Below the pieces are notes generated by a model. That model had not been told where the DNA came from. It ran no database searches and worked only from the letters and a program-made list of their open reading frames with translations. Shown in pieces: positions 1 to 64,000 of a stretch of 64,000 nucleotides of DNA; position 1 is the first letter of the stretch, and the number at the start of each line of letters is the position of its first letter. The translations under genes were made by a program, and so were the position numbers. The stretch comes from Okamejei kenojei (taxonomy: Eukaryota). The stretch spans positions 36,704,001 through 36,768,000 of the forward strand of contig CM069153.1 of assembly GCA_035221665.1 (NCBI GenBank), given 5' to 3'.

Positions 1-84
1 ATCTGCCAGCTGTCGGATCAATCCCATTACCGAACATTACCCTCTAAATCATCTCTTTCATGCCCAGGACTTTCATCCTACAGG

Positions 85-235
85 CATATCGGATTACCCA
101 TAGACGTCAATTAACCTACAATCAGCATCCCTTTGAGATGTGGGGAGAAGCCAGAGTACCTGGGGGGGAAACCAGTGTGGTTGTAGCGAGAGCATGCAAA
201 CACTATACAACAGCATTCCAGTCATTGGAATTGTG
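85..235 (-). mobile_element. tRNA-derived SINE (HE1/V-SINE-like), degenerate
   Basis: caattaacctac…ctttgagatgtgggga…catgcaaacac, shared with other copies. Confidence 0.65.
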
Positions 236-823
236 AGTCCACATCTCTTTTTGTTGTCTCCCTGCTCCACTACAAAAGAATAGATAATCTGTTTTGGCGT
301 TGATCACTTCTGAAGCAATGCCAAAGGATGCTTATGTCTTTGCTGGGGGGGAAAAGGCAGGAATTAGTTTAACATCATAGAACTGGCGCACGATAATTGG
401 AAACTTGAATCAGTGCCCAAATGCACGAATGTGAGCAGAATGCATTCCATGCTAAACAGCAGTCAGAATGGTGCTTCAACTTTGCACAATTCCCACATTG
501 AGATTAAGTGAGGATGGTGCGATTGGGGGACACTGATTAAACTAGGAAAGATTTGGCCACCACTTCATATTTGGTTTGTGCATCCAAAACAAACAGAATG
601 GCAAAACTATACTACCTAGGCTCCCGACATACAGGGGGTAGGATGCCATCCAGCCTCTTGGGGCTGTTTCAATGTGCAGGCCTGTGCTTTTCCCGAATCC
701 CGCCTGGATTTCACTGATGGACAATGACTGACTTGCAAAATAACTAACAGAACATCAAAAACCGTTGCTGTTGACCTTACTTACAGATACTCCATATTTC
801 AACGCAAATGCACAGCCATGTAC

Positions 824-977
824 CTTCCTCAGGGGTGGCCACTCGTCCTCCGCAGATTGATTTAGGTTGTCGTTGTGATCGGCGTCCGTGACAAATACAT
901 TGACTGTGCTGAGTTTATACAGAGGCTTCAGGCACACTCCCGATGCATCCCAGAAACGGATTGTTCCATCTTCATGT
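824..977 (-). CDS. LLGL2: LLGL2 coding exon 12 in window (gene continues beyond position 1)
   Basis: Translates (G)[51 protein letters not shown]; acceptor tgtag, donor GTACAT; 154 nt; frame continuous with the previous exon. Confidence 0.96.
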
Positions 978-1694
978 CTACAGAGGAGCAAGTGACAACA
1001 TAAGCAGTGATATAGGACCTGATAATCATAGAGGGAAACCCATCCCGATCTGTTCTGTGGGTTTTGATTACTGGGAACTGTATTGACTTGGGGGGGAAAA
1101 AAAAAAATTACCAGCTAGGCATAAACATATTGACCATCAGTTCAAGAGTTGTGACATTCATGCCTTATCCTGGACTGCCGACAGACAGGAATGTCTGAAT
1201 ATAGCCCTCTTCCAAAATATTCTAGAGTCAAGGCGCCTTTCTAAAAGTATGTTTCATGCTCATAGGAAAAAATAACACACAGCAGGTTGGAGCCTCTACT
1301 TAGCAACTAAATCTATTTTCTAGGCAAAAACAACCAGAGCTCAGACACACTATCACATGTGACATACGAGTTTGGGAGAACACACTCATTTTGTTTCTTT
1401 CACTCAATAATAATAAAAAGCTTAGAGGTTCTTCGAGTTTGGTTTTGCACATTCTCTATTTTATTAAGAGAATACAAACAGCCTGGTGAAAATGTCAGGT
1501 CCTGGTCAAGGCCCGGGCTCCTCATTACTGGATCAGCCCAGCTCTGCAGTATAGTAGAGAATAATGCTGGTTGGGGCTGCTGCCTTTTACACGAGTTGCT
1601 GTGTTATGGACTGACATGCCTGCTCCTGTAGAGTGTGAACGACCCCATGGGAATAGCTGCAGAGGTCCATCCACTCTCATTATTCCCTCACCCA

Positions 1695-1950
1695 AAACCT
1701 TCAGGTTCAATCCTGTCCTCCTATGCCATCAGTGTGGAATCTGCACATTCTCCGTGACCTTGTGGGTTTCCTCCCAAATCCCAAAGACATGTGGGTTAGT
1801 AGGTTAAATGGTCACAGTAAATTGTCCCGAGTGGTGGAATGTGTGGATGGTGATATGGGAAGGATGAATGTTAGGATTAGTGTAAATGGGTGTTTGATGG
1901 CTGGCATGAACTTGGTGGGCAGAATCTGCCCTGCCGCATCTCTCTATGCC
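1695..1950 (+). mobile_element. tRNA-derived SINE (HE1/V-SINE-like)
   Basis: B-box-like ggttcaatcct; tgtggaatctgcacattctcc…cccaaagac…gtaggttaaatgg. Confidence 0.75.
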
Positions 1951-2071
1951 ATTAACTGAGCTTCCAAATAATTCACTAGACAGGGAACTTCAACAAAAGA
2001 GACATGTAACCTGGGCACTGACACACAGCATGGCTCAATCCTGCTGAAGACACTTGATATCCAGCCCTTAC

Positions 2072-2139
2072 CCTGTGAGGAGGAGGTCTCTTTGTAAAGG
2101 TTCAGGAGCAGTGCTGTAGCCACCATCGATAGGCCATGG
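2072..2139 (-). CDS. LLGL2: LLGL2 coding exon 11
   Basis: PWPIDGGYSTAPEPLQRDLLLTG; acceptor ttccacag, donor GTAAGG; 68 nt; not in this frame in the ORF track. Confidence 0.95.
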
Positions 2140-2787
2140 CTGTGGAAACAACGTTACCAATCACAGAAACTAGTAGCAATCATTCAATTATTCGACTCGC
2201 ACATGAAAATTAGAGAACAAACAATTTCAGTGTCTGCAATGACCCCCTGACCGGCAGAGGGCTCTTTGCCCAGATTCCCAGGGACTGATCATTGCCTGTG
2301 GTACAAGTTGACAAACAGTGGGCATGTTAGAGAGTTGGTGTGAGGGAGAAAGTAAGAGAAGCAGTCTACATACATCCCTTTAGATATGTCCAGCAAATTA
2401 ATTCCATGAAAATAGAGTTTGATCCTACATAAACCTGGGACCACTAAACCTGCCTCCACAATACCCCCAGCACCAGCCTAAATGAGCATTAAACCCTGGC
2501 CTCACGTACCATTCCCACATGCATCAGGGCCACACGCAGCTGCTTCTCATCCCTTCCACAATCTTCATCTTCTCTGGCCCATTTGTTCTACTGCCAAACA
2601 CCAAACCCCACAGCACAAGCCCCTTTCCACAAACTCTTCCTCAAGCAAGTATTGTGCATCTTCAGCAGGAAGATTTAGCTAAATGACCATGGAAGAGCTG
2701 TCCTTTCTTAAGGCACAAGTTATCAGTCCCTCCTCTTTCTTACAAGCCCCCTTTCCTCTAGTGCCCAAAGGGTAAAGCACGCGGTAC

Positions 2788-3005
2788 CTTGCTGGAGTAG
2801 TGGGTCATCTGCTTGCTGCCTGCAGCGATGATTCTCTCCCAGAGTTTAATTGGGATGTTGGAGACATGATGGGAGCAGGTGATAGCCGAACAGTGGAGAG
2901 GTATCAGGTATGGGGATTGGATAACAGGCCATGAAGGAGTCTTCAAGTCAATGGCTACCAGTTCCTCCTCAGCTAGAACCACCAGAGCACTTGGGTCATC
3001 ACAAT
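2788..3005 (-). CDS. LLGL2: LLGL2 coding exon 10
   Basis: [73 protein letters not shown]; acceptor ttttcctag, donor GTACCG; 218 nt. Confidence 0.96.
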
Positions 3006-3989
3006 CTAGGAAAAACAAAATGGGGATTTCAAAGAATGCAGCATGTCCTCACAACATTAACAATAGCAGTGGGCCCAAAGGAAACATCACCACCCTCCAC
3101 ATGTACAGAATTTAACACCATTAGACATAGCAACTAAAGAGTTAAAATCACTACTAGCCAATTCTGCAAACATAGCTTAGGGAAAGTTGGACATTAATTC
3201 TGGGAACATTTGGGCAAAGGTTCATCAAACCACACCTTCCAATTCAAAGCATCAATGACTGAATTGCAGGGATAAGTAACACCTGCATCTGCAATTAAGT
3301 CAGAACACAGAGAGCATTCTCAGTGGCCCCAAGGCTTGCAACTACAGCATCGTAGTGGATTATTTCAGTACCATCCTTCACCTATTCACTTTGTTAATGA
3401 AATCAATTGTTCCAGTATTACAGGGAGAGCAATTTTGGCACAATCAGATCATTAAAAGATTTCAACCTGTACATTCAAACTCACAACATTTAAAGATAAA
3501 TTCATTAAATTAAACCAAATTTAAACCATGAGTCGGTTTAACCAAGTGGGTAAAATTGAGCTTTAAAATGATTTGGTTTCACATGAGCAATTGCTAATTG
3601 CAATTTTTTAAATCACACTTTGTTAGTGCAAAAATTACCAACTCATGAGAAATCGTTTTCTTTAATTAGCCACACAAAGACTATTCAGGAGAATTAACTT
3701 GCCGCCTTGCCCGCTTGTGATAAATCAAAGCACAATGAACAAGGAAAGATACCAAACCCGAGAAAGGATCCCACGGCTGGTTTATCTCGTGATCCGTCTG
3801 GGAATTGGAAACTATTGCTAGAGATAAGTAACACGATAATTATACTGAAGGGGAGAAACTTAAAGGAGATCTGGGTATCCACAAGGAACTGTGGACCATC
3901 CAAGGCACCACTAAATAACTCTTGGCATGAGATTTCCTCAGCAACCATTACCATCAATTTGGGAATCTATTTGACTGCTTCAGAGGGAG

Positions 3990-4910
3990 CAAGAAGGACA
4001 CACTTGTGTCATATGAATCTGATTGAGTTTTTTTGAAGAACTAACCAAAAAGGTTGATGAGGGCAAAGCAGTAGATGTTGCCTATATGGATTTCAGCAAA
4101 GCATTTGATAAGGTTTCATCACATGAGATCCAGGGAGAACTTTCCAACTCGATAGAGAATTGCCATAGAAAGGAGCAGCGGGTGATGATGGAAGGTTGTT
4201 TCTTGGAGTGGCGGCCTGAGACTAATGGTGTGCTTCAGGGATTGGTGCTGTTTGTAACTTCTATCAATGATTTGGTTGAGAATGTAAAAGCATGAATAGT
4301 AAGTGTGCAGGTGATACTAAAATGGGTGATATTGTAGATGGTAGATGTAGTTATCAAAAATTATCAGAAGATCTTGATCCTGGGCAAGTGGGCTGAGGAA
4401 TTATTAATGGTTTAATACAGATAAATGCGAGGTATTGCATTTTGGAAAGTCAAAACAGGGCAGAACCTTCACAGTGAATGGCAGGGCCCTGTGGAGTGTT
4501 GCAGAGCAGAGCGATCTAGCAATGTAGGCACAAAATTCCCTGAAAGTGGCATCACAGGGAGAAATGATGGGCAGGAAGGCTTTTGATACATTGGCCTTCA
4601 ACAGTCAGGGTATTCAGTATGGAGGTTGGAGTGTAATGTTTTGGTTGTACAAGATGTTGGCGAGGCCACATTTGGAATAGCAGGTTCAGTTTTGTCGCCA
4701 TGCTAGAGGAAGGACGTTGTTAAACTGAAAAGATTTACAAGAATGTTGTCAAAACCCGAGGGCCAAAACTGTAGGGAGAGGTTAAGCAGGCTATAACAAG
4801 TACTATAACAACATTGAAAAACCATTTGGACGGGTACATTGATAGGAAAGCTTTAGTGGGATCTTGGTTGGCAAGTTAGATCAAAGAGTCATTTCTATGC
4901 TGTATGACTA
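3990..4910 (+). mobile_element. CR1-type LINE 3' fragment (RT remnant)
   Basis: FFEELTKKVDEGKAVDVAYMDFSKAFDKV…NGVLQG; typical CR1 3' end. Confidence 0.9.
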
Positions 4911-5769
4911 TGGCCTCTGGGGGGGACAAAACTTGGTATAACTAAAAATGGGGTGCCAACCTAACAAAATGACAAAGGATGAGATGGGGTACATCGCAGA
5001 AATATTTTGCAGGCCAGGGCCAAGTAATCATCGAATCCTGGGCTCAAACCAAAGCTCAGCAATTCTGCTTAGTCCTGAACCCGAAGCATTAAACTGTTCC
5101 TCAGTCCTCAGACACTACCTGGCCCGCTGAGTGTTTCAACATTTCCTGTTTTTATTTTCAATTTCCAACAACTGTAATATTTTTGTATTAATTTACCTTC
5201 TAACAACTTTTATAGTCGTCTGTAGGTTTACATGTTCCATCTCATTGCAACAAGCAAAATTCATTCAGGGCTTGACAGTGGATAGAGGGATGATATGATC
5301 CCTGACTGTGGCGACTTCTACTGGGGTCAGTCTCAAAAGAAGGGATCAGATGTTTCTTCACCCAAAGATTGGTGGATCTTTGAGAAGCTCAATAGAGCTG
5401 TGGAAGCTCGCGACTGTGTGCATTCAAGACAAATCAATACCCCTTCGGATAGGAAGAGAATCAAGGGAGGTGCAGTTAGAGCAGGAATGTTGAAGTGTCA
5501 AACAGCCATCATCTACGTGAGCGGCTGGGCAAACACGAAGATAATGGCCCCATTTCTGATATTTCTACATTTTTATAGATTGCTGGGGCATTCAGAGGAA
5601 TGGATGTTTTACACACTTCATCCATTCACAGCAAAGGAGCTTCAGCACAAAATACCAGGACAAGCTGATGTACAAGTTGATCACATTATGGACTAGTTAG
5701 GAAGTCAAGCAACTTCTTCGTCCATCACCGAGAATCCGTACAAAGAGATAGACAGGTAGCAGCACTTAC

Positions 5770-5924
5770 CCGATTCTGATCCACCTTCATCAACCACAAA
5801 GAAATCAATGACTCGAGAGGTAAAATCAAATGCAATCTGTTTGGAGCCGTGTAAAACAGAAACACAGTGCCGGTCACCATAGCTCGCCCGGGGCATCCCT
5901 CCTTTGAAGATGATGAACGGAGTC
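5770..5924 (-). CDS. LLGL2: LLGL2 coding exon 9
   Basis: [51 protein letters not shown], with the LLGL signature [13 protein letters not shown]; acceptor ttctacag, donor GTAAGT; 155 nt. Confidence 0.97.
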
Positions 5925-7039
5925 CTGTAGAAAGAAAGTTTCCCCTCTGGATGTGAATCTAGTTCAATTCACGTTACAAGATAGCCCCAGTGACCACAAC
6001 ATAGATTTAGTACAAATACATTTAGCAGCTCACACTCCATGCCGCACTGCCATAATGAATGTTCTTCCTGAAACAAAGTACTTTGTCAATGCCTTTTCAA
6101 ACAGCTAAAAAACAAAACCATCTTTGCTTTGTTCCTCACTTTCAAAAATACCTTTAATATTATCTTTAATTCTTCTCTGTAAGTATTTCTCCCCTACTGT
6201 TGTTAGATTGACTGGCAAACAGCTATTGGGATATTCCACTTTAAGAACAAAGAGGGGTTAATATTAGCTATCGTCCAGTATTCTTCTACCTTGCCTATAT
6301 CGCTGGATTGAAAGTTTCTAGCCAGAAACCTCACAACATCTACCCTTGCTTATTAAAGATAAGGACCAAACCATTAGGAACGCGAGGTCCTATTATTTTC
6401 ATACTTGCAGAAGGTCTTGAGTTTAAGTACCTTCAGTGTTTTTAATCTATTTAATATTACTATTCGCTCCCCCTTTCCCACTCTGATCATATATTCTTTT
6501 GACTTTTACACAATGGCCTCAAAGATAGCCAGATTTGAGCTGCTAGTTATGTTCCGAGTCTCTTTCCTTTACTTGGCTTGGAGCAGCTATAGGAATGGTA
6601 ACACAAAGATACACTATGGAAGAATTTGAAAATTATATTGAGCGTTTGAAAATGGAAGTGATATTTAACTAGGAGCGAGTGAAAGTTGACAAACTCGGAG
6701 GTAGTGAGCAAATGCGATTGAGTGAGAGCTCAGTGCCTGGCAGAATTTTGGACAACCAAGTTTATGTCCAGTAGATTGAGGCATGCCACACAGGAAAGCA
6801 TTGGAATATGAAAATCTAGAAATAACAAATATGACTCAACCAGATGAAATTGAGACACAGTTAGGTTATGGTTGGAAGGTTGAAAGCCTTGGAGATGGCA
6901 AAGATGCAAGATCAAATACTCCCATATAGGTTAAGATGATGCAAATTCAGAGAACCAATAGGTGAATGGGAATGGTGGCCGAAGGATGACATGCGAGAGT
7001 GGCACCAAATAAAAAAGGTAATCTCTGCAATAAGAGGGA

Positions 7040-7640
7040 AGAAAGCTCAGGATGATATTGCTGGGCCTCTGGCAGATATATTTATAGCATTGGTAGCCAC
7101 TGGTAAGGTGTTGGACGAGTGGAGGGTGGCTAATATTGCGCCTTTATCTAAGAAAAGTTGCAAGGTAAAGCTGGAAAAACAGGCTGGTGTTCTAGACATC
7201 AATGGTGGGAAAGTTACCGGAGAAGATTCCATGCATGTGGAAAGGTCATCAAACTGGAAAGATTGCAAAAGATTTGAGGATGTTACCAGGACAGGAAGGT
7301 CTTAATTACCAGGAGAGGCTGGATAGACTAGGACCTTATATCCTGGAACATACAAGGCCAAAGAGTGACCTTAGGAGGTCCACAAAATCTCAAGGGAAAT
7401 AGAAAAGGTGATTAGCCACAATTATTTTTCCCTTTTGACTCTCCTGTCAATAGCATAGGATTAAGGAGAAAGATATTTAAAAAAAAGGCCAGAGGAGTAA
7501 CTCTTTCTACACAGAGGCAGTGCAAAAATGGTGAGCTGCCAGAGGAAGTTATAGAGACAGGTATAATTACAACATTTAAAAGCGACTTGAGCAGGTATAT
7601 GGATAGGAAAGGTTCGGAGGAATATGGGCCAGGCAGAGGC
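7040..7640 (+). mobile_element. CR1-type LINE fragment
   Basis: IAGPLADIF…EWRVANIAPL; LNYQERLDRLG. Confidence 0.8.
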
Positions 7641-8317
7641 GAGTAGGATCAACACTGCTGCTGGGAGGATTTGGAGCTTCCAATCACCTGCCACTTTAAA
7701 TCACCATTCCTTTATCTGTGCCCTCCTGCACTGTTATAATATCCAGGAACAGCATGACACCTCATGTCTGGGTATGATGTAGCTTGCAAGACTCATTCAT
7801 TGAACTTTAGGTAATTTGCCTTTTAGTCTATATCAGAACTGGCCATCGCTGTCTGTCATCCATCTATGATCCTGTCATCATTTCCCCCTCTCCATCAGTC
7901 TGGCCTGCTTGGTACTTTCCACAGCCCTGCGATAAGCAGCACTTGATCCATCCACCCATCCCCCAAGTTCTCTCTAACTGTAAACTAACTTGTTTTACCT
8001 CTTTCTCAATTCTGCCAAAGTGTTGTGAACCTGAAACAGTAGCAGTTTGCCTTTCCTCAAATGTTGCCCGTCTCACTCAGTGTTTCCAACATTTCCTGAT
8101 TTTATTCCAGTTCTCAGTCTTTCTTTGGAGTTGATTCTGTTATTTCCACCACGAGTGTTGGCTCCTTATTATGCTCCTTGCAGATGCACACGTGTACTCC
8201 GTTTAAGCCAGCACCGGACTTTACCCTTTCCTCGAACCATTCACCCCACCAGGTTATCTCCACACACCAAGCACACTTGCTTATTGCACGGCATTTTTAT
8301 GAAAAGCAACAACCTAC

Positions 8318-8372
8318 CTTTGCTTAGTTGCTAACCAAGTAATCTTTGGAATTGCTTTGCAGGGGTAGGGAC
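8318..8372 (-). CDS. LLGL2: LLGL2 coding exon 8
   Basis: GPYPCKAIPKITWLATKQ; acceptor gtccacag, donor GTAGGT; 55 nt. Confidence 0.95.
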
Positions 8373-9303
8373 CTGTGGACAAGGCAAGATAAAGAAGCTT
8401 CGTAAGTCTGCTGTATTCCAGACTTCACAATGCACCCTATTGCTGCTTGAATCCCCACATTATCAATTCTACAAAAAACAAACTGCTTGAGTAACTCAGC
8501 GGCTCATGGGCCTTGTATCTCAACACAAAGCACACTCAACCCAGTCTACTCAACATGGTTTTTGTAGGCAGCCGCTGCATATTGCCTTGGTATGTGACAA
8601 TGAGATTTTAACCATATCATTACTATGGAATTGCCAGCAAAGGACCAACCCTTCAACCTAGGTCCCAGAGCAGCTGCTGGGTGTGCAAGGATTCATGCCA
8701 GTCTCCTTTCACAATGATGCAGTCAGATACTCACCTCTCTCTATACTGCTTAACATTGATTCCACTAGCATATTCAGACCTGGGAATGCACCCCTTGTAC
8801 AAACAGTATTCAGGCAATATTCTTTAACATCCTAAATGTATCTCAAAGAATGAAAACAATTCTTCTTGTTGAACATCCTGCTCCTCTAGGCGTTACCCAT
8901 TAACTATTGCCGAGCTTCCTTCCTACTGCCCGGAAATCCATGAACTCCAGTGCTTCCACATGGGTGGAGAGGTCAACTGGTATACTTACTTGGAACTCCA
9001 ACACTATGGCCTTGGCATTATTGGAATACATCCCTGCAAACTATATCCCGTCACCCTGACTGCATCCTGTGGCATTTCTGCATCCAACTAATATTTCCCA
9101 TTTCCCAGATACACTCAAATCATGTAAATAAAAAAGGTTGAAGGAAAACAGTAACAATTCCATTTAATGATAAACCGTAACAAATACAAGGCACATTTGT
9201 TCACCTTCATTTCATTCGTTTATACCACGTTTACCCAATTAAGGATTTAAATTGTTCTTGTTTTTTCAGTGTAGGCAGCATTCCTTCAGTGGTATAGACT
9301 CAC

Positions 9304-9433
9304 CATAAGGCACTGTTTTTTCCAGAGGTTGTGGCAATCGGTCATTCGAAACAGGCCACTGATGAAAACTACCATCACTGTGTGAGCTGATAATCTGCCG
9401 CCCATCTCTCTGCCAGGCCACACTCTCCAACTG
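9304..9433 (-). CDS. LLGL2: LLGL2 coding exon 7
   Basis: QLESVAWQRDGRQIISSHSDGSFHQWPVSNDRLPQPLEKTVPY; acceptor ttcacag (CAGCAG tandem), donor GTGAGT; 130 nt. Confidence 0.95.
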
Positions 9434-10191
9434 CTGTGAACAAATAAACAGATAATGAAGAAGTGAATAAGCGATTGCCTATTCAGTTTAACTGGAGCTG
9501 CATAGCAGTGAGAATGATTCCTGCCCTACCAAATGGCAAGGTGGATATGAGAGTCTCGTGCCACGAGAGGTGGTGTGCGCATACCACAAGAATAGTGGAG
9601 CATGTGACATGAAACTACGCTATTTTTCCGTTCTTCTCAACGACCTTTACAATTCCAGTAGCTGCACTGTCCCTCTAATTCTTGCATTTACTATTTCAAT
9701 TTTGCATTTATTAATATTTAAACTTTTAGAGCCAAGCTTGAAACTTTGAACACAAACGTTAATTCGCTGCTGATTGGGAACTTGAGTGCAAACTAGTATC
9801 ATACCCTCATCTGCCTTTGAGTTTTAAGAGTAAACTTACATCTCCAAAGCTCCTGTGCAATAGCACGTGATAATGAGAGTATGATGATCATAAAATTTAC
9901 ACATTTCATCGTTTTATTTTGTGAATGTGGAGCCAGTCTAAAAGGGAAATGACAATACACCGTATTTATAAAGTTAATCAGGAAAAATGTATTACATGCA
10001 CCAACTGGTTCACTATTAGTTTTTGCAGGACACCAACTGTTCTTATTTGCTTTGGCCTGTATACAACTCCAATCACAGTGCTCTTCACTCAGGTTTGGGT
10101 TATCACAAACACAATAACTGCACTGGTAGAAAGATTCAATAAGGCTGTAAGTACATATGGTCAGAGATGGATTAACAAGATCAGTAAATAC

Positions 10192-10354
10192 CTGGTCTCC
10201 AAGAAAGTGGTGCGTTGCTTGGCTGGCCTCCAAGTCCCACAATATGACAAGGCCTCTGCTATATCCAACAAGAATCTGCTGGGGGTTTCTTGGGTTCTCC
10301 TGCAGGGCCTCAACAGACCCCAGTGACCGTCGACTTCTGTAATCATCAGGTACA
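10192..10354 (-). CDS. LLGL2: LLGL2 coding exon 6
   Basis: VPDDYRSRRSLGSVEALQENPRNPQQILVGYSRGLVILWDLEASQATHHFLGDQ; acceptor ttcttctag, donor GTATTT; 163 nt. Confidence 0.96.
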
Positions 10355-11002
10355 CTAGAAGAAAGAAAACAAGATAGGTCACTCATTTCAAATCAACAGT
10401 CTCCCCTCCCCATCTGCCCCAATTGACCTCCCCCTAGTCTACAACTTAAAAAGGTCCTTATTGAGGGAGATGGGCCAGTGAGACACTGAGGGGTTTCAAG
10501 CATAGACAGAAGGTCCCATGACGAGTGAACGGAATGTCTTCAAATAATTCTCTAAGCAACACAAGAATTTTTGGCAAGGAATGCACCATTTTTAGACAAT
10601 TCTCGAAAAATCATGGGTTCTGTGAAAATGACACGTATGTATTTGCAAGGCATGTTTCATGACTGGAGAAGGCTAGTTGAAGATGGAGCTGCAGTTTGCG
10701 CTGAGTGGATGAGATCAAGGATTATTCCGTTGGGTGAGGTGGTGGCAGATTTGGGAAGGAAACAACGACAACAATCTAGGAGAAGCGTGCACAATAACAG
10801 TTCACGTAGTGGCCTGAAGGGCAGGTTGGGTGGTCTGCAGTTGATGGGAATGTGGTCCAGTTGCGGAGAACAAAATGGACTCAAAATGTAGAAAGCCAGC
10901 ATCAGTTTTTGGTAGAGTAGATGGAAGGCAGGGAATAGAGACAGAAAACCTGATGGTCTAAGGTTTGAGGACAATTTCATCACTCACACTGGAGGCAAGG
11001 TT

Positions 11003-11570
11003 AGAAACATAGAAAATAGGTGCAGGTGGAGGCCATTCAGCCCTTCGAGCCAGCACCGCCATTCATTGTGATCATGGCTGATCGTCCCCTATCAATAACC
11101 CGTGCCTGCCTTCTCCCCATATCCCTTGATTCCACTAGCCCCTAGAAATCTATCTAATTCTCTTAAATTCATCCAGTCACTTGGCCTCCACTGCCCTCTG
11201 TGCCAGGGAATTCCACAAATTCACAACTCTTTGGGTGAAAACGTTTTTTCTCTCCTCAGTCTTAAATGGCTTCCCCTTTATTCTAAGACGGTGACTCGCT
11301 CAACATTGGGAACATTTTTCCTGCATCTAGCTTGTCCAGTGCTTTTAAAATTTTATATGTTTCTATAAGATTCCCCCTCATCCTTCTAAACTCCAGTGAA
11401 TACAAGCCTAGTCTTTTCAATCTTTCCTCATATGACAGTCTCGCCATCCTACGCTGCACTGCCTCAATTACAAGGATGTCCTTCCTCAAATTCGGAGACC
11501 AAAACAGGACACAATACTCCAGATGTGGTCTCACCAGAGCCCTATACAACTGCAGAAGAACCTCTTTACT
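11003..11570 (-). mobile_element. CR1-type LINE 3' end
   Basis: [18 protein letters not shown]…[29 protein letters not shown]; 3' tail ttctatgtttct. Confidence 0.92.
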
Positions 11571-12130
11571 GATGGAGAGGAGATGAAGGAAAAAGCAGTA
11601 AGGACTATAGTAAAAGAAAATCGGCAGTTTTCTTTAGATTCCAGGATTATTATCCTGTTAAATATGAGCATGTTAGGCCAGTGGTCCAGCCAGTTTTAGA
11701 GATAAATAGTGAAATAAGTTGTGTGTCTCGATCACTGAATTGCCATTTGGACATAAAGGACTAGAGATAAGGAACATACTGGGATAGATGGAAACAGACT
11801 GAAAGATCAATGAAATAAATTAATTTTGACAGGTTCAGTACACAGACGGAAAGAGACTAGAAAATTGAGATCCAGTAAATTGGGCAAAAAGATGGATAGT
11901 CAAAAAGTTCTAATTATAATCACAAACTTTACCAGGCAGGCACAAGCACCTAAAGTCCCCAGCAACATCCCTTCATTTCAGTCATTCATTTAAACCTGAT
12001 ATTGATGACAATATATTGACGAGAGCACTGACTAGCAGCTTTTACTTCATACCATACCATTTTTTGATAGGTTACACCAGGGAGAGTTAAGATAATGAAA
12101 GCACCAGGCTGGTTTGAAGCAAATACTTAC

Positions 12131-12289
12131 TTCTGTAGAACAGCTTCATGGGTGATTGTTCTCGCCTCCTGCTCTCTGAATGATGGTTGCTCCACCACAA
12201 ACACACAGCCACCTTCTGTTCCCAGAAATAACACATCACCAGAGGAATGAGGCAGGACGACGGTTATAGTGGTGACACTTGGCGGAGCA
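12131..12289 (-). CDS. LLGL2: LLGL2 coding exon 5
   Basis: [52 protein letters not shown]; acceptor tttgcag, donor GTAAGT; 159 nt; absent from the ORF track. Confidence 0.95.
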
Positions 12290-12672
12290 CTGCAAATAGG
12301 AAATTAGATCAGAGATAGCTCCATCCGATTCAGAAAGCAAGACTAAAAAAACAGAACTTAGCATTACTGCCTAGAGCACTGGAGATGTCACCATTAAAGC
12401 ATACCAGTTGCAGATATAAAAAAAGGCTGCTGGAGGTCAGGCCGCACCTGTGGAGTTAAATGGATGGATAACGTTTTGGGTCGGGTCCTTTCGTCAAACA
12501 GCATCAGTTGTAGTATGACCCACTTTGGCTGACAATGAGAGTAACAATGACAATGTTGCTGTCCAATCCCACATTCACACAGGTTCTCTTCGCTCTCCTG
12601 ACCATGACCCATTTCTCTCCCACAACTGCCTGTGCACGCCCCAACTCAAGCCTCGCCAGTTTAAATCCTTAC

Positions 12673-12791
12673 CCCGGCTGCCCTTTTAATTCAAAGTGAG
12701 ACTCCCTCTTCAGCATACTCAGTCCATCTGAGCTTTTCTTCAGTTTCCACAAATGCAAGCTATTGTCATCCAGTAGTGTCACCAACTGCCC
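12673..12791 (-). CDS. LLGL2: LLGL2 coding exon 4
   Basis: GQLVTLLDDNSLHLWKLKKSSDGLSMLKRESHFELKGQPG; acceptor ctttgcag, donor GTAAGG; 119 nt. Confidence 0.96.
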
Positions 12792-13526
12792 CTGCAAAGA
12801 TATTCCACATGAAGGATTACTAGGCATTATAGCAAAAAATTCCGAAAACCACAGTGCGTCCCACACCCCACAGAAGCTTTTAGCAAATACAGGCACCTTG
12901 CATTTTATATGGGAGCTACAGGCTTCAAAAACAGCGTGCACATTATAAAGCATGTAAATCAGACTTATGCCAGGCACCAAACATTGGAAAAATATATCCC
13001 AAAGGCAGATACATAAGCATGTAACTAAATAGCTGCAGACAACCATTTGAGTTTTCTTTCTGTTTAGCAAAACTGAACTTGCAAGATAACTTTGAATGGT
13101 GACGTGCAGGTTTGCCAGGTATATATCTGAGCGCGTTTCTCCAAAAATAGGAATGCGTTAATTAAACTTCTGTAGAAATTAGAGAAGCACGTTATTCTAA
13201 AAAGGCATAAATCATGCAAGCTCAAAACACAAGGTGCCTGTATTCGCTTATTTCCAGTTACACTTCCACCGACTGATTTTTCCTTACTTAACTTACCACC
13301 AATCATTTTAGCTTTGCTCCAACATCCTTGCCATTTAAGCTATGCCTGATAATGGAAAGAAGTGGGGAGTAAAAGAAGCCACAGGAAGAGGAGTGATAAC
13401 AAAAGCGTGGTGGTGGTGGTTGGGGGTGAGGAGGGCAGGAGAAAAATTGAATAATAAGGCAGGGAAGTGATAAATAAAGAAAGAAACAAAACAAGACAAA
13501 TGAAAAAGCAAGGAAGAAGCTATTAC

Positions 13527-13608
13527 CTGTTCTGGTAGGAAATGAATCTGGGTGACTGCTGCAGTCTCGTCGTGCAAGGCCATGATCTCCACCTCTGGTG
13601 CTCCATAG
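13527..13608 (-). CDS. LLGL2: LLGL2 coding exon 3
   Basis: YGAPEVEIMALHDETAAVTQIHFLPEQ; acceptor ggctgcag preceded by U12 branch site TCCTTAAC; donor GTAATA; 82 nt. Confidence 0.96.
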
Positions 13609-16410
13609 CTGCAGCCACAGGTTAAGGACTACAAATTTTAAAGTTTGTGCTGAATTCCAAGTCGATGATCTAACGTTTAAAATCGAACATTTCAGTTTGG
13701 AAGCATTTCCCCAAGTCATTACTTTACCAGGATACCACAAGTTCAGAAACAACTTTAGAAGATGGGTCAGTATCACAGGCACACACGTCAAATGACCACA
13801 GCAACCTAACTGATAAGCTACAAGAATGATTGTATAACCATTGAATAGGTTATAAGAGTTGGGTGACGAAGGCAATATTGTACATGTAACAAATTCAGAA
13901 ATTGCACCTTGAGGGGTGGCGAAAACATATCCATCTTAAACCAAAGTTTTAACTTCATGAAACAAAATAAAGTCCAGCTATTACAAGATTAAATTAACGG
14001 GATTAGTTGAAGATGCAGGTCCAAATCAGAAATGAGTATCAGCACATCCCTCTTCAGTTAAAAAGATAATTTGTGCTGAAGGCTCATTTACACCAATCAA
14101 ATTTCCTGTAAGGATCCTTTGGGCCAACTACAGACATGCTAACCATTTGGTCACAGAGTCCCCAGATAAACGAGCAGCAGCGACAACATCCTGAGGAATT
14201 GGACCTCTTCCAGGTCACACCCAGAAACGAGGCTGCAAATGAAGTTGCACAATTACAAGTGGGGTCTGTTTCAATACTAGCGGCGATTTGTTGGAGGAAA
14301 TCTTTCTAATTAATCAAAAAATGATTCACTTTAGCTAGGGTTTATTGCAAAACAGCATGATTAAATTGGATAACTGAAATATTTAAAAAAAGAGACAGTG
14401 TTGGGATAACTCGGAGGGTCAGGCAGCTTCCTTGGAGAACATGGACAGGCAACATTTCGGGTTGGGAACCTCTTCAGACTTCTCCACGGATGCTGCCTGA
14501 ATCGTTAAGTTGGTCCAGCAGTTTGCGTCTTTAAAATTTCCACGTTTTTACATTGTTGTAATATACTGCCAAAACCTCTTTCTATTTTGCGTGTCATTTG
14601 AGTGATACAACACAGATCTAAGAGATTCAAGGCATTTGAAAGTACATCTATTGCAAGGACGTGGCAGTGGCTCCTGATGTTGGTGAATTCCAACACAACA
14701 ATGCAAAGCAAATAATAAGAAACTTCAAGCTGACAAAACCGATGCCATGTCCACAGCTTAGCCCCAGCCGGTGTATAGTCAGATTTACACAGAGCACAGG
14801 AGAAACCATTTAGCCGAGTCAGCTACTTACAAACTTCTTTCACCTACCCAACTCTCTCTTGATAACATCCAGTGAATTGGCCTCCACTGCCTTCCGTCGC
14901 AGAGAATTCCACAGATTCACAACTCTCTGGGTGAACAAATTTTTCCTCATCTCAGACCAAAATGGCCTACCCCTTATTCTTACACTGTGACCCCTGGTTC
15001 TGGACTCTCGCAACATTGGGAATGTTTTTCCTGCATCTAGCCTGTCCAATCCCTTAAGAATCTTATATGTTTCTATGAGATATCCTCTCATCTAAATTCC
15101 AGTGAATATAAGCCCAGTCGATCCATTATTTCATATGTCAGTCCCGCCATCCCAGAAATTAACCTGGTGAACCTACGCTGCACTCTCTCAATAGCAAGAA
15201 TGTCCCTCCTCAAATTAGGAGACCAAAACTGCACACAATACTCTAGGTGTGATCTCAGCAGGGTGCTCTCGCTATGCAGGCCAACATGCCATTTACTTTC
15301 TTCACTGCCTGCTGTACCTGCATGCATACTTTCAGTGATGGATGTATAAGGACACCCAAGTCATGTTGCACCCCTTTTCCTAATCGGACACCATTCAGAT
15401 AATAATCTGCATTCTTGTTCTTGCCACCAAAGCCTTGCGGTGCCCCACTAGTCACTGCCTGCCATTTTGAAAAGGACCTGTTCATTTCTATTTGCTTCCT
15501 GTCTGCCAACCAGCTCTCTAATCAGGCCAATACCCTATCCCAATACCAAGTGCTTCATTTTTGCCCACTAATCTCTTGTGTGGGATCTTGTCAAAGGCTT
15601 TTTGAAAGTCCAGATACACCACATTCACTGGCTCTCCCTTCTCCATTCTACTTGTTGCATCCTCAAAAAGTTCCAGAAGATTAGCCAAGCATGATTTCCT
15701 CTTCAAAAATCCATGCTGACTGATCGATCCTGTCGCTGCAATTACATCTTTAATAATCTTAATAATCGACTGAAGCATCTGCCCCACTACCGATGTCAGG
15801 TTAACTGGCCTATAATTCCATGTTTTCTCTCTCCCTTCTTCTTTACAAAGTGGAGTTACATTAGCTATCCTCCAGTCCACATGAACTGATCCAGAGTCTA
15901 TAGAATTTTGAAAAAGGATTCCCAATGCGTCCACGATGTCTCAGGCCACCTCCTTGAGTACTCTAGGATGCAGCCCACCAGGCCCTAGGGATTTATCTGC
16001 TCTCAGTCCCAACAGTTAACCTAACACCATTTCCTGACTAATGTGGATTTCCTTCAGTTCCTCCCTCCCACTAGATCCTCAGTCCCCTAGTATTTTTATC
16101 ATGAAGAAGCATTTGATTTTACTTCTCTTTTTAACTTGGCTCAAATTCTAAATAAACTATGTATCTGAAAATTGTGACGATTCCACTGCAACAAGCGCGA
16201 GTTGAAATTCACTTGCTCTTTTGTGCATTACTCAAAGAATCCAAGATTTGCATTTGCTGTTCTATTTTATAGGACATAGTGCAGCAAGTATAAGTTGGCT
16301 CGGATAATTAAAGTGGCCATAATTAATAAATTCAGATTGCAAGCAACTTTGACCTTGACTAACCATATCCAGAAAAGGACTTGGTTTCAAATCTCACAGG
16401 AAAAAGATAC
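13609..16410 (-). other. LLGL2: U12-type (minor spliceosome) GT-AG intron of LLGL2
   Basis: 5' splice site GTATCTTT (U12 consensus RTATCCTT); branch site TCCTTAAC at 13621-13628 followed by only 12 nt to the exon; no polypyrimidine tract. Confidence 0.9.
14840..16095 (-). mobile_element. CR1-type LINE fragment inside the U12 intron
   Basis: DWRIANVTPL…NYRPVNLTS…QHGF…VYLDFQKAFDKIPH; LEYCVQFWSP. Confidence 0.92.
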
Positions 16411-16508
16411 ATCTTGAAGGCCCCCGATCGGCTTCCAATGGCCATGAGCTGGAGCGAAGGACTATAAGCCAACGCACTGGGCTGATGCGGAAACCCATGT
16501 TCTACCGT
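16411..16508 (-). CDS. LLGL2: LLGL2 coding exon 2
   Basis: [32 protein letters not shown](I); acceptor tccaacag; 98 nt; absent from the ORF track. Confidence 0.97.
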
Positions 16509-17369
16509 CTGTTGGACAGAAAGAAATACTACATAAGCAACTGCAGAAATCAGGGAAAAGGTTTTCAGAACCTGGAAGATTGCAGCACATGTGGGTTAAA
16601 ACTCAAGCAGATGTCAACCTATTTACAACCCAGAGAAGAAATACCAGTTGATAAAAACATTTGCATTGGTATAATCCGAAGTTTTTTTGTTCATATTTGC
16701 ATTTGATCCTTGATATTAGTATCAATGTTAACTTTGATACAAGGAATAAGACCAGGAGTAGGGCATGCAACACTGAGAGCCTGCTCCACCGTTCAATAAT
16801 TCTGCCACTTGTCCTACTCTGCAGGCGAAGTTAAAATTAATTGACCTACCTTGTTAAGTCCCTTTACAATCTTATTTCAAAAATACTTACCTCATTCTTT
16901 AAATAACTAAATTATCAGGATGCATCCTGATCAGAGCAAGGTGATGAACTTTAGAAGATCGACACAAACAAATGTAGGTTCCTATGGTGTATTGAGGAAT
17001 ACGGGTACCTTCGCATACAAGTCTTGAGATCCCTGAAGATTGTAAGTTTGGTGAAACTGACATGCGGCCACTGGGCAGATTGCGTTGTGAAGAGACAAAG
17101 GTGTCTGATTACTACAGGGAGGATCTTTTGTCGCCCTAGACTTTTCCCAAGACAGCTCTTTTCTGCTTGTCAATTCTCAAAGTAAATTAAATGGTCGCCA
17201 GTTCCCAATTGAAAGTGTGTTTAACCAATTTGGCTTCCATAATGCAGATAATACCGATAGTGTCCCAAAGTCATCAATGGAGTTTTATCCTCTTCAAATT
17301 ATGGAAACATGCATGATAGCAGAACCATCTGTTCTTGACCATTTGCAGTGGATGAAACTACAAGAATAG

Positions 17370-17815
17370 GGAGAATGCGATGCAGCATTGGCAAGGCCAA
17401 TACTGAAGTAATGTGCACACATTTGGTCACCACACTGTAGGAAAGACATGATTGCACTGGAGAGTTTGCCGAGGGGATTCACCAGGATGTGGTATTTCAG
17501 TTATGGGCTGAGACTGGAGAATTTGGGTTTGTTTTCTTTTGATTGTTGGAGGCTCAGGGAAAGTTCTGATCGAGTTATACAAAAAGAGAAGCATAGACGT
17601 ATGAATAATGGGAGACCTTTCCCAAAAGGTCACTTGAAATCTAGAAACCACACACCGAGTGAGCGTTGAAGGTAAGTATTCTCCAGGTAGATATTAGATC
17701 AGTACTCTAATTATCAAGAGAAGCTATTGTGCAAGTGTTGGGAATGGGATTTGTGAGATAGAAACAATTGAATGCTGGCATGGACATGGAGGGCTGAAGG
17801 GCTTGTTTCAGTGCT
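17370..17815 (+). mobile_element. Degenerate CR1 3' fragment
   Basis: gcattggcaaggccaatactg…tggtcaccacac…; RLENLGLFSF…RLR. Confidence 0.75.
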
Positions 17816-18749
17816 GATTCTCAGTTGCAATAAGTATAGGCAATTGTTTGTACCTCATTAAGAGAAAGACATCACATGATCAATACCATTACCTGACTGA
17901 ACAAGATAACACATTTTGTTGCTGAATGTGTTGCAAATCAGAATTGTGGAAATATAAATGCCCAAAATGTTAAAATGGAAAAGGTAGATGTAATAGGTAA
18001 AAAGCTGATCATATTTGCTTCTCGAGTACCATAAGCCTTGCGATCCAGTCATTAACAAGGTAAAGGTCTTAAAATAACAACGGTATAGAAAGTAAAAAGC
18101 CCTGTTAGTCACAAGAGGCATCATGACACATGACCCAACTAACATAATGTCTTCCCTTAGAATTATAACTGCAGACGAGAAAGGACCAATGAGTCCAAGT
18201 GGAACCAAATCAGAAAGCTCTAACAGGAAATTGAACTAAAACAAATTACCCATACTGAAAGAACCATAAGCTGGCAGTGAGCAACAAAGGGCAACATCTG
18301 TAAAGTGCACGGTTCTTTTATTGTTGTTACAGGCTGCAAAGCACAAGTTACAGCCAATATTACCCGAAAATGACAAGGAAACACCAAATTCCAGGAAAGG
18401 GCAGAGTGAGAAAAGGCTGTTCAAAGTGAATTAAGCTGTGGGCCGAGGAGCTTTTTTGTTCAAGTTCGTGGCCCAACTCACGGAACAACCTGAATTAACA
18501 TATTATGTAAAATTATATAAATATATAAATTATACCTGAAACTCGACAAGATCAAAACCTGCAAATTTTGTTAAAATATGAGAAAAAAAACTTAAATTTT
18601 CCAAGTGGTAATTGCCCAATCAATGCACGTTTGACATTGAGGTACAAATGTAGAGCTAGGATTAGGGTCAGTCAATCGGTCAGTCTGTCGGTCGGGCTTG
18701 TCGGTAGGCCGATGGATGCTGTGGAGGATCGGCTGTGCTGTCGGGCCGC

Positions 18750-18925
18750 CGGTGGGCGGTGAGAGTGGTCGGTCGGGCGGGCCTCCGGTGGGTGGTGAGA
18801 GTTGGGCCGGGCTTCCGGTGGGTGATGAGAGCGGTCGGTCGGGCAGGGCTTCCGGTGGGTGGTGAGCATTGGGCCGGGCCTCCGGTGGGTGCTGCGAGGG
18901 GTCGGTTGGGCTGTCGGCCAGCCGG
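18750..18925. repeat. GC-rich minisatellite with alternating ~36- and ~30-bp units
   Basis: Units begin cggtggg(c/t)ggtgagag…; about 5 units. Confidence 0.8.
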
Positions 18926-20974
18926 TGTTGCGGCGAATGGACTAACGGAGCCGGCGCTATGGGGGTGCTGAAAGCGGCCCGGACGGTGTGCAGGGCAGTG
19001 CTGCTCCCCACCATCATCACCACGATGATCCAAAAGGGCATGCTGGCCGAGGTGGACGCGCCGCGGGGCCACACTTATGGAGCCCGCAGCCGGTCCCAAA
19101 GCGGCTCCAGCTCTAGCTGTGGGCAGCTCTGGAAGTGGTGGGGGGGGGGGCGTGTTAGGGTTACACATTTTCCTGTCAGTGGAAGATGCCTTAGCCTTTC
19201 CCCAGCCTGGCACTGCCCCAGTCCCACTATGACCATGACCCGCACTTTGCACAGTGGCGGTCAGTGGGGTTCAGTAAATGGGGGAACCCACAGGAACTAC
19301 CCCATTAATTAGGCTGGTTCTGGAGCCGGAACTCTGCGGCAGCCTCGTTCAAAATACACACTCACAATTATATTCATTATATTATTTTGATATAATATAA
19401 TGATATATGCTTACAGTCATATGTAATATATGGTTTAAATAGATTGCAACACAGAAATAGGCTGCCCATGGGGTAATATGGGCATTGGACACTAGATGGT
19501 GCTTACCTTTTTCAATCTAATTTTCTAATTAGTTTATTTAATTAATGTGCAACTTTGGGCACTGACGAGTTATGACTTCCTTAATCAATTATATTTTATC
19601 TAAATCTGTCCAAAATTTCATGTAGTTCCCAGACTTGGGTCACGAAAGTTGATTTCTAGACACATTTTGATGCTCGGCCCACAGCCTAAATGTAACACCA
19701 TCATTGACTTAACATTCCGGTTACTTCCAAGTCAAAAGCAGACGGCCAGGAGCCAGTCAAGCAGCTGTCAGATCTGGTCTGATAAACCTAAGCTTGCTCA
19801 GGTCATGCAGCGGCTCTACTATTAGTGTGCTGTTACTGTGTAATTGTTAAATCAAGAGATGTTGGAAATTCCCTCACCAACATAATTTGCTGCAAAAACT
19901 TTGCAAACTGGACACCTTTCTTCATTCCAACATCAATGTCCCATGTACATTCCAGTTGCAAGATTCCAACATGACCAGGCACATTGCTATTTGTGCAATA
20001 CGTCTCTGGCTGCATTCAAGAGATCCTACAATACCTTACTGGGCTATATTACTCTAGCTATTTGAGTGTCCTGTGTTTCAACACGTTTCTGGTGCCTTGC
20101 ACTCTGGTGAGGGTGCCATTAATCCAAGTCTACAGGTACATTTGCCATGTTCTCAAAAGCCAGGGGAATTTAGCGGACTGTTTTAACGTTCTGCATGTCT
20201 TCAGAATACAGCTCTTACATTAGACTTTCCATCGTTTGGAATATAATTGCTAAGAAAATTAAATCAAACCAGCATATGACAGTTAATTTCCTTGACAAGT
20301 AATCCTTATCTAGCTCTTGTGGCAATATGTTAAATAGTTTAAGTTTATTCTTGATGGACAAAATGCTACAACTTGACCAGTCTAGCATTCTTAAGAAATT
20401 TGAATGCCAAAATAAATTAGCTGCTTTGAGAAATCATTCCAAAACGAAAATTATCAAGACCAAGCAGATTAAAATACATTTTAATTAAAAGCCCAAATGA
20501 ACCTTTCTTGTAAGATGTTAGTATTGAAGATAAGTGTTTTGGTCTTATCGACCACAAAATAAAAGTGGAAATGAGTGACATTGGTCATAGTAATCACACA
20601 ATCAAAAGCAGACAGAGTCTAAATGACATTCACCTACCAGATCTTGCCTTTACCCCTCCCTCTCACTTATTTATAGTGATAATCTTCCCTTTACACTCTT
20701 TAGCCCGATAGTGTCTCAACCCAAAATGTCAATCATCCCTTTGCCTCCATGGATGCCGCCAGACCTACTGAGTTTTTCCAGCAGTTTATTTTTGCTTACG
20801 TTTTCAAACACTGGTTCGGAATTGGAATTCAACTGGGACAGGTTTGAGTGCAGCACTCACTAACTACAAGAAGCTTTTAACGAGGGTGACCCATTTTGGG
20901 GAACAAAGAATTCTACGGCAAATATCTATGACAAAACAAATATTGTAGATGCAAGGAATCTGAAAACAAGAGCA

Positions 20975-21240
20975 GCGTGTTGGCACAGTTGGTCAAGCTG
21001 CTGCCTCACAGCACCAGAACCCCGGATTCGATCCAGACCGAATGCTGCTTGTGTGGAGTTCGCACATTCTCCCTATCACCACATGGGCTTCCACCCACAT
21101 CCCAAAGACGAGCGTTTTTGTAGGTTAATTGGCCTCTAAAATTGGTCCAAATTTGTTAAGAGCGGATGAGACATAGAATAACAAAGAACTGGTGTGAATA
21201 AATGATCGCTGGTCAGCATGGAGCAGAAAGAATGCCGAAG
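20975..21240 (+). mobile_element. tRNA-derived SINE (HE1/V-SINE-like)
   Basis: tggcacag…gctgctgcctcacagc…ggattcgatcc…gtgtggagttcgcacattctccc…cccaaagac. Confidence 0.85.
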
Positions 21241-22595
21241 AGATTCATCAGGATTTGAGGACGAGTTATACAGCGAAGCTGAATAGGGTGGAGATTTTTT
21301 TTGAAATGTAGTCTGCAGTGGGTTGATCTCATTGAAGTTTACACAATTATAAGGGGCATGGATAAATTGAATGCTCAATCATTTTCCAAGGGTAATGGAA
21401 TCTAAAACTAGAGAACATAGGCTTAAGGTGAGAAGGGAGAGATTTAAGATCCTCAGTGACTTTTTCCCCATTCAGAGTGTAATCCATACTCAGAATGAAC
21501 GCAAGGGGAAATTATAGAAGTGGATACAATTATTATTTTCAAAAGATATTTGGACAGATACAAATTGGAAGGTTTGGGGTTAGCCTAGAATGCCAACTTC
21601 ATCAGCATGGACAAGTTGGACTGAACAGCCCGATTCCATACTATATAGCACTGACGGAATGTACAACAAAGAGGAGCTCTCGGATAGAGTGAGACAAAAT
21701 GTCTATCATAGTCTGTTCATTATTTTAGTCTATAATGAGCAGATTAAGAAGGAACCGCTGGAGATGGTGCATTAAAGCTTCCAGAAGACTTTTAAGCTGC
21801 CAGACAAGGGACTATTAAACAAGCTTGGGATACACTGTGTTGGAGTAAGGTACTGACAAGGATCACTGGTTTGCTTCATATCAGAACATTATAAAAATAG
21901 AGGTCATTCTTAAATTGGGAGGCATTGTACTTCACAAACGATATTAATGATTTGAATGTGGGAGATCATGTTGAACGTATCCAAGTAAATTGGCAGCAGC
22001 GTGGACTTCAAGGGAGATGCAATGAAACTATGGGGAATCAAATGGGCACGACAGTCGAGTATGATATTGAAAAATGCAAGGTTGACCACTTTGACATATA
22101 AAAGTAACATTTTTTCCAATTGTTCATCAAGTTCAGAGGAACCAGCAGCCTTGAATAAGAATCACTGAAGATGTAGATGTATAACATGCAGATACAGCAG
22201 CAATTGGGAAAGGAAAACTGTTAGTTGCAAGAGGATCCAAGTGCAAGATCTCCCTACACAAGGAAGGGAATACTTGAGTGCAGCAAATGTTTGCCAGATT
22301 GATTTCTGGGATGACAAATTTGAAAGATCACGATTATATAAATTGTGCTTTATTCTCCAGAATTACAAGAATGGGAAGTGATCTCTGAAACATACCAAGT
22401 TCTTATAGGGTTTGACAGGGCACGTGGTGTTTGGGGTTAAGTGATAAGTGCCGAGAACCAGGGGACATCATTTTAAAATAAGGGAGTGGCCATTGACAAA
22501 TAAGAAATTTATTCACCCAACAGGTCACAATTTCTGGAATTCTCCACCTAAAAAGGACTGTGAAGGTTCAGTTGCTGCGTGTATTCAAGACAAAT
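21240..22595 (+). mobile_element. Cluster of degenerate CR1 fragments
   Basis: Degenerate CR1 3' DNA motifs (gttgatctcattgaagtttac, aaactagagaacataggcttaaggtgag, ttattcacccaacagg…ctggaattctc). Confidence 0.7.
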
Positions 22596-22862
22596 AAAAA
22601 ACAAATTCTGGAAATCCACAGCATTGTCCAAATGTTGCCTCGCCTTTTGAACATTTCCACCATTCATTTTAATTTCATACTTCCAGCACATACAGCTTTT
22701 TTTTTGAGATATTATCAAGAGTCAAGGTCATAAAACGCAATTAAAGTGAGTCATCCATCACCTCCCCAGTTTACCTTGGACCACAATATTATTCTGATGA
22801 CGTCTAGCACAAGCGAGGAACAGCATTTCAGCTTTTCACAAAGCATGTAGTCACCCATTCGA

Positions 22863-23400
22863 CATAGTTCAACAGAACAGTACAGGAACAGGCCTTATGG
22901 CCCACAATGTCCGTACTAAAGAATATCAAGACTAACTTTCCTCTACCTGCACATAAAGCATCGCTCTCCATTTCCCGCACATCCACGAGCCAATCAAAAT
23001 GATTTCAAACAACCACTATCGTATCTGACTCCATCATCAGCCCCAGCAGTGTTTTCCAGGCACTCTCCACCCTCTGCACATTACCTTTAAGTTGCGCTCG
23101 TTACCTTAAAGCTATGTCCTGTAGTGTTTGATATTTATATCGTGGAAAAATATTTTGAATGTCTATCCTATCCAAGTCTTTCATAATTTTATATTTAACA
23201 ATTTTGTATACCTCTAGTCAGGCCTTCCCACAACTTGTGCCGTTCCACAGAAAACAACCCAAGTCTGTTTAACCTCCCCCTATAGCTAATACCTCTAAAT
23301 CCAGGCATCATTCTGGTAAACCTCCTCTGCACCTTTTCCAAAGCCTTCACATCCTTCCTGTATATGGGCAACCAGAACTACATACAATATTCCAATAATC
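22863..23400 (-). mobile_element. CR1 3' end
   Basis: acagtacaggaacaggcc…ccaggcatcattctggtaaacctcctctgcacc, reversed CR1 3' region. Confidence 0.8.
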
Positions 23401-23615
23401 ACCTCTATCTTTTCCTCATGGATCTGGTTCGGGCTTTTTCATTTTGTCTGCATCATTTTTTTGCTAACTGCCCATTCTTAAAATAATTCTGACCTTTGCA
23501 ACTTTGATCTGAGCCCTAACATAGACCTTATTTATGTTCTTTCCATTTCTTCCACACTCAACATAACACTTCCTACTTCTCGTGTTCCGATGAAGGATCC
23601 TCAACATGAAATGTT

Positions 23616-24330
23616 GACCAGCGAAGTTGGTCCTTACCCTTAATAACTTCTTGTTTGACTCCTCCCATTTCCTCCAAACACAAGGTTTAGCTATGCCTGC
23701 CTCTTTGTAGGGTATGTCGAACAATCCTTGTTCGCGACGCACCAGGGCCCCAACCCCGACCTCTACCTCTGCTACATCGACAATTACATTGGTGCTACCT
23801 CCTGCACCCACACACAACTGACTGAATCAACTTCGCCACTAACTTCCATCTGGCACTCAAATACACCTGGACCATTTCCGACACTTCCCTACCATTTCTT
23901 GACCTCACTATCTCCATCGCAGGTGAAAGACCTTTGACCGACATCCACTATAAACCCACCAACTCCCATGGCTATCTAGACTACACTTCTTCCCACCCTG
24001 CTTCCTGTAAGGACTCCATTCCCTATACCCAATTCCTCCGTCTATGCCGCATCTGCTCCCAGGATGAGGTGTTCCACACCAGGGCATCGGAAATGTTCTC
24101 ATTCTTCAGGGAACAGGAGTTCCCCTCCCCTACCATAGATGAGGCTCTCACCAGGGTCTCTTCAATACCCCGCAACACTGCTCTCTCTCCCCATCCCCCC
24201 CACTCGGAACAAGGACAGAATCCCCCTAGTCCTCACCTTCCACCCCACTAGCCGGCACATACAACAAATCGTCCTCCATCATTTTCGCCACCTCCAACGT
24301 GACCCCACCACTCGCCACATCTTCCCATCT

Positions 24331-24384
<54 letters not shown>

Positions 24385-25067
24385 TGTGTACTTTCCGCAA
24401 AGACCGCTTCCTCCGTAACTCCCTGGTCAATTCTTCCCTTCACTCCCGCACCACCCCCTCCCCGGGCACTTTCCCTTGCAACTGCTACACGTGTCGCTTT
24501 ACCTCCCCCGTCAACTCCATTCAAGGACCCAAGCAGTCGTTCCAAGTGCGACAGAGACTTACCTACACCTCCTCCAACCTCATCTATTGCATCCGCTGCT
24601 CTAGACGTCAGCTGATCTACATCGGTGAGACCAAGCGTGGGCTTGGCGATCGTTTCGCCGAACACCTCCGCTCAGTCCGCATTAACCAACCTGATCTCCC
24701 TGTGGCTCAGCACTTCAACTCCCCCTCCCATTCCGAATCCGACCTCTCTGTCCTGGGCCTCCTCCATGGCCAGAGTGAGCGCCACCGGCAACTGGAGGAG
24801 CAGCACCTCATATTCCACTTGGGCAGTCTGCATCCTGGTGGCCTGAACATTGACTTCTCCCAGTTCCAGTAGCCCTTGCTGTCTCTTCCCCTTCTCAACT
24901 CTCCCTCAGCCCTCTGGCTCCTCCTCTTCCTTTCTTCTTCCCGTCGCCCCCCCCCCCCCCCCCCCACATTAGTCGGAAGAAGGGTTTCGGCCCAAAACGT
25001 TACCCATTTCCTTCGCTCTATAGATGCTGCCGCACCCGCTGAGTTTCTCCAGCAATTTTGTCTACCT
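23616..25067 (+). mobile_element. 5'-truncated Penelope-like retroelement (RT fragment + GIY-YIG endonuclease + terminal repeat)
   Basis: RT motifs LVLTLNNFLFDSSHFLQTQGLAM and YIDN (YIDD decayed); DIHYKPT; GIY-YIG domain NLIYCIRCS…IYIGETKR…RFAEH…HF…GLN ending 24872; decayed hammerhead motif at ~24974; 10-bp TSD atgaaatgtt at 23606-23615 and 25068-25077; frameshifted. Confidence 0.92.
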
Positions 25068-25195
25068 ATGAAATGTTACCCAGTGTTGCGGTCTGACCTG
25101 CTGAATGCTTCCAGCATTCTCTGTTCAAGCAAAAGTCCAAGATTAGCACTCAAGAACACTGGTGCATGTTCTGGAAAATTAGCAAAATGACTAAC

Positions 25196-25270
25196 CTTAT
25201 TGAATTGAAACAAGTCCTGCTTGATACGTTCTCTGTGTAACTCATTCCCATGTCTTCGGAATCTCTTCAT
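25196..25270 (-). CDS. LLGL2: LLGL2 first coding exon (ATG at 25270; exon including 5' UTR 25196-25326)
   Basis: MKRFRRHGNELHRERIKQDLFQFNK, an LLGL2-type N-terminus (human [25 protein letters not shown]); donor GTTAGT; upstream acceptor tctttgtgcag at 25327-25328. Confidence 0.95.
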
Positions 25271-25766
25271 TGCTCTCACTCGATGGTGACAAAGCAGCCT
25301 CAACACAACAGCCAAGTGAGCAGCTTCTGCACAAAGAAGATATAAATGGTTGATTCACAAATGAACAGATGCCAACACTTGCCCTTTTTCCAGCCTCTGA
25401 CAGCAGGGTACTCTCAGTTAAACATGGAACATCAAGTCTTTTGTGAAGCTGTGCCTAACCAAGTTACACAGCTGGCCCACATTTAGTTGGCAATCATTAA
25501 CCTCCATGTTTACAAAGGCACAATTCAAACAGTGCTTCTTCCACATGACATTAGATATACAGAACCTCATTACAGCCCCATCAACATTGCTTAGTTACAG
25601 AACTGGGATTTCTAGATAGTTCCCTACTATTGATCTCTCCCAAAAATATATTCTGCTCAAAGATGTCGTTTCAGGATGGACTGCTGTTGCAGAAGGACAC
25701 AATTGGCTAGTTGGTTAATTGAATCCTCAAAATGATGTAAAGAATCTAGTAAATTATGTCCTCTTT

Positions 25767-25860
25767 CTGAACAAGGGTCTCGACCCGAAACATCGCATAT
25801 TCCTTCTCTCCATAGATGCTGCCTCACCCGCTGAGTTTCTCCAGCATTTTGTCTACCTTC
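25767..25860 (+). mobile_element. PLE terminal-repeat fragment
   Basis: ctgaacaagggtctcgacccgaaac…gatgctgcctcacccgctgagtttctccagcatttt. Confidence 0.8.
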
Positions 25861-25879
25861 CTCTTTCTTTGGTAAACAT

Positions 25880-26980
25880 GGTTTCCCTCTGCTGTCTTAG
25901 ATGGATCCTTCACACACATCTCATGTGCCCCACAGTTCATATCTTGTCCCCTCTCACCAGACAGAACAAGAATAGAGTTCCCCTCGTCCTTTCACTCCAT
26001 AAGCCTCCGCATTCAACATATTCTCCGACATTCCCACCGCCTTCAGCATGATCCCACCACTGGTCACATCTTCCTATCGCCACCGCTTTCTGCAGAGACT
26101 GTTCCCACTCCAACCTTCTTTCACCTCCCTTCCCATTCACACCACCCCTTCCCAGGTACTTTACCCTGCAATCACCTGTCCCTATACCGCCTCCCTGATG
26201 TCAATCCGGGAACCCCAGCGGTCCTTCCAGGTGAGACAGAGGTTCACGTGCACCTCCTCTAACCTCATCTACTACGTTGGGTACTGATATGGCCTCCTCT
26301 ACATCAGTGAGATTAAATGTAGAGAAGACAACCATTTTGAACACTTGTGCTCGGTCTGCCAATGCCTGCTGGATCTGCCAGCTGCTAACCATTTTAAATC
26401 CCCATACGGACCTCTTCCTCATTTCTAGGCCTCCTCAGTTGCCAGAGTGACGCCACACAAGCTGATCGAGGAACAGTACCTCATATTATACTTGGGTAGC
26501 TTAGAATCCAATGGTATGATCATTGAATTCTCCAATTTTAAGTAATTGACCTACAAATAACCCCTCTTCTCCCCTCCCCCCACCATTCTTTCTCCCCCTC
26601 ACTTCCTTGTGCCCCACGCAGAAGCGCACTCATTTCTACCTTTCTCCATCCCTCCCTCCCAGACACCCCACCATCTGCCCCCTTCCACCTACATTCATTT
26701 CTCTGGCTTCACAATTAACCGTCTTTTCTCCTTATTTCACACTTTTGATCTTTTCATCTCTGACTTTTGTTCAACCATCTTTCGATGACACCCCCTCCCT
26801 CCCCAAACATCTGTTTCCACCCATCACTTGCCAGACTTTGTCCCATTCCCACAGTTCTAACTTTTTCAGTCCACGTACCCCCCCCCCCCCCCCGGTTGAC
26901 CGTAACCCCCCCACCCCCCCCCCCCCCCCCCCCCACCACCACTTCTTAACAGTCTCAACCTGAAACATTGACTATCCATG
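25880..26980 (+). mobile_element. Older degenerate Penelope-like element 3' part
   Basis: Degenerate RQNKNRVPLVL, SFQVRQRFTCTSSNLIY and EEQYLI-like segments; pyrimidine-rich 3' region. Confidence 0.8.
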
Positions 26981-27559
26981 TTCTCGATCTAGACATCTTG
27001 CATGCCATGGGCCAATTAGGAATGAATGCATTTTTATTCCTAGTAACTTCAAAAGATATTGAACAGTTTACCTCAGAGATCCTTAGCAAATACTAGCCAT
27101 ATCAACTTGAGCAGTCATCATTTCCCTACCATCACAAATCAAAAATGTATCAGTCCCACAAGTTACAAGTCCTATGGCATTCAATAGAACTAACATCCAT
27201 GTATAGACCTCCTTCCTGACTTACAAAGTCAAATGGTGACTATCTACAACCAACAAAATGTATTTCAGTCTCAGTCCCCTCATTGTAAACAACAACTGAT
27301 TTCTAATTCCCTAGCTTCCCTCTCATCTTTAAATATCTGATGGACAGGTGCAATTTTCCAATACAAAGGAATTGTTCACGACTCGAGAGAACTTCATGGT
27401 AGCTTAGAGTCTGCAAAAATTCTAATCTGCCAGAGTGGAAATTACCTAGCTCTGAATATACAGCATTACTTAATGGCACTGAACTAAACTAATTATGTTC
27501 ATTTTGGTAATTCTCAAATTCCAATTCATTATTAATTTCCTTACATCCTGAATACTGTT

Positions 27560-27868
27560 TAGTGGTTTAGCTTAGAGAGATAGTGTGGAAATAGGCTCCT
27601 TCTGCCCACCAAGTCCACACAGACGACCAATCACCCAGTCCCATACTATCCATGCTATCCCACTTTCACATCCTACAAACGAGACACACTTTACAGAAGC
27701 CAATTAACAGTACAAAACGGCAAGTCTTTGGAATGTAGAAGGAACTCAGAGGAACTCCACGTGGTCACAGGGAAAACGTGAAAACTCAGCACAGACAGTA
27801 CTCGTATTCAGAATCAAGCCCCGCTCTCTGGCGCTGTGAAGCAGCAGCTCTACCACTGCGCCACTATG
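27560..27868 (-). mobile_element. tRNA-derived SINE (HE1/V-SINE-like)
   Basis: Reverse copy ending …ctggcgctgtgaagcagcagctctaccactgcgccac. Confidence 0.85.
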
Positions 27869-28607
27869 TTCTTTCCCTTTTTTTAGATACTGACGTGAAG
27901 CTTCAATGTGTCCATCATCTCATTTTGTTTACTATATCACTTCAGGTTTTTGACGTAATTCATTCAAATAGCAAAATATTAAATTCCCTGGAATGTATGA
28001 GTTTCCTTTTGCTGCTCCATTTTTTTTTTCATCCATTGGGACTCTTCTTAACAAATCTGTGCTTGCTTGCCCTTTGTGTGAATGTTGTTGCTTAAGACAG
28101 TTTTAATAATTGATTTTCATGGGTCTTCGGGTTAAGAAATTGGTTGTGATGTTAAATTCCATTATGATTATATTCTGCATTTATCTTACTCATGAGGAGA
28201 TCATTCACAATTAATTGAGTCAGTCTATATCTCCCTGCATGAAAGTTAACCTGGTCCAAATGCAGAATCTGTAGTTTGTTTTATCTGAACAAGCCAGGAA
28301 TAAAGGTTATTACTCCAAATGTTGGCCCCATTAGTGAGCTTAAAAAAAAACAGGGCTCACTACATACTAGAAGATACTCCATACTACAACTGGTAACTAA
28401 CTTACATATAATCCTGAAATACACTAGACTGCTCATCCCAATTTAAAGTTAAAATCTGTCTTTTAATTATACACTTACCTAATTTGTGCTCATATACTTT
28501 CTCACCTACCAGTTGCTATCAGACCTACATATCTCTCCCTTTAAATTCTAGACTTCTCCAGCCACATTTCCTACTGATCCCGAACCTATTTTTTTCATCC
28601 GTAATGT

Positions 28608-28822
28608 CAACATAGAAAATAGGTGCGGGAGGAGGCCGCTTGGCCCTTCGAGCCAGCATCACCATTCGTTGTGATCATGGGTGATCATCCATAATCAATA
28701 ACCGTGCCTGCCTTCTCCCCATATCGCTTAGACCCCGAGAGCTCTATCTAACCCTTTTAAATTCATCCAGTGAATAGGCCTCTACTGCCTTATGTGGCAG
28801 AGAATTCCACAAATTCACAAAT
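28608..28822 (-). mobile_element. CR1 3' UTR fragment
   Basis: Same sequence family as 11003-11230 (acatagaaaataggtgc…ggcccttcgagccagc). Confidence 0.85.
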
Positions 28823-30714
28823 TGAGGGCACAGCAATCTGAAATATGAATCACTAACAAGCAACTTAAGAACTGTCCTTAAAATTCCAGTAATACCCAAC
28901 TGTCAGCACCAACGCCTCAATTAGGAGCCAAAGCACATCTATGTATGAAAGAGGATCCAAGTTAATATTTACATAAACAGATGGCTGGCAAGATAACCAT
29001 CTGCAAAGCTGCCTGTCTGCACCTCAAGCATAACACCAAATATGATTGAACACAGAGTGATCCACAGGTTGAATGGACTGAAGAGGAAAAAAGCTTGAAC
29101 TTCAACATAGTGGGTTTCAATTTTAACCAGTATTCTCTCAGTCACTCATTTACACCTGCATCGGGGTGCAACGGCTTCAACACTTCTAACTCTAGACATT
29201 GGAATTACAGAAATCATACCTAAATTTAGAGATTAAATCAAAATTTACAGACAATAGTGTGTATTTAGTAAATATTAGAGCATTGACACCTAGCAACAGA
29301 CTGATATTGTCCACCTGTTAGAGCAATTTTTGATACCATCACTTGCATTGGTTCCCATGGTACACAAGTAATATTACATACTATTAATTTATTAACAAAA
29401 GCACAACTCCCATCTCACCCGCTCTCAAAGCTAAATTTACTCTCCAATTGAATTGAAGCCTTACAGTCCATGCATTTGTAGAAAACACATATGGGCAACA
29501 AACCAAACCATCCTCGTGCATTTTCCTGGCCCAGCTGGTTCTTTTGCAACATACCCTGCATATTGCATCTACATTGCATATCAGTAACGACTGAGAGTTA
29601 TTTTCTTCCTTCAAAGAAAACCAGCGTCTCTCCACCACCATCTCCATTGAACCTGGTTGAATTTACTCCCCATGGCATCCAAGGACCAAAGGAGACAAGA
29701 GACTGCGGATGGTGGAATATAGAGTAAAATTAAAATCTGCCCCATCAACCCTTCCTGACCAGATTACAATTATTACCCTCCAGCAGCCATCTTCACCCTC
29801 CCCATCTTCCCTACCCCATTTTTCTCCATTTGCCCTTCAACCCATTCCACCTACCTATCTGCATCCTATCCCTCCCATTCACCACTTTATATGGGATGTC
29901 TTCCATCTCCAATCATGTCCTGAAGCAGGGTCTCGAGCCAAAATGTTGACAATCCCATGGCCTCCACAGATGTTGCTTGAGCACGGAGCTGCTCTAGCAG
30001 TTTCACCCTACACATTACTTCCAATTAAAGCAGCAATTTATCTGTACTACTTCCACTTTGATATAGAAGATAATGTGTTATCACAATATGGCCTCTATAC
30101 TGAAGAAATCACAGTAGAGACAGATTTTTTTTTGCAGAATACTTCTGCTTAATCCACAAGTGGCTACTCCAACTTCAACTGTCTGTGGCCTCCTACACGG
30201 TTCCAATGAAATTTCCGCAAGCATCTCATCTTACAACTTAGAATTTTCAGGACTCTACATTAAATTAGAAAAACAGATACATCAGTCTTGCATCTCATTT
30301 ACAAGATTCAGTTTATCCCTTTTATTATTTCACTTTCCATTTGTCTCCCATTTACCTCACCTCCAGATATGTCATTACTGTACTCTCAGCTGTCACCAGT
30401 ATTATGTGCAACATTCAATCTCCCCTGGTCTTTACCCTACAAATCTTCTTGTTCCCTCTGCCTCCCTCATCCTTTCCTTGCAACTTAAACAAAAGACACA
30501 ACTCTACACCATTCTCTGATGAATGTAATTTCCAAAACTGAACACCGGGTGGCTCCACAGACCAAATGGTGTCTAAATGCTTTCACATTCATGTCAAATT
30601 AATTTCCTTTAGGATTACTTGTTGGCTCATAGGTGAAGAAGTTCTGCTTGCACAGGTGGGCATGAACAGCACTACACTGTGCCCAGGATCTAACTTTTTT
30701 GTTTAGTTTTTACT

Positions 30715-31028
30715 TTATAGATAGTTATAGATAGAGCCATTCGGTTAATGATAGATAGAGCCATCGCTAGTTGGCACACCGGATCTGCGCCAACCAGCGA
30801 ACCTCGCATATTAACACTACCCTACACACATTAGGAACAGTTTTTACATTTACCAAGCCAATTAACCTACAAATCTGCACGTCTTTGGAGTGTGGGAGGA
30901 TACCAAAGATCTCAGAGAAAACCCACTTGGTCATGGGGAGAACGTAGAGACAGCACCTGCAGTAGGGATCTCCGGCGCTGCAAGTGCTGTGAGGCAGCAA
31001 CTCTGCCACTGCACCACCGTGCCACCCT
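30715..31028 (-). mobile_element. tRNA-derived SINE (HE1/V-SINE-like)
   Basis: Reverse copy ending …tgtgaggcagcaactctgccactgcaccaccgtgccaccc. Confidence 0.85.
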
Positions 31029-34000
31029 GTGGGCCCAACAACAGCAAGAAAGTTGTTTTGAGGCTGGGGTTGCCAAGAGAAATAAGTGGTATCATACATG
31101 CAATTTATTCTGGACACATATCTCAATGCGTACTGTTAACAAACATGCAATAATTGGATACTTAAATAATGCCATAAAGAATTAAAAAAAGACAAGAGCA
31201 TGTATTAGAATGGAGTGGACCAACAAATTAAACATTGTAAACAATGAAGTCCCAGACGCATCATACAAATACAACTCTAGTGCCTTCTAAGCTTTCCTGT
31301 TACTTTACTTCAACATATTTCTTCAACGTTGACTATTTTTCTTCATCCCTAAACATACAATGATCTAAGTGATGGGGTACTTCCACTGCGATCAGTAACA
31401 TCAGATCCTGAATGATATAGCTATATCATTGGATCTGCATGAAGTGACGAGCGGATCAGCAAGGGACAAACTTCCATTACATCACCTTTGCCAATCTAGT
31501 TACTGCAGTTCATTACAAAGATTAATCTTCATACTAAGGGGATGCATGTTGTATGGTACTAATAATGTATTAATAAACAGGCTGCACTTTGATTTAGCAA
31601 TTAAAAATTGTCATCCATTAGTTCCTTAATTATATGGGCCACAATCTGTAACCTCAACCTAGCATTGCCTCTGAAACAATACAATTAAATCCGAGAATTA
31701 AGCCTGTTCAATGACGGGTAAGCAGAGTGCACCATAAAACAGTGAGGTGGGAAATTGGCACATCCAACATATTAAACATGCTTATGAGATGAAAAGTAGT
31801 GGACAGAGCTAAACCATCACCGCAGAATACCGAGATCTTGCTCAGCTCGTAGAAAAAAAACACCAAAAAGATTCCCATTCTTACTGGATTGGTGGATTTA
31901 ATGGTTTATCATCATGTGTACAAGATAGTGTTATCCAGGAATATCTTAAGGTGCACAAGTAAAGCAGCCAGAACAAAAAGGGAAAAGAAACAGCAAATGA
32001 CTCCGAGTCTTAGAATTTAGATTTTAAAGAGTTGAGGGACTGCAATAAAAGCAAATGTGTATTTTTACAATACTGGAGAGATTTCAGCACAGTTATATGG
32101 TTAACATTAAAAATGTCATATCTCCACTGTTAAGTAATATAGTGTTAATTTTTTCAGGGACTGCTACTCAAATGTGCAAGAGATAGTAGAGATAAAATCA
32201 AGTTAGGAATTAATTCCCCGATTCAACCAGTTTATCTCAAAAATATCAATTTTTAGGCCACCAAACATTTTGACAATGAAATAAAGAGGAAATTTCTGCA
32301 TTAATTTCATTATAATTCAACACATTTTCGAGTTTGTTGCTCTGCAGAGATGCAAGTTTCATAGTAATAAGCAAAACTTTATGAAGTGCTCCGAATGGCC
32401 ATATTTCAAAGTGTAAACTGGCATAAGGAGCTGACAGTTGAATCTTGTATTCAATTGTTGCCAATAAGACCTATTCGACACTTAAAGCAGAGTTATCTGT
32501 AAATTCACTTTGTACTAATGGTGGTTACTCTTGGTTCCACCCCCCATTTTAGAGTAACCACCATTACACTACAATGGTAAATTAAGACCAAATAACTTCC
32601 CATAGAGATTGAACATTTTCCAGTTTGAAGAACTCATTAGATAATGAAATTATGAGAAGTAACCTTAATGTCAAGATTCTGTAAAAGCTGCTGCATGCCA
32701 AAATTTGTAAATATTTTTGGTGTCTACCATCACACGCACATTTTGCAGTAGCTATATTTCCATCAAATTATGTACCTGCAGTCTCTTATTATGTATGGAC
32801 AATTACTTCCATAAAGTTTATTCAAAGCATGAGAAAGAAATTACAAAAAAGAAATACTGGAAGAAACAGGAGTAATTTCATTTTGGTGTCCACCCTTGGA
32901 CACTGTAACGCACGTTACAGTAGATAACAGGAATATTGCTCATTTGGTCAGCTACAAATGTACTTTCTTGCTATGAACACGGAGTATGTTGAAAAAGAGC
33001 AAAAGTGAAGAAATCAGCTATCATGCTTTAGAAAAAAAAAGACTTTCTAAATTTCATGTAATGGTTGTTATGGGACACCAAGCATAAAGTGTAAAAAAAA
33101 CGCATAGGAACGCCATGTTAAACAAGGAATTTTATTAATTTATTAAAATATCTCTCCCTGACATGTACTGCCACTGAGGGTTTTTGATGAATCTGAATCA
33201 TGTTGAAATAATTTGTGAACTTCAGTTTTATGTATGTCACACTTTTTGTACCCAGTATTGTAAAAACACACTTGGGCCAGCACACAAAGAGTCACCATGC
33301 TCCAGTACCCCTGCATGTTCATACTGGAGCATTTGCAACCATGTTCAGCAGATGTAGCAAGTAGGCAACCCATCTCAACCAGATTCCACCCACAGAACCT
33401 AATCTTCAAACAATTCCAATCATTCCCCAAGATTTTAAGAATCACGCCCTCGATGGAGCAAAGGCTTCTCCTGAAGCCTTGGGCCCAGATCCAGGAACAC
33501 TACTAACCAAGTTATTTCTGTAGCGTTACACCACAGGTGGCAACACCAATGTAAAAAATTGCTTGACAGGAGAAATCCAATACAGCCAATTATCATCCAA
33601 TCAATCAGCAGTCAAGTGAAGAATGGTGTTGACAAGCCCATTACGCAGCACTTACACACCATTAGTTGCACACCAATTTATTTTTCATTCCTCTAAATTG
33701 AAGCAACTCATGTCAAATTACAAACTAGACTTTTGCCATAGAAATGCAAGGCAAAGAGCCTCTCTAATGAGAGTCTAACCACCATGCTCGACATTCAACA
33801 GCGCTGCTATCTGTAGTCCTCCTCCCACCACCACTGCGGGAGTGCCTTCCCTGTGAGGACAGCAGTAGTTCAGGGTAGCTCAAGATTTAAGGGTAGTTTA
33901 CTATTGCCATTGGTTAGAGTTTCCAGTAATGTTATAGAAAATGGGAACTGGAGCAGTTTCTAACAGGGAAAAAGTGAAAAGAATCAATTGAGCGTGTAAA

Positions 34001-35374
34001 GCAAAGAGAACAAAGACTGACAAGCAATGAGGAGATTGGCACTGTCTACATCAGAATTAAGCTTCAATGCAAGGAGGGGCAAGATTAATGAAAGGCATTA
34101 AAAGGAAACTAAAGGAAATCTGTACTGAACTCTTTTTGATCTCACTGGCCTTCGGGAACGAAACTGAGCAGGTGAAAGGGTGAGCAGTTGAAACGAATTT
34201 CAATGAGAGCAAATCACAATTTAAATTTAGCAAAGTTATTGGAAAGGACTAAGATCAGAGAACTAAAAGTTCCACAGGAAATGTGACCTCTACTCCATCA
34301 CAGAATTTGGCTTCTGTTCAACCCCTCCCAAATTTCCTTGCAATATAAAACTTGTTATGTTTCCATCTTACTCTGGTTCCAATGAAAAGTCGTTAATCCA
34401 AAAAAATTAAAAGTTTCTCTTCACCAATGCTCTCTGACCTCCCTCTCAGCCTGAAATAAACTCATTAGCATTCACATTCTTTTAAAGGACTCTGCAATGT
34501 TCTGAACGTAAAAATTGGCACCCCATCTTTACTTCAAATAGCTGACCCCTTATCCTGAAACAGTGCAACCTTTTTCTGTACAACAGCAGTTCAATGTTCA
34601 AAGTTCTTGGACGAAATTAACTATTTCGCACGTAATAATCACCACATGAATGCAACTGATAAAACAGCTCAATATTCATAAGGCATTCACTCCTGGATCA
34701 CTAGGACCATTTCTGTGGAAAGTGGGACATGCACAGGTGGGACTGATGCACCTTCGAAGATAGAAAAGCACAGTACAAGAACAGGGCCTTTGTCCTAGTC
34801 TCTGTTGAACAAGAGGTCGAGATAAACTAATTGCATCTGCTCAAGCATGACCCATACACCGCCCCCCACTCCCTGCATATGCATGTCCCTTTCTAAAACC
34901 CATTACCCTCTTAAAAAAAGACTTCCCTCACCCTTCTCTTTTAATTTTTGTTCCACTCACCTTCAAGCTATGCACTCTTATCTGACATTTCCACCCTGGG
35001 GAAAAAGGTTGTGAATCCCTACCCTTTCTATGCCTCTCATAATTTCATATCTACCACGTCTCCCTTGCCTCCGATGTTTCACAGAAAACAATCCTTAACC
35101 ATTGTGGGGCCAATACTTTGTTGGGAAGGCTTTAACAGAATTGGTAAGGGAGAGGGCTCTGGTGAAGGGGGGGTTCCCAGAATGGAACATTGGGGGGGGA
35201 GGAAGGATTACATTTCAACATTATTAGGCAGAAGCTAGAGAGTAAATTGGAGGCAATTGTTATTAGGCAAGTGGGATTTGGTTAAAGGCCAGCTGATCAG
35301 AGTTCAGGACTGACATATTCTACTAAGGAGGACGGCAAGGACGGCAGGGTAACGGAACCTTGGTCAGAAAGGTG

Positions 35375-35675
35375 AAGTTTAGAGACCACATGGAAATGGG
35401 TTCTTTGGCCCATCAAGTCCAAACCAACCATCACACTAGCTTTGTTATCACATGTTCTCATCCACTCCCTACACACTAAAGGCAATTTACAGAGGCCAAT
35501 TACACTGACAAACCTGCATCTTTAGAATGCGAGAGGAAGCCAGATCACCCAGAGGAAACCCATGCGTCCTGAGGGCAAACATGCAAAATCCACACAGGTA
35601 ACACCAGAGGTCAAGATCAAACCTGGGTCTCTAGGACTGAGGCAACAGCTCTGCAAGCTGCACCACTGAGCCACC
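35375..35675 (-). mobile_element. tRNA-derived SINE (HE1/V-SINE-like)
   Basis: Same family motifs on the reverse strand. Confidence 0.8.
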
Positions 35676-35679
35676 CTAT

Positions 35680-35980
35680 GGAAAAGCCATGCTGACTGCC
35701 CCTAATTAGCCAAATTTTTTCCAAATGCAAACAAATCCTATCCTGTAGAATCCTCTCCAATAGCTCCCCTACCTCTGACATGAGGCTCACTGAACTATAA
35801 TTTCCTGGCTTCTCTTTTCTTAAAGGAACTACATTGGATCTTATCCAGTCCTCTGGGACGTCCCCTGTGGCGAGCAAAGATCTTGATCAAAGCCCCTGTA
35901 ATCACTCTTGGTTCTTTCAATAATCTGGGATAGATCCCATTAGGCTCTGGAGATTTATCTACCTTAATGGTCTTCAAGCA
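35680..35980 (-). mobile_element. CR1 fragment
   Basis: KVDKSPEPNGIYPRLLKE; ATGDVPEDW…QHGF. Confidence 0.8.
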
Positions 35981-36099
35981 TTCAAGGTCAGCATGGACTC
36001 AGCGGGCCAAAGGGTCACTATCTACGCTGTATCTCCAAACTAAAAAAATTAAAGGTCATGTCTTATTAGGTGATCGATGCGGGTAATAAAATGCAATCA

Positions 36100-38370
36100 C
36101 TTTTGTGGGGTTATACTATAGGCATTGCAATAGCCCATGGAAAAATAAAGGAACAGATAAAGGAACAGATGCAGACAGATTTTGGAAAGATCTAAAAGCA
36201 AAAGGTTGTTGTAGTGAGTGACTTCAACTTCCCCCAATATTTGACTGGGATACCCTCAATGCAAAAGGCTTAGATGGGTAGAACTTGTTAGGTGCATCCA
36301 AGAGTGTATCTTGAAACAGTATGTGCAACTCGTAGAGGGGCAATACAAACCATTGTATGGAGAGACAGGCCTGGCTAGGTGACTAGTCTTTCATTGGAAG
36401 AACATTTTAGGAACAACAATCACAACTGGACAATGGAGCTGAGAGTAGACATCGGCTTCCCAGCTGTACAAGCAGGTTCCAGATACTTGCTTGGGATTTG
36501 AGTTGATTTGGAAAGTAGTTCAAACTGAATTTAAACTTATTAGGCAGATTATTAGGCAACACCTATGGAAAGTAAATTGGGAGCAGCCCTTATTGGACAA
36601 ATCCATGTCTTGCATTTGGCAGTAATTTAAAGACCAGCTGATCATAGTTCAGGACCAGCATTTTCTAGTAAGGAGAGGGTGCAAGGATTGCCAGATAAGA
36701 GAACTTTGGATGACCAGAGGGGTAATAAATTTAGAAAGATGAAATCAGACAGAAAGGCCTAAAGGGGGCAAGAAATGTAATTGGCAAGTCAGAATATTCT
36801 GCGGCTTTTTATACATGCATTAAAAAGAGGGCAACTGGGGAGATAGGACCACTTGGGGATAAAGGGAATTTATACTTGAAGTTATAGGTCGAGGCAAGGT
36901 ATTAAATACTTAGCATTCGTATTCATCAAGAAGGACATGTAGGATAGTGTGATCAGAGTGGGACATACTAATATTCAAAAAAAAGTGCCATAGTAACTCG
37001 GAGTAAGGCAGCGTCTCTGGAGAACATGGATAGGTGACGTTTCATGTCGTGATGCTTCTTCAGACTGGTTGTGGTGGGTGGGGGAGAGGCGCAAAAGTAA
37101 AAAGCTGGAAGAAAGGAGGACAAAGCTCAGCAATTGATAGGTGGAGAAATAAAGAACTGCAGGTGCTGGTTAATACACAAAAGGACACAAAGTGCTGGAG
37201 TAACTCAGTAAGTCAGGCAGCATGTCTGGAGAAAATGGATAGGTGACATTTCGGTCCTTCGGTTCTGTGGGCAGAGAAATAAGAGATGGAGTTTAATCAG
37301 AGTAAGTGGAAGGTCAAATGGAAAGGGAAAGTATATAGTTAACCTTAACTGCATTGATGTACAGAAGGACCTTGAGATCCAAGTCCATAGCATCCCATAG
37401 GTGGCAACACAGATGGAACAGTAAAAATGGCACATGGCATGTCTTACTGGGGAACTATTTTTTCTTTCATCAAATCAAAATCTGTTTATCTTCATCGATA
37501 GAGGAATCGAGTACAAGAATCAGGAAGTCAATTGCAGTTTCGTAAAACTTTTGGTTAGGTTTCATTTGGACCGTTTGTGTGGTTGTGGTCACCACATTAC
37601 AGGAATGAAGTGGTGGCTTTAGAGAGGGTGTAGGAAAGGTTTTACTAGAATGCTGCTTGGATTAGAGGGCGTTAGTATAATGAAAGGTTGAACAATTTGT
37701 TTGAATTGGAAGAAACATTTCCTTTCTCTGGAGTGTGGGAGGTCAAGAGGAGAATAGTTTAGATAAGAGATGCAGCATGGAAACAGGCCCATCAAGTCCT
37801 GTGCCAACCAATGATCACCTGTACACTAGATCTATCTCATCATAGTTTCACATCCTACACACTAGGGGGAATTTACAAAAGCCAATTCACCTACAAACCT
37901 GCACGTCTTTGGGAAGTGGGTAGAAACTAGAACACCTAGAGAAAAATCACTCGGTCACAGGGAGTAACGCACAAATCTCCACACAGACAGCACCCGTAGT
38001 CAGGATCACCACCCGGGTCTCTAGCACTGTAAGGCAGCAACTCCACCACTGCACCACTTAGAAGTTTATATAAATTGGAAAAGCAAAGCTAGGGTAGACA
38101 GTCTGACATTTCCACCCTGGGATAAAAGTCTAAGACTAGCAAACATAGCTTGAAGGTCAGAGGGGGAAGTTTACAAGATGTGCAAGCCCACTTGGGTGCT
38201 GGTGGCAGTAGACATGAGTGGCATTTATAAGGCTTTTAGATAGGCATATAGACACGCATGGAATGTAGGGATTATGGATCATACGCAGGCAGAGATTAAT
38301 TTAATTTGGCGGCATGTTGGGCACAGACATTGTAAACCAAAGGGCCTGTTCCTATGCTGTAATGTTGTGT
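36100..38370 (+). mobile_element. Fragmented CR1 interrupted by PLE repeat and SINE insertions
   Basis: Endonuclease-region VVVSDFNFP at ~36205; CR1 3' motifs 37300-38370; nested PLE repeats ~36990-37265 and SINE 37755-38058. Confidence 0.7.
37755..38058 (-). mobile_element. tRNA-derived SINE (HE1/V-SINE-like) nested in CR1
   Basis: ctacaaacctgcacgtctttggga…cacacagacagcacccgtagtcaggatc…aggcagcaactccaccactgcaccac. Confidence 0.85.
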
Positions 38371-38692
38371 TTTCTAAATTTTCTGTGGATCAGAGAACAT
38401 ATTTGGAGAAAAAAAAGTTAACATTTCAGGTGAATAACTTTTCATTGCAACCACAGTGTGGCAGTGGAATGAACAGTTTGGATGACAAGGTGCAATCATG
38501 AGGGCCATTTTCTCCTGGATGGCGTCAAATTGTTTGAAAGCTGCCCTCATTCAGGCAAGTGGTGAGTATTCCACTACATTGACTTGTATGTTGCTGATGC
38601 CAGGATTTGGAACATCACAAAGAATATCCAGCCTCTGGCTACTTTTTGTGACTGCCTTAGTTAAACTTCCAATCAAAGGTGAATGCCCCAAA

Positions 38693-39125
38693 GGACAAAG
38701 TAATAGAGTAACTCAGCAGGTCAGGCAGCATCTCTGGAGAAGATAGATAGGTGATGTTTCAGGCAGGGACCCTTCTTATGACTGATTGTAAGGGGGGGGG
38801 GGGGGGTGAAAAGAGAGGAGAGAGCTGTGAGAGGAGAGACAGGACAGTGTGGTGGGTAAAAGGTGGACACGGGCAAGTGGAGGTTTTGATAGGCAGATGA
38901 TTACAACAATGGCCAGTGATTAAAGCAGAGGAAGCGAGGCAGGCTGAAGAGCTAATTAGTGAAGCCAGAGATAGGAATGTAGAAGGAGGGGAGGGGAGAG
39001 TGGAGAAATAGGTGCGAGTCCAGGAAGAGCACAGAAGAGTGGGGGAGTAAGGAAAGGGTGGGGGGAAGTTAGAGGTTACCTAAAATTGAAAAATCCAATG
39101 CTCATACTGTTGGATTGTTCATTAA
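38693..39125 (-). mobile_element. Degenerate Penelope-like 3' end
   Basis: gtaactcagcaggtcaggcagcatctctggag, purine-rich stretch, then ttacctaaaattgaaaaatccaatg (end of the GIY-YIG ORF, reversed). Confidence 0.7.
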
Positions 39126-42100
39126 TCCCTTGAATGTTGATGAGCAACCTCCAACAAGCAAACATCTTTTGGGTAAGGTCTAATCCAACCATTGGAATAT
39201 TTTTCCCTCAATGCCCATCGGCTTCAGTTTTATCAGGGCTCTTTCATGCAACTCTCTCAGTTACGGCTTTGATGTCAAGGGACCACACTTTCACCTCACC
39301 AATCAGCTCTTGGGTCCGTGATTGAGTCCAATGAGAACTGGTGCAAAGCGATCCTTGAAAAACAATACTGATCATTAGAGAGCATGTTATTGGCATTGCC
39401 TTGATAGAATTGTTGATTACACATTTTCCCTCCTGGCTGATGATTGAGGGATGATCAATTGAATTTATCCCAATTTCTGGACGGGATACACCCAGAGAGT
39501 TTCCCACATTGTACAATTACACCAAGCCTCTCTGACAAAGTGTTCGGCTAGAGGCCCAGTTGATGCCGACCACAAGACCATACCAGGGAATTATTATGCA
39601 AATGTTGGCTGATCACAAGCCTTGGCTGCATCCACAAGACATACGAGCAGAATTAGGCCATTTGGCCCATCGAGTCTACTCCACCATTCAACCCCATTTT
39701 CCTGCCTTCTCCCCATAACATTTGAACACCCTAACTAACCAAGAACCTGTCAATCTCCACTTTAAAAATACCCAGTATTCCCTGCTACATGGGGTAAACC
39801 ATACTGGCTATAACCAAGCTTCTGAGACAGTAGGAATCTCAGTGCTTTGGAAGAAAGCCTGGATCTTTATAAATAGATTGCGTTAGTGGTGTGATCTCCA
39901 TGGATGTTTTCAATTACCAACAATGGCATTAAAACCTGTGCTACACATTTAACCCCAAAGTCATATGGAAAATCCGGATGGCTACACAGCAAAGTGAATT
40001 TGTACACCAAGCTACAGCAGGCCCCTAATATCAGTAAGTCCACACTCCCTCGCAAAACAATTCTGGTGGTTCACTGGACCAAACTGGCAAGAATTTTAAT
40101 TTCCCAGCAGTGCTTAGAAACCTAGGCAAATCACAATGGGCATGTGCATGTGTTTAATGCATACTTACCAGTAACCATTTCAACTTAAATAATTAGACAG
40201 CTATTACATTAGCATAAATCAATAATTATGAAACACCTGAAAAGCCAAGAAGAATGCCTATGGAAACACGGGCAAACCACCCACAGCAGTTACCATCTCT
40301 CTCACTCCATTGGGGGTGAAACGGTCTTGTGCTGTCACTATAAAGTGAGATTACTTATGTAGTCTATGTACATTAAACCAAGTGACAGCAAACACTTTTG
40401 TTGTAGACCAGGGTCTGCAATTTGCTCTATAATGTTCATTTCCAGATATTATGCAAGGGCCCCTAGTAAAAGAAAGATCAGAAACTTAAATGATGAATGC
40501 CTGGTAAAAACAGAAAATGCTGCAGATATATTCAGCAGGTCAGGCAGTTTCCATGTAAATTGTATTATGTTTACCCAAAGATTCTGGCTCTCAAGCAATG
40601 GTAAGTGCAGTATGATGCATTTGCAAGAAGTTTCCACTCTGAGATTATTTTACTGCATATTAAAATAAGACTGCAGGAAATTCAAACAAGGGTCTCAATC
40701 TGTATTAAGGCAATTAATCTTTTGAGTCCTGTGGAAGAGGGGGTCAGGGGAAGAGACCCAAAAAGGCAAGAGGATATTGGAACAAGAAAACTTATGGCTA
40801 GTGGTGAGGTATAAGCTGTTGGGTAACAATTAGTGGAGCAGGTGGGGCCACAGAGGAAACTGTGGTTAGAACAAGAAACAGTCAATGCGGATATGGGGAA
40901 CTCAAGAAAGCAATCGAGGGTAACCAAAACCAATACCAAATGTAGACGTGCAACTGAGAAGAATGGGAAAAAAGAGGGAGCTGTTACAGCCAAAGTCATA
41001 CAGCACAAAAGCAGGTACTTCAGTCCATCACATCCATGCCAACTATTGCACCCACTGTTCTAACCCAAACCTTTTAAAGTCAGAAATGAACAATATAATT
41101 GTGGGAGAGAACAACAAACAGTTATGAAATGAGACAAGTGGGCATTGGGAAGAGAAACTGCCAGCCAGTCATACCAACTTGGTGAGGGAACAAATGCACT
41201 TTGAGCAGATTCACTCTTCCAGCTCTGCTCATCCAAGTCCCCAATTGTTGCAGATCTTTGGGGAGGGGGAAGGTCTGGTTGGGGAAAGACAGCACACACA
41301 TAATGAACTACAAGTCGGGTGTTCGTAACTCGCGGAGGACCCGCAAGACTGTCAGTCATACAGCAAAGAAACAAGTTATGAGGCAGAGTAAAGGCACTGC
41401 TCAAGATGAATTACTGAAGAACTTGGGAATTATTGCACAACAATAAGCATGGCCGAATCAACCACAAGCGAAACTCGATGATCCCTACAGCAGAAAATAA
41501 GCACAACTTCACAAACCAGTTCTGGGAAGCAAGGTGGAGTGAAAGTACACCAGGTCAGATTACAAAATTCCCAGCCAACACTTCACTTCCCACCCACCCC
41601 TTTTTGATTGCTTGACTAGAATATTGAACCAATGTTTCAGTTGTAAAGGTTTAATCCTCCCTGCCTGGAACAGCCCAACGATACAGTACTGGTTTCAAGT
41701 TTTTCCATTGGCGGTTGCTCTATGCAAGATCTACCAAATAAACCTTACATAAAACAATATTTGGATTTGTAGTATAGATGGAATTCAAGTTCTCATTTCA
41801 GTTTGATAGTAATTTGTACTTAAATTGGACACTAGTTTTTTTTTAAACTAATTTAATTGAGAACACATGCAACCAATCAACTGGGTGAGAATGGAATAAT
41901 TGAATCTAAAAAACAATCCTGAGCTCTCACTCAAGAGCTTAATACAGCTTTGCATGTCAATTGTCTGATGATATCCTAGAAGCATGTAAAGTTACATTAA
42001 TCAACATTACAGCAAATGCAGTCCTCCAGTGTTCTGGCGCCATGCCTACAGCCAGAGAAAACAAAATAAAACAATAGGCTCTGCTTTTCTTGTTTTGAGA

Positions 42101-44468
42101 TTAGACCATTTTAAAGTAATGTTGTAGAGTCCATTCTGTCATTTTGGCACAATACACTGATGAATTTGATAACAATTTAGGCCAAATTTGAATGTTTTAT
42201 CTTTGTTCCCAAATTTAATTTTGCACTGAACTGTACAATAGTTGCTAACATTTGTCCCAAATCACAGAGGAGAAATATTACACCAAATTATATTTCAAAT
42301 GGTGTAAAATTATCAGGGTATAATTCAGCATCGCAGTTTTCACCATCACTGGCTCTGACTTTTTATAGTCTTGTTGCCTGCCCTGGGAAAACTCACCATC
42401 CAATAGGCTGTGGAAGATTATTCTCCTCAGAATTTGTGCCAAAATGGAGATGTGCAAAAGTAAGAACAAGCTATTTCCACACTGAAGATATTCCCAATTA
42501 CAATATACTCTTTGTCCACATCAATATGCTAATATCTCAGAGTTGGCAGTCCTTCGGCAGCAGGATGAGGAATATAAGATCCACAATAAGACAATGCAAG
42601 AACAACTGTATGCATTTTTGATTGGGTAAAATGGCTAAGAGCTGGCAAGTGTCAGGTGTATAACTTAGAAATTATACTGCAAGACATTTATTGAGATAAT
42701 ATTCTCAAGGCAAGGAACCAGTTAAAAAGTTAACCTGATACTTAATTTGCTATATTTAGACCACAAGTTAAACAACAAGACTAAATCAGAAGCAAAATTA
42801 CCAAAAAACACTGGTTGCGTGGGTTAACAAGCCAGGTTGTTTTATGGGCCACGTACAGTCCAATAGTCAGATTATTTATTAGGTGGGTTTCAATAATGCT
42901 TTGCAGTGGGCCTGGGAAAGCTGTTTTTAGGAGATGGATTAGTAGTATGTCTGCAGCTTTTGATCAGGGATACAAGCTGTCAGTTAGCCTGGGCAAGAGG
43001 TGATATCAGCATGTTCCACAATCCTAATTGAGGTAAAAAGTTAATAATAGTTTGTTGTTCAGCCAAGCAGGAGCGGGGAAGTTTGTCCTCAGCAGTCCAG
43101 TGCCATGTAACAAAAGACAAGGGAGGGACAAGACAAGGGAGGGGAAATGGTCTGCCATATAAAATATGCTAATTTAACAAGAAAATAAATATTTTAGATA
43201 AGGACAATCTTCCAGTTGCATGTTTGAGGGATGCTTAGCAGGTATTCAATGCCAATATAGTCAAACCTTGACTATAGAACACAAAACCAAGTACTTGACA
43301 AGAGCAAGAGTAGTTGACCAGACATCCACTCAGGCCTAGTAACCCATATGCCTGTTAAATGCTGGTTTAGGTAGGCAAGGGTTACATTGTCTATAAAGCT
43401 AAAAATCACCTGCAGGTCAATCATTTAAAATCCAAGTAAAGAATCACAATAAAATCTATTGGTTTAAAGTTCAAATAACTTCAGTGAACAAGCAAATATA
43501 CAACTTAGCACACATTAAGAATACAAAAAAATGTCCAAATTAAATCGACATACACTTAAGGGGTTTAAATCATTTGTGCAATACTACCTTTATATTACTG
43601 AACATACACTTCAGGACGACAAGTTTGATTCCCACTCAGAAAATGGCTCTTCCCAACCTCTATCCTACAACCATGCTTCATTTTTGAACTCATCGGGCAT
43701 GTGCACCTGCACCCGTCACCTGGGAGCATTATAGATCCACTTAAGTCCATGTTTAGCTTCATGGACTGGCAGAGATTCGGCAGAGCAGATTGGCTGCAAA
43801 TTATACAATATTTCCTTTGTTCTAATGAAACCAAAGCAATGGAAACATTTCTAAAAACAGCATCTACAGACTGGACCCACATGCTTCCAGCATTCCATCT
43901 TTATTTCTGTAAACCATAAGGTAATCCACAGGGCACAAATTCTAGTTGCTCTCCAATAATCATGTACATTCATATGATATCAAGTCTTTTTTTGTAGTTC
44001 ACGATAATGTATACATCCAGCCTTAGCATTTTTTTTGAAATGCTCATCCAGCCCACTGTCACCCGAAGATGTGACCATTCTAAACACTTTCCTGGCTGCC
44101 CACTACTGTGTTCGGACTCCAGTACATCTGAATTCTGCGGCCATGACAACATGCACCAACTGCTGCTTATCTACCTATTGACCCCTGTTAACCAACAACT
44201 CGTTTTAAAAACAGAATTAATTGTAGGTGCAAATTTAAACTAGTAGGGCATAATGTAGGTCTGCAAGGAACAAAAAAAAAAATGGTAAGAGTCATTTTAT
44301 GATGACATTGAAATGACTTCAACAATAAAAAGGAAAACAAAAAGTTAAGTAGCCGCAGAGATAAAGCAAACATCGGTAGATCTTCACAATCCCAAAATAA
44401 TATGGTGGAAATAATCACCTAGTCAGGAAACATCTGTGGAGAAGGAAACAGTTAACATTTCATTAAGA

Positions 44469-44734
44469 TTGACACAAAATGCTGGAATAACACAGTGAGA
44501 CAGGCAACAGCTCTGGAGCGAAGGAATGTGTGATGTTTCAGGTCGAGACCCTTCTTCAGACTGAAGATCTTATTTTAAAGATATGCCCTCTAGTTCTAGA
44601 TTTGAAGTTTGAAGAAGGGTCTCGAACCAAAACTTTACCCATTGCTTCTCTCCAGAGATGCTGCCTGTCCCACTGAGTTCCTCCAGCATTTTGTGTCTAT
44701 CTTCGGTTTAAACCAGCACCTGCAGTTCCTTCCC
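44469..44734. mobile_element. Inverted pair of PLE terminal repeats with spacer and 15-bp TSD
   Basis: Minus copy ~44470-44561, plus copy ~44610-44734; TSD aacatttcatt(a/g)aga at 44454-44468 and 44735-44749. Confidence 0.82.
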
Positions 44735-47700
44735 AACATTTCATTGAGACGTCTCCTCAGATAATCGACCACTGACCTGAAATGCTGAGTAAAAGCTAAC
44801 AGTTGCCGCTGTGAATGATCAAATTAAAGCAAACATGTTGCAATGGAAAGGTAGCTTTAATTTATTGGAATCTTGCTTTCATTCCAGTAGGGTATAGGAA
44901 TATCCTACAATAAAGCTGAAGCCATATTTGATCTAGCAATATTTGCTTGCCCAGTGCTAGAGAATCACTAAAACTGCCCTGCTCTATCAATCAGTTATAT
45001 CACAACTTATTTCATCTCAACTTCAACTCTTACACATTTTCCCATTAACCCACAATTTCTTTATTGTCTTAGCCTTTATATTTAGTGATTGATCCTCCAC
45101 AGTTCACTACGACAGAATTCAATTTCACCGACATCAGAAGAATAAATTCTTCATTTCAGGGATACCATTCTCAAATTACTGACTAGCAAACCTCTTCAGA
45201 ATCGCGTGGAAGATCCTCTCTTATTGGATGAAAAGACACTTCCATCCCATTAGAGCATTGCAAATTGTGAGGCTACAGAAATTAAAGTTCTCCAGGCAAG
45301 ACGTCAGACACCCTATAAAGTTATAGCAACACACTTGATGTTTTAAGATAATGAAAGGAATTGGGGCATGGATTGATGCGTTTTTAAATGGAAGCGGATA
45401 TGGTGGGGGAAAAGTTCAATGGGAGTTTGGCGGTCTGAAGAACAGGGGAGATCAAACGTAAAACTCTTCTGGAAAGCAATAATGCCAGCACAATGAAGAA
45501 TTTCAAATCTAAGATGTATACACACCCATCCTGCAAAAATGGAAAGGATCCAAGACAGGTGACTGGTCGAGATATGATCTGCTTACTGAACTGCAGAGCA
45601 GGATTAAAAGGTCAAGTGGCCTACTGCTTTCCCAAAAAGATGTAGTAGGACCTTGTGTAAGAAAGAACTGCAGATGTTGGTTTAAATCAAAGGTAGACGC
45701 AAAATGTTGGAGTAACTCAACATCTCCAAGTAGCAACTCTGGCGAGGAGGAATGGGTTACGTTTTGGGTCGAGATCCTTCTTAGGACCATCCATCCTTCA
45801 GATAGTTTAAGATTTCATTTAAATGAAGGATGGAGGCAGTTAAGAAAATATTATTTTTTCTCTCACATCTCAAATGGACAAGTCAAATGGACACAGAACC
45901 TAGTGTTTTTTCCACCACCATAGACATTGGTCCACAAATATTTCACCAATTTTACTTCCCATTTTGTGACTAGCTCAACTATTACTTTTCTATTTTAACA
46001 AGGACAAAAATAATTGCTGTTGAAACCCTTGTAAACCAGGTTAAATATTCTCTGGGACAAAAGGGAAAAGATTCAACCGAACACAAATGGTAAACTTATC
46101 CAGGAAAAGAATGCAGGGCAATGTAATGAGCAGTCAACTGGAATTCGAATTGAATGTAGGACAATCTTATCAATTGCTCAATCAAGATTAATCATGAATC
46201 GATTTGCAGAGTTGTTAATTTACCATGTCTGTGTCATGGTTACCACAGATTGAGAAAAATAATGACTCACCAATTTCTCAGTGAGGCATAAAATTAGAGG
46301 CATTTCCTGCACCGAAAGTAGCAAAAACACTAATGTTTGCTACCAGTTATCGAGACGTAACCACATTTGTTAGTGTAACAACCCAACAATTTCAATAGTT
46401 ATACAACAGGATCTTTTTTTCACAAATACTGGCTACATTGCAGGTCCAAATGACAACACAGCAGATACATTCAATTTAAATGAAAAATTATGGAAGGTCT
46501 GTCCAGATTATTTATAGCCAATATCAAGTTCCTTAGAGTAAATATCACCAGCAACTTGTCCTGCGCACACCAACGCCTCTACTTCCATAGAAGGCTTAAA
46601 TAGTTCACCATGTCTCCAACAACACCAACTTCCACAGATGCGCCGTAGAAGCATTGTATCACAGCACGGTTTGGGAACAGCTCTTCAAGAGCTTTTCAAG
46701 AGAGAGTTAGTTAGATATAGCTCTTAGGGCTAACGGAATCAAGGGATGCAGGGAAAAAGTAAGGAACGGGGTACTGAGTTTGGATGATCAGCAATGATCA
46801 TATTGACAATAGTACCCCTGTGGATGAATGGCGGTGCTGGATTGAAATGGCCTACTCCTGCACCTAGTTTCTTTGTTTCTACAAAAACATCAAACTCATT
46901 GGAAACGCCTCAAACTATCTCTAATCTGGCTTTAACTGGCACTAAATCTTATTCCCTTTGTGCTATATCTGTACACTGTGGACGGCTCAATTGTACTCTT
47001 GTACAGTCTTTCCACTGACTAGATAGTATGCAAAAAAAAAAAAACTTTTCACTGTATCTCAGTACACATGATAATAAACTAAACTAAAGTGGGCCTCATT
47101 ACTGAAAGCAATTCTCTCCACCGACCCCATCACAGCAAGATACAGGAAGGCAGGTCCAATTTAAGCATTCTAGGGTCATTTGAAGCTTCCTTGCCATCAA
47201 ATGAAATCAGGTAACCAATACAAAATTCTGCCTGAAATCATTCAAACTTAATAGGGCACACTGAATCGATACTGACAATTAAATCATTAAATTCCACAGT
47301 TTAAAATTTTTTTTTTTTTTAAATCAGCCATTTACTGGAAATTTCTAATCAGCTGGCCTCTAGTTGGAGAAATGTTTTTAAATTGTGCATTATGGTTTGT
47401 ATTACATCAGTACTCCGTTAGGAAAAGCAGATTTTGCTACTTATGCTGGCCTTTAAATGTAGACAAATGCTCTTAAAGTAAAAATCTTCAATGAAACAGC
47501 CCATTGACAATAACCAAGGCAAAGCAGATTCTGTACATTCTGATCAGGTATCATGAAGGAACATACAAATGCTGCAGTTGTAACTGGTCAACACGGTACA
47601 ACAACCCATACACGGAGTTTTAAAGTGTTCCATATAAACAAAATATTTGGCCCAAACGCATTGTTATTTTAAAAGAGGCATTTGATTTAAACCAAAAGGA

Positions 47701-48742
47701 AAGCATTTCAAAATACCGCATTAGTAATAAATTGTTGGTACATTTCCAGAGTAAAAACAAATAATTTCCCAAGTCACAGATGCCAGAAACCCAGTCACAA
47801 ATTTCTCACCAGACAAGTGAAACTATACAGGTTAGAACAAGCATTGATGACACCAAGCAACAGTATTTGCACATTAGTTGTGTAGCAAGTACAGAAAAAC
47901 ACATACATTGACTTACAACTCTATCAGGGCTGCTCACAACGCATGTCATTTTTATACTTCACTACTAAAAAATGCAAAAACCCGTTGCAATAGAGATTCT
48001 TTCAGCTGCACGGCAGTTACAAAGTTATAATCAGGGCTGGGAATGATTTTAAGGAGATAAATTAAGATCACAGAAACAATATATCTAGGCACAAATGAAA
48101 CAGCATTTGCACTAGAACCTCAATACTGAGCTTCCAATCCATTTCTTCTGCTACAATAACCGAGATAAGCTCAAAAATATCAAAACTCACCCATGCTTCT
48201 TGCTACTTGTTCCTGACTGACCTACCACCCAATATAAATTGCAATTCACCCAAATATTTTCTGCATAACTGTTCTACAGTGGCTCTTATAGAGTAATCAA
48301 CCTCAGCTGACCCAGGTCTCAAAACTTACCCTATTGTCAAATCACTTTCTGACCGTACCCCAATCCTGATTTTTTCCCCCCAATACTGTATCTGCATATT
48401 GTTCCACTCCCCTCTTCCTCTCCCCCAGTTTACCTTCTTCCGCAATCCTCTACTTCATCTGATCACAGACATACACACTTTCGATTGCCAAAGCCGAAAA
48501 GGCTCTGCCTTTGTGTCAAAGTCTCCAAAACTTTCTTTATCTGTAGCCCTTTCTGAACTAGTCACTGAGCAAATCCAGGTGGCAGATGTGCTCTGCTAAC
48601 AAACAATATCTATAGGACCAGATCTTAGCTCGGGATTTAAAGTGAAGGACCAAGTCAGCTGTACACTCAGTCTTAACCATGCTGACGGAAATTCGCTTTT
48701 GTATTAAGTTAGATCACATTTTCACAGTTCCAAAGTCCTCCT

Positions 48743-48905
48743 TGCTGGTTTACACTGAAGATAGACACAAATGCTGGAGTAGGTCAGGCAGCATCGCTAG
48801 AGAAAAATAATAGGTGACGTTTTAGGTTAGTCTGAAGAAGGGTCTCGACCCAAAACGTCACCTATTCCTTCTCTCCAGAGATGCTACCTGACCCACTGAG
48901 TTACT
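48743..48905. mobile_element. Inverted pair of PLE terminal repeats
   Basis: aggtcaggcagcatc…taggtgacgtttt followed by tctgaagaagggtctcgacccaaaacgtcaccta…gatgctacctgacc. Confidence 0.8.
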
Positions 48906-49698
48906 TTTTGAGGTATAATCATTTCAGTAAACACGGTACCCAAATGTGCAGCGCACGACCAAACAAGAATCAGGAGGACCGATAAGTTAGTCCTTTTGCT
49001 GTACCTTTGGGACCCTGGCAAGCGTGCAATCTTGCACATTTTATTCCATACCAGGCTGGCCACTGCATTAAATATGGCAAACCCACTGCACACCTGTTCA
49101 GGGATGAAACACCAAATAAAGAGGATAATCACTAAAAATATACCATGCTAAACTGGACAAAGCACAGTGTCTAGCCAATACAACCCAACCCATATGACTC
49201 ATCAGGATACACATCCCAGACTCTTGGTCAGAACCTGCCAAGCTTTGTGGGATATACAATGAACATATGACATGCAAAATGACCCTACTACCCTTGTCTA
49301 ACAGTAACCATGTCACTTCTGCTAAACCCCAAAACACCCCCCCCCCCATCCCTCACTCTTCTGAGTCACCGCCCCCTCTCCGCCCCGACCCCCCACTTCA
49401 TCCACGATTCTTCACAAGCCCCCCCCCCCCCCCTCCACTACTGTAGCGTTTTCACCAACTCCCACTTCCTACTCTCCATTCCTTCTCTCCAGAGATACTC
49501 CCTACTGAAATTACTCCAGCATTTTGTGTCTCCCTTAGATTTATACCAGCATCTGCAGTTCTTTCCTACACATACACTCAAGTGAGGTCAGTCTTAACAT
49601 CCATATGAAAAACATAGGCATTTATGTATGGCAATACAGGTCATACAAGACCAGACATTACCTTATATAGTCCATCAGAAAAGCAGGCACAATCACTG

Positions 49699-49729
<31 letters not shown>

Positions 49730-50324
49730 ATGTTTAATTGTTACCTTGTTTCTCCGATATTAATTAAGCCCCATTTTCTAGAGGTCCTTACCCAACTTTG
49801 CCCATTCCTTTCATTTTTAATATCCATTGACATTTTTACAGTGTATGCAAGTTCTATCAAAATCAATGTATTCACCTTTTTGAGCAGCAGTCTTTCACTG
49901 TGAGATCCTGAAAAAAAAAATCAGTCCTCTGTTTTAACACTAGACTTGCTACTTTGCATGCCCTACTTTTCAATTTAACATGACCCTTAACTAGAAATAA
50001 AGGAGCACAAGGGATGAAAATGACCTAGTTCAGTTTCTATTCAGTCCAGGAACAGAAATATCTACACCTATGCAGGCAGCTTTTTAGGCACATTTCGCTT
50101 ATACCTACAAACATTCTCCAGAAACTGCAATGCTCTATTATTTATGCTATAAAAAATAGATGCATCAGGTGTTAGTAAGCTAGATGTTTGAATTAACAAT
50201 CTGGAGAGTCCAATTCAAATCTCACCACGGCATTTGTGGAATTTAAATTAAGTTAGTAATCTAGATTTTTAACAAGACCCAAACATAGAACACCAGAACT
50301 GAGCCCACTCAGTCATTCATCGTG

Positions 50325-50457
50325 TGTACGAAAGGAACTGCCGATTCTGGTTTACACCAAAAATAGACACAGAATGCTGGAGTAACTCAGCGGGACAGAC
50401 AGCATCTCTCCAGGGAAGGAATGGGTGACGTTTCGGCTAAAGACCCTTCTGCAGACT
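50325..50457 (-). mobile_element. PLE terminal-repeat fragment
   Basis: aaggaactg…gctggagtaactcagcggg…gtgacgtttcggctaaagacccttctgcagact. Confidence 0.8.
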
Positions 50458-50479
50458 CTGACGGATCTTTACCACAGCT

Positions 50480-50985
50480 CCATTATCAAGCATATCCCTC
50501 AGTTTGCTCAGTATCCAACATTATTTTCAATCTCTACTTGAATGCAAGCAAATGCTGAACCTCCACTGTCTAAGGTAGAGAATTCCAAAAGATTCAGTAC
50601 CTTGGTGAAGTAGCTCTTTATTTCAATCCTAACTAATGCAGCATTTATTCTGAAACTCTGACCCTTGGTTCTAAGCTCAAACTCCTCAGCCAGGGGAAAC
50701 CTCCCCATGTCCACTTTCTCAAGCCTTGCAAGAATGTTGTAATTTTTTATTACATTATTTCTCATTCTTCCGAATTCTAGAGAATGCAGTTGCAACTTAA
50801 TGTCCCCTTGTGTGGAACCCACCATCCCTGGAACCAGGCAGTTGAATCTTCATTGTATCCCCATTACGCAAGTACATCTTTAAGTAAGGCGCCAAAACTA
50901 TATGCAACGTTCCACGCACAGCTTCATTGAGGTCCCCTGTAACTACTGGAAGACATTTTTACTCTGTTCAAATCCTCTCTCAGTA
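50480..50985 (-). mobile_element. Degenerate CR1 3' fragment
   Basis: LHSLEFGRMRNNVIKNYNIL. Confidence 0.75.
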
Positions 50986-51494
50986 ACGACAGTCTTAAGG
51001 GGCTCGACCCAAAACCTTGTCTATCTATTTCCCTTCACATATGCCGTTTGGCCTGCTGAGTTCCTATGGCTTTGCTTTTTGCCTTCCTTATCACACACAC
51101 TTCACCATAACTCAGTGACTTATGAACAAGGAACCTTGAACAATCGTCACCAGTCGGTCACCGAGGTAAAAAAAGGTTACTTTTCTGTTCTTTGCAAAAC
51201 CCAATAACCTATTTTTCAACTTTCTGCACCACCTACCCATGTTCTTACACACTCACTCAGCTTATACAAGTGAAGCATTTTAATATTCTACCCAATATTC
51301 AAAATTTCTCAGTACCATCTGCAAACTTAGAAATGTGCTTTGATTAGGTTCCCTCTAACAAATCATTGATATAGATCACAGAGATTTGGGGCTTTAGCAC
51401 CACACCTCACGTTGGTCAACTTGAGAAATTAAACAAATCCTTAAAAAGTGGTGAAACTCCACAGGGCTTCATGCATGCTATACAGCATACAGGC

Positions 51495-52624
51495 CAGGCA
51501 CTGCCTACCCTGACTAAAATTATAATAATTAAATATAAATAGTAAAGGCACGGGAGAATTATGCCTACCTAAGAGATCGATCCCTTAGGTAGGCATAATT
51601 CTCCGTGCCTTTCATGCGCAGTACATGTAATACGGGAAAGTGTGTACAGACCACGTGCCGAGGACGCTGCTTCAAGCCGTCAATTTCAAGCAGAGCTGAA
51701 GGCAGCTAAAATTTTGCCTTTGCAGCGTGGACGCAGCGCAAGCGGCTGTAAAAGGACAGCGCTGCTGGGGGGGGGGGGGGGGGGGGGGGGGGGAAAGAGT
51801 TCCTTTCACAGTGTGTGGGGAGTCTGGCCAGCGGTAAAGTTGCAGGAGGGCAGGAGCGTTGAGAAGGAGGGGGTCGGGGATCATGCCAGAGCAACCAGCT
51901 CCAGAGCAGTTCAGCGGGCGATGGATAACAGGACAGCGGGCAGTGGAGCTTACTACATGGGTCAGTGCGAGTAACCTCAATTGGTCCCTTGTTAGTGCTG
52001 ACACAGGAGTGTCCACTCCCTGCTGTCCTGTTATCCATCACCCACTGACCCGCTCTATGATCTTTGCTCTTGAGCTGGTCCCCTCACTGTTCAGACAGAG
52101 AGCACTGCCAGAGGTGAGCGGGCCGGCAGAAGGCACTGAGGTCCAGCGGCCGCTCGCAGCCATCTAAGCTGCGTCCCTCCCCGGCAACAATGCCGTGGCT
52201 CCATGCCCAGAGCGCCGCGGCAGCTGCAAGTGAGTTGCTAGCATGACCCCCGACCCCCTCCTTCTCAACGCTCCTGCCCTCCCCGCAACTTTACCCCTGG
52301 CCAGACTCACCACACACTGTGAAAGGAACTCTTCCCCCCAATTGGACCCTTGAACTAGTATTGTCATTCAATAAGATCACAACTGATTCAACTTGTCCCG
52401 GTGTGCTCCCGTTTTTCCCACTACCTGCCGTCACCCTCCACCCCCCACCCATTCAGTAATTCAGAATGAGGGAGATTTGGAAGCCTTGGGCAAATTGAAT
52501 TGTTACTTTCTTTATTTTTATTCTTTTATTTTACGGAGGAGAACAATCTGCGCATGCGCGGTTTAAGTTTTTTTTAAAGCCGACTGAGTGCCTACCCTGA
52601 GTAATTACTCACGGCACGTGCCTG
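51495..52624. mobile_element. Non-autonomous hAT-like DNA transposon with internal palindrome and nested inverted repeats
   Basis: 8-bp TSD atacaggc at 51487-51494 and 52625-52632; termini caggcac…gtgcctg; subterminal tgcctaccctga near both ends; no transposase ORF. Confidence 0.8.
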
Positions 52625-53829
52625 ATACAGGCACAGCTAAGCCACCCCATAACCAACAGATCAGTTAAAAGATTTGCCACATCTAGCCACAAATAGCAGT
52701 GGACAATTTAATACCAAATAGGAGGTGGTGGCTTCAGTGATGGAGTCCTTAACAATGACAGGATCCTGCTTGCAGGGATAAAGACTGAAGCATTCACAAC
52801 TGTGTTCAGTGGCAAATGGAAGATCCATCAGGGTCTCCACAAAACCCCAACATCATGGAAGCAATCTTCAGCCAAGTTAATTTACTCTACACAGTATCAA
52901 GAAACCTGTGAGCAACAAAGACTACATGACAACAACATTGCTGCAGAGCTAAAGACTTGTTTCTGAGCTAGCTTTGCCTCTGCAAATAGCAGAACAAATT
53001 ACATCTAACTAATTACTGCCCACTCTACTCAATCACTAATAAACTAATGAAAGGCATTGCTAGAAGGAGATATTTACACAACAATTTGCTCACGAGTTCA
53101 CACTTCATCAGGACATGTGGTATTACTGAGTCACCCATCATTAACATTCTGGCGAATACCACTGATCAAAAAATAAACTGGAGCAGCCACAAATATTGCA
53201 GCCACAAAAGCAGATAAAAGGTGGGTATCCTGTGCTAAATGACTCGCCTTTTGATATGCCAAAACCTTTCCACCATCTACAAGTCGCATCAGGAATATGT
53301 AGCACTTGATGGATATGGGCATCCTCCAACAACACCAGACATTATCCAGAACAAAATCTGTTTGACCGAATCCATCCAGCACCTTGAATATTAAATCCTT
53401 CTACTGATACTCACTTCAGCCAGTGTGTACCATCTACCGAATGCACTATAGGAAAACCAACAGCACCTCCCAAATATGTTCGCATCCATGGAGAAGGCAC
53501 ACAGGAACAATATCTGCAGTTTCCTCTTCAAATTGCACACCATCCAAATTTGAACGTCACTACTCGGTGTCAATCATATCTGCCCAACAGGCGCAATTCA
53601 AGATGGCGGCTCTCCATCATCTTAAAGTCAATTAGAGGCAGGCAATTACAATGGCCTTGCCAACAGCATCCAGATTCCAAAGAGTAATTCAAGAAGTTTA
53701 GATTATTGCATTGCTCTTTAAATTACTTTGAGGGTGTGGTCCCTGTTATATTTCAAGTGTTCCAATGTCCTTCAGCTGAAAGCACTAGCAGAGGTGTTTC
53801 TTCTTCACCTATGCAATGTGAGGATTAAT

Positions 53830-54680
53830 GTTGATGGGACTAGAATATAAAAGCAGGTATGTAATGCTGAGGCTTTATCAGGTGCTGGCAAGGCAACATG
53901 CGAAATATTGTGAACAGGTTTGAGCCCCATATTTTTTTACTTTAGTTTATTATTGTCATGTGTACTTTGGTACAGTGAAAAGCTTGTTTGCATGTTGTTC
54001 AGTCAAAAACGACCATACATGAATATAATCAAGCCGTCCGCAGTGCACACAGAAATAATAAATATCTGAGGAAATGTTTAAGAAGGAACCACAGAAAAAG
54101 GTCTGCAGTCTGAAGAAGGGTCTCAACCCGAAGCATCACCTACTCATTTTCTCCATAGATGCTGCCTCACCCGCTGAGTTTCTCCAGCATTTTTTGTCTA
54201 ATATCTGAGGAAGGATGTCTTGGCTTTGGAGAGACCCTAGAAGAGGCTTATGAGAATGATTCCAGGGATGATTGCATCAAAGTACATGGAGCTTTTGAAG
54301 GCTCTGGGCCTCCATTCGCTGGAGTTTAGAAAGGTGAGAGTGGAAAGGCCTAGATAGAGTGGACATGGAAAGGATGTGTCCAGTAATGGAGTCTAGAACC
54401 AAAAGGCACAGCCTCTGAATAATAGGACCTACCATCAAAATGGAGATGAGGAGGTTTTTCTTTACCTAGAAGGTGGTGAATTTGTGGAATTAATTGTCAC
54501 AGACAGCTGAGGGGACCAAGACATTGGCTATTTTTAAGGTTGAGATTGATGGGTTCTCGGTTAGGAAGGGCAAAGGTTCATGGGGCAAAGGCAGGGAAAT
54601 GGGTTAAGCGAGAAAGATTGATCAGCTTTGATCAAATGGCAGAGCAGACTCAATAGCCTAATTCTACTCCTGTGTCTTTA
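53830..54680 (+). mobile_element. CR1 3' fragment with nested insertions
   Basis: gggactagaatataaaagcagg…ctgggcctccattcgctggagtttaga…cctaattctactcctgtgtctt. Confidence 0.8.
54074..54199 (+). mobile_element. PLE terminal-repeat insertion with short inverted 5' part
   Basis: ctgaagaagggtctcaacccgaagc at 54110; 13-bp TSD aatatctgaggaa at 54061-54073 and 54200-54212. Confidence 0.85.
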
Positions 54681-55654
54681 GGATACGTTGCATTCCACTT
54701 CATTTTCCAAATTCCTAGTTGGGGAAAATACACACAAGCTGTATCTTATACGAGGCCCTTTACAATAGTTCAGCACTTTTTCCAAAACTCAGACAAGCTT
54801 GGACACATGCATTTATAGGTCTAACATTAATGGGTGCATAAGTCATTTAGTCATAAGCAGTATCACAACATTATAATGTCATAACCCTGTAGCCCCAATT
54901 TTAGTCGCAGAGTTGTGGGAAAGAGACACACCATGTCCTACTGGGCCACTCCCTGAGAGTAGAAGAGCACCTGACCCAGCACTGCCCCCTCCTGGTGGTG
55001 TCAGGGCCCACCCAAGCCATTCACAAACACAAGTACTTCGTTGTCTAAAGGAGTCTTTAATGGCCCAAATCAGGAAACCATTTCAACTTTTCCCCCTCAT
55101 CCACCTCCAGACGGTTACAGCCGCCTGAGGCAATGAGCCAACATTAGAAACAATCAAACCACTAACTACAACCCAATAAAAAAACGCAAAGATACGACGC
55201 ATAACACACAGCACAGTGAATTTAGAACCACAGTTCACGAGTTCCCAGACGTATCTTCCACCTTCAAAACTCCTACTGACCGCCAGAGTTTCCCCTCACC
55301 CTTCGAGCAGGCAGCCATAGACGAGAAAAGGGCCATTAAGGAAGAGAGAGAGATCCAGATTCTCTTCACTTTCACTGAGGAAACAGACTTCCATATCATT
55401 CCAGTCTCTCAAAATGTTCTTGTAATAACCAAATTCCCCACAGAATTAACCCTCTAAACCGCGACATATCGCTTTTACCTGGTCACCAACATAGTTCACG
55501 TGCTCAAACAACTACTAACATAATTATTACCTTCATTAGGCTGGTTATGTCAACAAAATAGTTATCACTATGGCTAAATCGTCCCTTTACACAGCTAGCT
55601 ATCACGGTACCCAACAAGTTAACTGCTACCAAACTAGTACCAGTATTTACCCAG

Positions 55655-56045
55655 CTGGATCGTGGCCTGGTTGACCCGGCGCCCAGCCGCTGAGTAACTC
55701 TGGCCGAGACCCGGCAAAGTCGCAGATGCCCCACTTCTTCCTGGTAGCCGAGCCCCAGGCTGCGCCTCTCCGTCTAGGCCCGACCCGGCCTCAGCCGAGC
55801 AATCGCGCTACACAGCCGAGGGAGGGTGTGTCACCCGGTCGCCCGCGCTCTCTCACTTTTACCTGGGCACTCGGTGATGTCTCCCGGCCTCCCAGCCTCC
55901 CTCTAGGTGTGTCCCGGCCGGATCCAGCGTCACCCTTTCCGCCAGCCAGGTGCAACCGCCAGGTAACCTCTTAAAGGGACCGCGCCGGCTCTGCAGCGCA
56001 CAATCACAGCGCCCGGCAAACAGCGCCTCCAACGCACCTCCCCTT
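55655..56045 (-). promoter_or_regulatory. CpG island / probable LLGL2 promoter with E-boxes
   Basis: High GC and CpG density in non-repeat sequence; CAGGTG at 55947-55952 and CAGGTA at 55960-55965. Confidence 0.7.
55863..55950 (-). other. LLGL2: Probable non-coding exon 1 (5' UTR) of LLGL2; TSS approximate
   Basis: CpG-rich patch with minus-strand donor CCCAG|GTAAAA at 55863/55862; no upstream ATG; the coding exon at 25326 has an acceptor that needs an upstream exon; TATA-like CTTTAAG at 55970-55976. Confidence 0.65.
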
Positions 56046-56252
56046 TAATGTGGCTCTCAACCACAACAACAACAACTTGTGCCTGCAATGTGCTGGGGTT
56101 AGGTATCCAAAAACTCTTGATCGAAAGCAGTTAAACAATAGCGTTGAGATTGACCAAGTTTTGCACAAAGAAAACAAAGACATTGTACTTAGCTAATACG
56201 ATTTTTTTTTAAATGTTTCCAGAAGCAGAAATGACTAGGTTGCTCCTGTATG

Positions 56253-56450
56253 TTTAAGAAGGAACTGCAGATGCTGGAAATTCGAAGGTAGACAAAAATG
56301 CTGGAGAAACTCAGCGGGCGAGGCAGCATCTATGGAGCGAAGGAAATAGGCAACGTTTCGGGTCGAGACGCTTCTTCAGGGTCTCGACCCGAAACGTTGC
56401 CTATTTCCTTCGCTCCATAGATGCTGCCTCACCCGCTGAGTTTCTCCAGA
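56253..56450. mobile_element. Inverted pair of PLE terminal repeats (69-bp arms) with 13-bp TSD
   Basis: Arms 56301-56369 and 56381-56449, one mismatch; TSD ttgct(c/t)ctgtatg at 56240-56252 and 56451-56463. Confidence 0.88.
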
Positions 56451-57940
56451 TTGCTTCTGTATGATTGTTTTAGCAGGTGAAGGTAAAAACACGAGAGAAT
56501 TGTATCTTAAGATGTTAAGATCGGGTGCGCAATCAGACACAATTGTAAGTTTCAAGAATGTACTTGAAAAGGGGAGAAATTGTAGGATTTTTGAAGAAAA
56601 AAAAAGAAAAAGTAATAGCCTTCACTGAAGGCACCACATGACTGGTGGACTAACTATATCCTTCCGAACTGTATTGCTTTTGATTATTTAAGCGATATCG
56701 GTGCCTTTTGGTAGAAATTGCCGTATTTGGTCCCAGCAGTGGCAAAGGAAGGGCAATGTATGTCCAAGCTGGAACGACAAGTGGGTTGGAGGCAGTAGCA
56801 TGCATTGGAAAATAAATGGAAATGGTTTTATGGTCATAGAGTGAAACAGAAGGGAGACAGGCCCTTTGGCCCAACAGATTGATGTTAACCATCAAATACC
56901 CATTTAGACTAATCCCTTTTTTTTCACCTCCACCTTCCCATCACCATCCAACTAGAGTCTATAAAAGAGATGCTTTACAGTGACCAGTTAACAGATTACA
57001 ACAGCCATGAGAGATCACATTAAGCTTCACATCATTATAATCAGTGCATAATAACATAATTACAACAAGAAAGAACACTATAATTAATCCAACGTCACAA
57101 ATAGGGCTTATTACAATAACCAGTACATTGGATATTCCAATAATCAGTACCTGCAAAAGCATCAGTACCTGCAGTAATTACTACACAGAGGTCACAGTCA
57201 CCAGTGGTTGAAGGACCACAATGATAGGCAGAAAAAAAAATCTGAAAGTGCTAGAAATCTTCAGGTCAGATAGGGAGTGTGGAAAGAGAAAGAGTTTTCA
57301 GTCTGAAATATTGAACTCTGTTTCTCTTTCCACACATGCTGTTTAACCTACGGAGTGTTTCCAGCATTTTCTGTTCTTATTTTAAATTTTACCATCCAAC
57401 GATTTTTGGATTCTCCAAAATTTTAAATGAAAATGTACAGTAATCAGTATGTTGAATATCACAGGAATCATCTCCCCCGAGTCGTGTAAAGTCACTAAAA
57501 GTTAACACATAAATGCAGCAAGCAATTGGGAAGGTAAATGGTTTATTATTTTTTATGATGAGAGAATTTGAGTCTTACTCCCATTACATGGTATCTTGGC
57601 AAGACTGCACCTGAGTATTGTACACCATTCTCTTACTTATAGACTTTGTCCTTGCTTCTGAGGGAGTGCAGTGAAGATTAACTGATTCCTCGGAAGAGAA
57701 TTTGCTGTATGAGGAGGCTGACGAGACTAGGCAGGAATTTAGAAGAATGTGGCAAGATCTCATTGACACTTAGAAAAATATTACAAGGCTTGGCAGGCTG
57801 GATGCAGGAAGGAAGATTCCCTGAGATCTAGAATCTCAGAATACTTGGTCATTTATGACTGATATGAGAAGACAATTCTTCATGCAGTAGAATCTTTGGA
57901 AATTTCTACTCATGAGATCTGTGAAGGTTCAGTCTCTATG

Positions 57941-58505
57941 TTTGTTATGTCAAGGAGGATCCTCTCGAACTTCTACAGATGCACAGTAGAGAGCATATTG
58001 ACTGGCTGCATCATGGTTTGGTTCGGCAACTTGAACGTCCAGGAGCGGAAAAGAATGCAGAAAGTTGTGACCACTGCCCAGCCATAATCGGCTCTGACCT
58101 CCCCACCATCGAAGGATCGGATCTATCGCTGTCGCTGCCTCAAAAAGGCTGCCAACATCATCAAAGTCCCACACCATCCTGGCCACACACTCATCTCTCT
58201 GTTGCCATCAGGAAGAAGGTACAGGAGCCTGAAATCTGGAGCATCCAAGTTCAGGAACAGCTTCTTCCCCACAGCCATCAGGCTACTAAACACGACATCA
58301 AATATGCGCTAAACAATAACAGTCTATTATTACTATTGCACTTTATCTGTTTATTTATTGTGTATATATATGGTCTAAGGTCTATAGACACACTGAACTT
58401 TTATCTCCCATACTGTATTATGTTTACATATTCTGTGTGCTGCAGCAAGCAAGAATTTCATTGTCCTATCTGGGCCACATGACAATAAAACTCTCTTGAC
58501 ACTTG
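57941..58505 (+). mobile_element. Rex1/Babar-type LINE 3' end, nested in a CR1 remnant
   Basis: ILSNFYRCTVESILTGCIMVWFGN…RKRMQKVV; HPGHTLISLLPSGRRYRSL-like; aataaa plus cttga tail. Confidence 0.85.
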
Positions 58506-58611
58506 TTCAATACAGAAATTGATTTGATACCTGGATATTGGAAATCAAAGGGATGTGGGAAAAGTGCAGTAAAACGAGTTGACTTAGATCAGCAAAGATA
58601 TTGATTTTTGA

Positions 58612-58890
58612 TGGTACACAAAAGGCTGGAGAAACTCAGCAGGTGCAGCAGCATCTAAGGAGCAAAGGAGATAGGCGACGTTTCGGGTCGAGACCCTTCT
58701 TCAGACTAGTCAGGGATCAGGGAAACGAGAGATATAGACGGTGATGTGGAGAAATAAAGAACAATGAATGAAAGATACGCAAAAAAGTATCGATGATGAA
58801 GGGAACACGCCATTGTAAGCTGTTTGTAGTGTGAAAATGAGAAGTTAGTGCGACTAGGGTGGGGGAGAGATAGAGAGAGAGGGAATGCCT
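58612..58890 (-). mobile_element. Penelope-like 3' terminal fragment (solo pseudo-LTR)
   Basis: Near-identical to 62672-63000 of the GIY-YIG element; contains an intact hammerhead core. Confidence 0.88.
58677..58704 (-). ncRNA. Minimal type I hammerhead ribozyme core (PLE-associated)
   Basis: Reverse complement CTGAAGA-A-GGGT-CTCG-ACCC-GAAA-CG-TC: CUGANGA box, stem II with tetraloop, GAAA box, palindromic ACGU stem III, GUC cleavage triplet; stem I weak. Confidence 0.7.
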
Positions 58891-59039
58891 CTCTCGATGG
58901 AGCAGTCTTTAAGGGAAAAAATGGCCATTTCTTGCTCCAATTTCTTAGTTCCTAATTACTTATTTTCTATTTATTTTTGAGACAAGCCTAAAGTACTGCT
59001 TGAATGTTTACAATTGTATCCTAAGAGATAAGGAAATTA

Positions 59040-59460
59040 CAAAGAGTGGCAGACACTGCCTGGTCAATCGCAAGCACTGACCTCTACAGCATCAAATTGA
59101 TCTATAGCAAGTGCTGTCTCAAAAACACAACCAATTTCATCAAGACCCACATGTCGCTGGCCACACTCCCAACATCAGTAAAACGGCACAGGAGTATGGA
59201 AACCACGACCACCATGCTCGGGAATAGCTACTTCCCAACAGCCATAACACCATTCTTGAACATCACACACCAACCTCAACAATGAACATCGATGGACTGT
59301 CATTGGTTGGACTGATGACTTGTTTTTTGCACTAGTATTATGGTTAGTTAATTGAGAACTTTTTTTTAATGATATATTATCTGTGTATTGCGTTTATGAT
59401 GCTACCTCGTGCAAGGATTTCATTGTTCTGTTGTCGGACACAAGACAATTAATTAAACAT
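59040..59460 (+). mobile_element. Older Rex1/Babar-type 3' fragment
   Basis: NSYFPTAI motif and similarity to 58070-58490. Confidence 0.7.
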
Positions 59461-59852
59461 TTTTTGAAGCTTGCTTTAATTTCCTCTAAACTTGCGGATC
59501 GTGTCCCCCGAGTGGAGGCTGCGATTAATGCCACCATTCATTCAACTTGAAGAACTTCTGCAGATTCTGGCAGCACTTCGGTCTCGCACTGGGGCAGTCG
59601 ACAATCTCACAGGTCCTGAGCCATGGCTAAATGGCCATTTATACTGTTTTACACCATGAAGTTGAGCTATGTGGAGGGTCATTCCGGTTGTAAACCTCTT
59701 CTCTGCAGTCTTTTCTGCACTCGGGTAACTTGATGAAGGCGGGGGGGCTAGTATGCAGACACCTCGTATTTAAAAATACATCGACGATCACTCGGACAAG
59801 CTGTGGTTCCATCGCCACCATTATCAGAGAGTTGGAGAAACCAAGGGGTGAG

Positions 59853-60308
59853 AGCTTAGTTCAATTTAGAGATACAGCAAGAAAACAACCCTTCAGCGTG
59901 TCCACCGCGACAATCAATCATTCAAACTCGCTGGAGAAGGGTCTCGACCCGAAACGTCGCCTATTTCTTCGCTCCGTAGATGCTGCCTCACCCGCTGAGT
60001 TTCTCCAGCATTTTTGTCTACCTTCGATTTTTTTTCCAGCGTCTGCAGTTCGTTCTTAAACATTCAAACTCGCTGGTGCTGTTACCCCACTTTCTCATCC
60101 ACTTCCTGCACACAAGGGCCAATTTTACAGAGCCCAATTAACCTACAATCCCGCACATCTTTTGTGATATGGGAGGAAACCGGAGCACCCGAAGGAAACC
60201 ACACAGTCACAAGTGGAATGTGCAAACTCCACACAGACAGCACCTACAGTCGGGATCGAACTCGGGACTCTGCTGCTGTGAGGGAGCAGCTCCATCAGCT
60301 GCGCAACT
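59853..60308 (-). mobile_element. tRNA-derived SINE interrupted by a PLE repeat
   Basis: gggaggaaaccggagcaccc…tgcaaactccacacagacagcacc…gatcgaactcggg…ctgtgaggg. Confidence 0.85.
59935..60060 (+). mobile_element. 126-bp PLE terminal-repeat insertion nested in a SINE
   Basis: agaagggtctcgacccgaaacgtc…; perfect 16-bp TSD cattcaaactcgctgg at 59919-59934 and 60061-60076. Confidence 0.9.
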
Positions 60309-60473
60309 ATTTAATTTGATGTTGTGGTGCCCGGAATCCGGTTCTCAAAAGATGCTAGCCGTTCAGGGCAGATTAAAAGAAAACACTTCATGCAAAGAAT
60401 TATGAATCTTTTAGAATTCTCTCCCCACAGGAGATAGAGAACTCAATTACACAATATTTCCAAGACAATAAAA

Positions 60474-60625
60474 TGGTGGCACGTTAGCGTAGCGTAACGT
60501 TAACGTTAGTCTGATCTGCTCCTTCGTGGCCTCCACCCTGACGTCGGGTGCTGTCTGTGTGGAGTTTGCACGGTCTCACCGAGACAGCATACGTTTCTTC
60601 CAAGTGCGCCAGTTTCCTTCCACGC
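60474..60625 (+). mobile_element. SINE 5' fragment
   Basis: ggtggcacg…gggtgctgtctgtgtggagtttgcacggtctc…gtttccttccac. Confidence 0.7.
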
Positions 60626-60925
60626 TCAAAATTCACCCTGGTTTAGAAAAGTGGTAAAAAGAATCAAAGGGGCAGGTAGGAACAACAATAGGTCATATAC
60701 AACAGGAGTTTGAATCGTACTAATAGGATAATTCCCCCGGGAGCTGGCATAGCCTCGGTGGGCCAGGTGGCCTCCTTCCGTGTTATTAGTATAGCAGACT
60801 TGTTGGGATATGGGATTAATGCAGGAAGTCATGAAGGGCAGAAGGGTCTCCTGCTCCTTTCGTTGCCGCGAATTCTCTCTCACACACTAGCTGAGGCCGT
60901 TGGAGCGGCTGGAGCCCAGTATATT

Positions 60926-61296
60926 GGTCAACACTGGCACGGCCACGGCTTTGCCCCCCCCCCCCCCCCCCCCGGTCAACACTGGCCCGGCCACGGCTTT
61001 GCCCCCCCCCCCCCCCCCCGGTCAACACTGGCCCGGCCACGGCTTTGCCCCCCCCCCCCGGTCAACACTGGCCCGGCCACGGCTTTGCCCCCCCCCCCGG
61101 TCAACACTGGCCCGGCCACGGCTTTGCCCCCCCCCCCCGGTCAACACTGGCCCGGCCACGGCTTTGCCTGACGCTGCCCCCCCCCCGGGGTCAACACTGG
61201 CCCGGCCCCACGGCTCTGCCCCCCCCGGGGTCAACACTGGCCCGGCCACGGCTTTGCCCCCCCCCGGTCAGCGCCGGCCCGGCCACGGCTTTGCCC
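60926..61296. repeat. GC-rich minisatellite, 9 copies of ggtcaacactggcccggccacggctttg + poly-C
   Basis: 28-bp core repeated 9 times with variable C-run spacers. Confidence 0.95.
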
Positions 61297-61600
61297 GCCT
61301 TCTGCCCCCAGACCGGACCGCCCGCCCCTTTAACCAAAGACACTAGAGGAGCTCTCTTTGCCTTTAACGGAATTAATGCCGGCAGACCCAGAATGCTGTG
61401 CAGGACTGGGCCGCTGTGTCCCAGCCCGACGATGGGCTTCCCTGGCAACGGGAGGCCCTCGGCCTCGGCCTCGACCCTCCCGGCCGGGCCCGCGGTCGCC
61501 GCGCTCTTCGCTCTCGTATTCTCTATTTACCTGCAGACCCTGCACCGTGCGGTGCCGGGCGGCGATTCCGGTCAGTGCCAGCGGGAGCGTGTTTTTGGGT
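61297..61600 (+). promoter_or_regulatory. CpG island / promoter and exon 1 region of the TMEM260-family gene
   Basis: Dense CpG, GC boxes (cccgccc), CCTTTAA motifs upstream of the ATG. Confidence 0.65.
61432..61570 (+). CDS. TMEM260: TMEM260-family (protein O-mannosyltransferase, DUF2723) first coding exon
   Basis: MGFPGNGRPSASASTLPAGPAVAALFALVFSIYLQTLHRAVPGGDSG: hydrophobic TM1 followed by VPGGDSG as in TMEM260 (…PSVPGGDSGELIT…); Kozak acgATGg; phase-1 donor G|GTCAGT; alternative in-frame ATG at 61393; exon 2 not seen in window; ortholog versus paralog unresolved. Confidence 0.85.
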
Positions 61601-61814
61601 GGGGGATCAGGGTGGGGAAGGTAAGGGGTTTGAGGTGGGGGAAGGGGGTCGAGTTAGGGCATGGTGATAGGGGTAGAGGAGGGAGGAGGGTGTTGGGTTC
61701 GGGGAAGGAGATCAGGGTGGGGAAAGGGGGTAGGGGATTGGGTTGAAGGTCGGGCTGGTGTAGGAAAAGAGGGTGGGGTAGGGGATAGGGTTAGGGTAGG
61801 GGAGGTAAAGTGCA

Positions 61815-62145
61815 AACAAGTCAAGTCAAGTTTATTCGTCACATACGCATACGAGATGTGCAGTGAAATGAAAAGTGGCAGTGTTGGCGGACTTTGTGCA
61901 AAAAAACAAATAAACAAACAACCAAACAATCTACAAACAGAATGGAACAGAATCACATGTTCTTTTACATATTAAATATTGTGGGCGGAAGGAAAAGGGG
62001 AAGGAAAACAAAACAGCAATAATTTTTTTTTTAAAGCAGTTGAGTGGTGCAGTAAAGTTAGTCCTGGTGAGATATGAGTTTACAGTCCTAATGGCCTCTT
62101 GAAGAAACTCCTTCTCAACCTCTCCATTCTCACAGCATGGCAACG
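61815..62145 (-). mobile_element. LINE 3' end with (cttga)n tail, probably Rex1/Babar-like
   Basis: caagtcaagtcaagtttattcgtcacatac…; EKEFLQEAIRTVN resembles the FFPxAIRLLN terminus. Confidence 0.6.
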
Positions 62146-62671
62146 GGCATTTGATGCAGGGAGTGGGGATGCAGTGTGAGTGGATCGCAAATGATGGTAC
62201 AGTTGGTGTGGGAATGGAGGTTAGGATGCAAGTACGGAAAGTGGAAGTTTAGGTGAGTGGGAGGGAGATTAAAGGGGTTGGTGGAATACTATTGGGGTAG
62301 ATTTTTTTTTTATGGACAGTCAGTAACGACTGATGTGGTACAGAGATCAATGCTGGGGTGGCAACTGTTCACTGTTTGACTCTGAAGGAACCAGTACACT
62401 AGCTAGATTTGCCTGAGGTGTAAAGATAAGTGGGTTATTTCTGAGGATACACAGAGCCTGCTAATTTGATAGGTTATGTGATTGGGCAAGTAGTTGGCAG
62501 ATAGAGTATAATGTGCGAAAAAGTGAAGTTGCCCAGTTTGGAAGGAGAGATGAAAAAGTAAATGATGCTTTTAAGTGTAGTGGACTACATGTGATACGTA
62601 GGAATCTGAGCGTCCTAGTATGTGAAACATAATGTTACTTTTTATGATAAAATAAAGTTAGTATGTAAATA

Positions 62672-64000
62672 GGGTACACAAAAGGCTGGAGAAACTCAGC
62701 GGGTGCAGCAGCATCTAAGGAGCGAAGGAGATAGGCAATGTTTCGGGTTGAGACCCTTCTTCAGACTGGTCAGGGATCAGGGAAACAAGAGATATAGACG
62801 GTGATGTGGAGAGATATGCAAAAAAGTATCAATGATAAAGGGAACAAGCCTCGATTCTTCAGCATCTGCAGTTCCTTCTTTAACACTTTGTCTACTCCAC
62901 TGCGATATCTCCTCAAGCCATTGTAAGCTGTTTGTGGTGTGAAAATGAGAAGCTGGTGCGACTAGGGTGGGGGAGGGAGATAGAGAGAGAGGGAATGCCA
63001 GGGCCCGAGGGCTGAGGGAGAGGTGGGAAGGGGAGGAGACAGCAAGGGTTAACAGAATTGAGAAAATTCAATGTTCAAGCCCAAAGGATGCAGGCTCCCC
63101 AAGCGGAATATGAGGTGCTGTTCCTCCAACTTGCGGTGTTGCTCACTCTGGCCGTGGAGGAGGCCCAGGACCGAGAGGTCGGATACGGAATGGGAGGGGG
63201 TTGAAGTGCTGAGCCACCGGGAGGTCGGGTTGGTTAATGCGGACCGAGCGGAGGTGTTCGGCGAAACGATCGCCAAGCCTCCGCTTGGTCTCACCGATAT
63301 AGATCATCTGGCATCTGGAGCAGCGGATGCAGTAGATGAGGTTGGAGGAGGTGCAGGTGAACCTCTGTCGGACCTGGAAGGACTGCTTGGGTCCCTGAAA
63401 GGAGTGGAGGGGGGAGGTGAAGGGACAAGTGTAGCATTTCTTGCGGTTGCAAGGGAAAGTGCCCGGGGAAGGGGTTAGAGCGGGAGGGAAGGGAAGAATT
63501 GACAAGGGAGTTGCGGATGGAGCGGTCTTTGCGGAAGGCAGACGGGGGGAGATGGGAAGATGTGGCGAGTGGAGGGGTCACGTTGGAGGCGGCGAAACTG
63601 GCGGAGGACTATGTGTTGTATTTGCCGCTGGTGGGGTGAAAGATGAGGACCATGGGGACTCTGCCCTGTTTGCGAATGGGGGAATGGGGAGAGAGGGCAG
63701 TGTTGCGGGGTATGGAGCAGGCCCTGGGGGAGGGGAATCCCCATTCTCTGAAAAATGAGGCCATTTGTGATGACCTGGTGTGGAACACCTCATCCTGGGA
63801 GCAGATGCGGTGTAGTTGGAGGAATTGGGAATAGGGGATGGAGTCCTTACAGGAAGTAGGGTGGGAGGAAGAGTAGTCCAGGTAGCTGTGGGAGTCAGTT
63901 AGTTTGTAGTGGATGTCGGTCAGGAGTGTATCACCTGCAATAGAGATGGTGAGGTCAAGAAATGGTAGGGAAATGTCGGAAATGGTCCAAGTGTATTTGA
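62672..64000 (-). mobile_element. Penelope-like retroelement of the same family, running off the window end
   Basis: ORFs 63143-63505 and 63049-63294 give CNRKKCYTC…NLIYCIRCSRCQMIYIGETKRRLGDRFAEH…GLNIEFSQF; DIHYK/DSHSYLDYSSSHP upstream; terminal repeat with hammerhead-like motif at ~62737-62764; frameshifts present. Confidence 0.92.

Follow-up and report, generated by a model that had tools for sequence, protein, structure and literature searches.

Minimal type I hammerhead ribozymes are known from the terminal repeats (pLTRs) of Penelope-like elements (PLEs), where the diagnostic pattern comprises an extra base after A9, a G10.1-C11.1 pair and a palindrome at 15.2-16.2 (Cervera & de la Pena 2014, PMC4209133). 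They were reported in the Xena, Poseidon and Neptune elements of fishes (PMC4209133). Hammerheads in the pLTRs of fish PLEs, their occurrence as dispersed single copies and pLTR-derived retrozymes, including those of one chondrichthyan, are already in print. The function of the PLE hammerhead has been called unclear (PMC8557442). Such motifs need either a dimer or the PLE protein for cleavage (PMC4209133, PMC11167929): S. mansoni monomers were inactive and dimers weak (PMC4209133), one of nine Xenopus dimers cleaved (Li et al. 2026 preprint 10.64898/2026.07.22.740005), and the motif of an anole PLE was cleaved only with the PLE protein, hammerhead mutants being without effect on insertion (Frangieh 2024, PMC11167929). 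A cleave-and-circularise model predicts ends at the cleavage site (PMC4209133). Reverse transcription of PLEs begins internally, at two sites a tail-length apart (PMC11167929).

The locus described here lies in a stretch of 64,000 nucleotides of the skate Okamejei kenojei (GenBank assembly GCA_035221665.1, contig CM069153.1, positions 36,704,001 to 36,768,000, forward strand), which is called the window below. An initial annotation of this stretch had proposed a minimal hammerhead in a high-copy PLE terminal repeat. As the link between the ribozyme and PLEs is known, the finding as first written adds a skate family to the list.

Focal motif and insertion

The focal motif at 58677-58704 was read directly on the minus strand as CUGAAGA, one extra A, GGGU-CUCG-ACCC, GAAA and CGUC. 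Positions are numbered from C3 (58704), which is +1, so that the predicted cleavage falls between +28 and +29.

58677..58704, minus strand: minimal type I hammerhead core, with the C3-A9 box, the extra A, a 4-bp stem II with a 4-nt loop, G12-A15.1, the palindromic ACGU and predicted cleavage after C17 (58677)
58705..58707, minus strand: AGU, forming the 5' strand of stem I; the 5' ends of short family copies have their hotspot at -3
58674..58676, minus strand: 3' strand of stem I, two pairs in register
58613..58889, minus strand: whole focal insertion, a 5'-truncated PLE 3' UTR/pLTR of the subfamily of element B, without a tail

The CUGANGA and GAAA boxes and the NUH site are present, the palindrome at 15.2-16.2 is ACGU, and stem III is absent in the monomer. 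The annotation was right in calling every core nucleotide intact and stem I weak (U-G, G-C, then A.C); the focal copy had itself been picked for its intact core. A scan for the core pattern with at most one mismatch gave 14 matches against 1.47 expected, a number reached by none of 100 shuffles, and 10 of the 14 are family copies.

The focal copy had been taken for a unit of about 130 bp. It measures 277 bp, has no tail and reaches 185 nt upstream of the core. Since it aligns closely with the 3' UTR and pLTR of the GIY-YIG element B and lacks a tail, it is a solo, ordinary 5'-truncated 3' end of a Neptune/Nematis-type PLE. A candidate target duplication of 7 bp (58608-58614 / 58894-58900, one mismatch) was discarded, being at chance level and matched by 61% of null pairs. 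In the whole-genome runs X6 (organism B) and X10 (organism D) the two flanks show one and the same contig depth (18.2 and 7.36, respectively) and the alignment stops at 58609; this shared flank depth suggests an empty site in these runs, which none of the listed joints shows directly.

Autonomous elements and host gene

Two GIY-YIG open reading frames had been recognised in the window, and a third remnant with a broken motif (25964-26544) had been overlooked. The elements are:

23857..25067, plus strand: element A, 5'-truncated, with frameshifted RT thumb, GIY-YIG (24387-24872) and 3' UTR
24974-25001, plus strand: motif of element A, core broken
62673..64000, minus strand: element B, with frameshifted RT thumb, Cys linker, GIY-YIG and 3' UTR, continuing beyond the window
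62764-62737, minus strand: hammerhead motif of element B, palindrome broken
25964..26985, plus strand: element C, an old GIY-YIG remnant with a pLTR lacking its CUGANGA box

The repeat had been placed directly 3' of both GIY-YIG frames; it does lie downstream of them, but the core is 101 nt past the stop in element A and about 284 nt past it in element B. The GIY-YIG domain follows the RT at the C-terminus (thumb fragments, then endonuclease) and matched Pfam with E 1.6e-4 and 22.4 bits against a cutoff of 22.6. Its homologs are chondrichthyan RT-EN proteins with a CX4CXXC linker, the best named one being from the skate Rhinoraja longicauda (71%) and the other named ones from rays, sharks and a gar. 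Element B carries the linker CNRKKCYTC, which fits CX2-5CXXC, and element A has a 3-residue gap there. As the CX2-5CXXC linker is assigned to Neptune and Nematis (Craig et al. 2021, PMC8557442), the family is of the Neptune/Nematis type. The 3' UTR of element B also holds a nested insertion of about 69 bp (62850-62917) with a 6-bp duplication, made of an inverted tail and about 30 nt absent from other family copies; in full-length elements these 30 nt may come next after the tail.

The host gene in the window is the following:

9802-25260, minus strand: exons of an LLGL gene, best match LLGL2, with the first coding exon near 25.2 kb

Element A runs antisense to this gene and comes to within about 100 nt of the splice donor of its first coding exon. 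A GC-rich block at 60900-61600 has a possible splice donor near 61531 (about 61.5 kb), and a G-run tandem repeat of about 39 bp lies just inside the presumed intron. The block may be a non-coding first LLGL exon; the focal copy would then lie in sense orientation within intron 1.

Family copies in the window

All 15 coordinates at which the repeat had been said to recur fall on family copies, within about 4 nt. In total 29 pLTR segments, some of them weak, were found in the window, and 19 have an alignable core. A density of one ribozyme per about 4 kb had been put forward; 18 of the 19 aligned copies, however, have a broken core or stem II. The core is intact in three, and the focal copy alone joins an intact core to a full 4-bp stem II. 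The palindrome is broken in 9/19, and core losses concentrate at CpG sites (G12 is A in 8/19, G16.2 differs in 7 and C17 is U in 8). Losses of this kind represent dead copies decaying neutrally. When the window copies are compared at non-CpG sites, conservation is only slightly higher in the core than in the flank (0.914 vs 0.846, p 0.018). In the whole-genome runs, variant sites at 7% or above numbered 0/28 in 58680-58707 (2/31 with CpG sites included) against 24/167 in the flanks, the latter counted after removal of six focal-private sites. Variant shares were also tried as a discriminator of core and flank and gave no separation (p 0.03 without CpG sites, 0.38 with them). The family is very abundant: 59,000-82,000 contigs at 80% or more were found in each of three whole-genome runs, a contig count and not a copy number.

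Conservation of the hammerhead fold

The annotation had made better conservation of the core than of the flanking repeat a test of its reading, and across families this proved to be so. The metagenome set consisted of the best 80 of 322 confirmed loci, which encode relatives at roughly 30-64% identity. Between the focal copy and five metagenome representatives, 10-11/11 core bases agreed, against 5/12 in stem-loop II, 4-9/30 in the upstream flank and 9-14/40 in the downstream flank. Strict scoring was applied to the 57 of those 80 loci with at least 250 nt after the match, and the minimal motif was found on the sense strand of 12, with none antisense, none within the ORF and 0.02 in shuffled sequence. 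A relaxed scan of all 80 loci gave 52 matches, most of them in one large family and in several others whose stem II sequences differ. In both the skate and the metagenome loci the motif is located in the pLTR, 3' of the RT-GIY-YIG ORF. A U4C variant of the core (CCGANGA) recurs in the related loci L004, L011, L035, L045, L049 and L057.

Covariation was assessed in an ungapped alignment of eight sequences (seven distinct), three skate copies and five loci with a 13-nt spacer; these rows are few, were chosen for motif fit and represent about four families. In register, 93.9% of cells pair, against 5-51% in slid controls, and five of the seven pairs change on both sides, stem I included. G10.1-C11.1 is GC in 7/7 distinct rows, and the unpaired base between 9 and 10.1 is present. 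The alignments indicate that the fold is conserved under selection, since distant PLEs keep the core and show compensatory changes in both stems while their flanks are unrelated.

A chance resemblance, with the conserved block serving only for protein binding or as a promoter element, would fit the narrow lead of core over flank within the window, the low predicted stem probabilities of the focal monomer given below, and the Rfam covariance models, which returned no hammerhead among 16 matches at E up to 10. This last result is to be expected of a motif without stem III. Such a reading is scarcely credible, as it leaves aside that covariation in both stems goes together with retention of the catalytic positions, the extra A, G10.1-C11.1 and the palindrome, and that in a homologous PLE motif either C3G or G8C abolishes cleavage (PMC11167929). 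The Rfam matches obtained in the window were rejected as chance matches of hairpin type on inverted arms. Scans of metagenome and viral contigs for the exact motif gave no matches, and a protein scan of viral contigs gave no relative among 50 pattern matches. On sequence criteria the annotation's minimal hammerhead of type I in a PLE pLTR is supported across families, the PLE being of the Neptune/Nematis type, and the focal motif itself is very probably a PLE hammerhead.

Predicted folding and cleavage

With ViennaRNA the focal monomer forms stem II with a probability of 0.01-0.07 and stem I with 0.0. When two focal motifs were cofolded, the minimum (-20.7 kcal/mol) was better than a partial double hammerhead (-12.7 kcal/mol, stem I not scored). 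Among copies on the same strand, the closest one whose core is intact lies at a distance of 2.3 kb, and its stem II contains a mismatch. The focal copy is predicted to cleave poorly if at all, and is most likely silent.

Whole-genome runs also contain tandem joints from 58707 to 58670-58676, same-strand duplications of about 32-38 nt that place two cores head to tail; the 37-nt joint occurs in 3-10 contigs per run. By their arrangement these duplications would be natural candidates for an active double hammerhead.

Short copies and their lineage

The motif had been described as the centre of a repeat of about 130 bp, whereas in the short copies it forms the 5' end, and the units measure about 95 nt, or about 130 nt when tailed. 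Their 3' ends fall near +90, or near +130 with a tail of about 38 nt, and the metagenome families have two matching 3' ends, at +87-97 or at +120 and beyond. The units are:

59931..60062, plus strand: short copy with tail, 16-bp target duplication and 5' junction inside the CUGA box
56247..56449, both strands: head-to-head short arms with a one-sided tail and 13-bp duplication (one mismatch)
44465..44733, both strands: head-to-head pair, both arms from -3/-4, with a one-sided tail and 15-bp duplication (one mismatch)
54070..54200, plus strand: short copy from -4, preceded by an inverted tail piece, with an 11-13-bp duplication
25766..25860, plus strand: tailless short copy with a 10-bp duplication and 5' junction inside the CUGA box
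48743..48905, both strands: head-to-head pair, plus arm from -3/-4
50323..50457, minus strand: short copy with tail, from -3
45654..45787, minus strand: short copy with tail, from -2
14378..14530, both strands: head-to-head pair, minus arm from -3

Target duplications of 10-16 bp were found at five of 11 units tested, the null being 4% for 10 bp or more. Head-to-head pairs occur at four loci (14.4, 44.5, 48.8 and 56.3 kb), and a fifth unit (54.1 kb) has the inverted tail piece at its 5' end. In the pair at 44465..44733 the arms are separated by an unrelated spacer of about 43 bp (44563-44605). Target duplications, an optional tail and inverted arms are described PLE anatomy (PMC8557442, PMC3846280). 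The anatomy of the short copies is consistent with nicking and extension on both strands and with two internal RT start sites. Tailed copies (59975-60045 and others) are predicted to fold with their tail paired to the body, through AGAUGCUG and its complement, which would make this pairing a candidate stem-loop for RT initiation.

The annotation had seen here a non-autonomous mini-retroelement. In its sharper form this reading makes the 95/130-nt unit an independent element, retrozyme- or SINE-like, with its own source loci and the PLE protein supplied in trans. It would explain the discrete ends with their target duplications, and pLTR-derived retrozymes do occur in one chondrichthyan (Li et al. 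2026). The label 'short' is mildly clustered on the tree (14/500 shuffles were as low), and head-to-tail joints of the 95-nt unit, from 58707 to 58613, were found in all four runs (15, 37, 14 and 3 contigs; run X18 is probably DNA). Against it, the 10 short copies, a group named beforehand, were rejected as a single clade (p-AU 0.0024), in a tree of 89 columns with 13/16 forks open. The copies at 56379, 59931 and 25767 share diagnostic bases with two long copies, the focal one and B, which bears the endonuclease. Furthermore, the short copies of the window include no head-to-tail tandem of intact units, their ends lie off the cleavage site, and the focal copy is itself long. An independent mini-element is therefore unlikely. 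Given the rejected clade and the shared diagnostic bases, the short copies are probably repeated by-products of the autonomous family. The 58707-to-58613 joints may be template jumps or small retrozyme-like arrays; there may be a minority retrozyme-like class, since these joints occur in 3-37 contigs per run.

5' ends of the copies

For the 5'-end count, six long, three ambiguous old (12.4, 20.7 and 29.9 kb) and one tail-only segment were subtracted from the 29 pLTR rows, leaving 19. Ten of these begin within -5..+5 and nine at +7..+45; the binomial p for the pile-up at -5..+5 is 0.0016, for an interval set after inspection of the data. None of the 19 begins at +27..+30, around the cleavage site at +29, the nearest start being +31. 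Six window copies begin at one AGU (-3/-4), and (C/U)CAGU around -3 is what we take to be an initiator-like context. In the metagenome families 4/17 non-full 5' ends lie at -14..-6 and the others scatter.

In X1, X6 and X10 the top listed 5'-side loose ends are at 58705-58707 (442/703/1497 in X1); they have long tails and low agreement (0.31-0.36). Tandem head-to-tail joints break exactly at 58707, where depth falls 2.4- to 5-fold. The pile of loose ends and the depth drop are confounded at this point, as the consensus there begins with the upstream sequence of another subfamily; the pile includes long copies of other subfamilies, and base 58708 is private to the focal copy. A weak cap-like signature, an additional C on the strand of the cDNA, for which there is a LINE-1 precedent (PMC4859970), was seen at six of the eight listed joints at 58707, but also at two of three at 58702.

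The fold was conserved and could itself define the ends if hammerhead cleavage and ligation delimited the mobile unit, with circular monomers and rolling-circle-like propagation (PMC4209133). One skate segment from +31 and one metagenome segment from +30 would suit such a process, as would the tandem joints that go back 32-38 nt. This origin is very improbable, considering the empty interval at +27..+30, the copies that read through an intact cleavage site, the listed joints, among which none lands on 58677 from 58707, and the anole data, in which no RNA reads ended at the site (PMC11167929).

Alternatively, instead of the end of an RNA, the 5' pile-up could mark a hotspot at which ordinary 5' truncation stalls or joins, or it could be an artefact that arises because subfamilies diverge upstream. 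Microhomologies inside CUG at the junctions of 25767 and 59931 point this way, subfamily homology also stops near -4, and the window shows no excess of cap-derived G, which precedes the AGU start in one of six copies. Yet those six copies share the AGU start with unrelated upstream flanks, and in three of them (44465-44733 twice, and 54110) the bounding target duplication takes in the junction. A structure-induced stall would moreover be expected 3' of the fold, not after the RT has passed it. We regard truncation or divergence as improbable, slightly more so than the independent mini-element. As a further source of short copies, the AG in front of the core was considered as a 3' splice site (pyrimidine tract and YAG, as in D. 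virilis); this was rejected because the short copies retain the AG and have unrelated flanks, and because the AG is missing from the metagenome families.

An RNA end is the reading to which we incline, if only just: position -3 may well be the 5' end of the PLE RNA. In the Penelope element of D. virilis transcription starts 46 bp before a 75-bp intron whose end is at helix I (PMC4209133, PMC2377424); this is further upstream than the start proposed here, so that a start near the core would not be universal and the motif is not cap-proximal there.

Proposed origin of the short copies

Taken together, a PLE hammerhead fold, a truncated focal end predicted to cleave poorly if at all and short copies made from the uncleaved 5' end of an RNA form the account that we favour with moderate confidence. 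The PLE RNA would begin at about A(-3). Priming on the first pLTR would then give a cDNA of only 95-130 nt from uncleaved RNA, and priming on the downstream pLTR of a read-through RNA would give long, 5'-truncated copies such as the focal one. With uncleaved templates, cleavage would be no part of integration; should it occur, it would remove a 5' leader of about 31 nt. An RNA start at about -3 would also account for stem I keeping two to three pairs.

A more tentative proposal, which we hold to be possible but doubtful, is that PLE mRNA starts three bases before the core and that the ribozyme acts as a cap-proximal, protein-licensed self-decapping switch for translation or RNA fate, not for excision of the template. 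If so, the genome would contain, in fossil form, a vast 5'-RACE library of transcripts left uncleaved. No more than a lead in this direction is the link to translation initiation that has been made for type I hammerheads located in the 5' UTRs of viruses (PMC13725137).

Comparison with known systems

A literature search, with Repbase/Dfam and some supplements outside its range, found no paper on the skate family or on the 5'-end hotspot of the motif.

Animal non-LTR retrozymes (Li et al. 2026 preprint) share with this family the derivation from a pLTR, the type I hammerhead and the dispersed monomers. By definition they are tandem repeats in which two or more units carry a complete motif, whereas the window copies are solo or head-to-head; no tandem repeat with two or more complete hammerhead units was found in the window, and tandem joints are rare in the whole-genome runs.

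The PLE min-HHRs (PMC4209133) have in common with the skate motif the type I core, the extra base 9/10.1, G10.1-C11.1, a palindrome without loop 3, the pLTR location and the mostly dispersed single copies. Stem II has 4 bp and stem I 2 bp here, against 7-8 and 4-5 in S. mansoni, and helix I of D. virilis likewise has 2 bp (PMC4209133). In the available text of that paper chondrichthyans are not named and no hotspot of 5' boundaries is described.

With the EN+ PLEs of Neptune and Nematis (PMC8557442) the family shares the RT, the CX2-5CXXC linker, the C-terminal GIY-YIG with CCHH-type residues, 5' truncation, inverted 5'-truncated arms, the optional 30-40-bp tail and the pLTR hammerhead. It is known in the window from partial copies and is assigned to the pair, not to one clade.

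PAc, a Poseidon element of Anolis (PMC11167929), resembles the family in having two 3' ends, separated by the length of a tail and lying downstream of the hammerhead, and in its uncleaved RNA template, and nicking and extension on both strands would give head-to-head arms. It differs in clade, Penelope/Poseidon elements being without the Cys linker (PMC8557442), and in its ORF, which starts in stem II (PMC11167929), where the skate family has no ATG. The boundary pattern could matter in this respect: in a very abundant skate family the ends fall before the core, not at the cleavage site, and this would extend the in vitro anole result to the genomic insertions of another clade.
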